Of a stretch of 64,000 bases of DNA, positions 1 through 64,000 are shown one piece after another (positions within the stretch are counted from its first letter, which is position 1; each line of letters begins with the position of its first letter). The stretch spans positions 128,001 through 192,000 of the forward strand of contig CAWCYI010000004.1 in the NCBI GenBank assembly GCA_963799845.1, written 5' to 3'. This DNA comes from an uncultured Nitrososphaerota archaeon. GTDB lineage: Archaea; Thermoproteota; Nitrososphaeria; Nitrososphaerales; CADDZS01. The position numbers and the translations under genes are program-made. The notes under the pieces are model-generated. The model did not search any database and was not told where the DNA came from. It saw only the letters and a program-made list of their open reading frames with translations.

Positions 1-732
1 TCAAGGGACAACTTCGACGCTGATCTTCTAGAGCAGATGGGATACTCAAAGGCAAAGAGCAAGGCGATCGACGCATCTTCGAAAGCTTCGCGGGGAGCAA
101 ACATGAGGGATGAAGATCTTGCGAGGATAGTTCAGCTCGCAGAGGAAGCCCAGCGTCTGTACGTGCTGCGCGACAAGCTCGCCTCTCACGTCGAAAAGAC
201 GATGAGAGAGGTTGCGCCAAACCTCACGGACATAGCTGGAGCCACGATCGGTGCTCGACTCATCGCGAAGGCTGGAGGTCTGAGAAAGCTGTCGATAATG
301 CCAGCCAGCACGATCCAGATTCTGGGGGCTGAAAAGGCGCTTTACCGGGCTCTGAAGAGCGGTGCGCGGCCTCCAAAACACGGTATACTGTTCCAGCACG
401 CCGCGGTCCACAGCGCCCCAAAGTGGCAGCGCGGAAAGGTAGCGAGATCCGTCGCCGGCAAACTCGCCATCGCGGCTCGAATCGATTCGTTCAGGGGCTC
501 AAAGGACGAAACGATTTTGAGTTCTCTGCAATCTCGGCTGGATGAAATCAGAGAGAAATACAAGGAAGCACCGAAGGAGAGCGAACATCGAGAGTTCTCC
601 CCGAGGGAACCGCGTAGATTCGAACCCAGAGGCAGAGACGGCGGGCCCAGGGGCAGAAGAGAAAACGAAAGATTTCCCAGAAGAAACAGAGGACCAAAAC
701 GCCCGGGAAAGCCAGGTCATGACCGTAGATAA
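1..732 (+). CDS. nop5: C/D box sRNP protein Nop5 (Nop56/58), 5'-truncated by the window
   Basis: Nop domain motifs APNL...GARLIAKAGGL, PASTIQILGAEKAL, PPKHGILFQ, RGKVAR..AGKLAIAARID; immediately upstream of fibrillarin. Confidence 0.95.
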   Translation, partial: SRDNFDADLLEQMGYSKAKSKAIDASSKASRGANMRDEDLARIVQLAEEAQRLYVLRDKLASHVEKTMREVAPNLTDIAGATIGARLIAKAGGLRKLSIMPASTIQILGAEKALYRALKSGARPPKHGILFQHAAVHSAPKWQRGKVARSVAGKLAIAARIDSFRGSKDETILSSLQSRLDEIREKYKEAPKESEHREFSPREPRRFEPRGRDGGPRGRRENERFPRRNRGPKRPGKPGHDRR

Positions 733-1435
733 TTCAGTTGTTCAATTATTTGATGGAGTTTTTCTCGCTCCCGATCCTCGAAACCCCAACAAGAAAATCA
801 TCACGACGGAAAACTTGACACCGGGCCGTGCGATTTACGGAGAGACTCTAATCCAGCAATTGGTCGGGGGAAAGAAAATCGAGCTGAGGTCGTGGGACCC
901 ATTCAGGAGCAAACTTTCAGCGGCCATATTGAATCGATTGAAGAATTTTCCGTTTTCAAAGGGTTCGCGCTGTCTCTATCTCGGAGCTTCCACCGGAACA
1001 ACGGTTTCGCATGTCTCAGATATTGTGGGCTCGAGCGGAAAAATATTCGCGGTGGAAGTCGCATCCAGGGTCGCGCGTGAGTTGATGGAAAATGTCGTAA
1101 AATACAGAAAAAATGTCGTACCCATCGTCGCTGACGCAAAACATCCCGAGAAATATACGGTTGTATACGGTAACATCGAGATTGTCTACTGTGACGTCGC
1201 GCAACCTGATCAAACCGAGATCGCGATAAAAAATTGTGATGAATACTTGGACAAACCGGGATACCTCTTCCTAGTAGTCAAAGCGAGCAGCATCGACGCG
1301 CTAAAATCCAAACAAGAGGTCTTTGAAGATCAAACGAGGATCTTAGAGCATGACAATTTCGATATCTTGCAGGAGATTGATCTCGAACCGTACGACAGAA
1401 ATCACGCGATGATTTTGGCTAAATCCCGGAGCTGA
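719..1435 (+). CDS. flpA: Fibrillarin-like rRNA/tRNA 2'-O-methyltransferase
   Basis: WDPFRSKLSAAI, LYLGASTGTTVSHVSDI, YCDVAQPDQ, LEPYDRNHA; likely start ATG 719. Confidence 0.95.
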   Translation: MTVDNSVVQLFDGVFLAPDPRNPNKKIITTENLTPGRAIYGETLIQQLVGGKKIELRSWDPFRSKLSAAILNRLKNFPFSKGSRCLYLGASTGTTVSHVSDIVGSSGKIFAVEVASRVARELMENVVKYRKNVVPIVADAKHPEKYTVVYGNIEIVYCDVAQPDQTEIAIKNCDEYLDKPGYLFLVVKASSIDALKSKQEVFEDQTRILEHDNFDILQEIDLEPYDRNHAMILAKSRS

Positions 1436-2162
1436 TGTCTTCCTCGATAATTTCGGTCAATGTTTTCATTGTTCCCTCTTCTACGACAAGTCCCTGAAGC
1501 CTTCGTATCGTAATCCAAGAAAGTCTCGTAATCGGTGGAAACTGACTCGAAGTCTCGTAGATCTTCTTCAGATAAGAGATCGTATCGGGATCTGACGGAT
1601 AGCCGCTTCCGAACTCTCCGTGTTTTCTCCTCAATCTCTTCACGTAAGAGTCTCGGGTAACTTTGGCAACTATCGAGGCCGCAGAAACAACAGGATAGTT
1701 TTGATCAGCGTGATGTTCGCTCACAATCTTATCAAACAATGGGTTTCTTTCACCCACTGTGAACGACTTTCCTCCTCTTTCCGCTACCAGGTCTGAAATG
1801 AGTTGACCGAATCGAGTCTGGTTTGTGTCGCAGCAATCCACGAACGCCCTGTCGAAGCTCAATTTGAATAAAATAGAAGACATTGTTTTAGCTTCAAGGT
1901 AATTCAACCGGTACAGACGTTCCCCATGGAACACGACTTTGTCTATTTCCTTCGGAAGAATCTTCTCATAGGTTACCTCGCTCGCGAGCTCTTTGATCTT
2001 CCTGAACAGATATCGTCGTCGCCGTGGCAGCAGAAGTTTTGAATCTTTCACCCCCAATTTGACCAATTCGGGAATTTTCGAATCTTCAATAGACACTCCC
2101 GCGACGATCAGAGGTCCGAGTACTGATCCGCGACCAGCCTCGTCAACTCCCGCTAGGATCAA
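1419..2162 (-). CDS. rnhB: Ribonuclease HII
   Basis: GVDEAGRGSVLGPL, DSK, VSAASIVAKVTRD, GSGYPSDP. Confidence 0.96.
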   Translation of the reverse strand: MILAGVDEAGRGSVLGPLIVAGVSIEDSKIPELVKLGVKDSKLLLPRRRRYLFRKIKELASEVTYEKILPKEIDKVVFHGERLYRLNYLEAKTMSSILFKLSFDRAFVDCCDTNQTRFGQLISDLVAERGGKSFTVGERNPLFDKIVSEHHADQNYPVVSAASIVAKVTRDSYVKRLRRKHGEFGSGYPSDPDTISYLKKIYETSSQFPPITRLSWITIRRLQGLVVEEGTMKTLTEIIEEDISSGI

Positions 2163-2731
2163 GTTTTCGCGCCGTCCGCATTCCTCATCGTCAGAAATTG
2201 AATTATATCTTCCGCAATCTCTTGGGGGAGGGTATCTCTGTTTTCAAAAGTGATTTCGTGTTCGACGGCGTTTTTGGAAGCCCTCAGATCGTCGATAAGA
2301 GGATCCTGAAACCTTTTGTGAACGACGCAGACTGAAGGTTTGTCGGTTTCCAAGACCGATGAACGAACGGCGGTGCGAAACTCTGGACTCAAAAGTTCCA
2401 TCGGTCCGATTTCGTCAACAGCGATTATGTCGGAATGGGTAGAGGCATGCATGAATGCTGCGACGGCAAACGAGGATAGGACCTTCAAATTGACTCTGTA
2501 TTTTCCGATTCTGGGTCCGACGATCCCGCTTACCTGCGCCAGGGACTGCGATTCATCGGTGGAGATGTCCACAAGTCGAAAACCCTCCCTTTCTCCATGG
2601 CTTCTCACCTCCCTCGTCAGTATTCCTCCGACAGTAAAGCCAGAAGTCCTTAGCTCAAGAATGATCTTGGAAAGAGCGGTGGATTTGCCAGCGGCGGGAT
2701 CGCCGGTTAGAAGCCAGATCCTATTTGACAA
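2159..2731 (-). CDS. THEP1/NTPase_1 family nucleoside triphosphatase
   Basis: Walker A GDPAAGKST, GKYRVN, VDEIGPMEL. Confidence 0.9.
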   Translation of the reverse strand: MSNRIWLLTGDPAAGKSTALSKIILELRTSGFTVGGILTREVRSHGEREGFRLVDISTDESQSLAQVSGIVGPRIGKYRVNLKVLSSFAVAAFMHASTHSDIIAVDEIGPMELLSPEFRTAVRSSVLETDKPSVCVVHKRFQDPLIDDLRASKNAVEHEITFENRDTLPQEIAEDIIQFLTMRNADGAKT

Positions 2732-2867
2732 ACAAGATCACAGATGAGAAATGTTCCCAGCAGGTCATTATGTAAGTAGATGGCTTGCGTTTTTTACAAA
2801 TCCAGTTCACTCGTCACGCTAGCTCTAAAGAGCTATTAGACTGGATTTCGGCGGACGCTGGAATATA

Positions 2868-4031
2868 ATGGGCTCGGTCAGTTCATGCAAAATCAAAGAG
2901 GGCTCGACCGAACTCATAGTACCCGACCAAATCGAGCCAACAAAATATCCTTCGTTTTTCAACCCGAGAGGAAAACTCGTTCGTGACGTTTCCATCATAT
3001 GTTACTCCGCCTGTGTGAGTGCTCTGAAAAAAAGCGGGACCCATGCCGATGATTTGACGTTTGCCGACTCACTTTGCGGTACCGGAGCTAGAGGGATTAG
3101 AGTTGCGACTGAAGTCCGCGACGTCGACCGAGTGTTTCTCAACGACGTAAGCTCGCTTTCGATTGACCTCGCGAAAAGATCTGCGAAGGAGAATGGTGTA
3201 GAACAAAGGTGTGTTTTTTCCCAAGAGGAAGCGTGCAGTTTTCTCTCTGCACGCAATCCAAACGAAGGCGAGCGCTTTGATATCGTCGATGTCGATCCTT
3301 TTGGGACACCCAGCCCCTTCGTCGAGTGCGCGCTCAGAGCAGTCAAACATGGTGGGATGCTCTCAATTTCGGCGACAGACACAGCAGTCCTGTGCGGCGT
3401 ATATCCAAGGGTCGCCCAAAGAAAGTATCTGGGGCTACCATTGAGGACAGATTACTCACACGAAATCGGCATGCGATTGATCTTCGGGCTACTTTCTATG
3501 GGTGCGATGCGCCTTGAGTCCTCGATCAAGCCGCTATTTTGTCACCACGATATGCATTATTTTAGAGCATATTGCACCGTGGAGATTGGAAACAGTTATT
3601 CAAGACAGAACGAATCCGAGATCGGCTACGTCCTTCACTGCTTCAGATGCGGCTCCAGAAAGGTGGTGTCGAGAACCAATTTCTTTTTGGATATCGAGGG
3701 AAACCTAAAGTGCTCAGAGTGCACCACCCAAGGAGTGAAATTTGCGGGGCCACTATGGATTGGAAAGATCCAGTCTCAAGATTTTGTGGCAAATTGCGCA
3801 AGGAATAGCGAATTAGGCTTGTTCCAATCCGAGTCAGATATTCCGCTCTACTACGATCTGACTGAGATGTCCGATATCATGGAAACAAGAACGCCCAAGA
3901 TTATGGATGTGATAACGGAGCTCAATTCAATCGGTCACTCTGCAGGACGGACTCGGCTGAATCGGAATGCTGTTCGGACGGACGCTCCTCCGAAAGACCT
4001 TCGAAAGATCTTGGCTCGACTTTCCCATTGA
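2868..4031 (+). CDS. trm1: tRNA (guanine-26-N2)-dimethyltransferase
   Basis: FFNP, DSLCGTGARGIR, DVDPFGTPSPF, SATDTAVLCG, two CxxC, GPLWIG. Confidence 0.93.
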   Translation: MGSVSSCKIKEGSTELIVPDQIEPTKYPSFFNPRGKLVRDVSIICYSACVSALKKSGTHADDLTFADSLCGTGARGIRVATEVRDVDRVFLNDVSSLSIDLAKRSAKENGVEQRCVFSQEEACSFLSARNPNEGERFDIVDVDPFGTPSPFVECALRAVKHGGMLSISATDTAVLCGVYPRVAQRKYLGLPLRTDYSHEIGMRLIFGLLSMGAMRLESSIKPLFCHHDMHYFRAYCTVEIGNSYSRQNESEIGYVLHCFRCGSRKVVSRTNFFLDIEGNLKCSECTTQGVKFAGPLWIGKIQSQDFVANCARNSELGLFQSESDIPLYYDLTEMSDIMETRTPKIMDVITELNSIGHSAGRTRLNRNAVRTDAPPKDLRKILARLSH

Positions 4032-4620
4032 AATCCATTGAGACGAGATACACCTCGCTGCTCTCGTTTCGGCTCGCTTCCGGTTTTGAAACTTCAACTC
4101 GAGAAAAGGAATACCTGAGTCTTTTGATCAGCGGCTCCAGTTCGTCCCCGTGAAACGCCTTCATCACGGATGAGCCGCCCCTGACTAAAGCGTCCGGGAG
4201 CAAGTCGAGAACGTTGTGGCACAACTCAATTTGCTTGAAATGATCCATGTCCCAGATTCCGGAAAGTTTAGGAGAGAGGTCGGCGAGCACGCAGTCTGCA
4301 TTTCCTTTTCCCAATGCCGCGTGGAGCTTATCAGGAAAATCGGGGGACGAAACGTCTTCCAGAATTATTATGACATTTTTTCCGACCGGTTTCACACGTA
4401 CAATGTCAACTCCCACTACTACGCCTTCAGGCCCAACTAATTTGGCGGCAACTTCGAGCCAACCCCCAGGCGCCGACCCTATGTCGACGACTCTGTGCCC
4501 TGCTCTAATTAGTTTGTACTTTTGGTTTATCTGAAGTAGTTTGTAGGCGGCTCTGCTTCGGTAACCCTCTTCCTTTGCCATCTTCCTGTAATAGTCTTTC
4601 TTTGCTTCATCGAGTCTCAA
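3922..4620 (-). CDS. rlmE: 23S rRNA Um2552 methyltransferase (FtsJ/RrmJ)
   Basis: GYRSRAAYKL, DIGSAPGGW, KPEASRNESSEVY. Confidence 0.95.
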   Translation of the reverse strand: MRLDEAKKDYYRKMAKEEGYRSRAAYKLLQINQKYKLIRAGHRVVDIGSAPGGWLEVAAKLVGPEGVVVGVDIVRVKPVGKNVIIILEDVSSPDFPDKLHAALGKGNADCVLADLSPKLSGIWDMDHFKQIELCHNVLDLLPDALVRGGSSVMKAFHGDELEPLIKRLRYSFSRVEVSKPEASRNESSEVYLVSMDFNGKVEPRSFEGLSEERPSEQHSDSAESVLQSDRLN

Positions 4621-4725
4621 AGCGAAACACTAGATCGCTTAATGTAACTAAGTGTCTTTTGGCAATTAAAGGGATTAAGGATTGCGTACAGGGACGAACA
4701 AATGCTTCCCTAAAATAAGGGGAAT

Positions 4726-5154
4726 CTATCTTGCCGACGCGGCAGCAACTCTACTCAGAGGGGCGGAAATTTCCATCTCTGTCAGAGTTTCGCGGTATTC
4801 CTTTACAACCCATTCCGATATCCAAGGACAGGAGAGCGGACTGACGACCCCGGTCAAGGAGCATTTAGCTTCATAGGGGCAGGTAATGCACGGAGCCGAT
4901 TCAATTGAACGAATTTGAACCGGCATCCTAAGAGGAGTTAGCTTGTAAGTCCATCGCCCGCCATCGAGGACTTTTTCCCTACGAATCATACCTCTTCTTT
5001 CTAATCTGATTGCAAGTCTCGACCCATCTCTACTTGTCAAAATGAGCTCCTTCCAAAGCTCGCTTTGCAAAACTCCGTCACCACCGTGTTCGACAACCAG
5101 CTTGTACACCTTCGAGGTGAGGTCGAATAAAACATCCTCTTCCTGTTTTGACAT
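4726..5154 (-). CDS. RPC34-like winged-helix/Fe-S protein (TFE beta subunit)
   Basis: wHTH (GVLQSELWKEL...SRLAIRLERRGMIRREK) plus C-terminal PCxxC-x5-C-x10-C cluster; downstream of TFB as in Cren/Thaumarchaeota; ATG 5154. Confidence 0.8.
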   Translation of the reverse strand: MSKQEEDVLFDLTSKVYKLVVEHGGDGVLQSELWKELILTSRDGSRLAIRLERRGMIRREKVLDGGRWTYKLTPLRMPVQIRSIESAPCITCPYEAKCSLTGVVSPLSCPWISEWVVKEYRETLTEMEISAPLSRVAAASAR

Positions 5155-5232
5155 GCTTGTAGCCGCCACAAAAGACACCGGAATAGTATAGAATAGTAAT
5201 ATGTTCGAAGTAGGATTAAAACCTTTCAAACG

Positions 5233-6186
5233 TTAAGGCAGCAAGACTCTAACTCTTTGCCTTATCGTAAATTTTTCGAGTATTTCACGACATCTGTTTC
5301 TGACAGTCACTTCTGTAACTTCGGCGATCTCCGCGATTTCCCGTTGCGGAATATGTTCGCTGCAAAGAACTGAAGCGATATAGACATAAGCTGCTGCAAG
5401 GCCTGCCGGCGTTTTTCCGCTAGAAATTTCGCTTTCGGTGGCGCGGTCGGCCAGGTCGAGCGCGATCCGTTCGACCTTGGGGTTAATTTTTTCTTTGTTG
5501 ACGAGCTTCGAGATATATTTCTGGACCGTTGGTGGAGGCACGTAGTTTTTCTCGACTTCATTCAGTAGTAGCCTGAAATATCTTGCCGACGCTCTCTCTT
5601 GAGTTCCAGCCGCTTTTGATATCTCTCTCAACGATCTGTTGACATTGCTTCTTCGACAAGCAAGATAGAGCGAGGCCGCGGCCATCCCCGCGATTGATTT
5701 GCTCTTGGAAACACTCTGCTTTGCGGACTTTCTGAAAATGTGGGATGCTTCCTCCACAATCGGAGCAGGGAGCCTGAGCTGGTCTGCGGCTTCGGTTATT
5801 TTCGTAAGTGCATTGGCAAGGCTCCGTTCTCCCTGAGCCGAAGTGCGAATACGCCTCTGCCACTTTTGCATACGTTGAGCATTTTGCCGATTATACTGAT
5901 CAAGATACCTTCCGTGAGAATCCCGATTATCGCCTGAAATATCCGTGGAAAGTCCATAGTCGTGAAGCGCAAACGAAGCCGGAAGCCCAACCCTCATCCT
6001 CTTGGATCGTTCTTCGTAGTCTAACTGCTTCCACTCTGGCGCGCTGTCGATGCTCTGGTCAATTGCTACAAAACCGCAATGGGGGCAGAGGATCTCTCCC
6101 TTTTCCTGATCGCCAATCAGCATTTCTCGGCAATTCGGGCACTGGTTCTGTCCTGAAATTCCGGTCTCTTTCCGCGCTGGAAACAT
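5233..6186 (-). CDS. tfb: Transcription initiation factor IIB
   Basis: N-terminal Zn ribbon CPNC..CPHCG, PEW, two cyclin repeats, GKTPAGLAAA, VTEVTVRNR. Confidence 0.95.
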   Translation of the reverse strand: MFPARKETGISGQNQCPNCREMLIGDQEKGEILCPHCGFVAIDQSIDSAPEWKQLDYEERSKRMRVGLPASFALHDYGLSTDISGDNRDSHGRYLDQYNRQNAQRMQKWQRRIRTSAQGERSLANALTKITEAADQLRLPAPIVEEASHIFRKSAKQSVSKSKSIAGMAAASLYLACRRSNVNRSLREISKAAGTQERASARYFRLLLNEVEKNYVPPPTVQKYISKLVNKEKINPKVERIALDLADRATESEISSGKTPAGLAAAYVYIASVLCSEHIPQREIAEIAEVTEVTVRNRCREILEKFTIRQRVRVLLP

Positions 6187-6194
6187 GAGTTATT

Positions 6195-6554
6195 CTATCT
6201 CCTGTCGCGATATCTATTCTGCGAAGAACCTCGGCTAGTTGATCCGGATCTCATATTACCTGACGGTCTTCTTGAAAATCGGTTCCGCCCTAAACTCTTC
6301 GGCTCTTCTTCGCCGACATAAAGTTTCGTTCCCACGATTCTCTCTATTCTTTCAGTGAACGGTTGGACAGACAAGTAGGGCGCCTCCACTGGACCAATTA
6401 ATTCAAGGACCTTGCCGGTTCTCCTACCCTTGTCATCCACAAGAATCGTGCCCTCCCGAGATGGAGAACTCGCTTTCACGATTAGTCGACCGCTCCTAGC
6501 CAAGTGAAGAACGGTTCCAGCTTCTTGCAATTGCGCGCGATCGATTGGTTTCAA
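6195..6554 (-). CDS. gar1: H/ACA sRNP protein Gar1
   Basis: GTVLHLARSGRLIV, GKVLELIGPVEAPY; conserved gar1-tfb order. Confidence 0.88.
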   Translation of the reverse strand: MKPIDRAQLQEAGTVLHLARSGRLIVKASSPSREGTILVDDKGRRTGKVLELIGPVEAPYLSVQPFTERIERIVGTKLYVGEEEPKSLGRNRFSRRPSGNMRSGSTSRGSSQNRYRDRR

Positions 6555-6608
6555 TCTTTTAAGAGTTGTTTAAGGAAAAACTAGACACTTGGGAGAAATA
6601 TTCCGAGC

Positions 6609-7007
6609 TTACCGAGTTATGATTTTCTTCGCAATCGAGGAGATCGAATCTGAAAGATTATCGTTCTCAGCAAGATCTGAAAGAACTCTCATCATTACAA
6701 GCTGTCGATAGAGGTTTTTCTTTACATCTAGCTTGAAATTCTCCAGAGCCAACTTTCCCTTTTCTGAAGAAACATAGCGCTTAATCCCGGGCTCTCCGGT
6801 TGGAACATGCAGTAAGAGACCATTTTCCTCCATCTCTCCCAGCAGGTAATAGACAGACCCGGGGCTTGGAGACCAAAGATCTTCAGTCATTTTCGGGACT
6901 TCGGACATGATTTCGACTCCCGTTACCGGTCTCGTAGTAGCCAGCTTCAAGATGATCATCTTAAGCAAACCCTTGGGAGCGAACACTTCGTTGCCATTCT
7001 TTGGCAT
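6609..7007 (-). CDS. PadR family transcriptional regulator
   Basis: PKGLLKMIIL, WSPSPGSVY, RYVSSEKGK. Confidence 0.85.
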   Translation of the reverse strand: MPKNGNEVFAPKGLLKMIILKLATTRPVTGVEIMSEVPKMTEDLWSPSPGSVYYLLGEMEENGLLLHVPTGEPGIKRYVSSEKGKLALENFKLDVKKNLYRQLVMMRVLSDLAENDNLSDSISSIAKKIITR

Positions 7008-7077
7008 GCTCTCTCATAAAACGAGCGATGGATAAAAACAATAATTAAACAAGATTTGATGGATGGGTCGATAAACC

Positions 7078-8097
7078 GTGGTGAAATTGAGTTTTGGCTT
7101 GATTGTTCATGGTGGAGCAGGGTCTCTCTCGTTATCGATGAGAAAAGACATCAATTTGAGAAGAGAAACATTGCGAAAATCGGCTAGCGAAGGTTACAAC
7201 ATACTCCGGAGCGGAGGTTCGTCGCTGGATGCGGTCGAAGCTTCGATTTGGGTCTTGGAGGACAGCCAAATCTTCAACGCTGGCTCGGGCTCCTGCACCA
7301 CGATCGATGGAAAGGTTGAACCGGATGCTGCCTTGATGCTCGGCGACCTCAGCTGTGGGGCTGTTGCCTGTGCAAATATGGTTTCGAATCCGATTTCGCT
7401 AGCCCGCGCAGTGATGGAGAAAACCGACCATGTTTTCCTCGCGGGTTCTGAGCCATTGAGAATGTTTGCCAAGTCTATCAAGATGGAGATACACGACCTG
7501 AAACCGACCGAGGCCAGGTTGAAGCAGTATCGTGAATATTTGCGAAAAATGAAGTCGGATGAACTGAAGGAATGGCCCAAGAATTCAAAACTCCTCGGAT
7601 CATATGATCAGAGTTATGGCAAACTTGGCACGGTGGGTTCAGTCGCAATCGATTCTTCCGGAAGAGTTTGTGCAGGAGTGTCTACCGGCGGGAGATTCAT
7701 GAAACTACCTGGAAGAGTTGGAGATTCTGCTGTACTTGGCGCTGGGATATATGCCGACTCGAACTCGGGAGCCGCCTCGGCTACAGGAGCAGGGGAAGAA
7801 ATAATCCGGGTTTCTCTTTGCAAGACCGTTTGTGATTTCATGAAATCCGGACTCGATGCTCAATCTGCTTGTGATGCATCAATCAGCCTTCTCTCAAGAG
7901 TAAGAGGAATTGGAACGGCCGGTGTTATCGCGATTGACAAATCAGGTAATTACGGTCTATCGAGAAACACGAAAATGATGCCAGTCTCCCTTTGTTTCTC
8001 TTACAAAGACAAGCCGGTAGCAGCGGTGGGTCCCGAAGAATACACTGCCCTGTATTTGAAACCAGCATTCAATCAGACGAGAAGGCTCAAGATGTAA
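7078..8097 (+). CDS. Isoaspartyl peptidase/L-asparaginase (Ntn hydrolase)
   Basis: VHGGAG, FNAGSGS, GTVGSVA nucleophile Thr, STGG, GRVGDS. Confidence 0.93.
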   Translation: MVKLSFGLIVHGGAGSLSLSMRKDINLRRETLRKSASEGYNILRSGGSSLDAVEASIWVLEDSQIFNAGSGSCTTIDGKVEPDAALMLGDLSCGAVACANMVSNPISLARAVMEKTDHVFLAGSEPLRMFAKSIKMEIHDLKPTEARLKQYREYLRKMKSDELKEWPKNSKLLGSYDQSYGKLGTVGSVAIDSSGRVCAGVSTGGRFMKLPGRVGDSAVLGAGIYADSNSGAASATGAGEEIIRVSLCKTVCDFMKSGLDAQSACDASISLLSRVRGIGTAGVIAIDKSGNYGLSRNTKMMPVSLCFSYKDKPVAAVGPEEYTALYLKPAFNQTRRLKM

Positions 8098-8100
8098 CGT

Positions 8101-8830
8101 TCATTCCGCCTTGGACAGCAAGATCACTGCAGCCCCGCCCAACATTCTAAATTCGCTTCTTGAGATCTTGAACCCTTCTTTTTCCACGATGCCGAAGAAC
8201 TCTGAGATTGATGGAAGTCTCTTGTAAGTTTTTGAGAGCGTACCGAATTTTAGACCAAGTCGTCCAGAAGTCAAGAATGCAATAAGTGGAGCGATAGCAC
8301 TCCAGTAAAGCGATATCACCTGTCTTTTGACATTTGAATCTGGCTTCGAAAGATCAACAATCAAGAATTTCCCATTTACTCGTAGCAATCTCCGGATTTC
8401 CTTCAGAGCCGATTCAAGGTCGCGAGCATCTCTCAAGGAGAATCCAGCCATCACGGCGTCAATAGTTCCTTCGCGGAACGGTAGGAATTCGTATACCCCC
8501 AATAGCCCGTTCGATCCAACCCTCTTTCTGGCAACCCTCATCATCTTCGACAGCGGGTCGACCAGAGTTATTTGCGCTCTTTGTGGCGTCCTGTCTAGAA
8601 ATAGTTGAGTCATTGTTCCCGTCCCGCAACCTAAATCCAACAGGCTGAAATTCCTATCCTTGAACTCTGCGCTGAGGAGTTCGATTCCCCTTCTTCTTCA
8701 GCTTTAGATCTGTTCCCAGAGAAATGTATCGATTTGTTTTGTCATATATCGGGATAATCTCTTCCAGAGTCTTTTGGACCGAAACCCAATCATCTTTCAG
8801 TCCGAAACTTTTCCGAGGAATCCACGACAC
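8101..8830 (-). CDS. UbiE/MenG-like class I SAM methyltransferase (frameshift near 8697)
   Basis: N-terminal part IPIYDKTNRYISLG from GTG 8830 joins LDLGCGTG...GFSLRD in another frame. Confidence 0.8.
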
Positions 8831-8862
8831 TTTCCTTCAATTTGTGTAGAAATTGAGAAAAT

Positions 8863-9741
8863 TCAGACAACGCTGTCGAATGGCTTCAGAACGTCTGGAA
8901 TCTGTTCTATAATGTCCGTTGCAACTATGTGAAAGCCTTTGAGAGAAACGGCTTTCTTTCCAGCGAGGCCTACCACATAAGAAGCCGCTGCCGCTATCTC
9001 AACTGTCTTCACGTCCGAGCCACTAGTTTGGGCTATCAGTGCTCCGATAACGCCCGAGAGAGCGTCTCCGATTCCCCCGCAGGTCATCCCTGGACTTCCA
9101 GTCCTATTTACAAAGATCGACGATCCGTCAGTAATAACCGATTCAGATCCCTTCAAGACGATTGTAATTCCGTAATCTTTGGCTTTGCTACTCGTGGACT
9201 CCATCTTCGCGGGGAGTGTGTCTCCTGAATCGACTCCGAAGACCCTCTTGAATTCGCCAGGGTGCGGCGTGGTAACACAATCTTTGTGCTTAATCAGGTT
9301 GTAAATGTCCACGTTTTGGGCTTCCGCGTCAAGTGAAACCTTCACTTTTCTTTCAAGACAGATTTCCCTAAGCAATTTTTTCGTACCTTCAAGGTTTTGT
9401 CTTCCCATCCCCGGGCCAATTACTAGAGAATCGATTTCTGGAAGCCACTTCAGAAGGGCATCAGCCGCGCCGGTGGTCAGTTTTCCATCCGCAATGGGAA
9501 AAACTATCAGTTCCGGACTCAGGGATCTGACCGCGGTTGCGATGAGCTTAGGAACCGCCAAATAAACAAGGTCAGCCCCAGTCCTCAGACCTGCCATGGA
9601 AGAGAAAAAAGGGGCACCATGAAAAAGGCGACTGCCACCGATCACGCATACAACTCCGTTATCTCCCTTGTGTGAATCGGCCCTACGGGGTTGAATCACT
9701 TTCCGCAGTAGGTCATCCGAAGTTTCCGAGTATTCCACCAA
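8863..9741 (-). CDS. nnrD: ADP-dependent NAD(P)H-hydrate dehydratase (YjeF C-terminal domain)
   Basis: SHKGDNG, IGPGMG, TPHPGEF, LKG, GGIGDALSG. Confidence 0.92.
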   Translation of the reverse strand: MVEYSETSDDLLRKVIQPRRADSHKGDNGVVCVIGGSRLFHGAPFFSSMAGLRTGADLVYLAVPKLIATAVRSLSPELIVFPIADGKLTTGAADALLKWLPEIDSLVIGPGMGRQNLEGTKKLLREICLERKVKVSLDAEAQNVDIYNLIKHKDCVTTPHPGEFKRVFGVDSGDTLPAKMESTSSKAKDYGITIVLKGSESVITDGSSIFVNRTGSPGMTCGGIGDALSGVIGALIAQTSGSDVKTVEIAAAASYVVGLAGKKAVSLKGFHIVATDIIEQIPDVLKPFDSVV

Positions 9742-9810
9742 ATCACAGTTCTGAATTAGATCCAGTCAGAACCAACTATAAAAGATGCAATCAACATATC
9801 ATAACAAACA

Positions 9811-10794
9811 ATGCCTAGATCTAGAAGGGCTGGCAAGAAATCTTCCGGATATCCATTTCCAGAGATCAGAGATCTTGTGTTGAGTGAGGATTCTAGCGTC
9901 AATGACATCCTAGTCCAGATGAGATCTTCAGGAGGCTTCCAGGCGAGGTACGTTGCCGAATCGGTCGATATTCTAGAAGAAATGTGCAGAGATGAAAAGT
10001 GCGTAAAGTTTCTTTCCTTCCCGGCAGCGATCATTTCAACTGGCAATCGGGGCGTGATCAAGGAACTCGTCAAGAGAAAATTGTGCGATGCAGTGATCAC
10101 CACCTGCGGCACACTAGATCACGATCTGGCAAGGAGCTACAAGTCCTATCATTCGGGCGGAGAGTTTGCAATGGACGACATTGACCTAGAAAGAAAGGGA
10201 TTCCACAGATTAGGCAATGTGCTGATACCGACGGACAACTACGGCCCGCTAGTAGAAGAAAAAGTTCAGAAAGTGCTTCTGAATATGTATTCCAATGGAG
10301 AGAATGAACCATCCACTAAGCTACTTTGTCAGAGGCTGGGAGAATCAATTCGCGATGAAAGCTCTATACTTCACTGGGCAGCCAAAAACGAGATCCCCAT
10401 GTTCATTCCTGGAATAACAGACGGCGCCGTCGGAAGTCAGTGTTGGCTGTTTTATCAAACCCGCAAGGACTTTAAGCTTGATCTTTTGAAAGACGAGCAG
10501 GCCATATCTGACATCGTGTATTCTGCAAAAAGCAGCGGTGCCCTCATGATGGGTGGCGGGATTTCAAAGCACCACACGTTGTGGTGGAATCAGTTTAGGG
10601 GAGGTCTGGATTATGCTGTCTACATCACGTCGGCAACCGAGTTAGATGGCAGCCTTTCAGGCGCTCAAATTCGCGAGGCAATCTCATGGGGAAAAGTTTC
10701 GCCAAAGGCAAAACAAGTCACGATTTTCGGAGAAGTCACATCTATACTCCCCTTTTTGGTCACCGCTCTAATTCAAAGGCTCACCACATTTTAG
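9811..10794 (+). CDS. dys: Deoxyhypusine synthase
   Basis: TTCGTLDHD, PGITDGAVG, GGGISKHH, DGSLSGA..REAISWGK. Confidence 0.95.
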   Translation: MPRSRRAGKKSSGYPFPEIRDLVLSEDSSVNDILVQMRSSGGFQARYVAESVDILEEMCRDEKCVKFLSFPAAIISTGNRGVIKELVKRKLCDAVITTCGTLDHDLARSYKSYHSGGEFAMDDIDLERKGFHRLGNVLIPTDNYGPLVEEKVQKVLLNMYSNGENEPSTKLLCQRLGESIRDESSILHWAAKNEIPMFIPGITDGAVGSQCWLFYQTRKDFKLDLLKDEQAISDIVYSAKSSGALMMGGGISKHHTLWWNQFRGGLDYAVYITSATELDGSLSGAQIREAISWGKVSPKAKQVTIFGEVTSILPFLVTALIQRLTTF

Positions 10795-10901
10795 AGCGCA
10801 TTGTAAAACTTATAACTCGTTTTTCGTGCAAGCCCTGTATTCCGTCGTAAATTCGCGTTCCAAGAAGTATGGAAAGCATGTCAAAGGTCGATTTTTGAAA
10901 A

Positions 10902-13041
10902 ATGAGCATTGATTATGGTCTAGTCGGAGTGGCGGGCGCAGTATTAGCGCTTCTTTATGCGATAGTACTCTTCGGATTCGTGCGAAGACAGGATGCAGGT
11001 ACCCCCAAGATGAAGGAAATAGCGTCTGCAGTGAGGCAGGGTGCGGATGCATTTCTAAGCAGAGAGTATCGAGTCATCGCCCCGTTTGCCGTTGTAATTG
11101 TCATCCTGATTTACGTCTTCATCGACATTCCTCTCGGAACTAATGGAGCTACCGCGATAGGATTCGCAATCGGTGCTGCCTTATCCGCAATAGCCGGTTA
11201 TATCGGAATGGCCGTTACTGTACGTACTCAGCTCAAGGACTGCCCAGGCTGCGAAGAAGGGGCTCGGCAGCGCTCTAAACCTGGCTTTCCGCGGGGGCGG
11301 AGTAATGGGAATGGCCGTCGTCGGCTTTGGTCTGCTCGGGGTTTCAATTTTCTATCTGGCGTTTGAGAAAACCATAACGACTACGCCGGTGGTTGTCGCT
11401 GGCTTGGGTTTCGGTGCATCGCTTATTGCGATGTTCATGAGGGTATCCGGAGGTATTTACACCAAAGCCGCTGACGTAGGCGCAGACATTGTTGGAAAAA
11501 CCGAAGTCGGAATTCCAGAGGACGATCCCAGGAATCCGGCAGTTATCGCAGACAATGTCGGTGACAATGTAGGGGACTGCGCGGGGATGGGCGCGGATGT
11601 TTACGAGTCATTTGTTGTTACCGCAATCGCGGCAATAATTCTTGCAGCCCTAATTGGATCTCCCGCAAATCTCGCGAGCATCACCGGGTCGAACCAGCTC
11701 CTAGTCTTGCCGCTACTCCTGGGAGCCGCGGGGATAGTGGGTTCAATTCTGGGTGGACTGTACATTCGCTCGTCGATAAAGAAAGATCCTTTGGGAGCTC
11801 TTAACATCGCTTTGATTATTTCTGCAATAATCGCCATAACGATTGATTTTGAATTTGTGAATGTACTTTTTGGAGGAAGCAAGTTGGGCTACTATCTGCT
11901 TGCGAGTGCAGTCGTTGGAGTTGTCGTAGTAATAGCAATTGAACGTGTAGCGGATTACTTCACGTCTTACAAGTATCCGCCAGTGAGGGAGATTGCTGAA
12001 GCGAGTCAAACCAGTGCTGCTACAAACTTTCTTGCAGGTTATACAGTCGGACTACAGAGTACCGCCCCTTCAGCAGTCGTGCTGGTTGTTGCAATTTTGG
12101 CATCGTATTATCTCGGCTATGCGGGTTCAGGTTCTAATGCCCTAATGGGTGTTTACAGTACGGCTATAGCGACGATGTCCATGCTGTCGCTGACCGGAGT
12201 CGTTATGTCTATCGATGCATTCGGTCCAATTACCGACAATGCTAATGGAATAGTCGAGATGGCCGGACTAGAAGAGAGCGTTCGCAACGTTACGGACGAG
12301 CTTGACGCGGTCGGAAATACCACGAAGGCAACGACCAAGGCATTCGCGGTGATGTCAGCAGCTCTCGCAGCGATCTCGATTTTCGAAGCCTTCCAGAGCG
12401 AAGTAAACAGGCAAATTGCGTTGCATAATCTTTACTCGAAATATGGTCTGGCTCAGGGAGCGACCCTGACATTTGTTCTTACCGATCCTCTTGTGATTGT
12501 CGGTCTTTTCATTGGCGGTGTATTGCCGTTCTTCTTCTCGAGTTTCCTTATCGGCGCTGTTCAAAGAGCTGCGTTCAAGATGGTCAATGAGGTAAGGAGG
12601 CAGTTCAAAGAAATCCCTGGCATCATGGATGGGACGGCAAAACCTGATTATGCGAAAGCAGTAGACATCAGCACCACGGCCGCCCTAAAGGAGCTTGCCG
12701 CTCCGGCACTGGTTGCGGTACTAAGTCCGATCGTGGTCGGATTCATTTTGGGGCCTCTTGCCCTTGGAGGCTTGTTGATTGGGAGCGTCGTTTCAGGAGT
12801 TTTCCTTGCATTTTTGATGACGAATGGAGGTGCAGCGTGGGACAACGCGAAGAAGTACATCGAAACTGGACAATACGGTGGAAAGAAGAGTCCAGCTCAC
12901 ACCGCGGCAGTAATGGGAGATACTGTCGGTGACCCGTTCAAGGATACCGCGGGGCCAGCGATCAATTCCCTGATCAAGGTCTTGAATACGATCTCGATAG
13001 TTTTCGTCTCGGCAATAGTCGTCTTCGCCCTGCTAGCTTAA
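10902..13041 (+). CDS. hppA: Membrane-bound H+-translocating pyrophosphatase, K+-independent type (frameshift near 11230)
   Basis: GGIYTKAADVGAD, EDDPRNPAVIADNVGDNVGD, GNTTKA (Lys marks K+-independent type), GDTVGDPFKDT; ORFs 10902 and 11305 join as VRT-SSRTAQAA. Confidence 0.93.
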
Positions 13042-13090
13042 GTCTGCTCAATAACATACAAAAGGATGCCAGAAAGACTGTCCCGAGTGT

Positions 13091-13231
13091 GGAGGGGTGG
13101 CGGAGAGGTCACGCGTCCGCCTGCAGTTCAAGGCAAGCTATCTTTGAGCTCTCGAAGCAAAGATTAGTAGTAAGCGGATTCTCGCCAATCAGCTAGACGC
13201 AAATATGTGGGTTCGAATCCCACCCCCTCCT
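13091..13231 (+). tRNA. tRNA-Cys(GCA) with two introns (about 13127-13172 at 37/38; about 13180-13202 at 44/45)
   Basis: Acceptor GGAGGGG/CCCCTCC, anticodon stem TCCGC/GCGGA, T-arm GTGGG-TTCGAAT-CCCAC; BHB-like motifs at both inserts. Confidence 0.9.
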
Positions 13232-13530
13232 TATCTACAGTAAATTACATGACCACCCTTTCTAGGGTAGGCAGCTTTGTTTGTAGATAGAGATCATTAC
13301 CACAGTGGATTGGCCTCTCATGTCCAAGGAAACCGTATCTTCCATGATCCGGCCTCAAAGTAGGTAGTATAGATGAGAATGCCCTAATTGTTCATATCTC
13401 AAGTTTTTAGATCAACTCAAGCTTGAAAAAGATACAAAATAATTTGAGAGAGAAAGCTGGCCCATTGGCCCAGAAAACGGAGGATTTATAGCACGCTCGC
13501 TATAACGCCTAAATCGGTCTGAAACACAAG

Positions 13531-13936
13531 ATGCAATCGAAGCTTAAAAGGAAAACTTTGAACGTAGGCGTCTTTTTGAAGTTTGGAAAACTTAGGGCTC
13601 TTAGAACCGTTCCTCGAAAAATTCAACAAATTTTGAAGTTAGCTGAGATAAAGATCCTTCCTACGGCGAAGATTACGGCCAGAACAATTTCAAAATTTCC
13701 TCAAACTCTCAAGCTCGTTGAGGTCAAGATCGCTCCCCTTTCGAAATCCAGGATCAACACGAAGATTCCAACTACAAAGCTCGAGCTACCCAACGGAAAG
13801 GATTACCAATTTTCCTATTGAGGTTGGCAGGACTCTGGATGGGTTTCTTTCTTTACCGATGTGGTTCACCATGCCTGTGATATTTGCGGCTGGCTTCACC
13901 CTTGAGACTGTAGTATCCTTATTGATGCGATTGTAA
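13531..13936 (+). CDS. Hypothetical basic protein with a C-terminal hydrophobic segment (two overlapping ORFs, probable frameshift)
   Basis: Lys/Arg-rich ORF with internal repeat (KIQQILKLAEIKILP / KFPQTLKLVEVKIAP), then overlapping ORF ending in a TM-like helix. Confidence 0.3.
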
Positions 13937-14557
13937 CTTTGCATGAAGAATCAATAATGGTATTTTTTTGTCTGTCGTGCGACTGGCCTGCCGAATCTAC
14001 GCTCAATGAAGGAAGCATTCGCAGCCTAAGATCGAGCAGAATAGCTTCTTAACTTCTATCGACGACGGGATCAAGTGATCGAGTCTAAAATTCGCGTTAA
14101 GCGGAAAAATTCCGCACAAATTTTTCCAAACTTGTGAACACTTAGCTGTAATCCTTCTCTTGTTTGTTGGGACTACGACGCGGGCTGCTCAGGCATCAAC
14201 AGGTTAGCGTGCATTCGACTTTATCGGTTCCAAAATCAGAATCAACCAAAGTCAGGCCGCAGCCAGACGATAGCCGGCGCTGCAGCTGTCAATATTTGAC
14301 AGAGCTCCTGTCTATAGACATTGCTCATCTTATCGAGACACCCGTAGTTGTCGGCGAGATTGTGTACGTAACTTGAATCGGAACTATCTACGCGGTAAAG
14401 GAAACGAACAGCAAAATCGAACTGGTTCCGAGAGAAGGTTACCTGCTAGAAAGAACGACAGAGCTGACACTTGTGGGATCTATTGTCTCTGAAAGCGCAA
14501 CGGGTCTTCGCCGTCTCCTTGAAATGACTCAAGACTTAAACGGAGGTTTGAGCAATA

Positions 14558-15281
14558 ATGACGTCTGGGATCGAATACGGCAAAGACTAAAAAGTGCCCT
14601 ATGTGTGACACCATGAACGATCAGAGTGCGAAATCCTGCAGCTACTGCGGCTATCTTTTTGAGGAATTCGGTACTCCCGGAGTAACGGTGAGTGACAGCA
14701 AGCCATCACCACAGCCTTCTGTTGGTCCTTTGAATACTGTTTCGCCACCTTCTAGTCAGGACCCCGTGACTCCAGTTTATCCATCCGCCACTGTATCCAG
14801 CGGCTCTCCGCTGTTTGTCGTAAGTAAATCCCTCCTAGCGTCAATAGTACCGGGTATCGCTTATCTTTTGTTCATCGTCGTGATCAGTTCGTACTCCTCC
14901 GTCGGCCTGTACTCTCTCCTGTTGATTGTTTTACTCGTCGCCGCCTCTGTGGTTCCCATTCTGTTCACCCCTAGGAAATTCGAGTTTTTTGATAATTCCC
15001 TCAGGATACACAAGATAATCGGCGGAGATTCAGAATTCCAGTATGCTGACCTCACGATGTTCGACTCTCCGACCAGGCGGAGATCTCAGATCGTTCTTTC
15101 CGCAGCCGGGCAGAGAAGGCCCATACTAATTCCAAGTAATCCGACGAATAAAGAACTGAACATAGATCTGAAGCAATTTCTCAGCTCGAAACTCAAGAAG
15201 CCAGAAACCGCTCAGAATCCAGATCAACAGGAAAGTCTCGGTGATGGAACGTCTACGACAAACTCAGATAAGGTATCTTGA
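14558..15281 (+). CDS. Zinc-ribbon membrane protein with PH-like C-terminal domain
   Basis: KKCPMC..SCSYCG ribbon, Pro/Ser linker, two TM helices; probable frameshift near the 5' end (about 14580). Confidence 0.6.
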
Positions 15282-15288
15282 GTCCCGG

Positions 15289-16178
15289 TCAACTTTTCAC
15301 TGGAGAAACATCTTTCGAGTCGGCAAGTGGATTCTGCTTTTTCTCCTCTCTCCAGTTCGAAATGAAGATACCGAAAAACATCACCCCCGCCCCAAATATT
15401 GAAAGGTAGCTGGGTATCGTAGACGATCTGATACTGTCGATGAGGATCGATGTTGCCGGGACTGCGAAAGCCGATGTCGTAATTCTTCCCACCCTACCCC
15501 GGCGAAGCAGGCCATTCCATAGATAGTATTGGATCACTCCGGTAAAGACTACGACATAGATGAGATCAAAAAATAGATTTGTCGAAGGGTTAAATTTTTG
15601 CAGGAACAGCGAACCGATTATGAGCGGAATAGAACCAACGAGAAACTGGGTAGTAAGAATTGGGATAGGATCTCTATCACGGAGTTTTCTGTAATAGACG
15701 CTGTAAGCCGCCCAGAAGATCGCGTTCACGACAGTAAGGATCGCGCCTATGAGCAATGACCCGTGATTCAAAGTCAGCGAGTAAAGGACAACTCCACTGA
15801 AACCTACAATTGCTCCCAACAGCTCTCTGACCGAAACTCTTTCCTTGATCGAAAAGTAAGCAATTGGGATCGAAAAAAGTGGCATGGTGTAGCTCAAGAC
15901 TGCCGAGTCTCCCGGCGAAACATATTGAAGCCCGGTGGCCCAGAGACCGGTACTGATGGAAGCGAATATTGCGATCTTCAAGGAGTCCCTATCCAAGGAG
16001 AGCTTCTGCACCCAGCGAAGTAAAATATCGCTCCGACGAAGAGATATCTCAACGACATCAGGACAAAAGGGGACGCGTAAGTTAGCCCGTCTTTCGTAAA
16101 CTGGTACTGAAGGGACGCGACAAGTACGTAAGGTACAAACCATTTGATTATGGTGTTGCCATCCTTTCTTGATTGCAT
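15289..16178 (-). CDS. EamA/DMT family transporter (frameshift near 16020)
   Basis: About 10 TM helices, SPFVLMSLRY, GLQYVSPGDSAVLSYTMP. Confidence 0.85.
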
Positions 16179-16270
16179 GTTTAGGTTCCGGACTCTATTC
16201 GTCACAAATCTATCCAGCCGTCGTCTAAAGACTGGACACAGCTCAGGACCAAGCCTGAGAGAAGTTACTT

Positions 16271-16492
16271 CTATTTCGTAGCAGACGCCTTGAACGTGGG
16301 CATACAATACTGGCAACCTGAATAGAGTAGATCCGTTGGAATATTGAGCCACTCAAACATTTGGATCCTCGATCGCGGTATCGAGTCCACCTTGCAGCTG
16401 GGAGTCTCTTTGTCCAAGTCGTGCAAAATCTTGGTATCCGAATCTCCGACGTATCTCTTTCCAAAATACGGTGCGTTTAGTCTGCGTGCCAG
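16271..16492 (-). CDS. Small metal-binding protein, 73 aa, CTG start (absent from ORF track)
   Basis: MARRLNAPYFGKRYVGDSDTKILHDLDKETPSC...YSGCQYCMP; H/C..CxxC layout reminiscent of Ada-type metal-binding domains. Confidence 0.6.
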   Translation of the reverse strand: MARRLNAPYFGKRYVGDSDTKILHDLDKETPSCKVDSIPRSRIQMFEWLNIPTDLLYSGCQYCMPTFKASATK

Positions 16493-16615
16493 TTCAGTTA
16501 CCCCGCTCTAAAAATTGAAATTCTTCGCGTGGATATTTAAAGCACGGGCAGGGCAAATTCAGAATCCACGCTTAATTTAAATACGAACCGAGCACGAACG
16601 CGCCCTGAAACACAA

Positions 16616-16762
16616 ATGGTGACGGGTTACTGCGTCAAATGCAAAAAGAAGCGCGAGATGAAAAGTCCAAAACAGGTCACGCTGAAAAATGGTCGTCCCG
16701 CCGTCTCTGGAACTTGTACCGTGTGCGGTACTAAAATGTTCAAAATTGGCAAGATGTCTTAG
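16616..16762 (+). CDS. DUF5679-like small zinc-ribbon protein, 48 aa (absent from ORF track)
   Basis: MVTGYCVKCKKKREMKSPKQVTLKNGRPAVSGTCTVCGTKMFKIGKMS. Confidence 0.85.
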   Translation: MVTGYCVKCKKKREMKSPKQVTLKNGRPAVSGTCTVCGTKMFKIGKMS

Positions 16763-16798
16763 CCGGCATCCGAGCCTTCCCTTCCCAATCCGAACTCC

Positions 16799-16829
16799 GG
16801 AGGAAATCTGCTTTCCTCCGTCTTTTTTT
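16799..16829 (+). terminator. Hairpin plus T-tract terminator
   Basis: GGAGGAAA-tctgc-TTTCCTCC followed by gtcttttttt. Confidence 0.55.
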
Positions 16830-16919
16830 CTGAAATAATTTTTTTCCTCATGATTTTATTCGTGATCATAGCAAAGTTTTAAGACAATAAACGAGAGATC
16901 AGTCATTGCGAAAAGTATC

Positions 16920-17165
16920 ATGTTGCCCCAGATGCCCCCTTCGAAGGCAGTTGGATTCAAACCACTCGCTGAAGAATGGAATTATTATTCGATTGACGAT
17001 GGCTACGTTCTCGGAGTAAAGCTGGTCCTCACGAAGGTTTTGAAGACGACTCAGACTGACCCTTCTGGTGCCCCGATTTACGTCATTCAGCATCAACCTG
17101 CAGTTCAGGTTTTGACTCAGGAAGAATACAAGAGCATTACGAGTCGAAACATCATCTCAAAGTAG
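16920..17165 (+). CDS. Hypothetical protein
   Basis: 81 aa ORF with beta-rich pattern (EEWNYYSIDDG..LGVKLVL..DPSGAPIY). Confidence 0.65.
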   Translation: MLPQMPPSKAVGFKPLAEEWNYYSIDDGYVLGVKLVLTKVLKTTQTDPSGAPIYVIQHQPAVQVLTQEEYKSITSRNIISK

Positions 17166-17286
17166 TTGTCCTTACTGGTTTTATCCGCCCCAGCAAGGCG
17201 GGATATTTTTGTGGTCTTGTAGCTATTTTCATTTTGCGCTTCGTTTCCCCTGTTAGAGCGATCAATCTGCTGAGGAAATCCTTCAA

Positions 17287-18750
17287 TTGATTCAGTTCAC
17301 AAATACGCTCGGTCACAAACTCGAACAGTTCGCGCCGATGAAGGAGGGTGAGGTCAAAATGTACACGTGCGGGCCCACGGTCTGGAATTATCCCCACATC
17401 GGAAATTACCGAACCTTCCTCTTCGAGGACCTCCTCAAGCGGTTTCTGAAGTACAGAGGTTTCATCGTCATGCACGTAATGAACCTCACCGATGTGGATG
17501 ATAGAATAATCAAGGTCTGCAATGAACAAGGATTAGATCTCAAAGCGTTTACTGAAAAATACGCGAAAGCATTCTTCGAAGATCTGGACTTCCTCCGCGT
17601 GAATCCGGCCGATTTTTACCCGAGAGCGACAGGCTACATTTCCGAAATGGTCGCGATCATCGAGGGTCTGGTAAGAAAGGAAATCGCATACAGAAGCGAG
17701 GACGGCTCGATATACTACTCGATTTCGAAATTTCCAAACTACGGCGAACTCTCCGGTATCAAAACAACCGAACTCAAGGTGGGTGCGAGGGTCAGGGTGG
17801 ACGACTACGGCAAGGACTCCGCCGAGGACTTTGCGCTCTGGAAGGCGTGGGATCAGAAGGATGGCAAGATCTACTGGGATACTTCGCTGGGAAGGGGCAG
17901 ACCCGGCTGGCACATAGAGTGCTCTGCAATGTCGATGAAGCTCCTTGGAGAGCATTTCGACATCCACACCGGCGGAGTGGATAACATATTTCCGCACCAT
18001 GAAAACGAGATTGCCCAGTCCGAAGGGTTTACCGGTACAAGATTCGTAAATTACTGGCTTCACTCGGAACACCTCCTGATCAATGAGACGAAGATGGCAA
18101 AACGCCTGGGAAATTTCATCACAATTAGAGATATCCGCGAAAAAGGAATAGACGGAGAGACGCTGAGGTATTTCCTTCTTTCCGGCCAGTACAGATCTCA
18201 GCTGAACTTTACCGACTCTTCCCTCGAGCAGGCCGCTTCGTCGGTGAAAAGAATCAATGAATTTGTTAGCAGGCTAGAAGAAGTAGCTGATGAACTCGAA
18301 GACGACGGCTCGCTCGAAACTCAACTCGTGACTCTGGTTGAGGATACGCGGGCGAGATACATCAGCGCACTTGAGGAGGATCTCGACGCACCCAGAGCAC
18401 TGGCAGCTGTCTTCGTTTTAATCTCAGAGGGAAATCGAATGCTGGACCTCGGAGCTTCCAGCAGCCTAGGTGTAGGCGCTCTGCTCAGATTCATGAAAGA
18501 AGATTTTGACTCAATCTTCGCAGTGCTGCATTCCAGCCCCGATCAATCTCTTTCAGAAGAAGAGTCAGCACTGCTAAAGGAAAGGGAGACAGCCAGGCTC
18601 TCGAAAGATTGGGCAAAATCCGACGAACTTCGAAAAAACCTGCTTGCACTCGGCATGGAAGTTCAGGATACGCCGGCCGGACAGAAGTGGCGCAGGATAT
18701 CCAAAAGAGTAGGGACGCCGGGAGCCGGATTCGAACCGACGAGGCCGTAG
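17287..18750 (+). CDS. cysS: Cysteine--tRNA ligase
   Basis: [42 protein letters not shown]. Confidence 0.96.
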
Positions 18751-18870
18751 AACGGCCACGGGCTGTCTTTACATCGTGAATCGGACTCAAGGCCTGCGCT
18801 CCAATGGGCAATCCGCCCGATTGAAACCGCGCAATAGTCCACTCTGCCTTCAGGTCTACCAAATCCCGGC
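18716..18870 (-). tRNA. tRNA-Ser(UGA) with three introns (18849-18862 at 8/9; 18794-18826 at 29/30; 18765-18785 at 37/38)
   Basis: Spliced product GCCGGGA TG GCAGAGTGGACTATTGC G CGGGC CT TGA GA GCCCG T GGCCGTTCTACGGCC TC GTCGG TTCGAAT CCGGC TCCCGGC G; long variable arm, G73. Confidence 0.9.
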
Positions 18871-18993
18871 AAGCACACGATGGCTGCCTTATCCCGGCGG
18901 TGTCGTTCACGAACTCTAATCGCCAGCTTAAAATCGTTTGTTTGCGCCCAGTTATCTCCTTACCTTCAAAAAAGATGGAGAATTCTGCGGCAA

Positions 18994-19431
18994 TTGAGCG
19001 AGACATCCCAGGGCTTCAGGTTCTTGGAACACATGACAGATGCCGAGATCGAAGCTTACGGCGCAAATATCGACGAGGCGTTTCAGAACGCCGGCAGAGC
19101 CGTTGAGCAGATGATGGTCAATCTCGGCTCCATCGACAGGGTTGAATCGAGAGAGATCAAAGTGAGTGGTAGAGATCTCGAGTCACTGCTCTACGATTGG
19201 ATAGAGGCGCTCATCTCCATTCAAGATGAAGACGGGCTACTTTTTTCTTCCTTTGTTTGCAAGGTTTCAAAAAATTCTTCTGGATATTTTCTTCTCGCGA
19301 AAGCGGTGGGAGAAAAGTTCAATCCTGAAAAACATGAACAGAAAACTGCGATCAAGGCTCCCACGTTCCACGACATGAGAATTTCCTTGGGGATTGATAA
19401 GGTGACCTTGCGATTTCTAATCGACCTGTAA
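18994..19431 (+). CDS. Archease (RtcB activator)
   Basis: FRFLEHMTDAEIEAYG, IKAPTFHDM, C-terminal IDL; TTG 18994. Confidence 0.92.
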   Translation: MSETSQGFRFLEHMTDAEIEAYGANIDEAFQNAGRAVEQMMVNLGSIDRVESREIKVSGRDLESLLYDWIEALISIQDEDGLLFSSFVCKVSKNSSGYFLLAKAVGEKFNPEKHEQKTAIKAPTFHDMRISLGIDKVTLRFLIDL

Positions 19432-19467
19432 TGTTAAAAACAGGTCTAGATGACCCTGAGGCTCGCA

Positions 19468-19788
19468 ATGTCCAGAGTAATTGAACTGACCTCGAAGAAT
19501 TTTGATAATATGTTGAAATCCTCCAAGAAATTATTTGTTGACTTTTGGGCGCCGTGGTGTGGGCCCTGCCTTCGAATGAATCCGGTTGTTGAGAAGCTGG
19601 CAGACAAGCACTCGTCGATTACTTTTGCGAAGCTGAACGTGGACGACAATCAGGATATTGCTAACAGATTCCACATCTCCTCAATTCCTGCCTACTTGAT
19701 GTTCAATGAATCTACCCCGGCGTCGAGCAAGATCGGAGCCACTTCCGAGGCTGATCTGGAACGGTTCCTCGACGACAGATGGCCTTAA
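19468..19788 (+). CDS. trxA: Thioredoxin
   Basis: VDFWAPWCGPC, KLNVDDN, SIP. Confidence 0.93.
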   Translation: MSRVIELTSKNFDNMLKSSKKLFVDFWAPWCGPCLRMNPVVEKLADKHSSITFAKLNVDDNQDIANRFHISSIPAYLMFNESTPASSKIGATSEADLERFLDDRWP

Positions 19789-19813
19789 GAAATCACAAAT
19801 TTCCCCTTCTGGC

Positions 19814-20725
19814 GTGTCAGAGCTCCGAAAAATTTCGGTAATAGGTTTCGGGCTGATGGGAGCCCAGATAAGCCAGGTTCTATCTCTCGCCGGATACGAT
19901 GTAACTGCTTACGACATTGACGATAACAGGCTCCGCATTGGCGTCAGTTTAATCAAATCAGGAAAGTACGGTCTTGAAAATTCAGTAAAAAGCGGCAGAA
20001 TTTCGAGCGATGATGCAAACAGTGCTCTCTCGAGGATCGCGACTACCACCTCTCTCGAAAAAGCCCTTGATCACGCTCAATTTGTTCTTGAAGCCGCGGT
20101 TGAAGAACTCAAAACTAAACAGAAGATCTTCAAGGAGGCGGCGCGGCGAGCTGATGGGGATGCAGTACTTGCCACGAACACCTCCACGATCGGCATTGGA
20201 CGAATCGGCCAGAGTCTACAGCCAAAAGACCGGGAGCGTCTCGCGGGAATGCACTTTTTCAATCCGCCGCAGGTGATGAAGCTCGTGGAGGTGGTAAGGA
20301 CGAAAAGAACCTCACCGGCAATTATTTCCAGGATTGAAAAGGTCTCGAAAACTCTTGGCAAGATTCCCATAATCGTTTTGGATTATCCCGGATTTGTTGC
20401 AAACAGAATCGGAATAACTGTCTTTTCAGAAACGAGCGCGCTTCTGGAAAAAGGGATCGCAAACGTTCGGGATATCGACCTTAGCATGAGACTCGGCTAC
20501 GGCTATCCTCTGGGTCCATTCGAGTTAGGCGATCTCGTCGGATTGGATGCGAGATTGCGAAACATGAGTTCTCTTTACAAGGAGACCAGAGACGAAAGGT
20601 TTCGTCCTCCCAGGATCCTGCGTCGCCTAGTTGCGGAAGGTTATCTTGGGAATCCAAAAGTCAAGCCCGGGAGCAGGGGAGGTTACTACGAATACTTCGG
20701 ACTGAAACGGCCCTCGGAGATGTAA
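19814..20725 (+). CDS. 3-hydroxyacyl-CoA dehydrogenase (PaaH/Hbd-like)
   Basis: GFGLMG, ATNTST, GMHFFNPP, PGFVANRI, GPFELGDLVGLD. Confidence 0.92.
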   Translation: MSELRKISVIGFGLMGAQISQVLSLAGYDVTAYDIDDNRLRIGVSLIKSGKYGLENSVKSGRISSDDANSALSRIATTTSLEKALDHAQFVLEAAVEELKTKQKIFKEAARRADGDAVLATNTSTIGIGRIGQSLQPKDRERLAGMHFFNPPQVMKLVEVVRTKRTSPAIISRIEKVSKTLGKIPIIVLDYPGFVANRIGITVFSETSALLEKGIANVRDIDLSMRLGYGYPLGPFELGDLVGLDARLRNMSSLYKETRDERFRPPRILRRLVAEGYLGNPKVKPGSRGGYYEYFGLKRPSEM

Positions 20726-20730
20726 CGCTA

Positions 20731-21897
20731 ATACTAGAGTCAGTTCGCGTCCTCGAAGTGAGCCATGCAGTCGCGGGCCCAACTGCAGCGCAGGTATTGG
20801 GAGATTACGGAGCAGAAATAATAAAGATCGAGAGGCCGGGCAGCGGAGATATTTTTCGCGATGTACCCGGAATGGGACCGACGATGTTTCTCGCGGTCAA
20901 CAGGGGAAAGAAAAGTGTCGCAATTGACCTGAAGACGCGCAAGGGATTATCACTGTTTTACGATCTCGTCAGCAAGAGCGATGTAGTAATCGAAAATCTC
21001 GGCCCCGGCGTCGCCGAGAATCTGGGCATAACTTACAGAAAAATCAAAGGGTCTAATTCCAAGGTGATCTACTGCAAGATTGAAAGTTTCGGTTCGGGGC
21101 CGTACGAAAAAATCCCCGCGTTCGATCCAGTCTTGCAGGCAGCGGTCGGGATAATGTCGACTACGGGATTTCCCCCTGACCGGTATGTCAGGGCCGGGGT
21201 ATCGCTGGTTGACATGAGCACCGGTCTCCAGGCAGCCTCAGCGATACTCGCACTCTTATTACAAAGGAAGGAAACCGGAAAAGGTGCCGAGCTGAAGGTT
21301 TCGCTCTATGATGCCGCGTCCTACTTCATGTCGTACTGGGTTGCAATGTACGATCTCTTTGGGAAAGATACCGTTCCGCTCGGATCGGGTCACATTTTCG
21401 GCGCCCCCTACAATCTCTTCAGGACGAAAGACGGCTTAGTTTACGTCGCGATAGCAAACGACAGCGCATGGGAATCTTTTTGCAGGGCACTTAGATTTCG
21501 TGAGCTGCTTTCAGACGGGAAATTCCGCTACGCTGAAGATCGTGTAAGGAACAAGAAGCAGCTCGAAGAAGTGGTGGCACAGAAGCTATCTAAACTCAAA
21601 TTTTCTGAAATCGAAGTTGCCCTCAAGGACGCTGCAGTACCGTTTGGGAAATTCAATACCGTCGCCTCGCTGTTGAAAGATCCCCACTTTCTTGGAAGGG
21701 GCATACTGAAGGAGTACAATTACGGCAAGAAGAAATATCGAACAATTGTCAATCCAGTGTTAGTTAACAGTTCCCGCCCCTTCGCAAAAGATTCCCCGGA
21801 AGCAGTTGGGGCGAATACTGAAAGTGTTCTCAGTGACATACTCGGAATCAAGGCTCACGACCTCGAGCGCTTGAAGCGCGAAAGAGTCATCGCGTAA
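20731..21897 (+). CDS. CaiB/BaiF family III CoA-transferase
   Basis: LESVRVLE, AGP..AQVLGDYGAEIIKIERPGSGD, NRGKKS, catalytic Asp in SLVD; start uncertain. Confidence 0.92.
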   Translation: MLESVRVLEVSHAVAGPTAAQVLGDYGAEIIKIERPGSGDIFRDVPGMGPTMFLAVNRGKKSVAIDLKTRKGLSLFYDLVSKSDVVIENLGPGVAENLGITYRKIKGSNSKVIYCKIESFGSGPYEKIPAFDPVLQAAVGIMSTTGFPPDRYVRAGVSLVDMSTGLQAASAILALLLQRKETGKGAELKVSLYDAASYFMSYWVAMYDLFGKDTVPLGSGHIFGAPYNLFRTKDGLVYVAIANDSAWESFCRALRFRELLSDGKFRYAEDRVRNKKQLEEVVAQKLSKLKFSEIEVALKDAAVPFGKFNTVASLLKDPHFLGRGILKEYNYGKKKYRTIVNPVLVNSSRPFAKDSPEAVGANTESVLSDILGIKAHDLERLKRERVIA

Positions 21898-21963
21898 TCC
21901 TTCTGTTTCCTGACATCTCCCTTAAATGAGACAGATCGCAAAAACTGCACCAGTTGGGAATTT

Positions 21964-22653
21964 TTGTCGTCTCAAGATGAAACTATTCTTGCACAGGAGC
22001 AGAGCGTGCTGAGAAAAGACAGTTCGGGGAAAAAGATCGACGGGACTCTTATTTTGACGGATCGGCGCCTTTTGTTTGTCGAAGCAAACAAGGAAGAAAA
22101 TCTGACTGGTGAGGTTGGAAATCGATCGGCAACTTTGCGGTTTGCAGATGTCGAGGATCTGAAGGATCTGCCGTCAGAACAGTACAATCTCTCAATCCCC
22201 CTTGACTCCGTGACTTCGGTATCCGGTTCTGAAGGAATTTTTCATACTCCCGAGTTGAAGGTGACGTGGAAAACGGACTCTGGTGTCAAAAGCGAAGAGT
22301 TCACCGAAGACATAATCGGCGGAAGGAAAAAGGATCTCAAGGACTGGGCGAAGGTCATCCAATCACTAAAGTCTGGCAAGATAATGATTCAGAGACTGCC
22401 CAATCCACCTCCGAGCATCGACTCTCTGGAAGGAAAAATACTCCACATGTTGGGAGACATGCAGGAAAAGGGGACCTTTGAGATTGAAGAAGAAGTAGAA
22501 TCGGAGTTCAAGTTGGATCTCGATATCGACCTGGTCGAGGAAGCCTGCGAGAAACTCGCGTCGCTCGGCCTAGTTGACAAAAATCCAGATTCGAGTGGTG
22601 ACGTCTTCTACCGGAAACGCTCCCCCCTCGGTGAGGACGATCTTTCCAGCTAA
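21964..22653 (+). CDS. PH-like (GRAM/GLUE-type) domain plus winged-helix protein
   Basis: GTLILTDRRLLF, SIPLDSVTSV, C-terminal helix DWAKVI; then wH (VEEACEKLASLGLV...VFYR). Confidence 0.6.
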   Translation: MSSQDETILAQEQSVLRKDSSGKKIDGTLILTDRRLLFVEANKEENLTGEVGNRSATLRFADVEDLKDLPSEQYNLSIPLDSVTSVSGSEGIFHTPELKVTWKTDSGVKSEEFTEDIIGGRKKDLKDWAKVIQSLKSGKIMIQRLPNPPPSIDSLEGKILHMLGDMQEKGTFEIEEEVESEFKLDLDIDLVEEACEKLASLGLVDKNPDSSGDVFYRKRSPLGEDDLSS

Positions 22654-22666
22654 GAAGGATTCTCCC

Positions 22667-23449
22667 GTGTCACAAAAGGAATTCTCGAACATCAACACCG
22701 CGGTCGAGGAAGACGTTGGCCTGATATTCCTGAATCGCCCGGGTGCTCTAAATGCGCTGTCGTCCGGGTTGATGAGCGAACTCGTGGAAGCGCTGAAATG
22801 GTTTGAAGCTAATGGTGCAATTAGATGCCTCGTAATAACTGGAAGCGAAAAGGTGTTTTCAGCCGGTGCGGACATCAAGGAGATGTCGGCGTGGACTTCA
22901 GCGGAGGCATTGAAGCAGGCAAATCTGGAACGGTTTGACGTTGTAAAGAAAATTTCAAAGCCCATCATAGCGGCAATAAGTGGATACGCGCTCGGCGGTG
23001 GGCTGGAGCTCGCGATGGCGTGCGACATCATAGTTGCCGCAGAGGGTACGAAGCTGGGTCAGCCTGAAATAAACATTGGAGTCTACCCAGGGGCCGGCGG
23101 AACGCAGAGGCTGACGAGAGCCGTTGGAAAGTACAAGGCGATGGAAATGATTCTGACCGGAGTTCCCATCGGCGCGAGGGAGGCGCTCGCCCGCGGGCTC
23201 GTGAGCCGGGTCGTTCCAAACGAGCTGTATCTGACTGAGGCAAAGAAGCTCGCGCACGAGATTGCACAAAAGTCTCCCCTGGCTGTAAGCATCGCCAAGG
23301 AATGCATCCTCAAAGCGCACGAGACTACGCTGACGGAAGGGCTCGCGTTTGAGCGGCGGAACTTCTACCTTATGATGTCGAGCGAAGACAAGCAGGAAGG
23401 TATGAAGGCCTTCCTCGAGAAGAGAAAGCCGAACTACAGAGGAAAGTAG
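22667..23449 (+). CDS. Enoyl-CoA hydratase (PaaF-like)
   Basis: LNRPGALNAL, FSAGADIKEM, GGGLELAMACD, GQPEINIG..PGAGGTQRL. Confidence 0.92.
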   Translation: MSQKEFSNINTAVEEDVGLIFLNRPGALNALSSGLMSELVEALKWFEANGAIRCLVITGSEKVFSAGADIKEMSAWTSAEALKQANLERFDVVKKISKPIIAAISGYALGGGLELAMACDIIVAAEGTKLGQPEINIGVYPGAGGTQRLTRAVGKYKAMEMILTGVPIGAREALARGLVSRVVPNELYLTEAKKLAHEIAQKSPLAVSIAKECILKAHETTLTEGLAFERRNFYLMMSSEDKQEGMKAFLEKRKPNYRGK

Positions 23450-23451
23450 TC

Positions 23452-24243
23452 TTGAGCTCCCCGGAGTCGATCCTCGTTAGGAAGGAAAACGGCGTAGCGT
23501 GGGTAACCCTGAACCGTCCTGAAGTTCTGAACGCATGCGACATTCCAACGTTGAAAAAGCTGGGTGCCGCTCTAAAAGAAATCGAGGCCGATCAATCGAT
23601 CAGATGCGTTGTGATTACTGGAAGCGGGCGAGCGTTCTGCGCTGGCGCCGATCTTCAGGCGATCAAGCACAGAACTACGAATGAAAAAATCTCGCTCGAC
23701 GACGATCTGAGGCAAGGATTCAACCCCATCGTATCGCGGATTTTCAACATGGACAAGCCCGTCATCGCTATGGTCAATGGAGTCGCGGCCGGCGCTGGAA
23801 TGGCAATCGCGTTTGCCTGCGATCTCAGGATAATGAGCGAAGGTGCAAGGTTTGTAGAGGCGTTCGCGAAGGTGGGACTCGTGCCCGACTCCGGCGCCAC
23901 ATACACGATGCCGCGTCTTCTGGGGTTAACGAAGGCGATGGAGCTCGGATTCTCAGGCGAGGGAATTGACCCGAAGGAGGCTGAAAGACTGGGAGTTGTT
24001 ACAAAAGTTGTCGCGCAAGATAAACTTGAAATTGAGACCCGAACTCTCGCGGAGAAACTTGCGCACGGCCCCAAGGGTCTGGGGCTGACAAAGCGCGCGA
24101 TTCACAGGGCACTTTCCCTTGATTTTGATGCCGCGTTAGAGTATGAAGCCGAGATGCAGGCGATCGCGGGATCGAGCGAAGATCACGAGGAAGGAGTTAG
24201 AGCATTCGCCGAAAAGAGAAATCCGAACTTTCGCGGAAGCTAA
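23452..24243 (+). CDS. Enoyl-CoA isomerase (PaaG-like crotonase)
   Basis: FCAGADL, VNGVAAGAG, FAKVGLVPDSG (PaaG-type Asp), EDHEEGVRAF. Confidence 0.85.
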   Translation: MSSPESILVRKENGVAWVTLNRPEVLNACDIPTLKKLGAALKEIEADQSIRCVVITGSGRAFCAGADLQAIKHRTTNEKISLDDDLRQGFNPIVSRIFNMDKPVIAMVNGVAAGAGMAIAFACDLRIMSEGARFVEAFAKVGLVPDSGATYTMPRLLGLTKAMELGFSGEGIDPKEAERLGVVTKVVAQDKLEIETRTLAEKLAHGPKGLGLTKRAIHRALSLDFDAALEYEAEMQAIAGSSEDHEEGVRAFAEKRNPNFRGS

Positions 24244-24731
24244 AAGTTTCGTCCAATTCGTTCTGAGCTCTCTAAGCCCCGTTTCAGCTCGTTTCGAGCT
24301 CTTCTGAGTTAACAGAGCTTGAAAGTCAGCTCTTCGGCCAAAAAGCATGCACGTGTGTGAAGCAGAAAAATTTTTGGAACTGTCAAGTCTTCGTCAATTT
24401 TGCACGAATTTCTTAATGAATCAATGGGAATTCCAATATAAAGAACGATTAAGAATAAATCCTCGTAAACTGCCTGAAACTGCTGTCATTAGCTTATTTT
24501 TTGCTGCATTGATCTTTCTACCATTCGGCTTCCTTCTCCTTTTCTGTGACTTGGTGCTGTAGTGCGAGGAGTAAGGCGTAAGGACACCTCGAATATCAAA
24601 GCGGAGCTTTCAATCAAGGTATTTCATTCCTCTTTTCACGTTCCAGAGATTCGAAAAATAATTCCTGGTATTTGGAATCAGGATTTAAATCAGAAAACGC
24701 TTTTATCCGATATCGGCGATTTCAGCGCTAA

Positions 24732-25742
24732 ATGTCAGAGAATCCGGATTACTCCAAGGATCCGCCAGCGATTGAACTTCCCAACATCTACCCGGTAGAG
24801 TGGACGGTCGATACACCGAAGCTGGGAGACCTCTATGAGAGGGCAAAGAAGGAAGCCTGGAACCCATCCTCGATCAACTGGGAATCCGTCAATCCAAAAG
24901 AGTACGACGAGAAGCAAAGGACCGCGATGGCGTACTGGTGGGCGCTGCTTGCTAACTTTGAAAATTCGGGGCCGCCGGTTTTTGCAAAGGCGATGATACA
25001 CACTTTCGAGATTCACGAGCAGGATCCCGTGAAAAAGATGTTTGCGTCGATAGTGATGGACGAGTGCCGACACGACGAATGCTGCATGAGGGCTTGCAAT
25101 AGGGTGTGCCCCAACTTTCTCCAGGGCTGGAAGCCTAAGAATAATTTTGACGAGGACGCGCTTCGAAACATAAAGTGGGTCTACTACAACGGCGCGAGGT
25201 ACTGGCGCGGTTACAGCACCGCGTACATGAAACACTCATGGCCGGTCATTTTTTCATCGTTCATGCTCGGTGAGCGGTGCGCGGCGACGCTGTTCAGCGA
25301 GATGAGCAAGCACTCGACACATCCTGCTTTTACGGAGGCATTGAAGAACATTGCAAAGGACGAATCGCGCCACCTCGCGTTCACGTGGCTGGGGCTTGAA
25401 AGCGTCGCAGCAAAATTAACGGAGGAAGACAAGAGGACCGTGACAAAGCAGCTTCGCGCCGGTTTCACCTTTCTCTCGATGATACTTTACGAGCCCCCAA
25501 AGGAATTCTGGAAGCTCCCTCCGAACTTCCTCGACGTGCAAAACAGGATGGAGGAGATCGCCCGCGGTGCGGGGCTGGGGGTGCTGTCGCTGAATGAAAA
25601 GCGGCAGTGCTGGAAAAATGCGATTTTAGAGGTTAAGCGGCGGATGGACGACTTTGGAATCGAGTTCCCGGCACTCCCCGAAATTGGGATTACCGGAAAG
25701 GAAGTTGAGTTTGACGAAAACTCGATGATGCCGACGTTCTAG
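24732..25742 (+). CDS. Ferritin-like non-heme diiron protein (putative oxygenase)
   Basis: E...DECRH...E...DESRH carboxylate-diiron ligand pattern; LYERAK..W motif. Confidence 0.75.
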   Translation: MSENPDYSKDPPAIELPNIYPVEWTVDTPKLGDLYERAKKEAWNPSSINWESVNPKEYDEKQRTAMAYWWALLANFENSGPPVFAKAMIHTFEIHEQDPVKKMFASIVMDECRHDECCMRACNRVCPNFLQGWKPKNNFDEDALRNIKWVYYNGARYWRGYSTAYMKHSWPVIFSSFMLGERCAATLFSEMSKHSTHPAFTEALKNIAKDESRHLAFTWLGLESVAAKLTEEDKRTVTKQLRAGFTFLSMILYEPPKEFWKLPPNFLDVQNRMEEIARGAGLGVLSLNEKRQCWKNAILEVKRRMDDFGIEFPALPEIGITGKEVEFDENSMMPTF

Positions 25743-25751
25743 CGGAAGAAT

Positions 25752-26960
25752 ATGCCGAAAATGCTTGAAGAGGCTGTCATCGTTGACAGCGTTCGTACTC
25801 CGATCGGGAAGTATGGCGGAGTACTTTCTTCAGCCCGGCCGGATGACCTCGCCGCGCTCGTGATCAGGACTCTAGTCGAACGCAACAAGATCGATTCAAG
25901 CCAGATAGAGGATGTGATCTTCGGCGACGCAAATCAGTCCGGCGAGGATAATCGAAACGTCGCACGGATGGCTTTGCTCATAGCTGGGCTTCCGATCAAG
26001 GTAGCAGGCACGACCGTGAACCGATTGTGCGGCTCGGGGCTTGAGGCGATAAACCAGGCGGCGAATTCGATTATGGTCGGTAACGGCGGGATTTACATCG
26101 CCGGCGGGGTGGAGAGCATGAGCCGCGCTCCATTGGTACTCCCAAAGAGTTCTAAGCCGTTTTCCAGAGAAACCGAACTCTACGATTCGACGTTAGGCTG
26201 GAGATTGGTCAACCCGAAACTAGCGGAAAAGTTCTATCCCTACAGCATGGGGCAGACCGCGGAGAACCTCGCGCAGAGGTACTCGATACCGAGGGATGAG
26301 CAGGACAGGTTTGCGCTGAGAAGTCACGAGCGGGCGGTTAGGGCGACGAACGGCGGGACTTTCAGGGAGGAAATAATTCCCGTGCCCGTTATCGATTCCT
26401 CGGGAAAAGGATCTCTGGTGGAGAAGGATGAAGGGCCGAGGGCGGACACGTCCTTGGAAAAACTTTCTCTGCTAAAACCGGTGTTTCGCGTGAACGGAAC
26501 GGTTACGGCCGGCAATTCGAGCGGGATTAATGACGGCGCGGCCGGGGTGCTGATCATGAACGAGAAGAGGGCGACCAAGCTCGGGTTAACACCAAAAGCA
26601 CGGATTATTTCGACTGCCGTCGCAGGTGTACACCCGAAGTACATGGGGCTGGGACCTGTCCCGGCTTCCAAGAAGGCTCTCCGACGGGCGAAGATGGATC
26701 TCGATCAGATCGATCTCGTCGAGATCAACGAAGCATTCGCGGCGCAGGTGCTTTCGTGCCTGAAATTCATGGATTTTGACAAGGGCAGGATGAACGTGAA
26801 CGGCGGGGCGGTAGCCCTTGGCCATCCGATCGGCTGTTCTGGGGCTAGGATAATGACGACGCTTCTACACGAGATGGAAAGACGAAAGTCTCATCTCGGG
26901 CTCGCGACGGCGTGTATCGGTGTTGGCCAGGGCATCGCGACAATAGTCGAGAGAGTTTAG
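25752..26960 (+). CDS. Thiolase (PaaJ/PcaF 3-oxoadipyl-CoA thiolase-like)
   Basis: NQSGEDNRNVARMA, NRLCGSG, NEAFA, GHPIGCSG, ACIGVGQG. Confidence 0.92.
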   Translation: MPKMLEEAVIVDSVRTPIGKYGGVLSSARPDDLAALVIRTLVERNKIDSSQIEDVIFGDANQSGEDNRNVARMALLIAGLPIKVAGTTVNRLCGSGLEAINQAANSIMVGNGGIYIAGGVESMSRAPLVLPKSSKPFSRETELYDSTLGWRLVNPKLAEKFYPYSMGQTAENLAQRYSIPRDEQDRFALRSHERAVRATNGGTFREEIIPVPVIDSSGKGSLVEKDEGPRADTSLEKLSLLKPVFRVNGTVTAGNSSGINDGAAGVLIMNEKRATKLGLTPKARIISTAVAGVHPKYMGLGPVPASKKALRRAKMDLDQIDLVEINEAFAAQVLSCLKFMDFDKGRMNVNGGAVALGHPIGCSGARIMTTLLHEMERRKSHLGLATACIGVGQGIATIVERV

Positions 26961-26968
26961 GGCATCAG

Positions 26969-27814
26969 TTGGGGAAAGCTATCGACATCCACGTCCATCC
27001 GTGGACGAGGGAGTTTATGGAGAAAAACAAGTGCATCAGGTACGCGATTGAATTTTTCAAGATTCCTCCAGAAAAGCTTCCGAAATCTATCGATGATCTG
27101 GTAGCCGACATGGACGAAGCGGGAGTGGAAACAAGTGTGATCCTGGGTCAGGATGTCAGGAGCTCCTCAAAGCCCGAATTCAGGAACTACACTTTACCAA
27201 ACGAGGAGCTGAAGAAAATCGTTGATAGACATCCAGACAGGTTCGTAGCATTCGGCAGCGTTGATCCTAGAAAGGATGACGCGCCTGCAAAACTGAAGAC
27301 GATGGCTCTGGATTACGGCTTCAAGGGTCTCAAGATTCATTGCGATGCCTCTGAAATATTTCCCAACGATCGCGCGCTCTATCCGATCTACGAAAAGTGC
27401 GTCGAGTACGGTCTCGTGGTCTTGCACCATACCGGCACGACGGGCCTCGGTTACTGCAAGATAAAGTTCGGAAGGCCCTTGGATCTCGATGACGTGGCGC
27501 AGGACTTTCCAGATCTGAAACTGGTTTGCGCGCACTTTGGATGGCCGTGGATGGAGGAGTGTTTTGCAGTCGCCACGAGAAATCGGAACGTGTACGTCGA
27601 CATTTCCGGCTGGCTCGCGCGGTATTTCCCGCCGTTACTCATCACCTATATGGACGGCCTCCTGAAAGAGAGGATGCTATTCGGGACTGATTACCCAATG
27701 ATCAGGACGCCAGCTTGGATGAAAGACTTTGACGAGTACTGTCGACCAAAATTGAAGAGCGGCGTTTCGGAGAAAGTCCTCTATGAGAACGCTAGAAATC
27801 TTCTGAATCTCTAG
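26969..27814 (+). CDS. Amidohydrolase_2 family metalloenzyme (possible decarboxylase/hydratase)
   Basis: IDIHVH, GLKIH, HTG, AHFGWPW, FGTDYP. Confidence 0.85.
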   Translation: MGKAIDIHVHPWTREFMEKNKCIRYAIEFFKIPPEKLPKSIDDLVADMDEAGVETSVILGQDVRSSSKPEFRNYTLPNEELKKIVDRHPDRFVAFGSVDPRKDDAPAKLKTMALDYGFKGLKIHCDASEIFPNDRALYPIYEKCVEYGLVVLHHTGTTGLGYCKIKFGRPLDLDDVAQDFPDLKLVCAHFGWPWMEECFAVATRNRNVYVDISGWLARYFPPLLITYMDGLLKERMLFGTDYPMIRTPAWMKDFDEYCRPKLKSGVSEKVLYENARNLLNL

Positions 27815-30342
27815 CTGTTCTGAGAGCGTTTCAGCGAGTCGAGCTCGTCCTTGAGTTTTTTCCCCTCATCGCTTACCTTCTGTACCTCTGTTTCAAGCGC
27901 GGCGACCTTCTCCGATTCCCTGATGTTCTGCTTTAGAACGAATAGAGTTTCGCGAATACCTCTCTTAGTCCTGCCGTCATCCTCCTTTACGAGCCACTCT
28001 TCGAGCCGCGGGATCGCGCCGGCATCGTCAAGGTACTCTATCGACATTGCAGCCTCGCTCCTCACTCTGAAATCAGCATCATTCTGGAGAGATAGCAGTA
28101 GCTCGAGAGCCTCGGGGTGTCCCCTGCCGGACATTCCGGTCGCTTCTATGGCGCCAACCTTTCCCGGAAACCATTTCCCGTTTTCCAAGTATTCTTTTGC
28201 GAGCGGTATCACCATCGGATCTTTCATTTCGGCAAAACCCAGAAATGCCCTGTTCCTGACCTGGTCGTTGACAGACTCCTGGGTGACTGCCTCCTTTAGG
28301 GCGTTTTTCGCTTTTTCGGAGTTTTTGAAAAAGCCGAGTGATTGAGCGGCGTGGGCGCGGACGTAATATGAAAAGTCGTTGTTCACGTAATCGACGAGCT
28401 GGTTGAGCGCTTCCTCGCTCCCCTCCTTCATCTCGGCAAAATATCGCAGTCCGATTGCGACTCCTCTTCGCACTCGATGGTCTTTGTGATCTTTCTTCGA
28501 CAGAAGAAAGTCAAGCGCTCTCGTTGTGGCAATCTTGCCAAGGTACTTTGCCGCTTCGAGTTTGACGCCCCAGAACTGATCGGAGTCTATCGCGGTCGAA
28601 AGTTCTTCGACGACGTCGTCTGTCCTGATCTCGCTGAGCGCTTCTGCGGCCCTTACTCGTTCCATGGCGTTTGGGTCGCTTCGAAGCTGGTAGAGAAACA
28701 TCTCCTTCGGCTTACTGAACTTTAGTTTCTTCAGAATCCAGTTTTGGGGGTCCAAGTTGACGTTGCTGGGTTGTGACGGTAGCGAGAAGAAGAAGGTCGA
28801 TTTCTTCTCAGTCATTGCAACCTTCATTGATTTCTTGGACCCGTCCTTCAGAGTGAACAGAATCTCGAATGGAGTCTTGAATAATGGAACGTCGTCCACG
28901 CCAGCGTTGACCTGCTCGACATCGATCTTGGCCATTCCGTTTTTTTCGTCAAACGAGTAGGATACTACGTAATCGGGAAATCCGGGACTATACAGCCACT
29001 GTTCGAAAAACCTCTCCAGATTGAGTCCACTCACATCCTCCAGTACCTTCCGAAAGTCGCTAGTTTCAACGAGCGATGACTTGTGGTCTGCGATGTAGCG
29101 CTTTATTCCGAGAAAGAAGAGCTCGTCGCCCAAAAGTCCACGGAGACCGTTGAGGACCCATGCCCCTTTTTCATAGGTGTGAGTGTCAAACAGCTCGTCC
29201 GGGTGCCAGTATCTCTTCTCGACGATCTGCCGCTGGTATCTTTCGCTGACCTCCTCGGCGTGTCTTTCAAAATCCGCCTGCATCGCGTACTGGAAATCGT
29301 CCACGCCTTCGTCGTGCTCGCGGAAGAGCGCGTTGAAGTAAGTGGCAAATCCCTCGTTCAGCCAGGCGTGGGACCAGTCATTGCATGTCAGATAGTCGCC
29401 GAACCACTGATGCGCGAGCTCGTGTGAGACCAGGTTGTCGCTCTGGAAGTCCAGTTGCCCCCGTTCGTCGTGAAGCGTCGTTTCTGTCAATGTGGTGGCG
29501 GTGATATTTTCCATCCCACCGAACATGAAATCCGAGACGACAACCTGTGCATATTTTGGATACGGGTACTTCTGGCCGGTCGCGCTAGTAAAGTAATCAA
29601 GCATCTTCGGAGTCTTTTCAAATGAGCGCGCGACATCTTTCCTGCGGTCGGCGGGGACGTAATATTCGACAGAGATCCCCTGATATGCGAGAGCTACCCG
29701 CTCGTACTCTCCCACAACGACTGACACAAGATATGACGGGAAAGGAATTTCTTGCGAAAACTCCCACAGCTTATTCTCGCCTTCGTCCTTGACCGATACC
29801 AAGCGACCGTTTGATATGGCCGTCATCCTCGACGGCGCCCTAACCAGGATCTCGGTCGTGAACCTCATATTGGGATAATCGTAGCAGGGAAACCAGAATC
29901 TGGAGTCCTCGGGCTCTCCCTGGGTGAAGAAGTGGGTGAACCGCTCCGGAAATTTTTCAGTGGGGCCGCGGAAAAACAGTCCTCTCTTAGGTGTAACAGT
30001 ATAGTCAAGCTCGACGTGGACGACGTCTCCCGAGTTTACACCTTTCCCGAGGCTCACCTCGACAGACTGGGGCTTTGTCTCAAACGATGCCTCCTTTCCA
30101 TCGACCCGAATTGAGCTAAAATCCATGTCGACCGCATCAAACTCAACATTCGAGATTTGCGAGCCAGCCGCGGTGACCTTGAAGAGCGCCTTTCCGGAGA
30201 TGCTTTTGGATTCAAAATCCGGTTCGATTTCCAGCTTCAGGTGGGTTATGAGAAAGGCGTGATCGCGCCCATAGCGAGTCGGCTGTCCGGGGAGGATGAA
30301 TGATCTTGGCAATTTCTGGAAGGGCGTTTTAGATTGAAGCAT
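27811..30342 (-). CDS. pepN: M1 aminopeptidase N with C-terminal HEAT repeats
   Basis: GGMEN, HELAHQWFG..WLNEGFATY, YEKG; PBS-lyase/HEAT repeats and terminal coiled coil. Confidence 0.92.
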   Translation of the reverse strand: MLQSKTPFQKLPRSFILPGQPTRYGRDHAFLITHLKLEIEPDFESKSISGKALFKVTAAGSQISNVEFDAVDMDFSSIRVDGKEASFETKPQSVEVSLGKGVNSGDVVHVELDYTVTPKRGLFFRGPTEKFPERFTHFFTQGEPEDSRFWFPCYDYPNMRFTTEILVRAPSRMTAISNGRLVSVKDEGENKLWEFSQEIPFPSYLVSVVVGEYERVALAYQGISVEYYVPADRRKDVARSFEKTPKMLDYFTSATGQKYPYPKYAQVVVSDFMFGGMENITATTLTETTLHDERGQLDFQSDNLVSHELAHQWFGDYLTCNDWSHAWLNEGFATYFNALFREHDEGVDDFQYAMQADFERHAEEVSERYQRQIVEKRYWHPDELFDTHTYEKGAWVLNGLRGLLGDELFFLGIKRYIADHKSSLVETSDFRKVLEDVSGLNLERFFEQWLYSPGFPDYVVSYSFDEKNGMAKIDVEQVNAGVDDVPLFKTPFEILFTLKDGSKKSMKVAMTEKKSTFFFSLPSQPSNVNLDPQNWILKKLKFSKPKEMFLYQLRSDPNAMERVRAAEALSEIRTDDVVEELSTAIDSDQFWGVKLEAAKYLGKIATTRALDFLLSKKDHKDHRVRRGVAIGLRYFAEMKEGSEEALNQLVDYVNNDFSYYVRAHAAQSLGFFKNSEKAKNALKEAVTQESVNDQVRNRAFLGFAEMKDPMVIPLAKEYLENGKWFPGKVGAIEATGMSGRGHPEALELLLSLQNDADFRVRSEAAMSIEYLDDAGAIPRLEEWLVKEDDGRTKRGIRETLFVLKQNIRESEKVAALETEVQKVSDEGKKLKDELDSLKRSQNS

Positions 30343-30448
30343 TAAGAATATTACGTAATCTTAAATTGAAATTTTTCGAGCGGCAGGACTAGGAATTCTG
30401 ATTTCGATCGCATAGCCCTTAAGTGGAAACCGAGCAGAGAATTAGCGC

Positions 30449-32428
30449 TTGCAGACAGTCTTCGATTCCTCAGTCACGAAAAAATACGAGATCGCGAAAT
30501 CGCGCGAATGGATCATCACGAACGGTCTGGGATCATACGCGTCCAGTACAATAATCGGCCTCAATACGCGTGGGTACCACGGACTCCTCGTCGCTTCGCT
30601 CGATCCTCCGATTCGCCGCATTCTGTTTCTGTCAAAGTTCGAGGAGGAAGTCGAAGTCGGCGGGAGAAAATACCTGCTCGCAGTAAACAAGTATCCCGGC
30701 ACGATTTATCCACAGGGGCATCTACACCTGGAGCAGTTCCGCTTTGAGAGGTACCCGGTTTTCGTTTACCGGCTTGGCACCGCGATAATCGAGAAGACAG
30801 TTTTCATGCCTTACGGGGACAACACCACATTGACGACGTACAAAGTAATCGAAAGCGATTCTCCCGTCAAGATCGTAATCTCACCGATAATCAACAACAG
30901 AGATTTTCACGGCCGCACTCACGAAGATCCTCGATGGAATTTTACGCAGTCGATGAATCCGAAGGGAGTCGAGATTAGGGCGTTTACAGGTGCGACAACG
31001 CTCTATCTCCAGTCGGATCTGGCAGCTTATGCGCCGACAGGGATCTGGTACAAAAATTTTGTTTACGAAACTTCTGCGGAGCGTGGAGAGCTGGAAAGTG
31101 AAGACCAGTACAATCCGGGATTTTTCACTACAAAGCTTGATCAGGGGTACCAGGTTTCAATTTTAGCTTCTCTTCGAAACCAGCAGACATTTTCTTCCGA
31201 AGGTCTTCGTTATCGCGAGATGCAGCGGCTTAGAAAACTCACCGAAAGATTGCCGCAGTCCGATTCATTCTTCCTCCAGCTGGCTGACGCTGCAGACACC
31301 TTCCTCGTACGGCGGAAATCTACCGGGACAAGGACTATTGTTGCGGGATATCACTGGTTCGGCGACTGGGGCAGGGACGCGATGATCAGCATACCTGGGC
31401 TGACCGTCGTTACCAAGCGTGAGGACGAGGGCAAAGAGATCATCAAGACATTTCTTTCATATCTGAAAGACGGCCTGATCCCGAACTCCCTGCAAGATAG
31501 CACGAACGAACCGGACTATTCTACCATAGATGCTTCTCTTTGGCTCGTGAACGCCAGCTATTATCTCTACTCTGAAACCGGCTCTTTGGATTTCATCCGC
31601 GAGATATATCCGAAACTTTCTGAAATCATACAATCGTACGTCCACGGGACGAAATATGGAATCAGGATGGACAGTGACGGCCTGATCATGGGCGGCAGCG
31701 AGCAGACCGCGCTCACCTGGATGGACGCGTGGGTGGATGGAAAGCCCGTGACACCTAGATTTGGCAAACCTGTCGAAGTATCCGCGTTGTGGTACAATTC
31801 ACTTAGGGCGATGGAGCGTTTCGCAAAGGACCTCGTAATCGAATCCGACGAAAGTGAGTTCAGGACTCTCGCGGACAAGACGAAAGTTTCTTTCAATGAA
31901 AAGTTCTGGAATCCCGCTAGGGACTCTCTTCACGATGTCCTGCTCGACGGTGATCGTGGCGACGGCAAGACTAGGCCGAACCAGATCTTCGCGCTTGCAC
32001 TGCCATTTCCTGTGCTGAATGAATCCGAGAGGTGGAGGGCGGTGCTTCGCACGATTGAGGCCGAACTCTTGACGCCTGTTGGCCTGCGCTCTCTTTCTCC
32101 ATTTGACCCGAGCTACTGGGGACAGTGCACGGGCGAAGCCAGCGCTAGAGATACCGCGTATCACCAGGGAACGGTCTGGCCGTGGCTTTTTGGTTCCTAC
32201 GTGACAGCGTACCTCAGGGTGTTCCCGCCAGATCCGAGGACGTTGATGTTCGTGCAGCAGCTCTACGCCCCATTCAAGAGGAGAATGACCGAGGCTGGCA
32301 TTGGTACCGTCTCGGAAATCTATGACGGAGATCCGCCGAACCTTTCTCGCGGGTGCATTTCCCAGGCCTGGAGCATAGCGGAGATCTTGTGGTCATACGC
32401 ACGCGACGCAAACCAAAGTCTAGAGTAA
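30449..32428 (+). CDS. Glycogen debranching enzyme (amylo-alpha-1,6-glucosidase)
   Basis: EWIITNGLGSYAS, AGYHWFGDWGRD, TWMDA, RPNQIFA, YHQGTVWPWL, QAWS. Confidence 0.93.
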   Translation: MQTVFDSSVTKKYEIAKSREWIITNGLGSYASSTIIGLNTRGYHGLLVASLDPPIRRILFLSKFEEEVEVGGRKYLLAVNKYPGTIYPQGHLHLEQFRFERYPVFVYRLGTAIIEKTVFMPYGDNTTLTTYKVIESDSPVKIVISPIINNRDFHGRTHEDPRWNFTQSMNPKGVEIRAFTGATTLYLQSDLAAYAPTGIWYKNFVYETSAERGELESEDQYNPGFFTTKLDQGYQVSILASLRNQQTFSSEGLRYREMQRLRKLTERLPQSDSFFLQLADAADTFLVRRKSTGTRTIVAGYHWFGDWGRDAMISIPGLTVVTKREDEGKEIIKTFLSYLKDGLIPNSLQDSTNEPDYSTIDASLWLVNASYYLYSETGSLDFIREIYPKLSEIIQSYVHGTKYGIRMDSDGLIMGGSEQTALTWMDAWVDGKPVTPRFGKPVEVSALWYNSLRAMERFAKDLVIESDESEFRTLADKTKVSFNEKFWNPARDSLHDVLLDGDRGDGKTRPNQIFALALPFPVLNESERWRAVLRTIEAELLTPVGLRSLSPFDPSYWGQCTGEASARDTAYHQGTVWPWLFGSYVTAYLRVFPPDPRTLMFVQQLYAPFKRRMTEAGIGTVSEIYDGDPPNLSRGCISQAWSIAEILWSYARDANQSLE

Positions 32429-32489
32429 TTCTGGAATACTTCTATCCACTTTTATAATCCGCAAAAATTGTGGGTGGCCGTTTAGAATT

Positions 32490-33374
32490 TTGTCGGACTG
32501 GACAGTTGCAGCCGGCCCAGCTTCGCTAGACATCGCGACAAACCTATCTGCCAAGCTCGGCGCGAAGCTGCTCACGATTGAAGTCACGGATTTTCCCGAC
32601 GGCGAATCCAAGATTCGCGTCGGAGATGACGTCCGCAACAGGCGAGTGATCGTCGTGCAGAGCACGTACCCGCCCGTTGACAAACACCTGATGCAGCTTT
32701 TGGTTCTCTGCCACAAATTGAGCGAGGATGGAGCTGACGTATTCTGCGCAGTCCCATATTTGGGATATGCGAGACAGGACAGGGAATTTCTCAGTGGCGA
32801 AGTTGTCACGATGGGGGTGATCGCTCGCTTGATGCGCTCAGTCGGTATCAAGAGGCTAGTCACGGTTGACATCCACAGCGCGAAGGCCCTCGGTCTGTTT
32901 TCGTTCCCAGTTTACAGTACTTCGTCCATTCCATTACTCGCAGAGTACATCGGCAAGAATTTTGATCTCCATAAACCGATCGCGGTTTCTCCCGATTTTG
33001 GGAGCAGCACGCGTGTTGAAGCCTTTTCGGCAGTTCTCAAGTGCGAGCATATATCGTTCAAGAAAAGTAGAGATCGAAAGACTGGAGAGGTCTCGACGGA
33101 AGAGCAGAGTCTCGATCTGAAGGGCAGAGATGCGATCATCATCGATGACATGATATCGACAGGCGCCAGCGTCGCGAAAGCCGCCAATTTGCTGAAGAAA
33201 TATGGAGCTTCCAGGATTATTGCCGCTTGTGCCCACGCAATCCTGATCAATGGAGCCGATGATAGGATTATGAGCGCGGGAGTTGACGATCTGATCGCCA
33301 CGAATACTGTGCCGAGCAAGTACAGTAAGGTCGATGTTTCGCCGCTACTTGCGTCACACTTTGAAATGCTCTAA
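32490..33374 (+). CDS. prs: Ribose-phosphate pyrophosphokinase
   Basis: FPDGE, PYLGYARQD, DIH, SPDFG, IIDDMISTG. Confidence 0.95.
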   Translation: MSDWTVAAGPASLDIATNLSAKLGAKLLTIEVTDFPDGESKIRVGDDVRNRRVIVVQSTYPPVDKHLMQLLVLCHKLSEDGADVFCAVPYLGYARQDREFLSGEVVTMGVIARLMRSVGIKRLVTVDIHSAKALGLFSFPVYSTSSIPLLAEYIGKNFDLHKPIAVSPDFGSSTRVEAFSAVLKCEHISFKKSRDRKTGEVSTEEQSLDLKGRDAIIIDDMISTGASVAKAANLLKKYGASRIIAACAHAILINGADDRIMSAGVDDLIATNTVPSKYSKVDVSPLLASHFEML

Positions 33375-33406
33375 CTCGGTGCGTTCTTTCAAACGAGTCT
33401 ATTGTC

Positions 33407-34423
33407 TTGACCGGCTCTATGTTTGTTCTTTCCGGCGAAGAGCTCAGCTTTCCGTCGGCAGAGATTCGAGCGCTAGTTGAAACTTATTCAGATTCTAAAT
33501 GCGAGAATCTCAATTCCCGAGTAATTCAATCCAGCTTGAGCGATCCTGAGCTAATTTCAAAAGTCTCCGAAAGAGCGGCCTACTGTCGGTTCGGAGGGAA
33601 GTTTATTTCGCGAGGAGAAAATATCGCCGATCTCGCCGAAGATATTTCGAGCTCTTCAATAGATTCAGGAAGGTCTTTCGTCGTTGACAGCGAGTCTCTC
33701 GATCGCTCGATAGAGGGAGAACTCGGCGCCCTGATCAAGCAAAAGACGGGAGCCAGGGTTTCGCTGGAGAATCCTGATAATGTCTTCCAGCTGGAGAAGA
33801 TTGAAAAGGAATTTGTTCTTGGATTGTCCAAAACCGGTTTCAAGAAGTTCAGATGGAGACAACGGAGGCCACGAGCGAGAAAGTTTTTCCTTCCTTCAGC
33901 AATATATCCGAAACTTGCCAGACTCCTCGTGAACCTGTCGAGGGTAAGGGAGGGCCAGTATTTTCTCGATCCATTCTGCGGGACCGGGAGCCTGCTTATA
34001 GAAAGTAGCATAATGGGGATGAAGACGATGGGTTTTGATTTGACGAGGTGGATAGCGCGGGGGGCAAAACTAAACCTGAAGGGCTTTTCTCTGGATTTTG
34101 AGAGCATTATGCGCTGCGATTCGACCTGGCCCAATCTTCCCTTGACCAAGATCGACGGAATTTCAACCGACGTTCCTTACGGCCGGGCATCGTCAACAAA
34201 GGGAAAAGACACCGAGACGATAATCAGGGAGTTTACGACGGCGGTTGCGAACCTCGTGTCTGCGGGAGGAGAGCGGAAATGGCCAATTTACTGTGTATTG
34301 ATGCACCCTCAAAAAGTCAATTTTGACTACGACAGATCCGTTTTTGAACTCGCGGAGCAGCACTTACTATACGTCCACAGGAATTTAACTAGGGCGATCA
34401 GCATACTAAGGAGCAAGAGTTAG
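33407..34423 (+). CDS. THUMP-domain tRNA m2G10 methyltransferase (Trm11/TrmG10-like)
   Basis: LARLLVNL, LDPFCGTGS, TDVPYGR, VHRNLTR. Confidence 0.85.
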   Translation: MTGSMFVLSGEELSFPSAEIRALVETYSDSKCENLNSRVIQSSLSDPELISKVSERAAYCRFGGKFISRGENIADLAEDISSSSIDSGRSFVVDSESLDRSIEGELGALIKQKTGARVSLENPDNVFQLEKIEKEFVLGLSKTGFKKFRWRQRRPRARKFFLPSAIYPKLARLLVNLSRVREGQYFLDPFCGTGSLLIESSIMGMKTMGFDLTRWIARGAKLNLKGFSLDFESIMRCDSTWPNLPLTKIDGISTDVPYGRASSTKGKDTETIIREFTTAVANLVSAGGERKWPIYCVLMHPQKVNFDYDRSVFELAEQHLLYVHRNLTRAISILRSKS

Positions 34424-35356
34424 ATGGCGTCGGATTTCAATATCCATTTTTTTGGGACCTCTTCAGCAGTTCCGACTAAAGAGCGCGGTCTCTCGTGCCT
34501 CGCCGTCGTTTACGAGAACTCGATGGCTTTTTTTGACTGTGGCGAGGGCAGCCAGAGATCTGTTATCAACGCTGGTATGGGGTTCAATAAGGACTGCAAC
34601 ATCTTCATCTCGCATATGCACGGAGACCATGTCGTCGGTATGCTCGGAATTTTACAGACGATGGCGATGAACCGGAGGGAAAAGTCCGTCGGAGTATTCG
34701 GCCCCAAAGGTATCATCAAGTTTATCAGATCAAACCAGGGCATACTACACTTTGGTCTGACATTCGACGTTCTGGCGAGAGAAGTCAAGCCAGGTTTAAT
34801 CTTCGACGAGAAGAATTCAAAGTACCGCGTCTACGCGCAGAAATCCCAGCACTCTGCTCCTTCATTCGCATACATTTTCGAGGAGAAAGAGAAACCGGGT
34901 AGATTTCATCCCGAGAAAGCCCTGAAACTGGGGATTCCGGAAGGACCACTCTGGTCAAAGCTCCAGCACGGTGAATCCGTCACATCGCCAAAGACAGGCA
35001 AGATTGTAAAGCCGGAGCAGGTTGTGGAAAAACAGAGGAAAGGAAAAAGAATCGGAATTTCCGGCGATACTCGACCCACCAATTTGCTTGAACAATTCTT
35101 CAAAGGTTGCGACGTCTTGATCTTTGATTCGACGTACTCTGACGCGCATCGGGCAAATGCCCTGGAGAACTTGCACTCAACATCTCGCGAGGCGGCAACA
35201 CTTGCCAAGAAAGCGAGAGCCGGGAAGTTAATCCTGACGCATTTTAGCGCAAGGTACAGAAGCGTATCGCAGCTGGTTAGACAGGCGCGAGAAGCTTTTC
35301 CGAACACGATTGCGGCGAAAGATTCTCTTGTCTACGATGTTGCAGATCCTTCGTAA
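34424..35356 (+). CDS. rnz: Ribonuclease Z
   Basis: GTSSAVPT, DCGEG, SHMHGDH, exosite GIPEGP, GDTRP, HST, THFSARY. Confidence 0.95.
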   Translation: MASDFNIHFFGTSSAVPTKERGLSCLAVVYENSMAFFDCGEGSQRSVINAGMGFNKDCNIFISHMHGDHVVGMLGILQTMAMNRREKSVGVFGPKGIIKFIRSNQGILHFGLTFDVLAREVKPGLIFDEKNSKYRVYAQKSQHSAPSFAYIFEEKEKPGRFHPEKALKLGIPEGPLWSKLQHGESVTSPKTGKIVKPEQVVEKQRKGKRIGISGDTRPTNLLEQFFKGCDVLIFDSTYSDAHRANALENLHSTSREAATLAKKARAGKLILTHFSARYRSVSQLVRQAREAFPNTIAAKDSLVYDVADPS

Positions 35357-35766
35357 CCGAAAGTCAGCCAATCAATGACTTGCTGAAGCTCGTTTGATCT
35401 TATTCGCGCGACGATGGGGCCGAGGGCCGACTCCCGGGGATCATCGCAGAGCGCGCCGATTCCAACCGTTGCTGCCTGCTTGTTCAACATGAAATATGTC
35501 TGAAGTGATCCTTGTTCCTGGTTTTTGAACAACAGGCGTCGAGCAGTTGCCCTGACCCTTCTGTCCCGAAACTGATCTTTGAGATAGCGCAGAGTTTCCA
35601 GATCCGAAGAGACGAGCATCACGCGGTCGTCTTCTACTCGGAGCTCTCCCTTGCCTCCAAACAAATTCCGGACGGCGTTCGCAACCTTGTCTTTCGATTC
35701 GGTTTTCTTGATCTCTGCTTCGGCGACGATCTCGACTTCAATTCTGTGCCAAGTTTCCTGCGTCAA
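35332..35766 (-). CDS. DUF54/UPF0201 RNA-binding protein
   Basis: TESKDKV..AVRNLF, LNKQAATVG, ESALGPI. Confidence 0.85.
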   Translation of the reverse strand: MTQETWHRIEVEIVAEAEIKKTESKDKVANAVRNLFGGKGELRVEDDRVMLVSSDLETLRYLKDQFRDRRVRATARRLLFKNQEQGSLQTYFMLNKQAATVGIGALCDDPRESALGPIVARIRSNELQQVIDWLTFGYEGSATS

Positions 35767-35783
35767 GTGGTGACACTGATAAA

Positions 35784-36417
35784 CTAATTTTCAGAATTGA
35801 ATTTTTTCTTCAGGTCGGTCAGAAGATTTGAAACGTCTTTTTTCAGGTCCTCTACCGAGCCGTTGTTGATTATCACCTCGTCAGCTGAAGGCGATCGATT
35901 CCCCGATACCCACGGAGAGCTCCCTCCTGTCCCTTGCTTCAAACGATTGGAAGCTTGCAGGAGAATCAGCGCGGGCTCTCGCCTGCAAAAATTTGAACCT
36001 CCGCTCCGGCGAGGCGTGGATCGAAACAAGGACGGCCTTCCCCAGTTTCTTGAATTCAAGGTATTCGTTCACATTTCTGATCCCGTCGATGAGTACAAAG
36101 TTCGACTTTGATTCCCTCTCGATTCTCTGCTTGCTCAGGTGGGCGATTGCAACCGGACCCCCGCTCTGCCTCAATTGAAGCATGACAGCGCCGAGGTTCT
36201 CGTCCGTTGGAGCCAGCTTTCTCCGTTCCGCCTCCATCCTCACGTCGTCGCCCATCCTGTATACCTCGAAACCCATCATGGTAGAAACTTCCGCAGCTGT
36301 CGATTTTCCGGCGCCGGGCATGCCCGTTATGCAGATAACTAATCTGGTCTGCTTTGTTCCGGGTTCCGCTGGATTCGAAACTCCCTGTTCATGATTTACA
36401 GTTGCTGTCATTGTCAA
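35784..36417 (-). CDS. Dephospho-CoA kinase-like P-loop kinase, UPF0200 (frameshift near 35885)
   Basis: TGMPGAGKST, MGDDVR, IDGIR, RDRREL..GIG, then ADEVIINNGS in a second frame. Confidence 0.85.
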
Positions 36418-36558
36418 TTTTTCAATAGCCTCGCCTTGGCCACTCCGAAAGGAGATGGCAAGTGCTTCCGGCCACCGAATGTGACTCGCTCGCCTAATAT
36501 TTGTTACGAAGCGGTTCAGCGCGAGCGGGAAAGAATTTCAAGTAGAAATAACAGTCGG

Positions 36559-37134
36559 ATGATTAGACTGTTGTTGAGGGCCTTCCTTTCCTATGATATT
36601 TCAGATCCGACATTTCTTGAAAAAGTCGGACAGCTACAGAGCGGATTAAAGCGCACGGGAGCTGATCTGAAATTCGTAAATCCTGACATCATGCACTTTA
36701 CGATAAGATTTCTCGGAGAGATCGAAGAGCCAGACAAGAACCAGATCGTCGATACTTTGAGGGGCAGGGTGGAAAACTTTGAACTTGACCTTGCGTTCAA
36801 GGGTGTGGGCTCGTTTCCGGATGAAAGAAGAATTTCAGTTATTTGGATTGGAATTGATCCTGCTTCGGCCGCGATTCTGGAAAAGCAGGCGAATGAAATC
36901 AACAAGTTGTTGCTCAATGTTCCATTGCTGAAAAATGAAAAACTGCAGGAATTCAGCCCGCACGTAACTATTGCTAGAGTTCGATCCGGAAGAAACAAGG
37001 AGGATCTCCAAAATTTCCTACGTGCGCACAAGCACGACGAGTTTGGCAGTTCCAGAATCAAACACTTGCGATTGAAGCTTTCCCAGCTCACTCCAGCTGG
37101 ACCAGAGTATACCGACCTGCACGTGTTTGAATGA
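36559..37134 (+). CDS. thpR: RNA 2',3'-cyclic phosphodiesterase (2H family)
   Basis: RAFLS, two HxT motifs (HFTIRFLG, PHVTIARV), SQLTPAGPEY. Confidence 0.92.
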   Translation: MIRLLLRAFLSYDISDPTFLEKVGQLQSGLKRTGADLKFVNPDIMHFTIRFLGEIEEPDKNQIVDTLRGRVENFELDLAFKGVGSFPDERRISVIWIGIDPASAAILEKQANEINKLLLNVPLLKNEKLQEFSPHVTIARVRSGRNKEDLQNFLRAHKHDEFGSSRIKHLRLKLSQLTPAGPEYTDLHVFE

Positions 37135-38537
37135 AGATTGGCGAATCGTAGTGCCTGCTTCGCTTGACAGAATAATTTTACGAGCGTCGAAACTGGTTAC
37201 TCCGACCAAATCCGAGGAGAAAAAGTCTGCAGGAAGTTGTGGCGAAAGTTGCCTCTCTACTCAACGAGACTCTCGACAAAGAGAATGCCGATCCGAGACC
37301 CGAGATTACTCTGGGAGGCTCTTACGCGAGAGGGACATGGCTCAAGGGCAGCCACGACATTGATTTCTTCCTTCTATATCCTGTCGATTTTCCCAGGGAG
37401 AGGCTAGAATCGGTTGCGATAAGATCAGCAACGGATTCGATGGCTGGTTACACTGTCAATATGCGGTACGCAGAGCACCCCTACGTTGAATCCTTCGTTG
37501 ACGGCATCCGGGTGAACATCGTACCTTGCTATGCAGTAGCTCCGGGGCAGTGGCGCAGTTCGGCAGATCGTTCTCCCTACCACACGAAATACATTGCTTC
37601 GAAGTTGGACGAGCGACTGCGACTGGAAACGAGGTTGTTCAAAAAGTTCGTAAAGTCTGCGCAAGTCTATGGGGCCGAAGTGAAGATCCAGGGTTTCAGC
37701 GGTTATGTTTGCGAGGTTCTCACGTTGAAGTTTGGGTCTTTTGTGAATACGCTCCAAGGTCTTGCTAAGCTCAAACCCAAAGAAGTGATATCTCTCGAAA
37801 ATTTCGACAAACAGTTTGCAGCCTCTTTTGACAGCGCTTTGGTCATTCTCGATCCCGTTGACACCACGCGTAATCTCGGGACTGCAATCTCTGCGCGAAA
37901 TGTTGGAAAGCTGGTTCTTCAATCGCGGAGATTTTTAGCAGGACCGAAGTTGTCGTATTTCCTGCCGCAAAAGTCGAAGAGTGTTTCACTAAATGCGAAA
38001 TCAAGGCAGCTAATTTCCAGAATCTTGATCATATCTTTCAGGAATGAAAAAAGAAGTCCCGACATCCTTTGGGGGCAGTTGAGACGGAGTGCTTCTTCAA
38101 TTTCAGACAAGCTCACGAGAATGGGATTCCAGGTCTTGAGGACCAGCGCTGCTTCTGAGGAGGAAAATAATTCTGCGTTACTGTTCTTGCTGGCGGATGA
38201 AAAGCTTGGTGCGCTATACGTGAGGGAGGGACCAGAATATTTCAGGGAGGACGAAGTTACGAAATACTATGCAAAGAATCGATCAAAATCTTTCGCTACA
38301 TGGATAGGAAGCGAGGGGAGACTCGAATCGGTCTTTGAGAGGGATAGCCGGGTGATGGATGCGACAAGCGCCCTGAAATCGATGCTGTCGAAAAGCAACA
38401 TCGACTCCATCGGCTTATCCGAAGAAATTAAGATCGAGATTAGACATAGTCACAAAATAATCAGAGGAATTATTCCGAAGAATAAGTCAATGGAATGGCT
38501 GGCGAACGAAGTCGCCGAACTGGTATCGAGCGATTAG
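37127..38537 (+). CDS. cca: CCA-adding enzyme, class I (frameshift near 37222)
   Basis: GGSYARGTWL..HDIDFF, YAEHPY, DRSPYH, YGAE..GFSGY.CE, DPVD..RN. Confidence 0.93.
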
Positions 38538-39364
38538 GGCGAATCACCTTGTTGGAACTTCGGAAGATCAAGCCAGACGACAAGAGTGTCATCGTAAGAC
38601 CGCGCGAACTCAGAAAGAAGGAGCACGGGGCTGTTCTGTGCTACCCCGGGACCGATCTTTCGAGCTTTGAATCCAGGGTGAAACAGCTCAAAGAACTGGA
38701 AGTCGAGCATCTGATTCTGGAAGGGGATTCTAAAGTTGGGAAGTATGGAATCGTTGGCAGGGGCTGCGTCAGCATCGTCGTAAAATCGAAGATAAAATCC
38801 GAACTAGAAATTGTCGCGCTGAAAATAAGGCGCGCCGACGCCAACAGATCAGATATGAGTCGAGATTTCGATCTGCAGAAGTACGCAAATTCGTTCGGAG
38901 TCGGGCCCAGAGCGATTTCTGCATCAAAAGATCTGTTCGCGATGGAATTTATCGAGTCAACCAAACTGGGAAAATGGTTTCAGGTGTTAAAGACGAGAAC
39001 TTCAAAAAAATACACTCGGGCGCTGATTCGAGACGTTTTGACACAGTGCTGTCTCTTGGATATCAACGGGCTGGATCACGGAGAGCTCAGCAATCCTACG
39101 AAGCATGTGCTGATCTGGGGTAGTGAAAAACCAAAGACTACTCTAATCGATTACGAGTCTGCGAGCCGAAACAGAAAAATCTCGAACGTCACAGCCGTGG
39201 CTCAATTCTTTTTTCTCGGCGGGTGGCAGAGCACAAAGATCAGAAAAATACTCGGAATGGAAAAAGGCTTTTCCAAAGAAGAATACATTAGAAAACTCCG
39301 ACAGTACAAAGCAATACCTACGATGGAATCTTTGGAAGAATTGCTTTCATTTGTCCACTGTTAA
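38495..39364 (+). CDS. RIO-like/atypical Ser/Thr protein kinase
   Basis: GRGCVSIV, ALKIRRAD, GLDHGELS, IDYESAS. Confidence 0.85.
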   Translation: MAGERSRRTGIERLGRITLLELRKIKPDDKSVIVRPRELRKKEHGAVLCYPGTDLSSFESRVKQLKELEVEHLILEGDSKVGKYGIVGRGCVSIVVKSKIKSELEIVALKIRRADANRSDMSRDFDLQKYANSFGVGPRAISASKDLFAMEFIESTKLGKWFQVLKTRTSKKYTRALIRDVLTQCCLLDINGLDHGELSNPTKHVLIWGSEKPKTTLIDYESASRNRKISNVTAVAQFFFLGGWQSTKIRKILGMEKGFSKEEYIRKLRQYKAIPTMESLEELLSFVHC

Positions 39365-39415
39365 ACAAAGCATTAAAACCGCAAGTCAGATTTGGAGTTT
39401 GTTATTCCTGGGTTC

Positions 39416-39567
39416 GGGGTCGTCGTCCAGCTTGGTTTAGGATCTCTCTAGAGCTAAATTACCACCCTGGGGAGCTGGCAAGTTTACTTGCCGGTAACAC
39501 GGAACGGTGGCGAGGCACTTTCACCGTGCTCCACAAATCGCCGGTTCAAATCCGGCCGACCCCACCA
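39416..39567 (+). tRNA. tRNA-Pro(GGG) with three introns (39443-39459 at 24/25; 39473-39504 at 37/38; 39513-39536 at 45/46), CCA encoded
   Basis: Spliced product GGGGTCG TC GTCC AGCTTGGTTTA GGAT A CCACC CT GGG GC GGTGG CGATC GCCGG TTCAAAT CCGGC CGACCCC ACCA; BHB motifs visible. Confidence 0.92.
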
Positions 39568-39920
39568 TTTTTACGCTGCATACATAGACCCCCTTTTTTT
39601 CGCCAAAAGTAATAGCAGGAATGGGTGGTTGTGGAAGTTTGTGCCAACGCCCTAAATCGGGCTAAATTAGTGCTAAAGAGGCGCAGGCGAGCTTTTTTCC
39701 TTTTTGTGAAAAGAAGCGAAATCGACCTTTCGGGGGTGATGGAGGGAGGGTTGAGACTTTTTCCTTTTTGAGAATCAATAGAAATTGCATCTGGTGTCGA
39801 AAATTGGTCCTGATTGATGTTGGCGCCGGCCGTTTCTCCATTTGATGTCGTTCAGCTTTTGCATGAAACAAACATGTTTATTGCTAATTGCAAGGATTGG
39901 GGAAACAATCTGGATTGAAG

Positions 39921-41358
39921 ATGGCTCTAAGCAAACAGCTGACGGAATATCTGCCACTTTGGTCCGAAAGCCCTGGCCGCGGTGGGGAGTCAGAGGATCC
40001 ACTCGGTTTTCAGCGGCAATCCGAATATTGGGCGAACAAGTTCCTCCCAGGATTGACCGTGCTCACGATTACTCCTCGTTACTACTCTTTCATTTGTTGG
40101 TGCACTGATATAATTACCAGGGAATTTGCGGATTCCAATCAATATCGAGGAGAGATAACATGGCAGGAGTTTCAAGAATCCTTTAATCGATTTGAGCGAC
40201 TGCTAGCTGATATCCGAAGCGGCGTTTCACTCGGATGAAAAACCGATAAAATGCGGCTTCATAGGGAAACGCAGGGCCCCAAGAATTTACAAAAAGATGC
40301 GAGGGTACGGAACTCTAGATTTTTCGATTTTAGATCAGCAAGACAATACCGGCTCTCTCGCCAGATACAAGACCTCGCTGATTGATTTGAACCTATTTCG
40401 GCCCGATCAAATTGGTCTTACCGATAAGGGGGCGGAACTCGCTAAGGCATTTGAAGCCCAAATCGGTCAAGCCAAAACTCGATCTATTCATTATTGCATA
40501 GAGAAAAGAAATGTGAAAAAAACTCAGTTGTGGCATATTGGTTCGAAGTTTTGCTTGTCTCAGATCTCTAATGCAGAATGTAGAGAGATCGCAAACGCAT
40601 TATTTGGAAGAAGATACGACCGCGAGGAGGCGAGGGCCAGGAGATCGACTCTTCTCGCTTTAGACAAAGACGAAGATAGCGAATACAGTTTGTTATCTCA
40701 CTGCTATTCGCGACCTCGCAAAAGTGACATTGGAAACGATCTCGGGAACGTTCAGTTTATGCAGTTCTTCTTCATCGCTTCACTTACGATTTTTAACTGC
40801 CTATTGTTGTATAAAGAGCCTAACAGTACTTTCAAGATTTCCGGCTTCGTACAAGATTTTCTCGCGCATTCTTCATTTCCTGTCGAAGAAAATCTGAAAG
40901 ATCTCATCCCGACAATCAAAGGTAAAGAAATTAGGATTTCAGGGAAGATAGCAAAATGTAATGGAAAAAAGTACCCTGAATTGTATCAAGGACTAGATCT
41001 TGCAACTAACTTAGCTCTCTTAATTGCAGGGAGGAAAAGGGAAGGCCTTTCGAAACTTGAAAATAAAAATCTAATCTGCTATAGTTTTGTAAAATTCTCG
41101 TATTTGGTATCCAGCAACCTGAGTAACGGTCTGAGAGAATTCATGCAAGCGCTAATAATAGATCTCGTCAATTGGCACATTCTTGTGTTTGACTCTAAAC
41201 AGACTCAACCGTGGATAGAGTTTGGCGATCCCGATAGATCTATTCTCGTAACTAGGTTCCAAAAAGATGAGACCTTTTTTCTTAATCTAAATCCATACAG
41301 TGTAAGAATTAATGCGGCTTTGAGCCTACTTGGAGGGTTGGGTAGGTATGCAAAGTAG
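39921..41358 (+). CDS. DUF6361-like protein of PLD/helicase defence operons (frameshift near 40210)
   Basis: DPLGF..NKFLPGLTVLTITPRYYSFICW motif; ORFs 39921 and 40297 join. Confidence 0.6.
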
Positions 41359-43276
41359 TAGAATTATTCTCGACTCTTTGTTTGATTTTGAAGATAATCT
41401 CCAAAACGTATTGTTTCTAACTTTTACATTTGATATTCCCTTTTTCGAAACAAAAGTGCTTCCAAAGCTCGTTGAACGAGGGAAACCGAAGATCTCGGTA
41501 ATTATGGACTATGTTCAGCACACCAAATTGATTCAACAGTCGGTCCGAACGACTCCCATCTACAATATTGACCGGTGCGCAGGTCCTAATATTCTCCACG
41601 CGAAGATATTCATTCTAGGTGGAGCGGAAAAGCTTCGCGTAGTGGTCGGATCTTGCAATCTCACAAAGAATGGATTTGAGAGAAATGCCGAACTTTTCAA
41701 AACCATTGATATAGACAAGGATTCATCCGATTCTAGCTTTGCTGACTCTGTCTCGCAATTTTTGTTTGAAGTGGTGCGAAATAGAATCGGACGGATATCC
41801 AAGAGGAATATTGACGAAATCTTGATGAAACTTTCTTCGCAAAAGACCCAAGAGAATACCTCTCCAATTTTCATTATGAATTCCTATCATACGTCAGTCA
41901 TGGATCAGATTATCAAGAGAGTGGAAAAAAAGGATGTCCGATATATTCAGGTTCTGAGTCCATTCTTTGAATCAGAGGAATATGATGAAGGAATTTTCTC
42001 TTATTTCCTATCTCCAGTTTCTGTTTTCCCGAATCTGAAGTTTTTGGATGTCTTCTTTCAGAATAAGGAGCTCCAGCATAATCTTCCGGTCAAGAAGTTA
42101 GAGTCATTTCGCAGCAAAATTAGATTGTTTGATTTAGATTTTGATCGACCATTGCACGGTAAGGCTTTTGCCATATACACGTCTAGTCACGCTTTCATTT
42201 CCTACGGATCTGCAAATTTCACTACAGCGGCGTTGTATAGAAACTTGAAGGAGATGGGTAACATCGAGACAGTGATAACGTTGAAGTTACCCCTAATTAG
42301 AGGTAGAAATACCTTCGAAAAATCCATTCTCATGCTGAAGGAGAGAGTACAAATATCTCTCGAAGATGTCGAGCAACCCTTCGAATCCCAGCCCTTATCA
42401 TCCCTCGATGGAGGACAACTGATCAATGAAGCAGTATTGAGCACAGAGACGCAAAAATTAGAAATCTACATGAGTGACTTTTTCTATAATCTACCTGAAC
42501 CTTTACTAACTATTCGAATAGGTTCACAGATCATCCAGGAATTTCAATCATTAGGCAATATGGTAGTCGTAAATGATGCAGGCAGATACTTGAAGGACGT
42601 TGATGAGAAATACCATTGCGCTACGGTTGAGGTTCAGGTTGTGAGCCAAAAGGGCACTTTCCGTGATGTAGTGATGATCCAATTCTTGAATCCAGAGGAA
42701 TTTGAGTCAGATGGAACAAAGGTGACCAATGAATTTGTAACATTTCAGGAATATCTGCGCTCTCTAGACAGCATGATTCTCGGAAAACATTCAGGAAAAA
42801 TACGAGAAAAAAGCAATGATTCAAGCTCTTCATTAACGGAGAATGAAGGCTATGAGTCGGAGCTAGACGGATTCTTCAGAGATTTCTACACAGGCTACAA
42901 ATCTCTCAACTCCATTTTTGAAACATCTTACTATTCTGTTGATTGGGCGACACGAATAATGGAAATCTTCAATCTGATGAATGAGGATCTCAATCTTACG
43001 TTCCCTAAGAAATACTACTGCACCACTCAGTTATTGTCCCTTTTGATCAAGCATCTCAATGAAGAATTATCAGAGGGTTCGAAGTTGGCTAGCATCTTGG
43101 GACAGCGTTTGAGCGAACTTGATTTTTGGAATCCAATAATGATAGCGATTCAAGCTCTGAAACAATCCACTGAAACTGCTCCCGATAAAACTACAACTAA
43201 TATTTTGTCAGATCTCGAACGTAAAATCTCTGATTTGCATAGAAAATTTGATGGAGAGGCCTCAATCCTTGACTAG
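41348..43276 (+). CDS. Phospholipase D-family nuclease with two HxK domains
   Basis: LTFTFD..FFE, LHAKIF..VGSCNLT..G, SPFF, LHGKAF..GSANFT.AAL..NIE. Confidence 0.85.
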   Translation: MQSSRIILDSLFDFEDNLQNVLFLTFTFDIPFFETKVLPKLVERGKPKISVIMDYVQHTKLIQQSVRTTPIYNIDRCAGPNILHAKIFILGGAEKLRVVVGSCNLTKNGFERNAELFKTIDIDKDSSDSSFADSVSQFLFEVVRNRIGRISKRNIDEILMKLSSQKTQENTSPIFIMNSYHTSVMDQIIKRVEKKDVRYIQVLSPFFESEEYDEGIFSYFLSPVSVFPNLKFLDVFFQNKELQHNLPVKKLESFRSKIRLFDLDFDRPLHGKAFAIYTSSHAFISYGSANFTTAALYRNLKEMGNIETVITLKLPLIRGRNTFEKSILMLKERVQISLEDVEQPFESQPLSSLDGGQLINEAVLSTETQKLEIYMSDFFYNLPEPLLTIRIGSQIIQEFQSLGNMVVVNDAGRYLKDVDEKYHCATVEVQVVSQKGTFRDVVMIQFLNPEEFESDGTKVTNEFVTFQEYLRSLDSMILGKHSGKIREKSNDSSSSLTENEGYESELDGFFRDFYTGYKSLNSIFETSYYSVDWATRIMEIFNLMNEDLNLTFPKKYYCTTQLLSLLIKHLNEELSEGSKLASILGQRLSELDFWNPIMIAIQALKQSTETAPDKTTTNILSDLERKISDLHRKFDGEASILD

Positions 43277-45506
43277 AGACGACAATCTTCTGTCTCTTCT
43301 GAAACTCAATAGAGAGTACAAATATCAAAGAGAAACTGTGCAGGTTGTCCTTCACCGCTTCCAGAACGGATCTAAAGGAATCATCCTAGGTGACGAAGTT
43401 GGGTTGGGCAAGACCTACGAAGCTCTCTTCATAGCCTTCTTACATTTACTTTATTCTAGAAAGACTCGCAGTCCGAAGATACTAATCATTGTCCCTCCGA
43501 ATTTGAGAACGGAAAAATGGGAGAAAGAATTGATCGGAACGGGATTTGCCCGATGTATAAAGAAAACAAATGATAAGGAGATTATCAAGTTAAGCAAGAG
43601 ATTTCGAGATTCCGTCTTCGTATTGAAAAATAAGTACGAACTTTACGATGATGGATTCTCTGAAGCCTTAGATTCAGGAATCATGATATTATCTCCTTCA
43701 TTATTTTCGCCCAGAGATGATTGGACCAATGAAGACAAGCGTTTGTATAATCGCAGGTTAAATCGAATAAAACAAAACGAATGGGACATTATCATTGTCG
43801 ACGAGGCTCATAGATACTGTCGAGGGGGTGTGCATAGTGATTATGTCCTTGATGTGCTGGACCGTAGATCAAGCAAATGCAAGACAATTCTTTGCACAGC
43901 GACACCCTTTCAGCTTGAGACAAAAGAACTGCTCGAGCTATTACGGTTTATTGAGTACGATGAGGAAAAAATCGAACAAATCGGGAATTACATTGAAAAG
44001 TACAATGAACGATTTGAGGACTTGCGAAAAAATGGATTCAATGAGAAAGAGTTTCTCCAAATGCTCAAGACGAAGCAAGTCCTAGAAAAGATTCTAAGGT
44101 CGTATATCTTGAGAAATGTGAAGGATAAGAGATTCCGAATTTCTAGAGTCGATAACATTTCGGATCATTCTTCTCAATTTGACATATTCTATCTACAATT
44201 TAGAAATTTAATAGCGGATTACATGAGGAAAGGTGGAAGAACTTTTATCCCAACAATGCTACAGCTTGCGACATCCTCTTATGATGCTTTAAAGAACAGC
44301 GATAATTTCCATACAATGAAGGATTCTGTTCAGGAGGCTCTCTCTCTTGGTTACGTTGAACAAACACTTGAAACACACTCTAGTCATCCTAAGGAGAAGA
44401 GACTTTTCGAGATAATCGAGAACGAATTCAAGAGTGGGGATCCTCTTCAAAAATGGGTGATTTTTGTTAACCACCTTGATTCTGTGACGGAAATCCTCCG
44501 AAAGCTTGGAGAAGGAAGTGAAGATGAAAATCTGAACGCGATTCTTAAACTAAAGCTTGAGGAAAGGATTAACGGAATGTTAGCGAAATATGGAATCTCA
44601 CTAACTACATATCTGAGGGAATACTACTACAAAGTATTTGGCGAGAACAACGAATTCATTTACGAGAGACTGCGGCGAATATGTAGTGACGATGATATCT
44701 GGAAAGTGGAATTTCACCGATATTATGAGTCCGCGGAAGAAAAGAAAGCGCTTCCAAAGAAGCGAAAGCTAATCGATGCTTTCGTGGATGCTGCTAGAAT
44801 GAAGTTTGAAGAATCGACACTGAAGTTTGACATAATTGACCAGGTCACCAAGCAGTGTGGTACGCGTGATCAGTTGCAAGAGATCAGTAGCCGCATCGTG
44901 CAGAAGATGCTTGAATCCATCGTGCTTTCTAAAGTTCAAGAGACACTAAGCACAGTAGAAGAAGCTGATGGGTACACAAAGAGAAGAATGCGTAGGAACC
45001 TGGAAATCATGATTAGTGCCTTATATCGCAAGAACATAGTGGCGAAGCTCACCGGGGAAACTAGCAACAAAGGAGGAATAAAAGATAGCTTCAACGAACC
45101 GTACAACCCAATAATCTTACTTGTTTCGAGGGTCGGGGAAGAGGGTATTGACCTCCAAAGATACTGCAACAATGTTATCCATTACGACTTGGAGTGGAAT
45201 CCCGCTCGTATCGAACAGAGAGAAGGCCGTGTGGATCGTAAAGGTCGAATCGATCCTAATCACAAGATTGACATTCACACTTTGGTTCTTTCCGGGACAT
45301 ATGATGAAAGGATTTACCGTAAGTTCTTAGAGCGTAGGGAGATCTTTGAATTATATCTTTGCTCGGAATTCACTTCGGCGTTCGGCTTACTTGACAGCAC
45401 GGTGCCGGAAATCGATGCTGACGATAAACGCGTCATAGATCCTATTCCGGTGATTCCTATTCACAAGGCGAATATGTTGCATTTGAACTTGCGTCCACAA
45501 AACTGA
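43251..45506 (+). CDS. SNF2-like SF2 helicase
   Basis: GDEVGLGKT, DEAH, TATP, GEEGIDLQ, HYDLEWNPARIEQREGRVDR. Confidence 0.92.
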   Translation: MERPQSLTRDDNLLSLLKLNREYKYQRETVQVVLHRFQNGSKGIILGDEVGLGKTYEALFIAFLHLLYSRKTRSPKILIIVPPNLRTEKWEKELIGTGFARCIKKTNDKEIIKLSKRFRDSVFVLKNKYELYDDGFSEALDSGIMILSPSLFSPRDDWTNEDKRLYNRRLNRIKQNEWDIIIVDEAHRYCRGGVHSDYVLDVLDRRSSKCKTILCTATPFQLETKELLELLRFIEYDEEKIEQIGNYIEKYNERFEDLRKNGFNEKEFLQMLKTKQVLEKILRSYILRNVKDKRFRISRVDNISDHSSQFDIFYLQFRNLIADYMRKGGRTFIPTMLQLATSSYDALKNSDNFHTMKDSVQEALSLGYVEQTLETHSSHPKEKRLFEIIENEFKSGDPLQKWVIFVNHLDSVTEILRKLGEGSEDENLNAILKLKLEERINGMLAKYGISLTTYLREYYYKVFGENNEFIYERLRRICSDDDIWKVEFHRYYESAEEKKALPKKRKLIDAFVDAARMKFEESTLKFDIIDQVTKQCGTRDQLQEISSRIVQKMLESIVLSKVQETLSTVEEADGYTKRRMRRNLEIMISALYRKNIVAKLTGETSNKGGIKDSFNEPYNPIILLVSRVGEEGIDLQRYCNNVIHYDLEWNPARIEQREGRVDRKGRIDPNHKIDIHTLVLSGTYDERIYRKFLERREIFELYLCSEFTSAFGLLDSTVPEIDADDKRVIDPIPVIPIHKANMLHLNLRPQN

Positions 45507-45575
45507 CACCCTCAGGGAATCCTCTACTAATTACATTTTCAATCACTAAAAGATAGATGAATCAAAACATCTTTT

Positions 45576-46943
45576 CTAGTAAAAGCTCTGCCCTAAGTTC
45601 ATACCCTTTTCGGGCAAAAGTATACTAGGCGCAAAATCCTTGAACATTTGAGGATTTTCTGTATGAATTGGGATTGTTCGCTTTGCTAGTACTTTTTGAA
45701 CGAGAGACCTAATTTCTTCCCCCTTTGCATGTCCTGATGCGTGAATCTGATTGTAGCTAAATCCAAAATGTTCAACCCAATTCCTGATTATCCCTTCTTC
45801 TTCCTCTCCTTCTTCGTTGAACGCTTCTGAGGAGGAATGGATGTAAGCTCCGCCGATTTCGGGCTTGATATCAATCATTTCTGGAAGATGCCAAACATCG
45901 AGATGAAGGAAAATGTTTCTTTGATCCTTAGTTATTTCTTCACAAGTGAAACCATGATCCATTAGTTCTCGTTCCCAAACGAAATAGTCCTTGTCATCAT
46001 AGGTTCCAGTCTTCTTTCTCCGCAAGTATACGAAAACGTCTTTGCCCAGTTTTGGAACGATGAGATTCTTGTCCTTTTCAAGTGATTTCAGTAAAACGGC
46101 AGACTTCATTGATACGACCAATGTTCGGCCTGCCTTCTTGCACGCGGCGTGGAAGGTATTGATTCGATCAATATCGTTTCCCCTGAACGTTGAAAATACA
46201 AGTTTCTTCTTGTTTGCTTCCAAGAGATTCGTTGTCTTTTGAAATACCTGTTTCTCAGTTAGTTGCTCTTTACTATCATCTTTAGGTGAGACCCTTGTTC
46301 CTTCAGTGATCAAGCACATCGGTTTGGATTTCGTAGCCTCTTCCACAAACTCATGAGTCATGCTTCCTTTTTGTCCGTGAAACCTCAAGTCGCCTGTATA
46401 AACAATCGGTCCAGCTGAAGTGTAAATTAAGAATCCATAAGCTCCTGGAATGGAGTGGTCCACATGGATTGGAATGATTTCAACGCCGTGGATCTTTTTC
46501 TTGTCGCCAGTCCTAAATGTAATCAGTTTGTGGTCATCGAGGGGAGAGCCTCCGGATGAGCTGTACGCTTCTTGAAAGAGCGCTGTAGTTTCGCCGCAAT
46601 AAACCGGAATCTCTGGATCGACGAAACTAATTCTTCCCATGTGATCCCAGTGATAGTGGCTAAGGACTATTGCATCAATCTCCGGTTTGGAATACTTGAG
46701 ATTAGTAGTCTCCAGTTCATCTTCAGAATATAGTCCTTTGATTTTTGGCATCAAGTCAAATTCAAAATAGTCCCCGAGACCGTTGACTCCTCTCGGATCA
46801 ATTCCTGCTGAAAAGTAGCTCGCGCCATCAGAAAATCCGGTCCCGAAATCAAACAATATCTTTGCGTCTTTATCTTCTAAGAGAATCTTGTTTCCTCCGA
46901 TCTCATTTACTCCGCCAAAGAACGTTAGTCGTGGACCCAGCAA
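45576..46943 (-). CDS. MBL/beta-CASP nuclease, RNase J-like
   Basis: GGVNEIGGN, SHYHWDH, VDHSIPGA, YTGDLRFHG, HASGHA, PIHTE. Confidence 0.88.
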   Translation of the reverse strand: MLGPRLTFFGGVNEIGGNKILLEDKDAKILFDFGTGFSDGASYFSAGIDPRGVNGLGDYFEFDLMPKIKGLYSEDELETTNLKYSKPEIDAIVLSHYHWDHMGRISFVDPEIPVYCGETTALFQEAYSSSGGSPLDDHKLITFRTGDKKKIHGVEIIPIHVDHSIPGAYGFLIYTSAGPIVYTGDLRFHGQKGSMTHEFVEEATKSKPMCLITEGTRVSPKDDSKEQLTEKQVFQKTTNLLEANKKKLVFSTFRGNDIDRINTFHAACKKAGRTLVVSMKSAVLLKSLEKDKNLIVPKLGKDVFVYLRRKKTGTYDDKDYFVWERELMDHGFTCEEITKDQRNIFLHLDVWHLPEMIDIKPEIGGAYIHSSSEAFNEEGEEEEGIIRNWVEHFGFSYNQIHASGHAKGEEIRSLVQKVLAKRTIPIHTENPQMFKDFAPSILLPEKGMNLGQSFY

Positions 46944-47493
46944 ACCTTGTCGGAGGAAGGCCAGAAGTTAGCGTATTAAAACGCGTGAACCCCGAATTCA
47001 TATGTCGACCATCAACACTTGCTTACTTTCTCATGATTTATCGCTTCAAACATCAGTTAGTCGCTTCCGCGATTTTCACTTTATTTTTCTTCAGTAGACT
47101 CGCCATCTTTCGCAGAAGGGGGCAACCAAATAGCCATCTATTAATCCTATGGACAGTACGTCCTCTCTCTACGATTGGTCTCTTTTCCTAGAATAATTCG
47201 TAGATCGCATCCAGACTGCATTCCATCCTTTTATGCAAGAACCATGCAACCCCGAGCGGGGACCATTCAATTCCCGTGATGCAGTGTCATGGTTGTTTGC
47301 CTAACTGTAAGTTCTCTTGACATTTTGGCCGCAGATCTTTATCATGCTTAGTACCCATCCCGCAATGTCTTTATCGATCACGACCGACCAGTCATATTCG
47401 TTCGCCGTATCAGAAACCATTGTGAATAATAAAGTGAATCCTAGGCTTCAATTGTTTTGAGGCTTATACGCAAAATTAGAAAGTTCGAATAAG

Positions 47494-48387
47494 ATGACAG
47501 AACTGGAACGTGATCATTTGTCAGTTGCTTCCTTGTTTGACAAGATGGCGGATGAATACGACACGATTGTCGACCCCTGGTTCGATCATTTGTATGACAG
47601 ATTGAACGAGATTATTGACAAGGTTTTGGACAAACACTCTAAAAGAGATAATATGATTGCACTGGATGTCGGGAGCGGAACGGGATTCCAGTCCTTTATG
47701 TTTGCAAAGCGAGGTTATGAGACTATAGGTTTCGACATATCAAAGGGCTTGACAACTGTTGCAATTTCAAAGTCAGAAGATAATGTGGTATTGAGAAATA
47801 AATTGTCATTCTGTTTGGCTTCTGCTACTCAGATTCCCTTCAAATCCCAAAAATTCGATCTCGTCAATTGTTGTGGAAGCGTTCTAAGTTTAATCACAAA
47901 CTACGAAGTGGCACTAAGGGAAATGTGCCGAGTCCTCAAACCTGGAGGAATCATTATCCTTGAAGTTGAGCAAAAGTGGAACTTTGATGCTTTCTGGATG
48001 CTGTTAAGCAGTGTTTCTGGCGATCTTCTCGGATACGAAGGTTCATCAAGTGAATCTTTAGAGATTTTCAGAAATCCCAGGAATCAGGGCCTGGTTATCA
48101 AATGGCCCTTCACATTTCTTGATGGCTCAAAGGAAGAAATGCGACTCAGATTATTCACATACGAAGAGATTGCCGCTTCACTTTCGAATCTTGGTATTAG
48201 GGTCTGTCAGGTATTCGGCGTCCACATCTTCACTAATCTGGTTCCTTCGACAATACTTTCCGATCCAGGATCTCAAAAATGGATCAAAGTAATGAAGGGT
48301 TTAGCAAGAATAGATAGAGTGGTAGAGGGTTCAGTTCCATTTAATCACTTCGGAGCCAGTCTTGTGATTATTGGTACGAAAACATAG
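47494..48387 (+). CDS. Class I SAM-dependent methyltransferase (Methyltransf_11-like)
   Basis: FDKMADEYD, LDVGSGTG, GFDIS, IPF..FD, RVLKPGG. Confidence 0.88.
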   Translation: MTELERDHLSVASLFDKMADEYDTIVDPWFDHLYDRLNEIIDKVLDKHSKRDNMIALDVGSGTGFQSFMFAKRGYETIGFDISKGLTTVAISKSEDNVVLRNKLSFCLASATQIPFKSQKFDLVNCCGSVLSLITNYEVALREMCRVLKPGGIIILEVEQKWNFDAFWMLLSSVSGDLLGYEGSSSESLEIFRNPRNQGLVIKWPFTFLDGSKEEMRLRLFTYEEIAASLSNLGIRVCQVFGVHIFTNLVPSTILSDPGSQKWIKVMKGLARIDRVVEGSVPFNHFGASLVIIGTKT

Positions 48388-48449
48388 TAAAATAGGATTA
48401 TTGGAGCGAAAGCGAAATAAGTTTTCGATTTGTGAGATTAGATTGAGCT

Positions 48450-50376
48450 TTGTCGATAGTCGATTCTCCTGATGAAAGCGAGTCTTCAGTCGAGAAGGCT
48501 CTAGGCTGGGTCAAATCTCAACACAAACCTGGCCAATGGTTTGATACTAGAGCTGATCCTCTGGCAATATTAGCACTCCTAACTTGTAGAGAACATCCCG
48601 AATCCCCTATCATCAGAGAAGGAAAAGACAGACTTGATTGCACGTCAGGAGGATGATGGGAGTTGGTCCGAAGAAGCTTGGGACACAACATATGCCATGC
48701 GGGCTCTTGTATCTTGGGGGGTAGAAACATCATCGACTTGCCTCAAGAAGGCGACAGAATGGCTACTAAATCTCCAGGACAGACGTACAGGTAGCTGGCA
48801 CGGTGAAGTGTGGGAAACAAGACTTTGCGCTTCTCTCATTGAAAGAGATGGGTTACCCCGATGACTTTCCTCCTGTTTCTAAGGCGATAGATTGGTTAGA
48901 GGCTGCGCAATTTGATGATGGATCCTGGTTGCATGCCCCTCACACCACTTCTGTCGCTTTGTTAGCTCTTTCAAACCTAGCGAGCCAAACTAGAGAGTCA
49001 GTCGAAAAAGCTGCTAGCTGGCTCACATTTTATGGAAAAGAAGAGATATGGTCACAGGAATGTTATGCAAATGCATATGCTCCGCTCGCGCTAAACAGTG
49101 TAGGGATATCATCGGACTCGCAAGCAATCAAAAATGGGATATCATGGCTCCTTGCCAACCAGCAAGACTGTGGAAACGGTATGGGATTTTGGGCTGATGA
49201 GGAAGACACGTGCCTTGCCATCATGGCACTAGTCTCTACTTTGCAACTTAGATTCAAGGAAAAAAAAGTCATAATTCAACCAGTCACAAGCAAGTGCTCG
49301 ATCTCGATCGCCCCGAACCTTTTGGATTGGCAGGTATCTACTCCATCCCAGAGTAGACTTGAGGCAAAACAACGAGTAGATGAGGTATATTTTGGAAGAG
49401 TAACAGAAGCAATTGACAAACTTGGAGGTCTTGCAAGTCGGTCACTATCGAAATCAGATCCAAATCAGCTCACAAATCATTCAAGGAGAGCTATCGGAAT
49501 TGGTAAAAATTGGTCGATTAATTTGGAATCTTTTCATTCCAAAAGAGTTCAAAATTGCATTGCAGAGTGAGAGAACAGATCATCTTCTTCTAGAGCTGAG
49601 TGAGAATTCGATTCTTCCATCGATTCCTTGGGAAATAGCTTACGATGACAAAACACAGAGTTTCCTCTCGCTAAAGTATGCAATAGGAAGAGCGATTCTA
49701 AGGCACACACTTGGACCTCCAAGGTCAAGTCTCAAAATCAGATCTAGGCCGAGGATCCTTTTCTTATCCAATCCCACAAACGATTTGCCTGGAACAGATA
49801 TTGAAGTTCGGCAAATAATGTCGACATTACGAAATCGAGATGTTGCAGATTGTGTATTGCTCAAGAACACAGAATCAGGTTTAACTAAAGAAAGCTTCAT
49901 CCATGAGCTGGTTCATGGTGATTACGACATCGTGCATTATGCAGGGCATGCGGTTGTAGACCAAGCTGATCCATCATCTCACTACCTTCCATTTGTGGAA
50001 CGAGGAGGACAAATGACAAAACTTTATGCATTCGAAATATCGAATTTCTCAAGCTCTAAAGTACCAAGCGTAGTCTTTCTCAACGCATGTTCTTCAGCTA
50101 GACAAGACGACGTTGGATTGTCCGAAGATGCTAACAATCTGGCCTCGGCTTTCATCTCAGCTGGAATCCCATTGTTTATCGGACCTTTGTGGAGGGTTAA
50201 TGATGATGATGCCGCGTTTCTCGCAAGCAATTTTTACTTGAACGCGATTCTGGGCTTTACAATAGGAGAATCACTGAGAATTGCTCGTGATGAAGTAAAA
50301 AGAAGATACTTCAGGTGATTCTGTTTCATGGGCTTCTTTTGTCTTGTATGGGGACCCATCAACTAAACTATTTTGA
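48450..50376 (+). CDS. Prenyltransferase/squalene-cyclase-like alpha-alpha barrel fused to a CHAT (caspase-like) protease; four frameshifts
   Basis: QW repeats (RQEDDGSW, LQDRRTGSW, AQFDDGSW, NQQDCGNGMGFW); CHAT motifs IPWE, NPTNDLP, HYAGH, LNACSS, LW.V.D, WASFVLYGDP (last in shifted frame to TGA 50376). Confidence 0.8.
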
Positions 50377-50444
50377 TTAAAGAGCCTGAACCTGATCGCT
50401 CCTTGAAATGGGATTATGATCTGAGAGCGCCCTAGGACTCCAAC

Positions 50445-52766
50445 CTAATCAAGTTCTTGAAAAAACGTGAGATATTGGGAAGGTACATAGTACTTACGCA
50501 TGTCATCTAACCTATGTAATCGCTCCTTTTTCTCAAGCTGGTACATAGATGAAAGCTCGCCAAGCTCTATTCTAATTTCTTTCTCCGTATAATTTAGCTT
50601 CTCTGCCAGTTGCTTCGGGGAAAGCGGTCCACTTCTTGCAAGGGCTTCTAAGATCGATTTCTGGCGAGAAGGGATTTCCAAAAACTCTGCTTTCGTCCAT
50701 ACTGAAGGGATTGTCTCTGATTTTTGCGGTAACGTGAGCGAATCCGGGACAGAATTGTCTTTCTTCAACTCATCTTCCTGTTGACGCAGGCTTGCCTTTT
50801 CGAATAATAGTTGCTTTACCAAATTAGGAGTAACTTCAAAAGTTTTAGATCTTCCCATTTGTAGAGCAATTCCTTCTAATATTCTGACAATGGATCTGAC
50901 GTTCCCCTGCGAAGCGAGAGCGATTGTTGATATGACTTCAGAGGACAATTTCAGAGTGGGAAGGAGTGATGCGGCAAGTTTCTCGACGTCTTCTGGCTTG
51001 AAGGGATCGAGTCTGAAAATGTAGGGTACTCTTTCAATGAAAGCTGGATATTGGTCGCGTATTCTTTCCACTAATGCAGGCGTCAGTAACAATATAATAG
51101 TGATTGGAGATTCAGAGATATAATTGAAGAAATAGGAAAACGTGGCTAGGGATCGGTTTGAACCCGCAGATGGCGCTATTTGCTCGAATTCATCAATGAA
51201 CAACACAATTCGTCTTACCTTGGCATCACCGAATTTCTCGACCAATCGAACTATCGTACTATAAGTGACGAAAGAACCAGGTTCATCCGAGCCAGGGTAC
51301 CTAGATCTAGTGGCGGCAGAAAGAAGCCCGGGTGACAGAGTTATACCTCTTCTCAACAGCTCGCTCACTAGTTCTGAAGCCAGCTTCGCAATGGTTTTGG
51401 TTGGTGACTTTTGAGATTCGACAAATATTGAAAAACAATCCCCAAAAGCCCCTTCATTTATCTTGGATTGGAAGAAACGTGCCATACTAGTCTTGCCTGA
51501 ACCATAGTCACCTTCAATAATGGCGATTTTGGCCCCTTCACGGAAAAAGGAAAGGAATGATCCGAAAGATCGCTTGAATTCTTCTTCGTTAACCAGCATA
51601 CTCTCACGAATCTTGGCAGCCGTGAAAGGATGGGCAGCTGCAGTAGGATTCGGAAGAATCACCTGATCCCGATATCGTTCACGGTTGGCTTTCATTATGT
51701 TGAATCGGGATTCCAAAAATTCTCTTCTTTCTTCGAGCTTTTCAATAAGATGCTGTGCTTCCTTAACCATGGAGTCTATCTCAATACTTTTTTCAGTGTT
51801 GAATCGAAGTTCCTGAAGCGACGATCTAATCTCTTCCTGCAACTTTGAAAGCGCTACACGGTTACGTCTTGTTTCCTCAGCGATCCCTTGGAGGTCTTCC
51901 ATTAGCATACTAGAATTTGTGGAGCCTTTGATTGAATTGAAGTCAAATTCGAAGGATCGTAACCAATTTTGGGATTCAGCCACTTTGTTCTCAAGGTAAT
52001 CAAGAAATCTTTGAATTTCGCGATTTTTCCGATGGGTTAGCTCTATACCTCTTTCCAATCGGTCAATGATGTCTCTCGCGTCTTCTTCAAGAAATGGCTT
52101 CGAAGAGTAGTTCACCAGCTCAGCACCAGCCTTTTCTCTTATCGCGTCGCGCAAATAATCCTCGAAATCAAATGTGCAAACAATCATTGCCATGTCGTAG
52201 TTTCTGTCTGCGAAGTTCTCACGGAACTTGTTCACGAAGTCCGAAGTTAGATTTCTCTTATCACTGATCACCTGGATTAGACATCGGAATCCTTTAGGAG
52301 TAACAACAACTAACTCTGAAACAGACCCCTCAAGGGTAACCTGACTTTCTATTTTGAGGCCAAGCTTCTCAAAGGACTGTTTGATTTCAAGAAGAATAGC
52401 TCTATCGTATCCGTAAGCTTGAGTATTTGCGAGTGTATTCATGTAGTATTCCGCTTCCTTCATACTCTCACGCGCACGTTGGGCCAATTTTGCATAGATA
52501 CCTGGGGAGGGACGGTAACGGACTGGATTATCTCCGGTCTTCTCGACGAATGCCTTGTTCTCTAGAACCGAAAGGATGTCATAGGTCTTGGCCCGAGGGA
52601 TCCCAGTTAAGTCGGCAATTTCAGGAGGACTTTTTGGTCCACCTGCAAGACCTGCTAAAGCTTTAAGCTCATATTCACTTATGTCCAAGACCCTACCTAA
52701 CATATGCAAAGTATTGGGGTCGAAAGGTGTGCGGAGTGACATGTCCTTTTGTCTCTTCAGGGGCAA
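50445..52766 (-). CDS. Multidomain protein: TrmB HTH, REase-like fold, coiled coil, AAA+ ATPase, winged helix
   Basis: ISEYE..A..L..GIPRAKTYDILSVLENKAFV (TrmB); GDYGSGKT; LFIDEFEQ; SQGNVR; C-terminal HTH (LSPKQLAEKL). Confidence 0.75.
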   Translation of the reverse strand: MPLKRQKDMSLRTPFDPNTLHMLGRVLDISEYELKALAGLAGGPKSPPEIADLTGIPRAKTYDILSVLENKAFVEKTGDNPVRYRPSPGIYAKLAQRARESMKEAEYYMNTLANTQAYGYDRAILLEIKQSFEKLGLKIESQVTLEGSVSELVVVTPKGFRCLIQVISDKRNLTSDFVNKFRENFADRNYDMAMIVCTFDFEDYLRDAIREKAGAELVNYSSKPFLEEDARDIIDRLERGIELTHRKNREIQRFLDYLENKVAESQNWLRSFEFDFNSIKGSTNSSMLMEDLQGIAEETRRNRVALSKLQEEIRSSLQELRFNTEKSIEIDSMVKEAQHLIEKLEERREFLESRFNIMKANRERYRDQVILPNPTAAAHPFTAAKIRESMLVNEEEFKRSFGSFLSFFREGAKIAIIEGDYGSGKTSMARFFQSKINEGAFGDCFSIFVESQKSPTKTIAKLASELVSELLRRGITLSPGLLSAATRSRYPGSDEPGSFVTYSTIVRLVEKFGDAKVRRIVLFIDEFEQIAPSAGSNRSLATFSYFFNYISESPITIILLLTPALVERIRDQYPAFIERVPYIFRLDPFKPEDVEKLAASLLPTLKLSSEVISTIALASQGNVRSIVRILEGIALQMGRSKTFEVTPNLVKQLLFEKASLRQQEDELKKDNSVPDSLTLPQKSETIPSVWTKAEFLEIPSRQKSILEALARSGPLSPKQLAEKLNYTEKEIRIELGELSSMYQLEKKERLHRLDDMRKYYVPSQYLTFFQELD

Positions 52767-52804
52767 TTCTATTTATATACTTTAACGATAATGAAAATTT
52801 CTAG

Positions 52805-52870
52805 TTGTCACTGGCGAGACAACAGTTAAATATCCGGTTCTACAATATTGTCTCTGGCGAGACAACAGTT
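52805..52870. promoter_or_regulatory. Two direct copies of a palindromic 23-bp operator-like site
   Basis: TTGTCACTGGCGAGACAACAGTT (52805-52827) and TTGTCTCTGGCGAGACAACAGTT (52848-52870); TTGTC-N8-GACAA dyad; in the divergent promoter region. Confidence 0.7.
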
Positions 52871-52985
52871 GAACCATTCACAAATCAAGGGGCAGTCGAC
52901 TGCCATTAAAGTGCAAGAGTCCGCACTTGCTCAAAAGTCGACAGAAGCGGTCGCATCTTCACCTGCAAACTTCTGTCCAGAGGAG

Positions 52986-53510
52986 ATGAAAGACGTCGGA
53001 AGAACCCTGGCTGTGCCAGTACTTCAAGGAGAATCCCAATCGACATCACCTGACGCATTGCCGGTTATCTCTAGGGGAAGGGACGGAAAGATAATTTTCT
53101 TTGATAGAAATACGCCTCTTCACTATCGGTTGAAGCCCGGAATGATGGTGTCCGTCGAAATCATTCGTGACTTTCCAAACTATTCCATAGCTAGGCCCCT
53201 CAAGATGGAACAATCTATACATCAAAGTGATGATGCCCTAAATTCCCGAACTACCAAAAAACAGTCCCCTGTGCATCTCTTCGAAGTTTCGATAACTGTT
53301 TTGGGTCAAAAAACAGACTTGGCGACTGCCCATAAGATATTCGATGAAATGGCCTTATTCTTCGGAGATGAGGCCAACGAGTATTCTACCTCTGTTCCTG
53401 AACGAGATGAGACGAGGGATGAACAAGACGAGCTGCGCTCAGAATTCGTGGCATCCGCGGAACTAAGGCGAGCAGGCATGCTCGGAACGGAGAGAGCGGG
53501 ACAATGGTGA
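52986..53510 (+). CDS. Hypothetical protein with TRAM/OB-like segment
   Basis: GKIIFFD...LKPGMMVSVEII.DFPNYSIARP resembles TRAM; start uncertain (track gives 52848). Confidence 0.5.
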   Translation: MKDVGRTLAVPVLQGESQSTSPDALPVISRGRDGKIIFFDRNTPLHYRLKPGMMVSVEIIRDFPNYSIARPLKMEQSIHQSDDALNSRTTKKQSPVHLFEVSITVLGQKTDLATAHKIFDEMALFFGDEANEYSTSVPERDETRDEQDELRSEFVASAELRRAGMLGTERAGQW

Positions 53511-53794
53511 TGGAAATGAGCAACTCACGACCTGTGGAAGATATTGAATTGGATACCGAAACAAACGATCCATTCGACGGGGCAATCGACACAGTCATAG
53601 AGATCATGCGAGATATGAACAAAACCAACCCATCGTTGAAAATAGGTGTTGTCCTAACTCTTCTGATGAACACGAGCAGGAATCCGATCGAATCACTAGG
53701 AATACTTGAAATGGTAAAACAAGAATTGCACGGGATTGTGAACGATCATTCTAGAAGGACTTTCACCGAAAATGTCTTGTCATACATAGGGTGA
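53504..53794 (+). CDS. Small acidic helical hypothetical protein
   Basis: 96 aa ORF coupled to neighbours. Confidence 0.55.
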   Translation: MVMEMSNSRPVEDIELDTETNDPFDGAIDTVIEIMRDMNKTNPSLKIGVVLTLLMNTSRNPIESLGILEMVKQELHGIVNDHSRRTFTENVLSYIG

Positions 53795-53798
53795 GAAA

Positions 53799-55739
53799 AT
53801 GAAACGGGCAATAAGATATTCCCCCGAGCTTGCCAGGAAAATTGCGAAATCTGTAGTGAGGAATGATCCGATAAGATCTCTCGTTGAAATTTGTACTAAC
53901 AGCGATGATAGCTTCCACAGAATGAATAAGCCTGAATATTTGGGTCGGATCACGATTGGCATAAGTCGAGGAAGAGAGAATGCTACAATTTTGATTTATG
54001 ACAATGCTGAAGGGATGGATTCTGACACAATGGAGTACGCTGTTGGTGGATATGGATTCGAAACGAGCGGATTCAAAGAAGGAATGCGAGTTAGAGGACT
54101 TTTTGGAAGAGGCCTGAAGGAAGCAATACTAGGGTTAGGAGCAGGTCACGTGATTTCCATCAAAAACGGAATCTACTCCGAATGCCTGCTTGACGGCGAC
54201 GGTATTTTTGAGAACATGGAACCAAAAAAGGCAGCACCAAAAGACTTCAAGCAGCTCATGATATCTGAGAATGAAAATGGATATCTTGTACTAATAGAGA
54301 TGAAGGCTAGAGAGAACGATCTACACATCCCCCTTTTTGATACTTTGAGGGAAACTCTCCAAAAACATGTTAGCCTTCGTGATATCATGACCAGCCCGAG
54401 AAGGATTGTGAAACTTTGTGACATAAATTTGAATCGAGAAGAAATCTTGTCATATCGTTATCCGGTTGGTACATCGATTCACAAAGAGATGAACGTTGAA
54501 ATCCCAGGCTATCCTGACGGGAAGATTGATGTTGAGATTTTCAAGGCTGAGGAGGAACTATCTCAGGCTGAAGAAGGCTATACTCGTGACGGAGGATTAG
54601 TAATTCGTAGCGGCACGGCAATACATGATTCGACTTTGTTCCGCTATGATTCAGACAAGTACGCTCGCAAACTTTACGGCACGATTCGATGCGAATACAT
54701 TGACAAGCTCATTATTCAAGAAGAAGCTGTCATTTCTGATAAACGAGATGGTCTTGAGCTCAATCATCCGTTTGTGAAGGCGCTGAAGCTTCTCACCGAG
54801 GAGATTCTTGAACCCATTGTTGCAAAAGAGCGGCGTGAAGAAGAAGCAAACAAGAAACAGCTGGAAACAGCGAAAACTCAACAGAGATTTCAAAAAACCA
54901 TCGAAGAGCTGAACCGCATAGCAAATCAGGAATTGCGCACAGTTGAAGGACCCGTCGAGATTGCTGAGGGCAAGAAGCCTGATATTCCGTCCGCACCCCC
55001 ATCTATTACTTTCCAGTTTGGAATACCATTTGCGACTATAGTCACGGCGAAGAGAGAAACTCTTTACCTCAAAGCTTCAGTGCCCGTTGTCGTTGGAGAT
55101 GGTGTTCGGATTAATATCATGAGTGACAGTCCTGAAGTAATCGTTCTAGATCCGACTCAAACGGTCGAAGCAAACCAGTCTGTCAACGGCATCTGCACTT
55201 TCAAAATTCATGTAGAGGGTCGTCAAGTTGGCGCCACAGCTACAATAGCGGCTGATGCGTTGGCCTTGGGGCTAAGAGCAACCATGAAGGTCAAGGTAAT
55301 CTCTAAACGTATTACCCCGCCTCTTTCACCCTCGAAGCCGCCAAAGGCAGGTCTCTTCAAAGAAATAAGATTCAATGATGTTGATGGACCGACTCAGAGA
55401 GCATTCTATGATAGTAACACGGGAATAATAGAAATCTATACGAAGAGCGAGTCGGTTGGCATGTATTTGGGACCAAATGGAGAAAATCAGGAGAAACCTT
55501 ATGCTCAAGTTTTGGTCGCCGAGCTGATCGTAGATGTTTACTGTCGCTACCTTGCGAAACAAAAAGAAAAGAAAGGCATACTAGTCATTCTAAACGAAGC
55601 ATCAAAACTAGACCAAATAGATAGAGAGCATGAAAAACTCCGCTCTGAATACGCCACATTAATACACAAGTGCATAGTGGATTCTACGATACATCGAGAC
55701 AGTCTCGCAATTTCCAAGTTGGAGAGGATTTCCAAATGA
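53799..55739 (+). CDS. GHKL (MORC-like) ATPase
   Basis: Bergerat motifs EICTNSDD, DNAEGM, GLFGRGLK; S5-like region, coiled coil, beta-rich C-terminal domain. Confidence 0.85.
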   Translation: MKRAIRYSPELARKIAKSVVRNDPIRSLVEICTNSDDSFHRMNKPEYLGRITIGISRGRENATILIYDNAEGMDSDTMEYAVGGYGFETSGFKEGMRVRGLFGRGLKEAILGLGAGHVISIKNGIYSECLLDGDGIFENMEPKKAAPKDFKQLMISENENGYLVLIEMKARENDLHIPLFDTLRETLQKHVSLRDIMTSPRRIVKLCDINLNREEILSYRYPVGTSIHKEMNVEIPGYPDGKIDVEIFKAEEELSQAEEGYTRDGGLVIRSGTAIHDSTLFRYDSDKYARKLYGTIRCEYIDKLIIQEEAVISDKRDGLELNHPFVKALKLLTEEILEPIVAKERREEEANKKQLETAKTQQRFQKTIEELNRIANQELRTVEGPVEIAEGKKPDIPSAPPSITFQFGIPFATIVTAKRETLYLKASVPVVVGDGVRINIMSDSPEVIVLDPTQTVEANQSVNGICTFKIHVEGRQVGATATIAADALALGLRATMKVKVISKRITPPLSPSKPPKAGLFKEIRFNDVDGPTQRAFYDSNTGIIEIYTKSESVGMYLGPNGENQEKPYAQVLVAELIVDVYCRYLAKQKEKKGILVILNEASKLDQIDREHEKLRSEYATLIHKCIVDSTIHRDSLAISKLERISK

Positions 55740-56407
55740 AAAAAGAGAGTTTCGATGAAAACCAGTATGCATCGATAGGTTACGATGATCTTGTAACCTA
55801 TTCTGTATTTTCTCTTCAGAACAAAAAAGAGGAAGCAACTTTCGAAAATCTTGTGGTAGAATGTTACCATCTTTTTCCGAAGAGGTTTAGTTTAGTCGGG
55901 TATCCCCGATATCCAGACTCCGCTTTGGTAAACAAGAGCTGGTTGCGCTGTCGCACGGATAAGGGTTTGATTGAGGGAAACGTTGCCAACGGGTTCAAAC
56001 TAACAGCAGCAGGTCTCGCCATCGTAGAGAAGGTATCCCTTCTGTTGAAAGACAAAATGAGTAAGCCTTCTCTCGAAAAGAAGAAGGATGAAGAAAGGAG
56101 TCGAGCAAGCAAGTTCATCCAACATATCGATGCATCTGCAGCGTTTAGGAAATATGTTCAGAACAGCGAAAATCCTTCAATATCAGAATTTGAATTGAGG
56201 GACTTGTTACTCGGGACCATGCAAACTGAACCAGAACTGCTTCATGAAAATCTTGTAAAGCTTGCAGAGTACGCCAGAATAAAGGAGAGGGATGACATCT
56301 TATCTTTTCTTGGATATGTAGAGACTAGACTGAAGTCACAATTCAATCTCGAATCTCGTCCTCTTATGTATGAAGGCGGAATGAATAAGCGAAAAGTTCG
56401 ACGGTGA
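55736..56407 (+). CDS. Winged-helix protein coupled to the MORC ATPase
   Basis: ATGA overlap with upstream stop; FENLVVECYHLFP..FSL.GYP.YPD..GFKLTAAG. Confidence 0.65.
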   Translation: MKKESFDENQYASIGYDDLVTYSVFSLQNKKEEATFENLVVECYHLFPKRFSLVGYPRYPDSALVNKSWLRCRTDKGLIEGNVANGFKLTAAGLAIVEKVSLLLKDKMSKPSLEKKKDEERSRASKFIQHIDASAAFRKYVQNSENPSISEFELRDLLLGTMQTEPELLHENLVKLAEYARIKERDDILSFLGYVETRLKSQFNLESRPLMYEGGMNKRKVRR

Positions 56408-56414
56408 ATAACAA

Positions 56415-57392
56415 ATGTCTTCCCTAGATTCCCTATCTACCAAGGGTGTTACTCCAATACACATCCAATTGCTGAAGAAATTTCAAGTCCTCCAGGGTGA
56501 AACCATTACTAATAGTGAACAGATTAGAGGGCAAAAAGGTCGAGCACCTATACCCGCCGACTCACTTGTTTCAGTTCCTCACTATCTTCACAACCTAGTA
56601 AGAGGGGTCTACAAACCAAGAGGAGACAATTTCGCACTAGCGATTCAGCTCAATCCAAGCTCGTCATGGGGTACCGAAATCAACTTTTTTTCTAACAAAA
56701 AATGGTTGATTAGATATGACTTCCAGGATTCATCGAAATATGCTGGAGATATGCAATCTCTAAGAAACTGCCATGAACAGGATGTTCCAATTGGCGTAAT
56801 ATACAAAATGAAGAAGGCGACAAATCGCATACTCGGGCTGGGTCAAGTAGAGCAGATAATAGGTACTAAATTTACCATAGCCCCTTTTCAATTAGACAAG
56901 AAATCGACAATAGATATTGATGATCTCGCGCATTCCTTAGCTACTGAAGAGGTAGCCCAGGGAGACTTTTCTTCATCGGGAGGAAATAGATCGATTGTCG
57001 GCAGGCAGAAGATGCGATGGTTCCGCGAACAGTTAATGATCCAATACGAAAAGAAATGCGCATTTTGTAATTTATCATTTGAACCCTATCTAATAGGTTC
57101 GCACATAGTACCTTTTTCGTACATGCAGAAACATGACCCAAAAAACTCAATGAATCCTTCCGATGGAATACTTCTCTGCAGCTTGTGCGACAAAGCATTC
57201 GAGAGAGGAGACATTGTCATTCACCCTGATTACAAGATCGATACTTCAAAAGTTGGAAAACTTCTTCAGGAAGACAGAATTGCTGTTGCATGGCTTGGAA
57301 AAATAAAATCCACGTTGAATTTTTCAAGCATTGGAAAATTTCCAGCTAGCAAGAAGTATCTTAAAAAGAAGATCCTACTCAACTCTTCATAG
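56415..57392 (+). CDS. HNH endonuclease with putative SRA-like N-terminal domain (type IV restriction-like)
   Basis: CAFC..SHIVP..NPSDGILLCSLCDKAFE (HNH_2); N-terminal GVYKP..ALAI..Y..L..PIGV..ILGLG.V. Confidence 0.8.
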   Translation: MSSLDSLSTKGVTPIHIQLLKKFQVLQGETITNSEQIRGQKGRAPIPADSLVSVPHYLHNLVRGVYKPRGDNFALAIQLNPSSSWGTEINFFSNKKWLIRYDFQDSSKYAGDMQSLRNCHEQDVPIGVIYKMKKATNRILGLGQVEQIIGTKFTIAPFQLDKKSTIDIDDLAHSLATEEVAQGDFSSSGGNRSIVGRQKMRWFREQLMIQYEKKCAFCNLSFEPYLIGSHIVPFSYMQKHDPKNSMNPSDGILLCSLCDKAFERGDIVIHPDYKIDTSKVGKLLQEDRIAVAWLGKIKSTLNFSSIGKFPASKKYLKKKILLNSS

Positions 57393-57453
57393 AATGCACC
57401 TAACTTTATACTACCCATTGTTCAAACACTACTAGGATTCTCATGATGTTTCT

Positions 57454-58095
57454 TTGGATAACTACAAAATTCTAAGCACTATTTACGAGCTTTCCGTGAC
57501 CGAGGCAAGTCTGGTCGGACAGTCGGGAAGTTCATCTAAAAGTGGTCATACATTCGAAGATACGGTTGCACGAACAATCTATGATGTTTGCAATCAGATT
57601 GGTTATCAATGTAAGCCAGCTCGCTTTACTCCAAATCTTCCCACACTCTCCGGGATGAAACACCAATTCGATTGTTGGTTTGGTCGAGAGAATTTGGACT
57701 ACGTTGTGGAGTGCAAACGCAGAAAGATTGCAACGAAAGAACAGATTTACTATCTAAATGCGCGAATCATTGACTACATTCTCGGTCTCAGAAAAGTCGA
57801 TGGAAAAATGGATCGACGGATTAAGGGCGTATTTGTTTCCACAGCTCCTGTCGACGATAACTCACTCGCGTACTCCTTTGCGTATGGGATAACTGTCATT
57901 GAACCAATGTCTCCCCCAATTGAATGTCTGTTACTAGGATCTCATGATTCATCTTTAACAGATGCCCTAACGAGACTGCAAACTGTAGTTCCGAAATTCA
58001 ATCCAATCTTTGATGACAAATATGAAATAGAACCTTCGCCAGAGACTCTCGTCAAAGATTATAGGTACCTCATAAAACTCACGAAAGGAGTTTAG
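57454..58095 (+). CDS. PD-(D/E)XK restriction-endonuclease-like protein (Mrr-like)
   Basis: SGHTFE, SGMKHQFD, VVECKR. Confidence 0.8.
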   Translation: MDNYKILSTIYELSVTEASLVGQSGSSSKSGHTFEDTVARTIYDVCNQIGYQCKPARFTPNLPTLSGMKHQFDCWFGRENLDYVVECKRRKIATKEQIYYLNARIIDYILGLRKVDGKMDRRIKGVFVSTAPVDDNSLAYSFAYGITVIEPMSPPIECLLLGSHDSSLTDALTRLQTVVPKFNPIFDDKYEIEPSPETLVKDYRYLIKLTKGV

Positions 58096-58112
58096 GAACA
58101 GGAACCTCTCTG

Positions 58113-59099
58113 ATGGCGCGTGTTCCTAGAATTGCCAGATTAGAATTCATTACCGATTTTCTTGAAGGACTAAATGAGGGATTGGATGATGAGAAGTTAG
58201 AGCAAAAACTTGCCAGCAGAAAATTTGAATTTGAGCGTGAGAAATATAGAGCCCTAGGCAGAGGTGCTCCCTTCAGTGAAAAACAAAAGAAGGTGCTTTC
58301 GGTTGGAAGATTCAAACTTTCGGATTGCGAAAAAATGTGCTCGATACTCGGGCTAATTTATTCCAATGGAAGATTCAAACTATCTGATATGGGGAATCGC
58401 ATCTTAAGGTTGAAATCGCGTGAACAAAGAGATGAGTTCGGATCCTTATTTCTCAATAATTTTCTGGAATTTGCAAATTTTCTATTGCAACTTAATATTT
58501 CGTCTGGTAAAGAGTTATCACTTCCGGACATCAGACACAGTTCAAGTAAGCAGCTTTTCGGTGAACTAGCCAAGTCATTCGGTATTGACCTCGATGCCAT
58601 ATCATTCAATCATATGCGGGATCTGTTGAGTCAAATTGGATACATTAATTGGTATCCGGAGAAGAGTGAGAACGAAGTCTGGTCAAAGACCTATTTGACA
58701 TGTCAAGTCCATCTATTAGAAAAAGGACACCGCGGTACGGATAAACTTCCAACCTTTGTGTACAATTCAAATCATTATTCCGTGGAACTCAATGATTGTA
58801 GTGCGGAAGTTTTCTCGATAACCGCATGGGAAGAATACATGCAAGCTGCAAAAGACGTGCAGTGGAAACCTGTTTTTTACGCCGACCTCAGGGCAAGGAC
58901 CTGCGAACGACTTCGAATCTGTGACGAGATATTTGATTCGCATCTCTTCGAATTGCTTCGCGATCCATCAAAATTCAAAACAGTGTGGTCTGGTGGGACG
59001 ATACCTCGCAGCGTTGATTCAGCAAGCCTCCTTAAGAATCTCCCACCTCATGCTACTGAGGATGATTACATGGTCTATCTGATGATAGGAAGGAACTAG
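58113..59099 (+). CDS. Hypothetical protein, probable tandem winged-helix
   Basis: LGLI...FKLSDMG and LLSQIGYINW wH-like segments; operonic. Confidence 0.55.
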   Translation: MARVPRIARLEFITDFLEGLNEGLDDEKLEQKLASRKFEFEREKYRALGRGAPFSEKQKKVLSVGRFKLSDCEKMCSILGLIYSNGRFKLSDMGNRILRLKSREQRDEFGSLFLNNFLEFANFLLQLNISSGKELSLPDIRHSSSKQLFGELAKSFGIDLDAISFNHMRDLLSQIGYINWYPEKSENEVWSKTYLTCQVHLLEKGHRGTDKLPTFVYNSNHYSVELNDCSAEVFSITAWEEYMQAAKDVQWKPVFYADLRARTCERLRICDEIFDSHLFELLRDPSKFKTVWSGGTIPRSVDSASLLKNLPPHATEDDYMVYLMIGRN

Positions 59100-59106
59100 A
59101 CCTCTT

Positions 59107-60345
59107 ATGTTGGATTATTCTTCTCTTGCTCTAAAAGACAACCCGTTTCCCGAGAATCCCTCAGTTGACATTACATCAAACGATGACCGCATAAATGGAA
59201 GGATCTTCTATGAAGGTATCTTCCCAGAGGAACTTGAGAAGATAAGAAGTCGCATTGATTCAAGAACTAATATGGTCTACATTCGCGGTTTACAATTTAC
59301 CAGAGGGGTTGGTAAGACTGCCATACTTGCCCATGTATGGAAAGAAATTAAACAGAATCCGAAAGTTTTCACGGCCTTCATCAAATGTCTTGATGCCTCT
59401 CCCACAAACAAGCCTGATGGGTTTTGTTCAGTCGTTCTAAGACACTTGCATGAACAGGGTTATCTCTGGGCAGCTTTCTGGAAAATAATGCTTGTATTCG
59501 CCGATGAAAAAAAGTCTGCCACTTTTGGTAAGGATGATTTTCAGAAGGTCCTAAAAGATCATCCGCTTCCAACAGACAACGATATTCATCTGTCATGGTA
59601 TACTTATGTCCCAAACTTAGAAAAATTTACGAAGGAAGTTGCAAAGTGGCTCCAACGCAAATACAAAGTGAGCGAGTTTACTTCACTTTTGCTTACGGAG
59701 AGTTACTTCGCAAATCCGAATTCCATTGAAAAGAAACTTTCCGTGAGAACGATCGATCACATCGTTCTCTATGGTGATATGTTGACTCTTCTCAGAGAAG
59801 GCGGCTTTGATTGGGGATATATTTTTCTCGATAATTTCGAAGATTCGGTGACCTCTCGTACGACCAGGATTGAAGATCTGAGTATTGGAATGCGGCGAAT
59901 GATCGAGATGAGTTCAGGGAAAGCGTCGATTCTTGTAACCCTTCATCCGGATTCCAGTATGAGACTAGATGCTCCCGAGTCTAAGAGCTTGCAATCCATC
60001 GCCCCATTAGACGAGAAACGCGTGATTCCGGTTAACGTACTGGATTTAAAAAATAAACTCGTGGTGCCGTTAGCAGCAGAATACATCAGAGACTTTCGAC
60101 AAGGAGCTGTGCCTTACGAAACGTACCCGCTCGAACCCGATGTTATCAGATACGTCTGCTTTCTCAAACAAGGTAACTTGAGGGCGATCTTGCAACAACT
60201 GCACGAGTGCATAGAGCAAGCCATCAAACTGGATAAGAAGGTAATAGACATGAATCTCTTAAAAGAGAATCATAACTTGATGATGGGAAAACAAATCAAT
60301 GAAAAAAGTCTTCAAGAATTTGAAACAATTCTAAAACAAGGGTAA
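59107..60345 (+). CDS. AAA+ P-loop ATPase (ExeA/TnsC/Orc-like)
   Basis: LKDNPFP, RGVGKT, IFLDNFED, GNLRAIL. Confidence 0.8.
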   Translation: MLDYSSLALKDNPFPENPSVDITSNDDRINGRIFYEGIFPEELEKIRSRIDSRTNMVYIRGLQFTRGVGKTAILAHVWKEIKQNPKVFTAFIKCLDASPTNKPDGFCSVVLRHLHEQGYLWAAFWKIMLVFADEKKSATFGKDDFQKVLKDHPLPTDNDIHLSWYTYVPNLEKFTKEVAKWLQRKYKVSEFTSLLLTESYFANPNSIEKKLSVRTIDHIVLYGDMLTLLREGGFDWGYIFLDNFEDSVTSRTTRIEDLSIGMRRMIEMSSGKASILVTLHPDSSMRLDAPESKSLQSIAPLDEKRVIPVNVLDLKNKLVVPLAAEYIRDFRQGAVPYETYPLEPDVIRYVCFLKQGNLRAILQQLHECIEQAIKLDKKVIDMNLLKENHNLMMGKQINEKSLQEFETILKQG

Positions 60346-60357
60346 GCTTTCAGTAAA

Positions 60358-60843
60358 CTAATCTTTGAGTGAGATTTTGCCAGTACCTCCACAAAACGAG
60401 CAAACCAGAGTTTCTTCTGCAACCTGTATGCCTGCTTCCTCTCCTCGTTGATATTTCCTCGTGACAGTAATCCCTTCTCCGTTGCATTTCTGGCATCGCT
60501 CGAGGAGTCTAAGAGATTCTTCAAGTGTTGCAAGCTCTTTCGTATTGTATTCTAAGTTGGCTTGCTTCTGCTTACCTAATCCATAAAGCCTATTTCTCAG
60601 AGCGGTCTGAGCGATTGCCGATGAGTATGCTTTTTCAGACACATTTGAGAACCCAGCTCGTTTGATCTCTTCCATAGGAACTATTTCGTCCTGTTCTAGT
60701 CGTTCCGCGATTTGACTAAGTGATTTTATCTGTTCTTTTAATGAATAATTTTCTTCTCTAAGGGAATTGATTTTTCTCTCCTTTAGACGAGCCTGGAGTT
60801 TTATCTGTCTGATCGAATTCTCGTCATTGGTCATCAGGATCAT
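60358..60843 (-). CDS. Coiled-coil protein with DnaJ-type zinc finger
   Basis: CQKCNGEG ... CSFCGGTG; overlaps the SMC stop codon. Confidence 0.7.
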   Translation of the reverse strand: MILMTNDENSIRQIKLQARLKERKINSLREENYSLKEQIKSLSQIAERLEQDEIVPMEEIKRAGFSNVSEKAYSSAIAQTALRNRLYGLGKQKQANLEYNTKELATLEESLRLLERCQKCNGEGITVTRKYQRGEEAGIQVAEETLVCSFCGGTGKISLKD

Positions 60844-63335
60844 GAGTCACTAACAAGTTTCGGTCCCTTCGATGACCAACCGCTAAAGCTCAAAACCTTG
60901 ATGGAATCGCATTTCTTCAAAAGAAAATCATGAAATTCTTTGTCCTCAGTCGCAACAATAACTTGCTTTGCCTTCGAAAGTTCAGATATAACTTCAGAAA
61001 GTGATTCTTTATGTTTTGAATCCATGCTCTGAGTCGGATCATCCATCAGAACTGTTCCAAACTTTTCTCCGAGTTTCTCATTGTTTGCTAAAAACAAAGA
61101 AATCGCAGCTGCATTCTTCTGTGCGTTAGATAGACGTGTCTGAATATACGTGGAACCCTGCTCACCAGTTGCTTGAAAAGAATACGTAGGCGATTCTCCC
61201 TTTTCTGAAACAATTTGAATTTTCTTGAAGATTGGATGTCCTACCATTCTTGAATAATAGGAATCTATGAGACCTGAAAGATTAGCGAGCTCATTCGTCG
61301 CGGACTCTTTTCCGTATTCCAAGGCAACCTGGCGAAACATGTTCAATAAGCCCTGAAGTTTTTCGGTACTCTCTTTGCTTGCTTGTATTGAGCCTATTAG
61401 TTGAGCAATGTGAGGAAGCTCCTGTTCAAGTGTATCAAGTTCTTCGAAATCTTTCAAATATTCGACTATCTTTTCCAGCTTTGAGATCTTGACGAAAAAA
61501 TCTTCAATTGATTTGTCGCTGTTGTCCTGCTCCATCTCAGAGTTGATCTGCGTTATCTTTTCATTTACCAATTCTAGCAGCTGATCGCCTTCGACCTTTG
61601 CGCCAATCGCATCCCGGAGGACTGTTTGTGACAAGTTTACAGATTCTATGGTTCTTTTGAGATCGGTAAATTGCCTTTCAAATGCCGACTTGCGCTCGTT
61701 GAGTGTAATTGTTCGGTTTTTCAGCTCATTTGCGGTTTGCTTTGATTTCTCAATTTGCTCATCGAATGAATAGTTCTCATTAACATTTTCCTTATCAACC
61801 ACAAATCCTCGAAGTTTGGATAGGGATTTTTCAAGGGCTTGTTGTTCAGAACTTTGCCTTATTCCAAGTTGGTCTAGTTCTTCCTTGATTGTTTTCGTCT
61901 CTCTGATCTTTCTTTCTGCACCAGTACGTTCAGCTTCAAGCGAAGCAATTTTTTGTGACAAGTCATTCTTGTTCCTATCTTCCAGAGAACGAATAACCTT
62001 CTCAACATCGATTAGTTGCTGACAAATTGGGCATTCGTGCGAACGCTCTGAGGATAAATAATTCAGACCAACAACTAACAGCTGACCGAGCTTCGATGAG
62101 CTATCAATCGAGTGACGAACATCTTCGAGTTTCCTACCTTCCGCTTCCAGGTCAAGACGTAGTCGTTCGAGATCTCCATACTTATTGACAATTTCACTAG
62201 ATTTCGACCTTGCCCTGTCAATATTTTGCTTCGTTGTTGAAACCTCGGACCTCATTGCAATCAGATTGGTAACCAGTTTATCCAATTCTCGTACTTTTGG
62301 TTCAATATCCTGAAGTTGCGATAAGACATCCTTTCTGGAGGCGTCAACAGAATCCAGAGTTATTTGACCAATCGACTCTAATTCCATCCTCGCCGCTTCG
62401 TAAGTGGTTTTCGATCGGTTTATCGTTCCAATCTTTTTGTCGAGTTCCGCTACTCGCTTGAGTCGCCTTTCGTTCAGCTCTCTGAGGTACTTGGATAATG
62501 CATCAGCCGCATCTCTGATTTGCTCTACCTGAGGAACGGGGTACTTGATTTTGGGAGGACTAGGGTCGTATTTTGAAGCGAGCGACATGGCATCAGTTAT
62601 GATCGTGGAAAGGTCGGCGCCGCATCTTTCGACTGAAAGTTCGCTTTCATCATAACCACTTGAAATCAGCTTCTGTTTCTTCTCAGAAACAAGCTTGCGC
62701 AAATTGCTTGCAAGTTTCTCCTTGTCGGCACCTATTTCGTTTAACCGCTTATCTAGACTCTTTGTCTTTCCGTTAAAGTATCGGTCAAGATCTAGGGCTT
62801 CTGCGAATTCTCTAATTTCGTACGTCCCCAGCAGCCGATCAATTCCACGGCTTCGCTCTTTTGGGTCCATTGAAAGAATTTCTTGTATTGCCTCTTGATG
62901 AAGATAGAAAACACCTGAGAAATCGTCAGAGACTGTCCCAAATTGCTTAGCGACCTGATTCAGCGCATCATCATCTTTCAGAAGCTCACCTTCTAAATCA
63001 ACAGTAAGTGAAGAAGCTCCTCTAGTAGACGACTTTCCCATCTTCCTAGTTCTAGTAAGGACGATCCTCCGTTTTCCATCTTCGGCAGTCAAGCTTACGA
63101 GAGCGTTCTTCTTCGCTGCAAACTCGTTAACGATCGCATCTTCCTTTCCAAAATCAGAACCTGTAAAGTAGGATATCTCTCCAGTTAGACACCATTCTAT
63201 CGATTGCATGAAGCTGGACTTTCCTTCGCCGTTGTTCCCGTAGAGTAGAGTAACCCCGTTCGTTAATGGAAAGTTGCATTTCTCGTTGAAACCACGGAAT
63301 CCTTCAGCCGTTATTTCGGTTAGCCTTAAGGCCAT
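60840..63335 (-). CDS. Rad50/SbcC-like SMC ABC ATPase
   Basis: GFRGF, GNNGEGKS, Q-loop LHQE, coiled coils, zinc hook CPIC, LSNAQ, MDDPTQSMD. Confidence 0.88.
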   Translation of the reverse strand: MALRLTEITAEGFRGFNEKCNFPLTNGVTLLYGNNGEGKSSFMQSIEWCLTGEISYFTGSDFGKEDAIVNEFAAKKNALVSLTAEDGKRRIVLTRTRKMGKSSTRGASSLTVDLEGELLKDDDALNQVAKQFGTVSDDFSGVFYLHQEAIQEILSMDPKERSRGIDRLLGTYEIREFAEALDLDRYFNGKTKSLDKRLNEIGADKEKLASNLRKLVSEKKQKLISSGYDESELSVERCGADLSTIITDAMSLASKYDPSPPKIKYPVPQVEQIRDAADALSKYLRELNERRLKRVAELDKKIGTINRSKTTYEAARMELESIGQITLDSVDASRKDVLSQLQDIEPKVRELDKLVTNLIAMRSEVSTTKQNIDRARSKSSEIVNKYGDLERLRLDLEAEGRKLEDVRHSIDSSSKLGQLLVVGLNYLSSERSHECPICQQLIDVEKVIRSLEDRNKNDLSQKIASLEAERTGAERKIRETKTIKEELDQLGIRQSSEQQALEKSLSKLRGFVVDKENVNENYSFDEQIEKSKQTANELKNRTITLNERKSAFERQFTDLKRTIESVNLSQTVLRDAIGAKVEGDQLLELVNEKITQINSEMEQDNSDKSIEDFFVKISKLEKIVEYLKDFEELDTLEQELPHIAQLIGSIQASKESTEKLQGLLNMFRQVALEYGKESATNELANLSGLIDSYYSRMVGHPIFKKIQIVSEKGESPTYSFQATGEQGSTYIQTRLSNAQKNAAAISLFLANNEKLGEKFGTVLMDDPTQSMDSKHKESLSEVISELSKAKQVIVATEDKEFHDFLLKKCDSIKVLSFSGWSSKGPKLVSDS

Positions 63336-63514
63336 TAATGCTCTACCTCTTCTCCTATCTTCTCTATCATTTCCTTAAGCTGATCTTGTAAAGCGGCTTT
63401 GCCTTTTTCCCTTTGGATATCCAATAATTCCTTTAGCAGCTTTTCATCTGCCGGAACTCGTTTTGGTAATCTCTTACAAAATTCTTCATACATCCTTTGA
63501 TAGATATCGGGCAA
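63335..63514 (-). CDS. 59-aa helical protein translationally coupled to the SMC gene (absent from ORF track)
   Basis: TTG 63514, MPDIYQRMYEEFCKRLPKRVPADEKLLKELLDIQREKGKAALQDQLKEMIEKIGEEVEH; TAATG overlap with SMC start. Confidence 0.65.
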   Translation of the reverse strand: MPDIYQRMYEEFCKRLPKRVPADEKLLKELLDIQREKGKAALQDQLKEMIEKIGEEVEH

Positions 63515-63627
63515 TTGGTATCATGCTCGGGAAACAATTAGCCCTAATAAATTGAACTTTTCCAATTCTAATTGTTCGGGAGTAGACTACAAGGTCGAAA
63601 ACGGAGAAGAAAGAACATGGCGGGAAG

Positions 63628-64000
63628 TCAACGAGCAGGAGCGCCGCATTGAGAGCAAGTGTTGTTTCTGAAGACATCCATCAGAGCCCCACAGTATTTA
63701 CACGGGATCTTCACGACCTCTTTCTCAATGACGATAGTAGGAGAAACCGTGCTTGAGAGAGGGATTCGGAGATTATTGATTTTGGTCACCCATTGTTCGG
63801 GGATCACGGCTATATTGAAAGTGATTTGAGTTGTCCCAAATCCATTGTTCGCATTTTTTGTTGTAATTAGAAGCTCCTGACCGCCTAAACGTGCGTGCTT
63901 TGCGTTGACAGTTGTCATATCTCTAAGAGTAACACCAAACTGATTAAATTTCTTGTGAATAACACCTTCTCCATATTCAAACAAGATTCTCCTGTCAGTT
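63628..64000 (-). CDS. PH-like plus zinc-ribbon protein, 5'-truncated
   Basis: LTGESCLFEY..., IVIEKEVVKIPCKYCG...CSQCGA. Confidence 0.6.
   Translation of the reverse strand, partial: TDRRILFEYGEGVIHKKFNQFGVTLRDMTTVNAKHARLGGQELLITTKNANNGFGTTQITFNIAVIPEQWVTKINNLRIPLSSTVSPTIVIEKEVVKIPCKYCGALMDVFRNNTCSQCGAPAR

Follow-up and report, generated by a model that had tools for sequence, protein, structure and literature searches.

Among the immune effectors of prokaryotes, sensor-plus-CHAT proteases are a growing class; they are kin of caspases and separase. In the type III-E Craspase the protease is kept inactive until a sensor event, and its TPR-CHAT protein (Csx29) consists of a helical-repeat N-terminal domain followed by a CHAT domain with a His-Cys dyad. 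In the SAVED-CHAT and TIR-SAVED proteins of CBASS and type III CRISPR systems one sensor is joined alternatively to CHAT or to TIR, and Borvo (BovA), found in defence islands, consists of one gene whose product carries CHAT at its C-terminus. Separase (Peptidase C50) is eukaryotic, securin-regulated and provided with very long helical arms. In the present study we have analysed a stretch of 64,000 nucleotides from an uncultured Nitrososphaerota soil archaeon (the window), in which a CHAT protease follows a barrel of the terpene-cyclase type. Its features are listed below; P0001 is an intact homologue of 638 aa, and X1, X3 and X5 are public sequencing runs.

47494..48387, + strand: class I SAM-dependent methyltransferase, 297 aa, intact, with a UbiE/Methyltransf_11-type core
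48450..50376, + strand: barrel-CHAT gene, five pieces in the window and a single 640-aa ORF after five read-supported changes
48450..49260, + strand: predicted single alpha/alpha toroid of 12 helices with QW-type repeats (Pfam; helices 2-263 of the P0001 model)
48632, + strand: extra base at the first +1 shift, omitted by X1 (depth 5.4) and X3 (depth 2.3); corrected context CAG-CTTG
48679-48690, + strand: pocket residues WDTT, a conserved signature
48802-48819, + strand: pocket residues GEVWET, a conserved signature
48822, + strand: extra base at the second +1 shift, omitted by X1; corrected context AAG-CTTT
49196-49210, + strand: DEEDT, in the last helical hairpin
49261..49535, + strand: beta-rich linker and helical region (residues ~275-370 of the P0001 model), which aligns with the substrate-binding part of separase
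49466, + strand: extra base at the third +1 shift, omitted by X1; context AAT-AGCT
49536..50376, + strand: CHAT (caspase-fold) protease domain (Pfam CHAT, conserved dyad)
49935-49949, + strand: HYAGH, catalytic His codon 49947-49949, falling on H495 of P0001
49980..49981, + strand: CA in the window, AG in reads of X1 and X5, from two studies
50082-50096, + strand: NACSS, catalytic Cys codon 50088-50090, falling on C543 of P0001
50308, + strand: extra base at the fourth +1 shift, omitted by X1 and X3; context GAT-CTTC

From the TTG at 48450 to the stop at 50376 the gene consists of five open pieces, their frames (start mod 3) being 0, 1, 2, 0 and 1, with four +1 shifts and without any further in-frame stop. 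The original prediction that five ORF fragments make up one protein of roughly 640 aa is confirmed. P0001 aligns collinearly to all five pieces by tblastn, the first of which, without a Pfam match, is 61% identical to its residues 7-60, and the read-corrected ORF of 640 aa shows 52% identity to it over 638 columns. At all four shift sites the contigs of run X1 are one base shorter, as are those of X3 at both sites covered; removing the base at 48822 restores WETSF, as in P0001. The fifth difference, at 49980-49981, puts a His codon in the window at a position that is Ser throughout the family (S506 in P0001). Between 47400 and 50500 (3.1 kb) the window and the read contigs differ at these five places, all disruptive and none silent, and the form of the window is present in none of the four public runs compared, across two studies, as judged from Logan contigs of depth 2-7, which drop rare variants. 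Four of the five differences sit at AGCT, three of them through an identical insertion, of A in front of CTT; of the roughly 21 AGCT-like sites in the gene, about 5 are affected. The tetranucleotide is not depleted in the window (293 observed vs 250 expected), the other long genes stay open, and in a scan of overlapping open frames for further frameshifted genes most overlaps resembled ordinary operon junctions. AGCT-specific C5 methylation was considered as the cause of the errors and rejected, the genome, at 86.7% completeness, having no PF00145 match; it does encode N6/N4 methylases, in about 10 genes.

The breaks in the window are almost certainly not biological. We attribute the four frameshifts and the His for Ser to errors in the assembly consensus, or at the outside to a private variant, and do not regard them as the condition of the gene in its population; the possible decay raised by the four indels is largely removed as a worry by read contigs without the extra bases. 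A true pseudogene, in which the assembled strain had inactivated a horizontally acquired and possibly toxic protease through four 1-bp insertions and a substitution while related populations keep the gene whole, appears improbable. The breaks stand in the window sequence itself, the gene is a rare acquisition, and the family is sometimes broken, because three of 21 homologous loci (L055, L098 and L099) each hold one frameshift. Contigs can miss a rare or private allele, and a minority or private broken form is conceivable since X1 may be the same sample from which the assembly was made. Against such decay, however, the broken form is found in none of the four runs, no difference over 3.1 kb is neutral, the pieces retain every signature residue, and the concentration of four differences at one tetranucleotide, with three identical insertions, fits systematic error and not drift. 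Ribosomes might read through the breaks, by programmed +1 frameshifting or by decoding four bases at a common site, given that all shift in the same direction and that two have AGACTT in common, the skipped base being preceded by an in-frame CTT. This reading is rejected, as next to impossible, because the read-derived contigs lack the extra bases; moreover, the CTT is out of frame at the fourth site and the homologues have no such sites.

The C-terminal half bears out the prediction of a full CHAT domain with catalytic His and Cys. The piece at 49413-50315 matches PF12770 with an E-value of 5.2e-31 and 108.6 bits against a cut-off of 24 (P0001: 129 bits), and H495 and C543, in P0001 numbering, are invariant in 12 of 12 aligned members, among which S506 is invariant too. 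The caspase-like fold was recognised on the model of P0001, the C-terminal half of which superposes on the separase protease domain with Z 22-23 and on Csx29 with Z 20-21; the window piece itself matches Peptidase_C50 of Pfam (E 2e-6). For the whole chain of P0001 the best Foldseek matches were TPR-CHAT/Csx29, separase, DdvA and SAVED-CHAT.

The N-terminal half is predicted to be a single alpha/alpha toroid, nearest to class II terpene cyclases and lacking their acid motif. As anticipated, QW-type cyclase-like repeats are present, with matches to SQHop_cyclase_C of Pfam in pieces 2 and 3 (E 2.2e-6 and 1.2e-7; 27.4 and 31.5 bits, cut-off 26.1), and the barrel profile matches squalene-hopene cyclase 1gsz with E 7.5e-17. 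The fold comparisons refer to the model of P0001, the 52%-identical homologue, which is of moderate confidence (pLDDT 75, pTM 0.61); on it VIA-align scored drimenyl diphosphate synthase at Z 24.8, squalene-hopene cyclase at 23.8, and the monodomain class II cyclases MstE, 8paj and 8pak at 21-22. The toroid and its QW-type repeats are thus shared with class II cyclases; in contrast to these, the barrel is a lone domain of ~265 aa fused to a protease, and D.DD is found in the first 300 aa of none of 22 barrel-CHAT proteins. Since monodomain class II cyclases exist, the domain count alone is not decisive against a cyclase. The NCBIfam scores stay far from equivalog level (hopene_cyclase 43.6 bits vs a cut-off of 431, squalene_cyclas 49.1 vs 322.7). 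DEEDT had been proposed as the counterpart of the cyclase DxDDT, a proposal that we abandon: the motif sits in the last hairpin, conservation is limited to its D and T (VHDTA in other members), and sequence alignments put the cyclase DxDD where the family reads E-x-W/F-E/D-T. The beta subunits of protein prenyltransferases hold a zinc site of Asp, Cys and His within their toroid. In the first 270 residues of the barrel no Cys or His is conserved in at least 10 of 12 rows, and no alpha-subunit-like gene was present among the scanned neighbours, so neither the zinc site nor the partner of such an enzyme was found. The toroid is also shared with the TED domains of alpha2-macroglobulin, complement and CD109 (CD109 Z 20.6, TEP1 Z 19.6), and TED_complement of Pfam gives weak matches to the barrel; unlike TED domains, barrel-CHAT has no conserved Cys for a thioester, carries no signal peptide and is predicted to be cytoplasmic. 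The funnel of the barrel bears invariant residues of acidic and aromatic type.

Compared as a whole, the protein resembles each of the described systems in part. TPR-CHAT/Csx29 gave the best whole-chain matches (7zoq, E 7.6e-10; 7y8t; 8eex) and has the same order of domains, although its TPR repeats are open whereas the toroid is closed; the whole-chain superposition is poor (rmsd 22-25 Å), therefore only parts match. The combination of a TPR domain and a gRAMP/Cas7-11 neighbour that marks a type III-E Craspase was not found, and PADLOC detected no gRAMP/Cas7-11 or other CRISPR gene among 18 window proteins scanned. Residues 275-638 of the P0001 model superpose on separase over ~312 residues (Z 22-23, rmsd 3.8 Å), an alignment that spans its substrate-binding and catalytic domains; separase, however, has no toroid. 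The SAVED-CHAT filament 8tl0 is among the fold matches of the P0001 model and the toroid is found with the same pair of effectors, CHAT and TIR, but the SAVED fold is unrelated to it, and next to the barrel-CHAT gene no enzyme that makes a signal, such as a nucleotide cyclase, was identified. The BovA model of PADLOC matches the window piece with E 1e-5 and P0001 with E 3.3e-13; the match is confined to the CHAT core (profile ~504-668 of 711), the N-terminal two thirds differ, L139, a homologous locus, gives no match, and a full-length Borvo was not found.

The fusion of barrel and CHAT is a real but rare family. As the original prediction held, it is genuine: 21 further loci, mostly of Acidobacteriota, span both parts, intact homologues have ~640 aa, and a search for cyclase-barrel and CHAT architectures found PF13243 and PF12770 together in 14 of 96 long CHAT matches. 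Among 60 genomes of its order the gene was not found, a scan of 400 from its phylum yielded a single weak match, to CHAT alone, and matches in 351 Acidobacteriota genomes numbered two. The viral contigs searched held no relatives of barrel-CHAT or of the barrel-plus-helix proteins described next.

The same barrel occurs on other effectors. With a profile of the barrel alone, an N-terminal barrel was joined to CHAT in 8 of the 24 matches checked and to TIR or CAP12-type TIR in 4 proteins, while 17 of 18 barrel proteins of ~370 aa end in a membrane-helix-like segment. A profile of this barrel-plus-helix class matches the barrels of barrel-CHAT with E 1e-42 to 1e-44. The pocket residues R32, E73, W75, D76, T77, W114, E117, E120, T121, N205, D251 and T252 are common to the CHAT, TIR and helix classes, and the read-corrected protein of the window carries R32, E73-x-W-D-T, W114-x-x-E-x-W/F-E-T, N205 and D251-T. 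We propose to group these proteins as "toroid-sensor effectors", a grouping of this analysis and not a curated family. The occurrence of the barrel with its shared pocket on TIR or a membrane helix fits a sensor with exchangeable effectors. A search of 351 genomes from the phylum to which genome G458 belongs gave no barrel-plus-helix genes. The looked-up clusters of barrel-plus-helix relatives consist of metagenome proteins.

The window gene sits in a defence island: ZacB/ZacC-like (Azaca-like) genes (E 6e-15 and 6e-37) occupy 41330-45506, an HNH gene 56415-57389 and an LmuB-like (Lamassu-like) gene (E 2.5e-50) 60843-63335; near 39.5 kb the GC content falls from 0.47-0.53 to 0.40-0.44. One tRNA was reported by Rfam and none by ARAGORN. 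Some other barrel-CHAT loci have SEFIR, TPR-CHAT, caspase or AbiEi genes nearby. The surroundings in Acidobacteriota need not be a defence island: there the gene lies, in conserved synteny, among XerC/D-like, deoxyhypusine-synthase-like and caspase genes. Deoxyhypusine-synthase-like genes occur in 7 Acidobacteria loci and an arginase-family gene in L139, neighbours that may be plain synteny.

The methyltransferase ends 62 bp before the barrel-CHAT gene on the same strand, as had been reported, and is intact. Its core (residues ~57-156), to which a conserved C-terminal extension of ~140 aa is joined, matches Methyltransf_11 of Pfam (E 1.8e-20, 73.8 bits vs a cut-off of 21.2), and its best solved relative is 2avn (E 1.2e-13). 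The NCBIfam scores lie far under their cut-offs (at best 62-65 bits vs 158-327, the UbiE-type cut-offs being 158-216), and the generic class I core alone matches, not a UbiE/MenG-type quinone methyltransferase. The proposed linkage has weak support. At L139 a full-length homologue of 35-37% identity recurs, on the opposite side of its barrel-CHAT gene, but none of the 18 bacterial-clade loci has the methyltransferase, and three genomes with barrel-CHAT lack it as well. Five relatives in the same phylum have no barrel nearby, and none of 6 long matches is fused to barrel or CHAT, which is weak evidence. The methyltransferase may be an accessory gene in a minority lineage, with a weak link to the protease. 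Tail-to-tail with the barrel-CHAT gene, 18 of 18 bacterial-clade loci carry instead a gene for a CxxCxxCC protein, a cysteine motif that resembles the one described for the FliB lysine methylase (PMC8598068). A SET gene stands beside the CxxCxxCC gene in L008 and L010 only; a SET-domain methyltransferase as its replacement in L008 was discarded, the CxxCxxCC gene being present there. The convergent neighbour at 50445-52766, put forward as a candidate substrate, is without a relative across the 160 loci retrieved, therefore nothing marks it as a substrate.

We consider it probable that the locus encodes an intact protein of ~640 aa in which the toroid serves as sensor or regulator of the CHAT protease, the breaks being assembly errors; a sensing barrel that gates a caspase-like effector, as originally suggested, is thus still the best reading. 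According to this proposal, one cytoplasmic protein would bind a ligand or a protein through an N-terminal toroid derived from the beta-domain fold of terpene cyclases, which would regulate the C-terminal protease. By analogy with TPR-CHAT, SAVED-CHAT and Borvo, a trigger bound in the acidic and aromatic funnel would release the protease, and the freed protease would cut cellular targets, leading to growth arrest or death of the infected cell. In this scheme we infer the role as sensor, the nature of the trigger, the function in defence and any role of the methyltransferase.

A housekeeping or regulatory protease, acting for example on the CxxCxxCC protein or a transcription factor and placed in the island incidentally, without a role in defence, is unlikely. 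It would explain the constant tail-to-tail CxxCxxCC partner in the 18 bacterial-clade loci and the XerC/D-like and deoxyhypusine-synthase-like genes that often adjoin, and solved CHAT and separase relatives include regulatory proteases (DdvA anti-sigma factor, separase); it agrees poorly with so patchy a distribution (0/60 relatives, one weak match in 400 genomes of the phylum, 2/351 Acidobacteriota), with the Azaca-like and Lamassu-like genes that flank the window gene, with the SEFIR, TPR-CHAT, caspase or AbiEi genes near some loci, and with a swapping of effectors with TIR that is typical of conflict systems. The barrel might instead be an enzyme, a monodomain class II cyclase or another toroid catalyst in a pathway with methyltransferase and protease, for instance a CaaX-like prenylation-type modification, cleavage and methylation, or the maturation of a peptide natural product. 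In favour of such catalysis, monodomain cyclases exist and invariant acidic residues line the funnel, together with aromatic ones; class II terpene cyclases, monodomain forms among them, have the nearest folds (Z 21-25), the profile matches squalene-hopene cyclase (E 7.5e-17), and a small-molecule-type methyltransferase adjoins in two divergent loci. We nevertheless hold the enzyme to be very unlikely: DxDD is found in 0/22 proteins, no conserved Cys or His could form a zinc site, TIR and membrane helix are partners of an effector and not of a pathway, the methyltransferase is missing from the 18 bacterial-clade loci and three fusion-bearing genomes and is fused in none of the 6 long matches, and no precursor-peptide or isoprenoid genes were seen nearby. 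A bolder version of the sensor, to which we give little credence, would make the toroid a new small-molecule sensor of immune effectors, wired like SAVED or CARF to CHAT, to a TIR NADase-type domain or to a membrane helix. The methyltransferase of the window and of L139 would then produce or modify the ligand, which would be a methylated metabolite or protein group, and in bacteria the CxxCxxCC iron-sulfur-type protein would take the equivalent part. If true, immunity here would run through a new pathway of signal and sensor based on methylation chemistry.

A terpene-cyclase-type barrel as the sensor of an effector has no description in the searchable literature. No paper was found that combines "CHAT domain" with "squalene-hopene cyclase"; PMC11854122, which joins "CHAT domain" and "prenyltransferase", is in its accessible part unrelated to barrel-CHAT, and the accessible part of PMC8195603 holds nothing on this architecture. 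For genome scans the locus is a caution: what passed for a decaying pseudogene, or for exotic recoding, proves intact in the reads, from which the assembly departs at five motif-linked sites. The new aspect for sensor-plus-CHAT proteases is that the predicted sensor is a closed barrel of the terpene-cyclase type, which recurs with TIR and membrane-helix partners and with one pocket. That conserved pocket offers a concrete handle on a possibly new family of ligand-gated effectors in archaea and bacteria.

The methyltransferase gene and the barrel-CHAT fusion gene, as they stand in the window, are made up of the following features.

47494-48387, + strand: methyltransferase ORF, 297 aa, intact (Pfam Methyltransf_11, class I SAM, E 1.8e-20)
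48450-50376, + strand: barrel-CHAT gene in five open pieces from a TTG start to the stop, beginning 62 bp 3' of the methyltransferase ORF
49935-49949, + strand: HYAGH motif (window sequence)
50082-50096, + strand: NACSS motif (window sequence)

The five pieces are read in frames 0, 1, 2, 0 and 1 (start mod 3), that is, with four +1 shifts, beyond which no other in-frame stop is found in the gene. SQHop_cyclase_C is matched in pieces 2 and 3 (Pfam, E 2.2e-6 and 1.2e-7, barely over the cut-off), and piece 4 contains a complete CHAT domain (Pfam, E 5.2e-31). All five pieces are covered in collinear order by tblastn with P0001, the closest intact homologue (638 aa; its numbering is used for residues below). 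Since ORF calls, Pfam, tblastn and motif positions agree, the original prediction of a methyltransferase next to a fragmented barrel and CHAT protein with HYAGH and NACSS was an accurate description of the locus.

The remaining long genes of the window have uninterrupted reading frames, for example ORFs of 843, 831, 773 and 752 aa, and thus the assembly is not generally riddled with frameshifts. Contigs from four public sequencing runs were compared with the window over 47400-50500. The contigs of run X1, which contain 93% of sampled words, have one base fewer at 48632, 48822, 49466 and 50308, precisely the four shift zones, and run X3 agrees at the only two shift sites that it covers. At 49980-81 the window has CA whereas X1 and X5, a run from a different study, have AG; across 3.1 kb there is no further difference between window and run contigs, and the broken form of the window is present in none of the four runs. 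The five differences, applied by script, give a single ORF of 640 aa with 52% identity to P0001 over 638 columns, in which the change from CA to AG restores the family-invariant Ser506 in place of a histidine.

Decay, which had been left possible in the original prediction, was considered first, and programmed frameshifting was considered because the four shifts go in the same direction and two of them carry AGACTT. The absence of the extra bases from the run contigs speaks against both, as far as contigs can settle the matter: their depth is only 2-7, X1 is possibly the source sample, and rare variants are dropped by contigs. The worry about decay is therefore largely removed by the whole gene in these contigs, although a rare broken variant would be invisible in them. 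The five differences are all damaging and none neutral. AGCT is the site of four of them, and three are one identical event, the insertion of an A before CTT; systematic consensus error explains such a pattern better than drift. AGCT is not depleted in the window (293 seen, 250 expected). The genome of the window (G000, 86.7% complete) has no match to the C5 DNA methylase family and twelve to the N6/N4 family (contigs C4, C6, C7 and C8), about ten of them strong, and a heavily methylating genome may be relevant to such errors. We consider it highly probable that the barrel-CHAT gene is whole in the organism. One frameshift each was also seen in the homologous genes of loci L055 (near 9083-9085), L098 (near 244) and L099 (4300-4372), one from a long-read bin and two from metagenome contigs; these may be errors or true breaks.

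The AlphaFold model of P0001 (12-row alignment, pLDDT 75, pTM 0.61) shows twelve helices at residues 2-263, a beta-rich linker at 278-308 followed by two long helices, and an alpha/beta domain at 375-629. In VIA-align comparisons of this model, residues 5-263 superpose on drimenyl diphosphate synthase at Z 24.8, and the barrel on squalene-hopene cyclase at Z 23.8 and on the monodomain cyclases 8paj, 8pak and MstE at Z 21-22, with the thioester domains of CD109 and TEP1 and sugar-binding toroids slightly below the terpene cyclases. An ESM Atlas model agrees with a class II terpene cyclase-type barrel, and the family profile matches squalene-hopene cyclase in sequence (E 7.5e-17). Judged from sequence, canonical cyclase chemistry is absent from the barrel. 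DxDD occurs in none of 22 members, and in the best collinear alignments the cyclase DxDDT falls on the family's E-x-W/F-E/D-T, in a register that is ambiguous without coordinates because the hairpins are repeats. DEEDT, originally taken as the counterpart of DxDDT, belongs to the sixth hairpin, where conservation is limited to D and T (VHDTA in other members), and that assignment fails. No conserved Cys or His was found in the barrel among the members compared, which makes a zinc site of the prenyltransferase type, or a thioester, improbable. The inner helices carry at their N-termini a conserved set of polar and aromatic residues (R32, E73, W75, D76, T77, W114, E117, E120, T121, N205, D251 and T252), all of which are present in the read-corrected window protein.

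In the protease half, the aligned family members all have the His-Cys dyad. The closest structure to the whole P0001 chain (Foldseek, model) is TPR-CHAT/Csx29 of type III-E CRISPR, followed by separase, the DdvA anti-sigma factor and SAVED-CHAT; the substrate-binding and catalytic domains of separase superpose on model residues 275-638 (Z 22-23, rmsd 3.8 Å, about 312 residues). The match to the PADLOC model of BovA (Borvo) is confined to the catalytic core.

The same barrel is also found on other effectors. A barrel-only profile (16 rows), searched against 1.84 billion representative proteins, gave 5745 matches with an E-value of 1e-3 or lower, 49 of them at 1e-30 or lower; 24 and then 15 proteins selected from the matches were scanned with Pfam. 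An N-terminal barrel precedes CHAT in P0153, P0157, P0161, P0166, P0169, P0206, P0228 and P0266, TIR_2 in P0238 and a CAP12/Pycsar-type TIR in P0296, P0259 and P0291, the four TIR forms being metagenome proteins. A third class comprises many barrel proteins of about 370 aa without an additional domain (P0165, P0172-P0174, P0176, P0179, P0180, P0183-P0186, P0193, P0195-P0199 and P0202, from metagenomes), which lack a signal peptide and have, in 17 of 18, a C-terminal hydrophobic segment of membrane-helix length. A profile of this class matches the barrels of barrel-CHAT proteins at E 1e-42 to 1e-44, and the pocket residues are common to it and three of the four TIR forms. One barrel with one conserved pocket, mounted on a protease, a TIR or a membrane helix, matches the way in which ligand-gated immune effectors are built, and chiefly by this analogy we infer that the barrel would be a sensor domain.

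Every sample searched shows the barrel-CHAT gene to be rare. When the CHAT piece was used as query for longer proteins, 96 matches were obtained, 14 of which combine PF13243 and PF12770, with the barrel first in 12 (577-652 aa) and CHAT first in 2. Scans of genome and metagenome contigs yielded 21 loci spanning both domains, the majority from Acidobacteriota (Pyrinomonadaceae, Thermoanaerobaculia, Chloracidobacterium), together with a Verrucomicrobiae bin, a Thermoplasmata archaeon (L011) and three divergent metagenome forms, L090 and L139 among them. The gene was found in none of 60 relatives of the same order and in 2 of 351 Acidobacteriota genomes; 400 genomes of the window's phylum gave one weak match only, to CHAT alone, and the window's genome has one barrel in all, that of the fusion. 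In a quick maximum-likelihood tree the window protein and P0001 are sisters (support 100), the bacterial forms fall into a single clade (support 97), and L139, L090 and L011 are separate long branches. At L090 (115-5225, + strand) a 994-aa TPR-CHAT gene lies immediately 5' of the 668-aa barrel-CHAT gene, a tandem of CHAT proteases.

Every library assigns the methyltransferase generically to class I, with all NCBIfam matches far under cut-offs, 2avn as best solved relative and a conserved C-terminal extension. Among 160 fetched loci, a true homologue is present at L139 alone (E 3e-49; identity 35% over 292 residues, or 37% across the full alignment), on the same strand as its fusion gene but downstream. 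As the window and L139 fusion genes are 29% identical, such a neighbour is unlikely to be common to both by chance, yet only a minority of loci follow this pattern: all 18 bacterial-clade loci have instead a CxxCxxCC (PF03692) gene, about 150 aa long, placed tail-to-tail with the fusion gene and overlapping its 3' end (loci listed for this pairing: L006-L010, L015, L027, L055, L086-L089, L092, L094-L096, L098, L099 and L104), often near XerC/D-like integrase, deoxyhypusine-synthase-like and 690-aa Peptidase_C14 genes. Neither partner is present at L011 or L090, and the methyltransferase is missing from three fusion-carrying genomes that were searched. Within about 8 kb of five methyltransferase relatives from the phylum of the window there is neither a barrel nor a CHAT gene, and none of 6 long matches is a fusion of the methyltransferase to either domain. 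Of the methyltransferase module originally proposed there is left a weak, lineage-limited link. According to a paper on the FliB lysine methylase (PMC8598068), a similar cysteine motif binds a 4Fe-4S cluster, which by analogy may serve as a lead, and only that, to the role of the CxxCxxCC partner. The convergent neighbour at 50445-52766 combines a TrmB-type HTH with an AAA/STAND-like ATPase and a C-terminal winged helix; relatives of it are absent from all fetched loci, and its proposed role as substrate is abandoned.

At about 39.5 kb the GC content falls from 0.47-0.53 to 0.40-0.44 and stays there to the end of the window. Besides the methyltransferase and fusion genes, the stretch includes the following features.

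39888-40235, + strand: weak ZacA-like ORF (PADLOC, E 2e-4)
41330-43276, + strand: ZacB-like PLD nuclease (PADLOC, E 6e-15)
43248-45506, + strand: ZacC-like SNF2 helicase (PADLOC, E 6e-37)
45576-46943, - strand: RNase J-like beta-CASP metallo-beta-lactamase protein, 455 aa (domain match)
53799-57392, + strand: ORF run of a 646-aa HATPase_c_3 (MORC-like) protein, an overlapping 245-aa ORF and a 325-aa HNH endonuclease
60358-63335, - strand: LmuB-like SMC-type ATPase, 831 aa (PADLOC, E 2.5e-50), with a 161-aa zinc-finger-like ORF just downstream

The GC step probably marks an acquired island; neither a tRNA nor an integrase was found at its edge near 39500. Elsewhere in the window, Rfam places a probably intron-bearing tRNA at 13091-13231 (+ strand, span 141 nt, 43.1 bits), and ARAGORN none. 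The Azaca-like set (39888-45506, + strand) also includes an intervening, unassigned 353-aa ORF. The RNase J-like gene is divergent from the methyltransferase across a 550-bp gap, and none of the fetched loci contains a relative. Either an operon junction or a further consensus error could account for the 70-nt overlap at 55670-55739, and the pair at 60358-63335 may be a Lamassu-type system. On predicted gene content the low-GC stretch is a defence-island setting, and this setting, with its Azaca- and Lamassu-like genes, raises the prior for a role in conflict. Conserved chromosomal synteny seems the better description of the acidobacterial loci; caspase, SEFIR, TPR-CHAT and AbiEi genes are near some of them.

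Existing annotation calls the fusion a 'CHAT domain-containing protein' and nothing more, and no description of a barrel and CHAT fusion was found in the searched literature. Very probably whole in the organism, the gene encodes a rare protease of the known sensor-plus-CHAT type, with a terpene-cyclase-type toroid as its predicted sensor.
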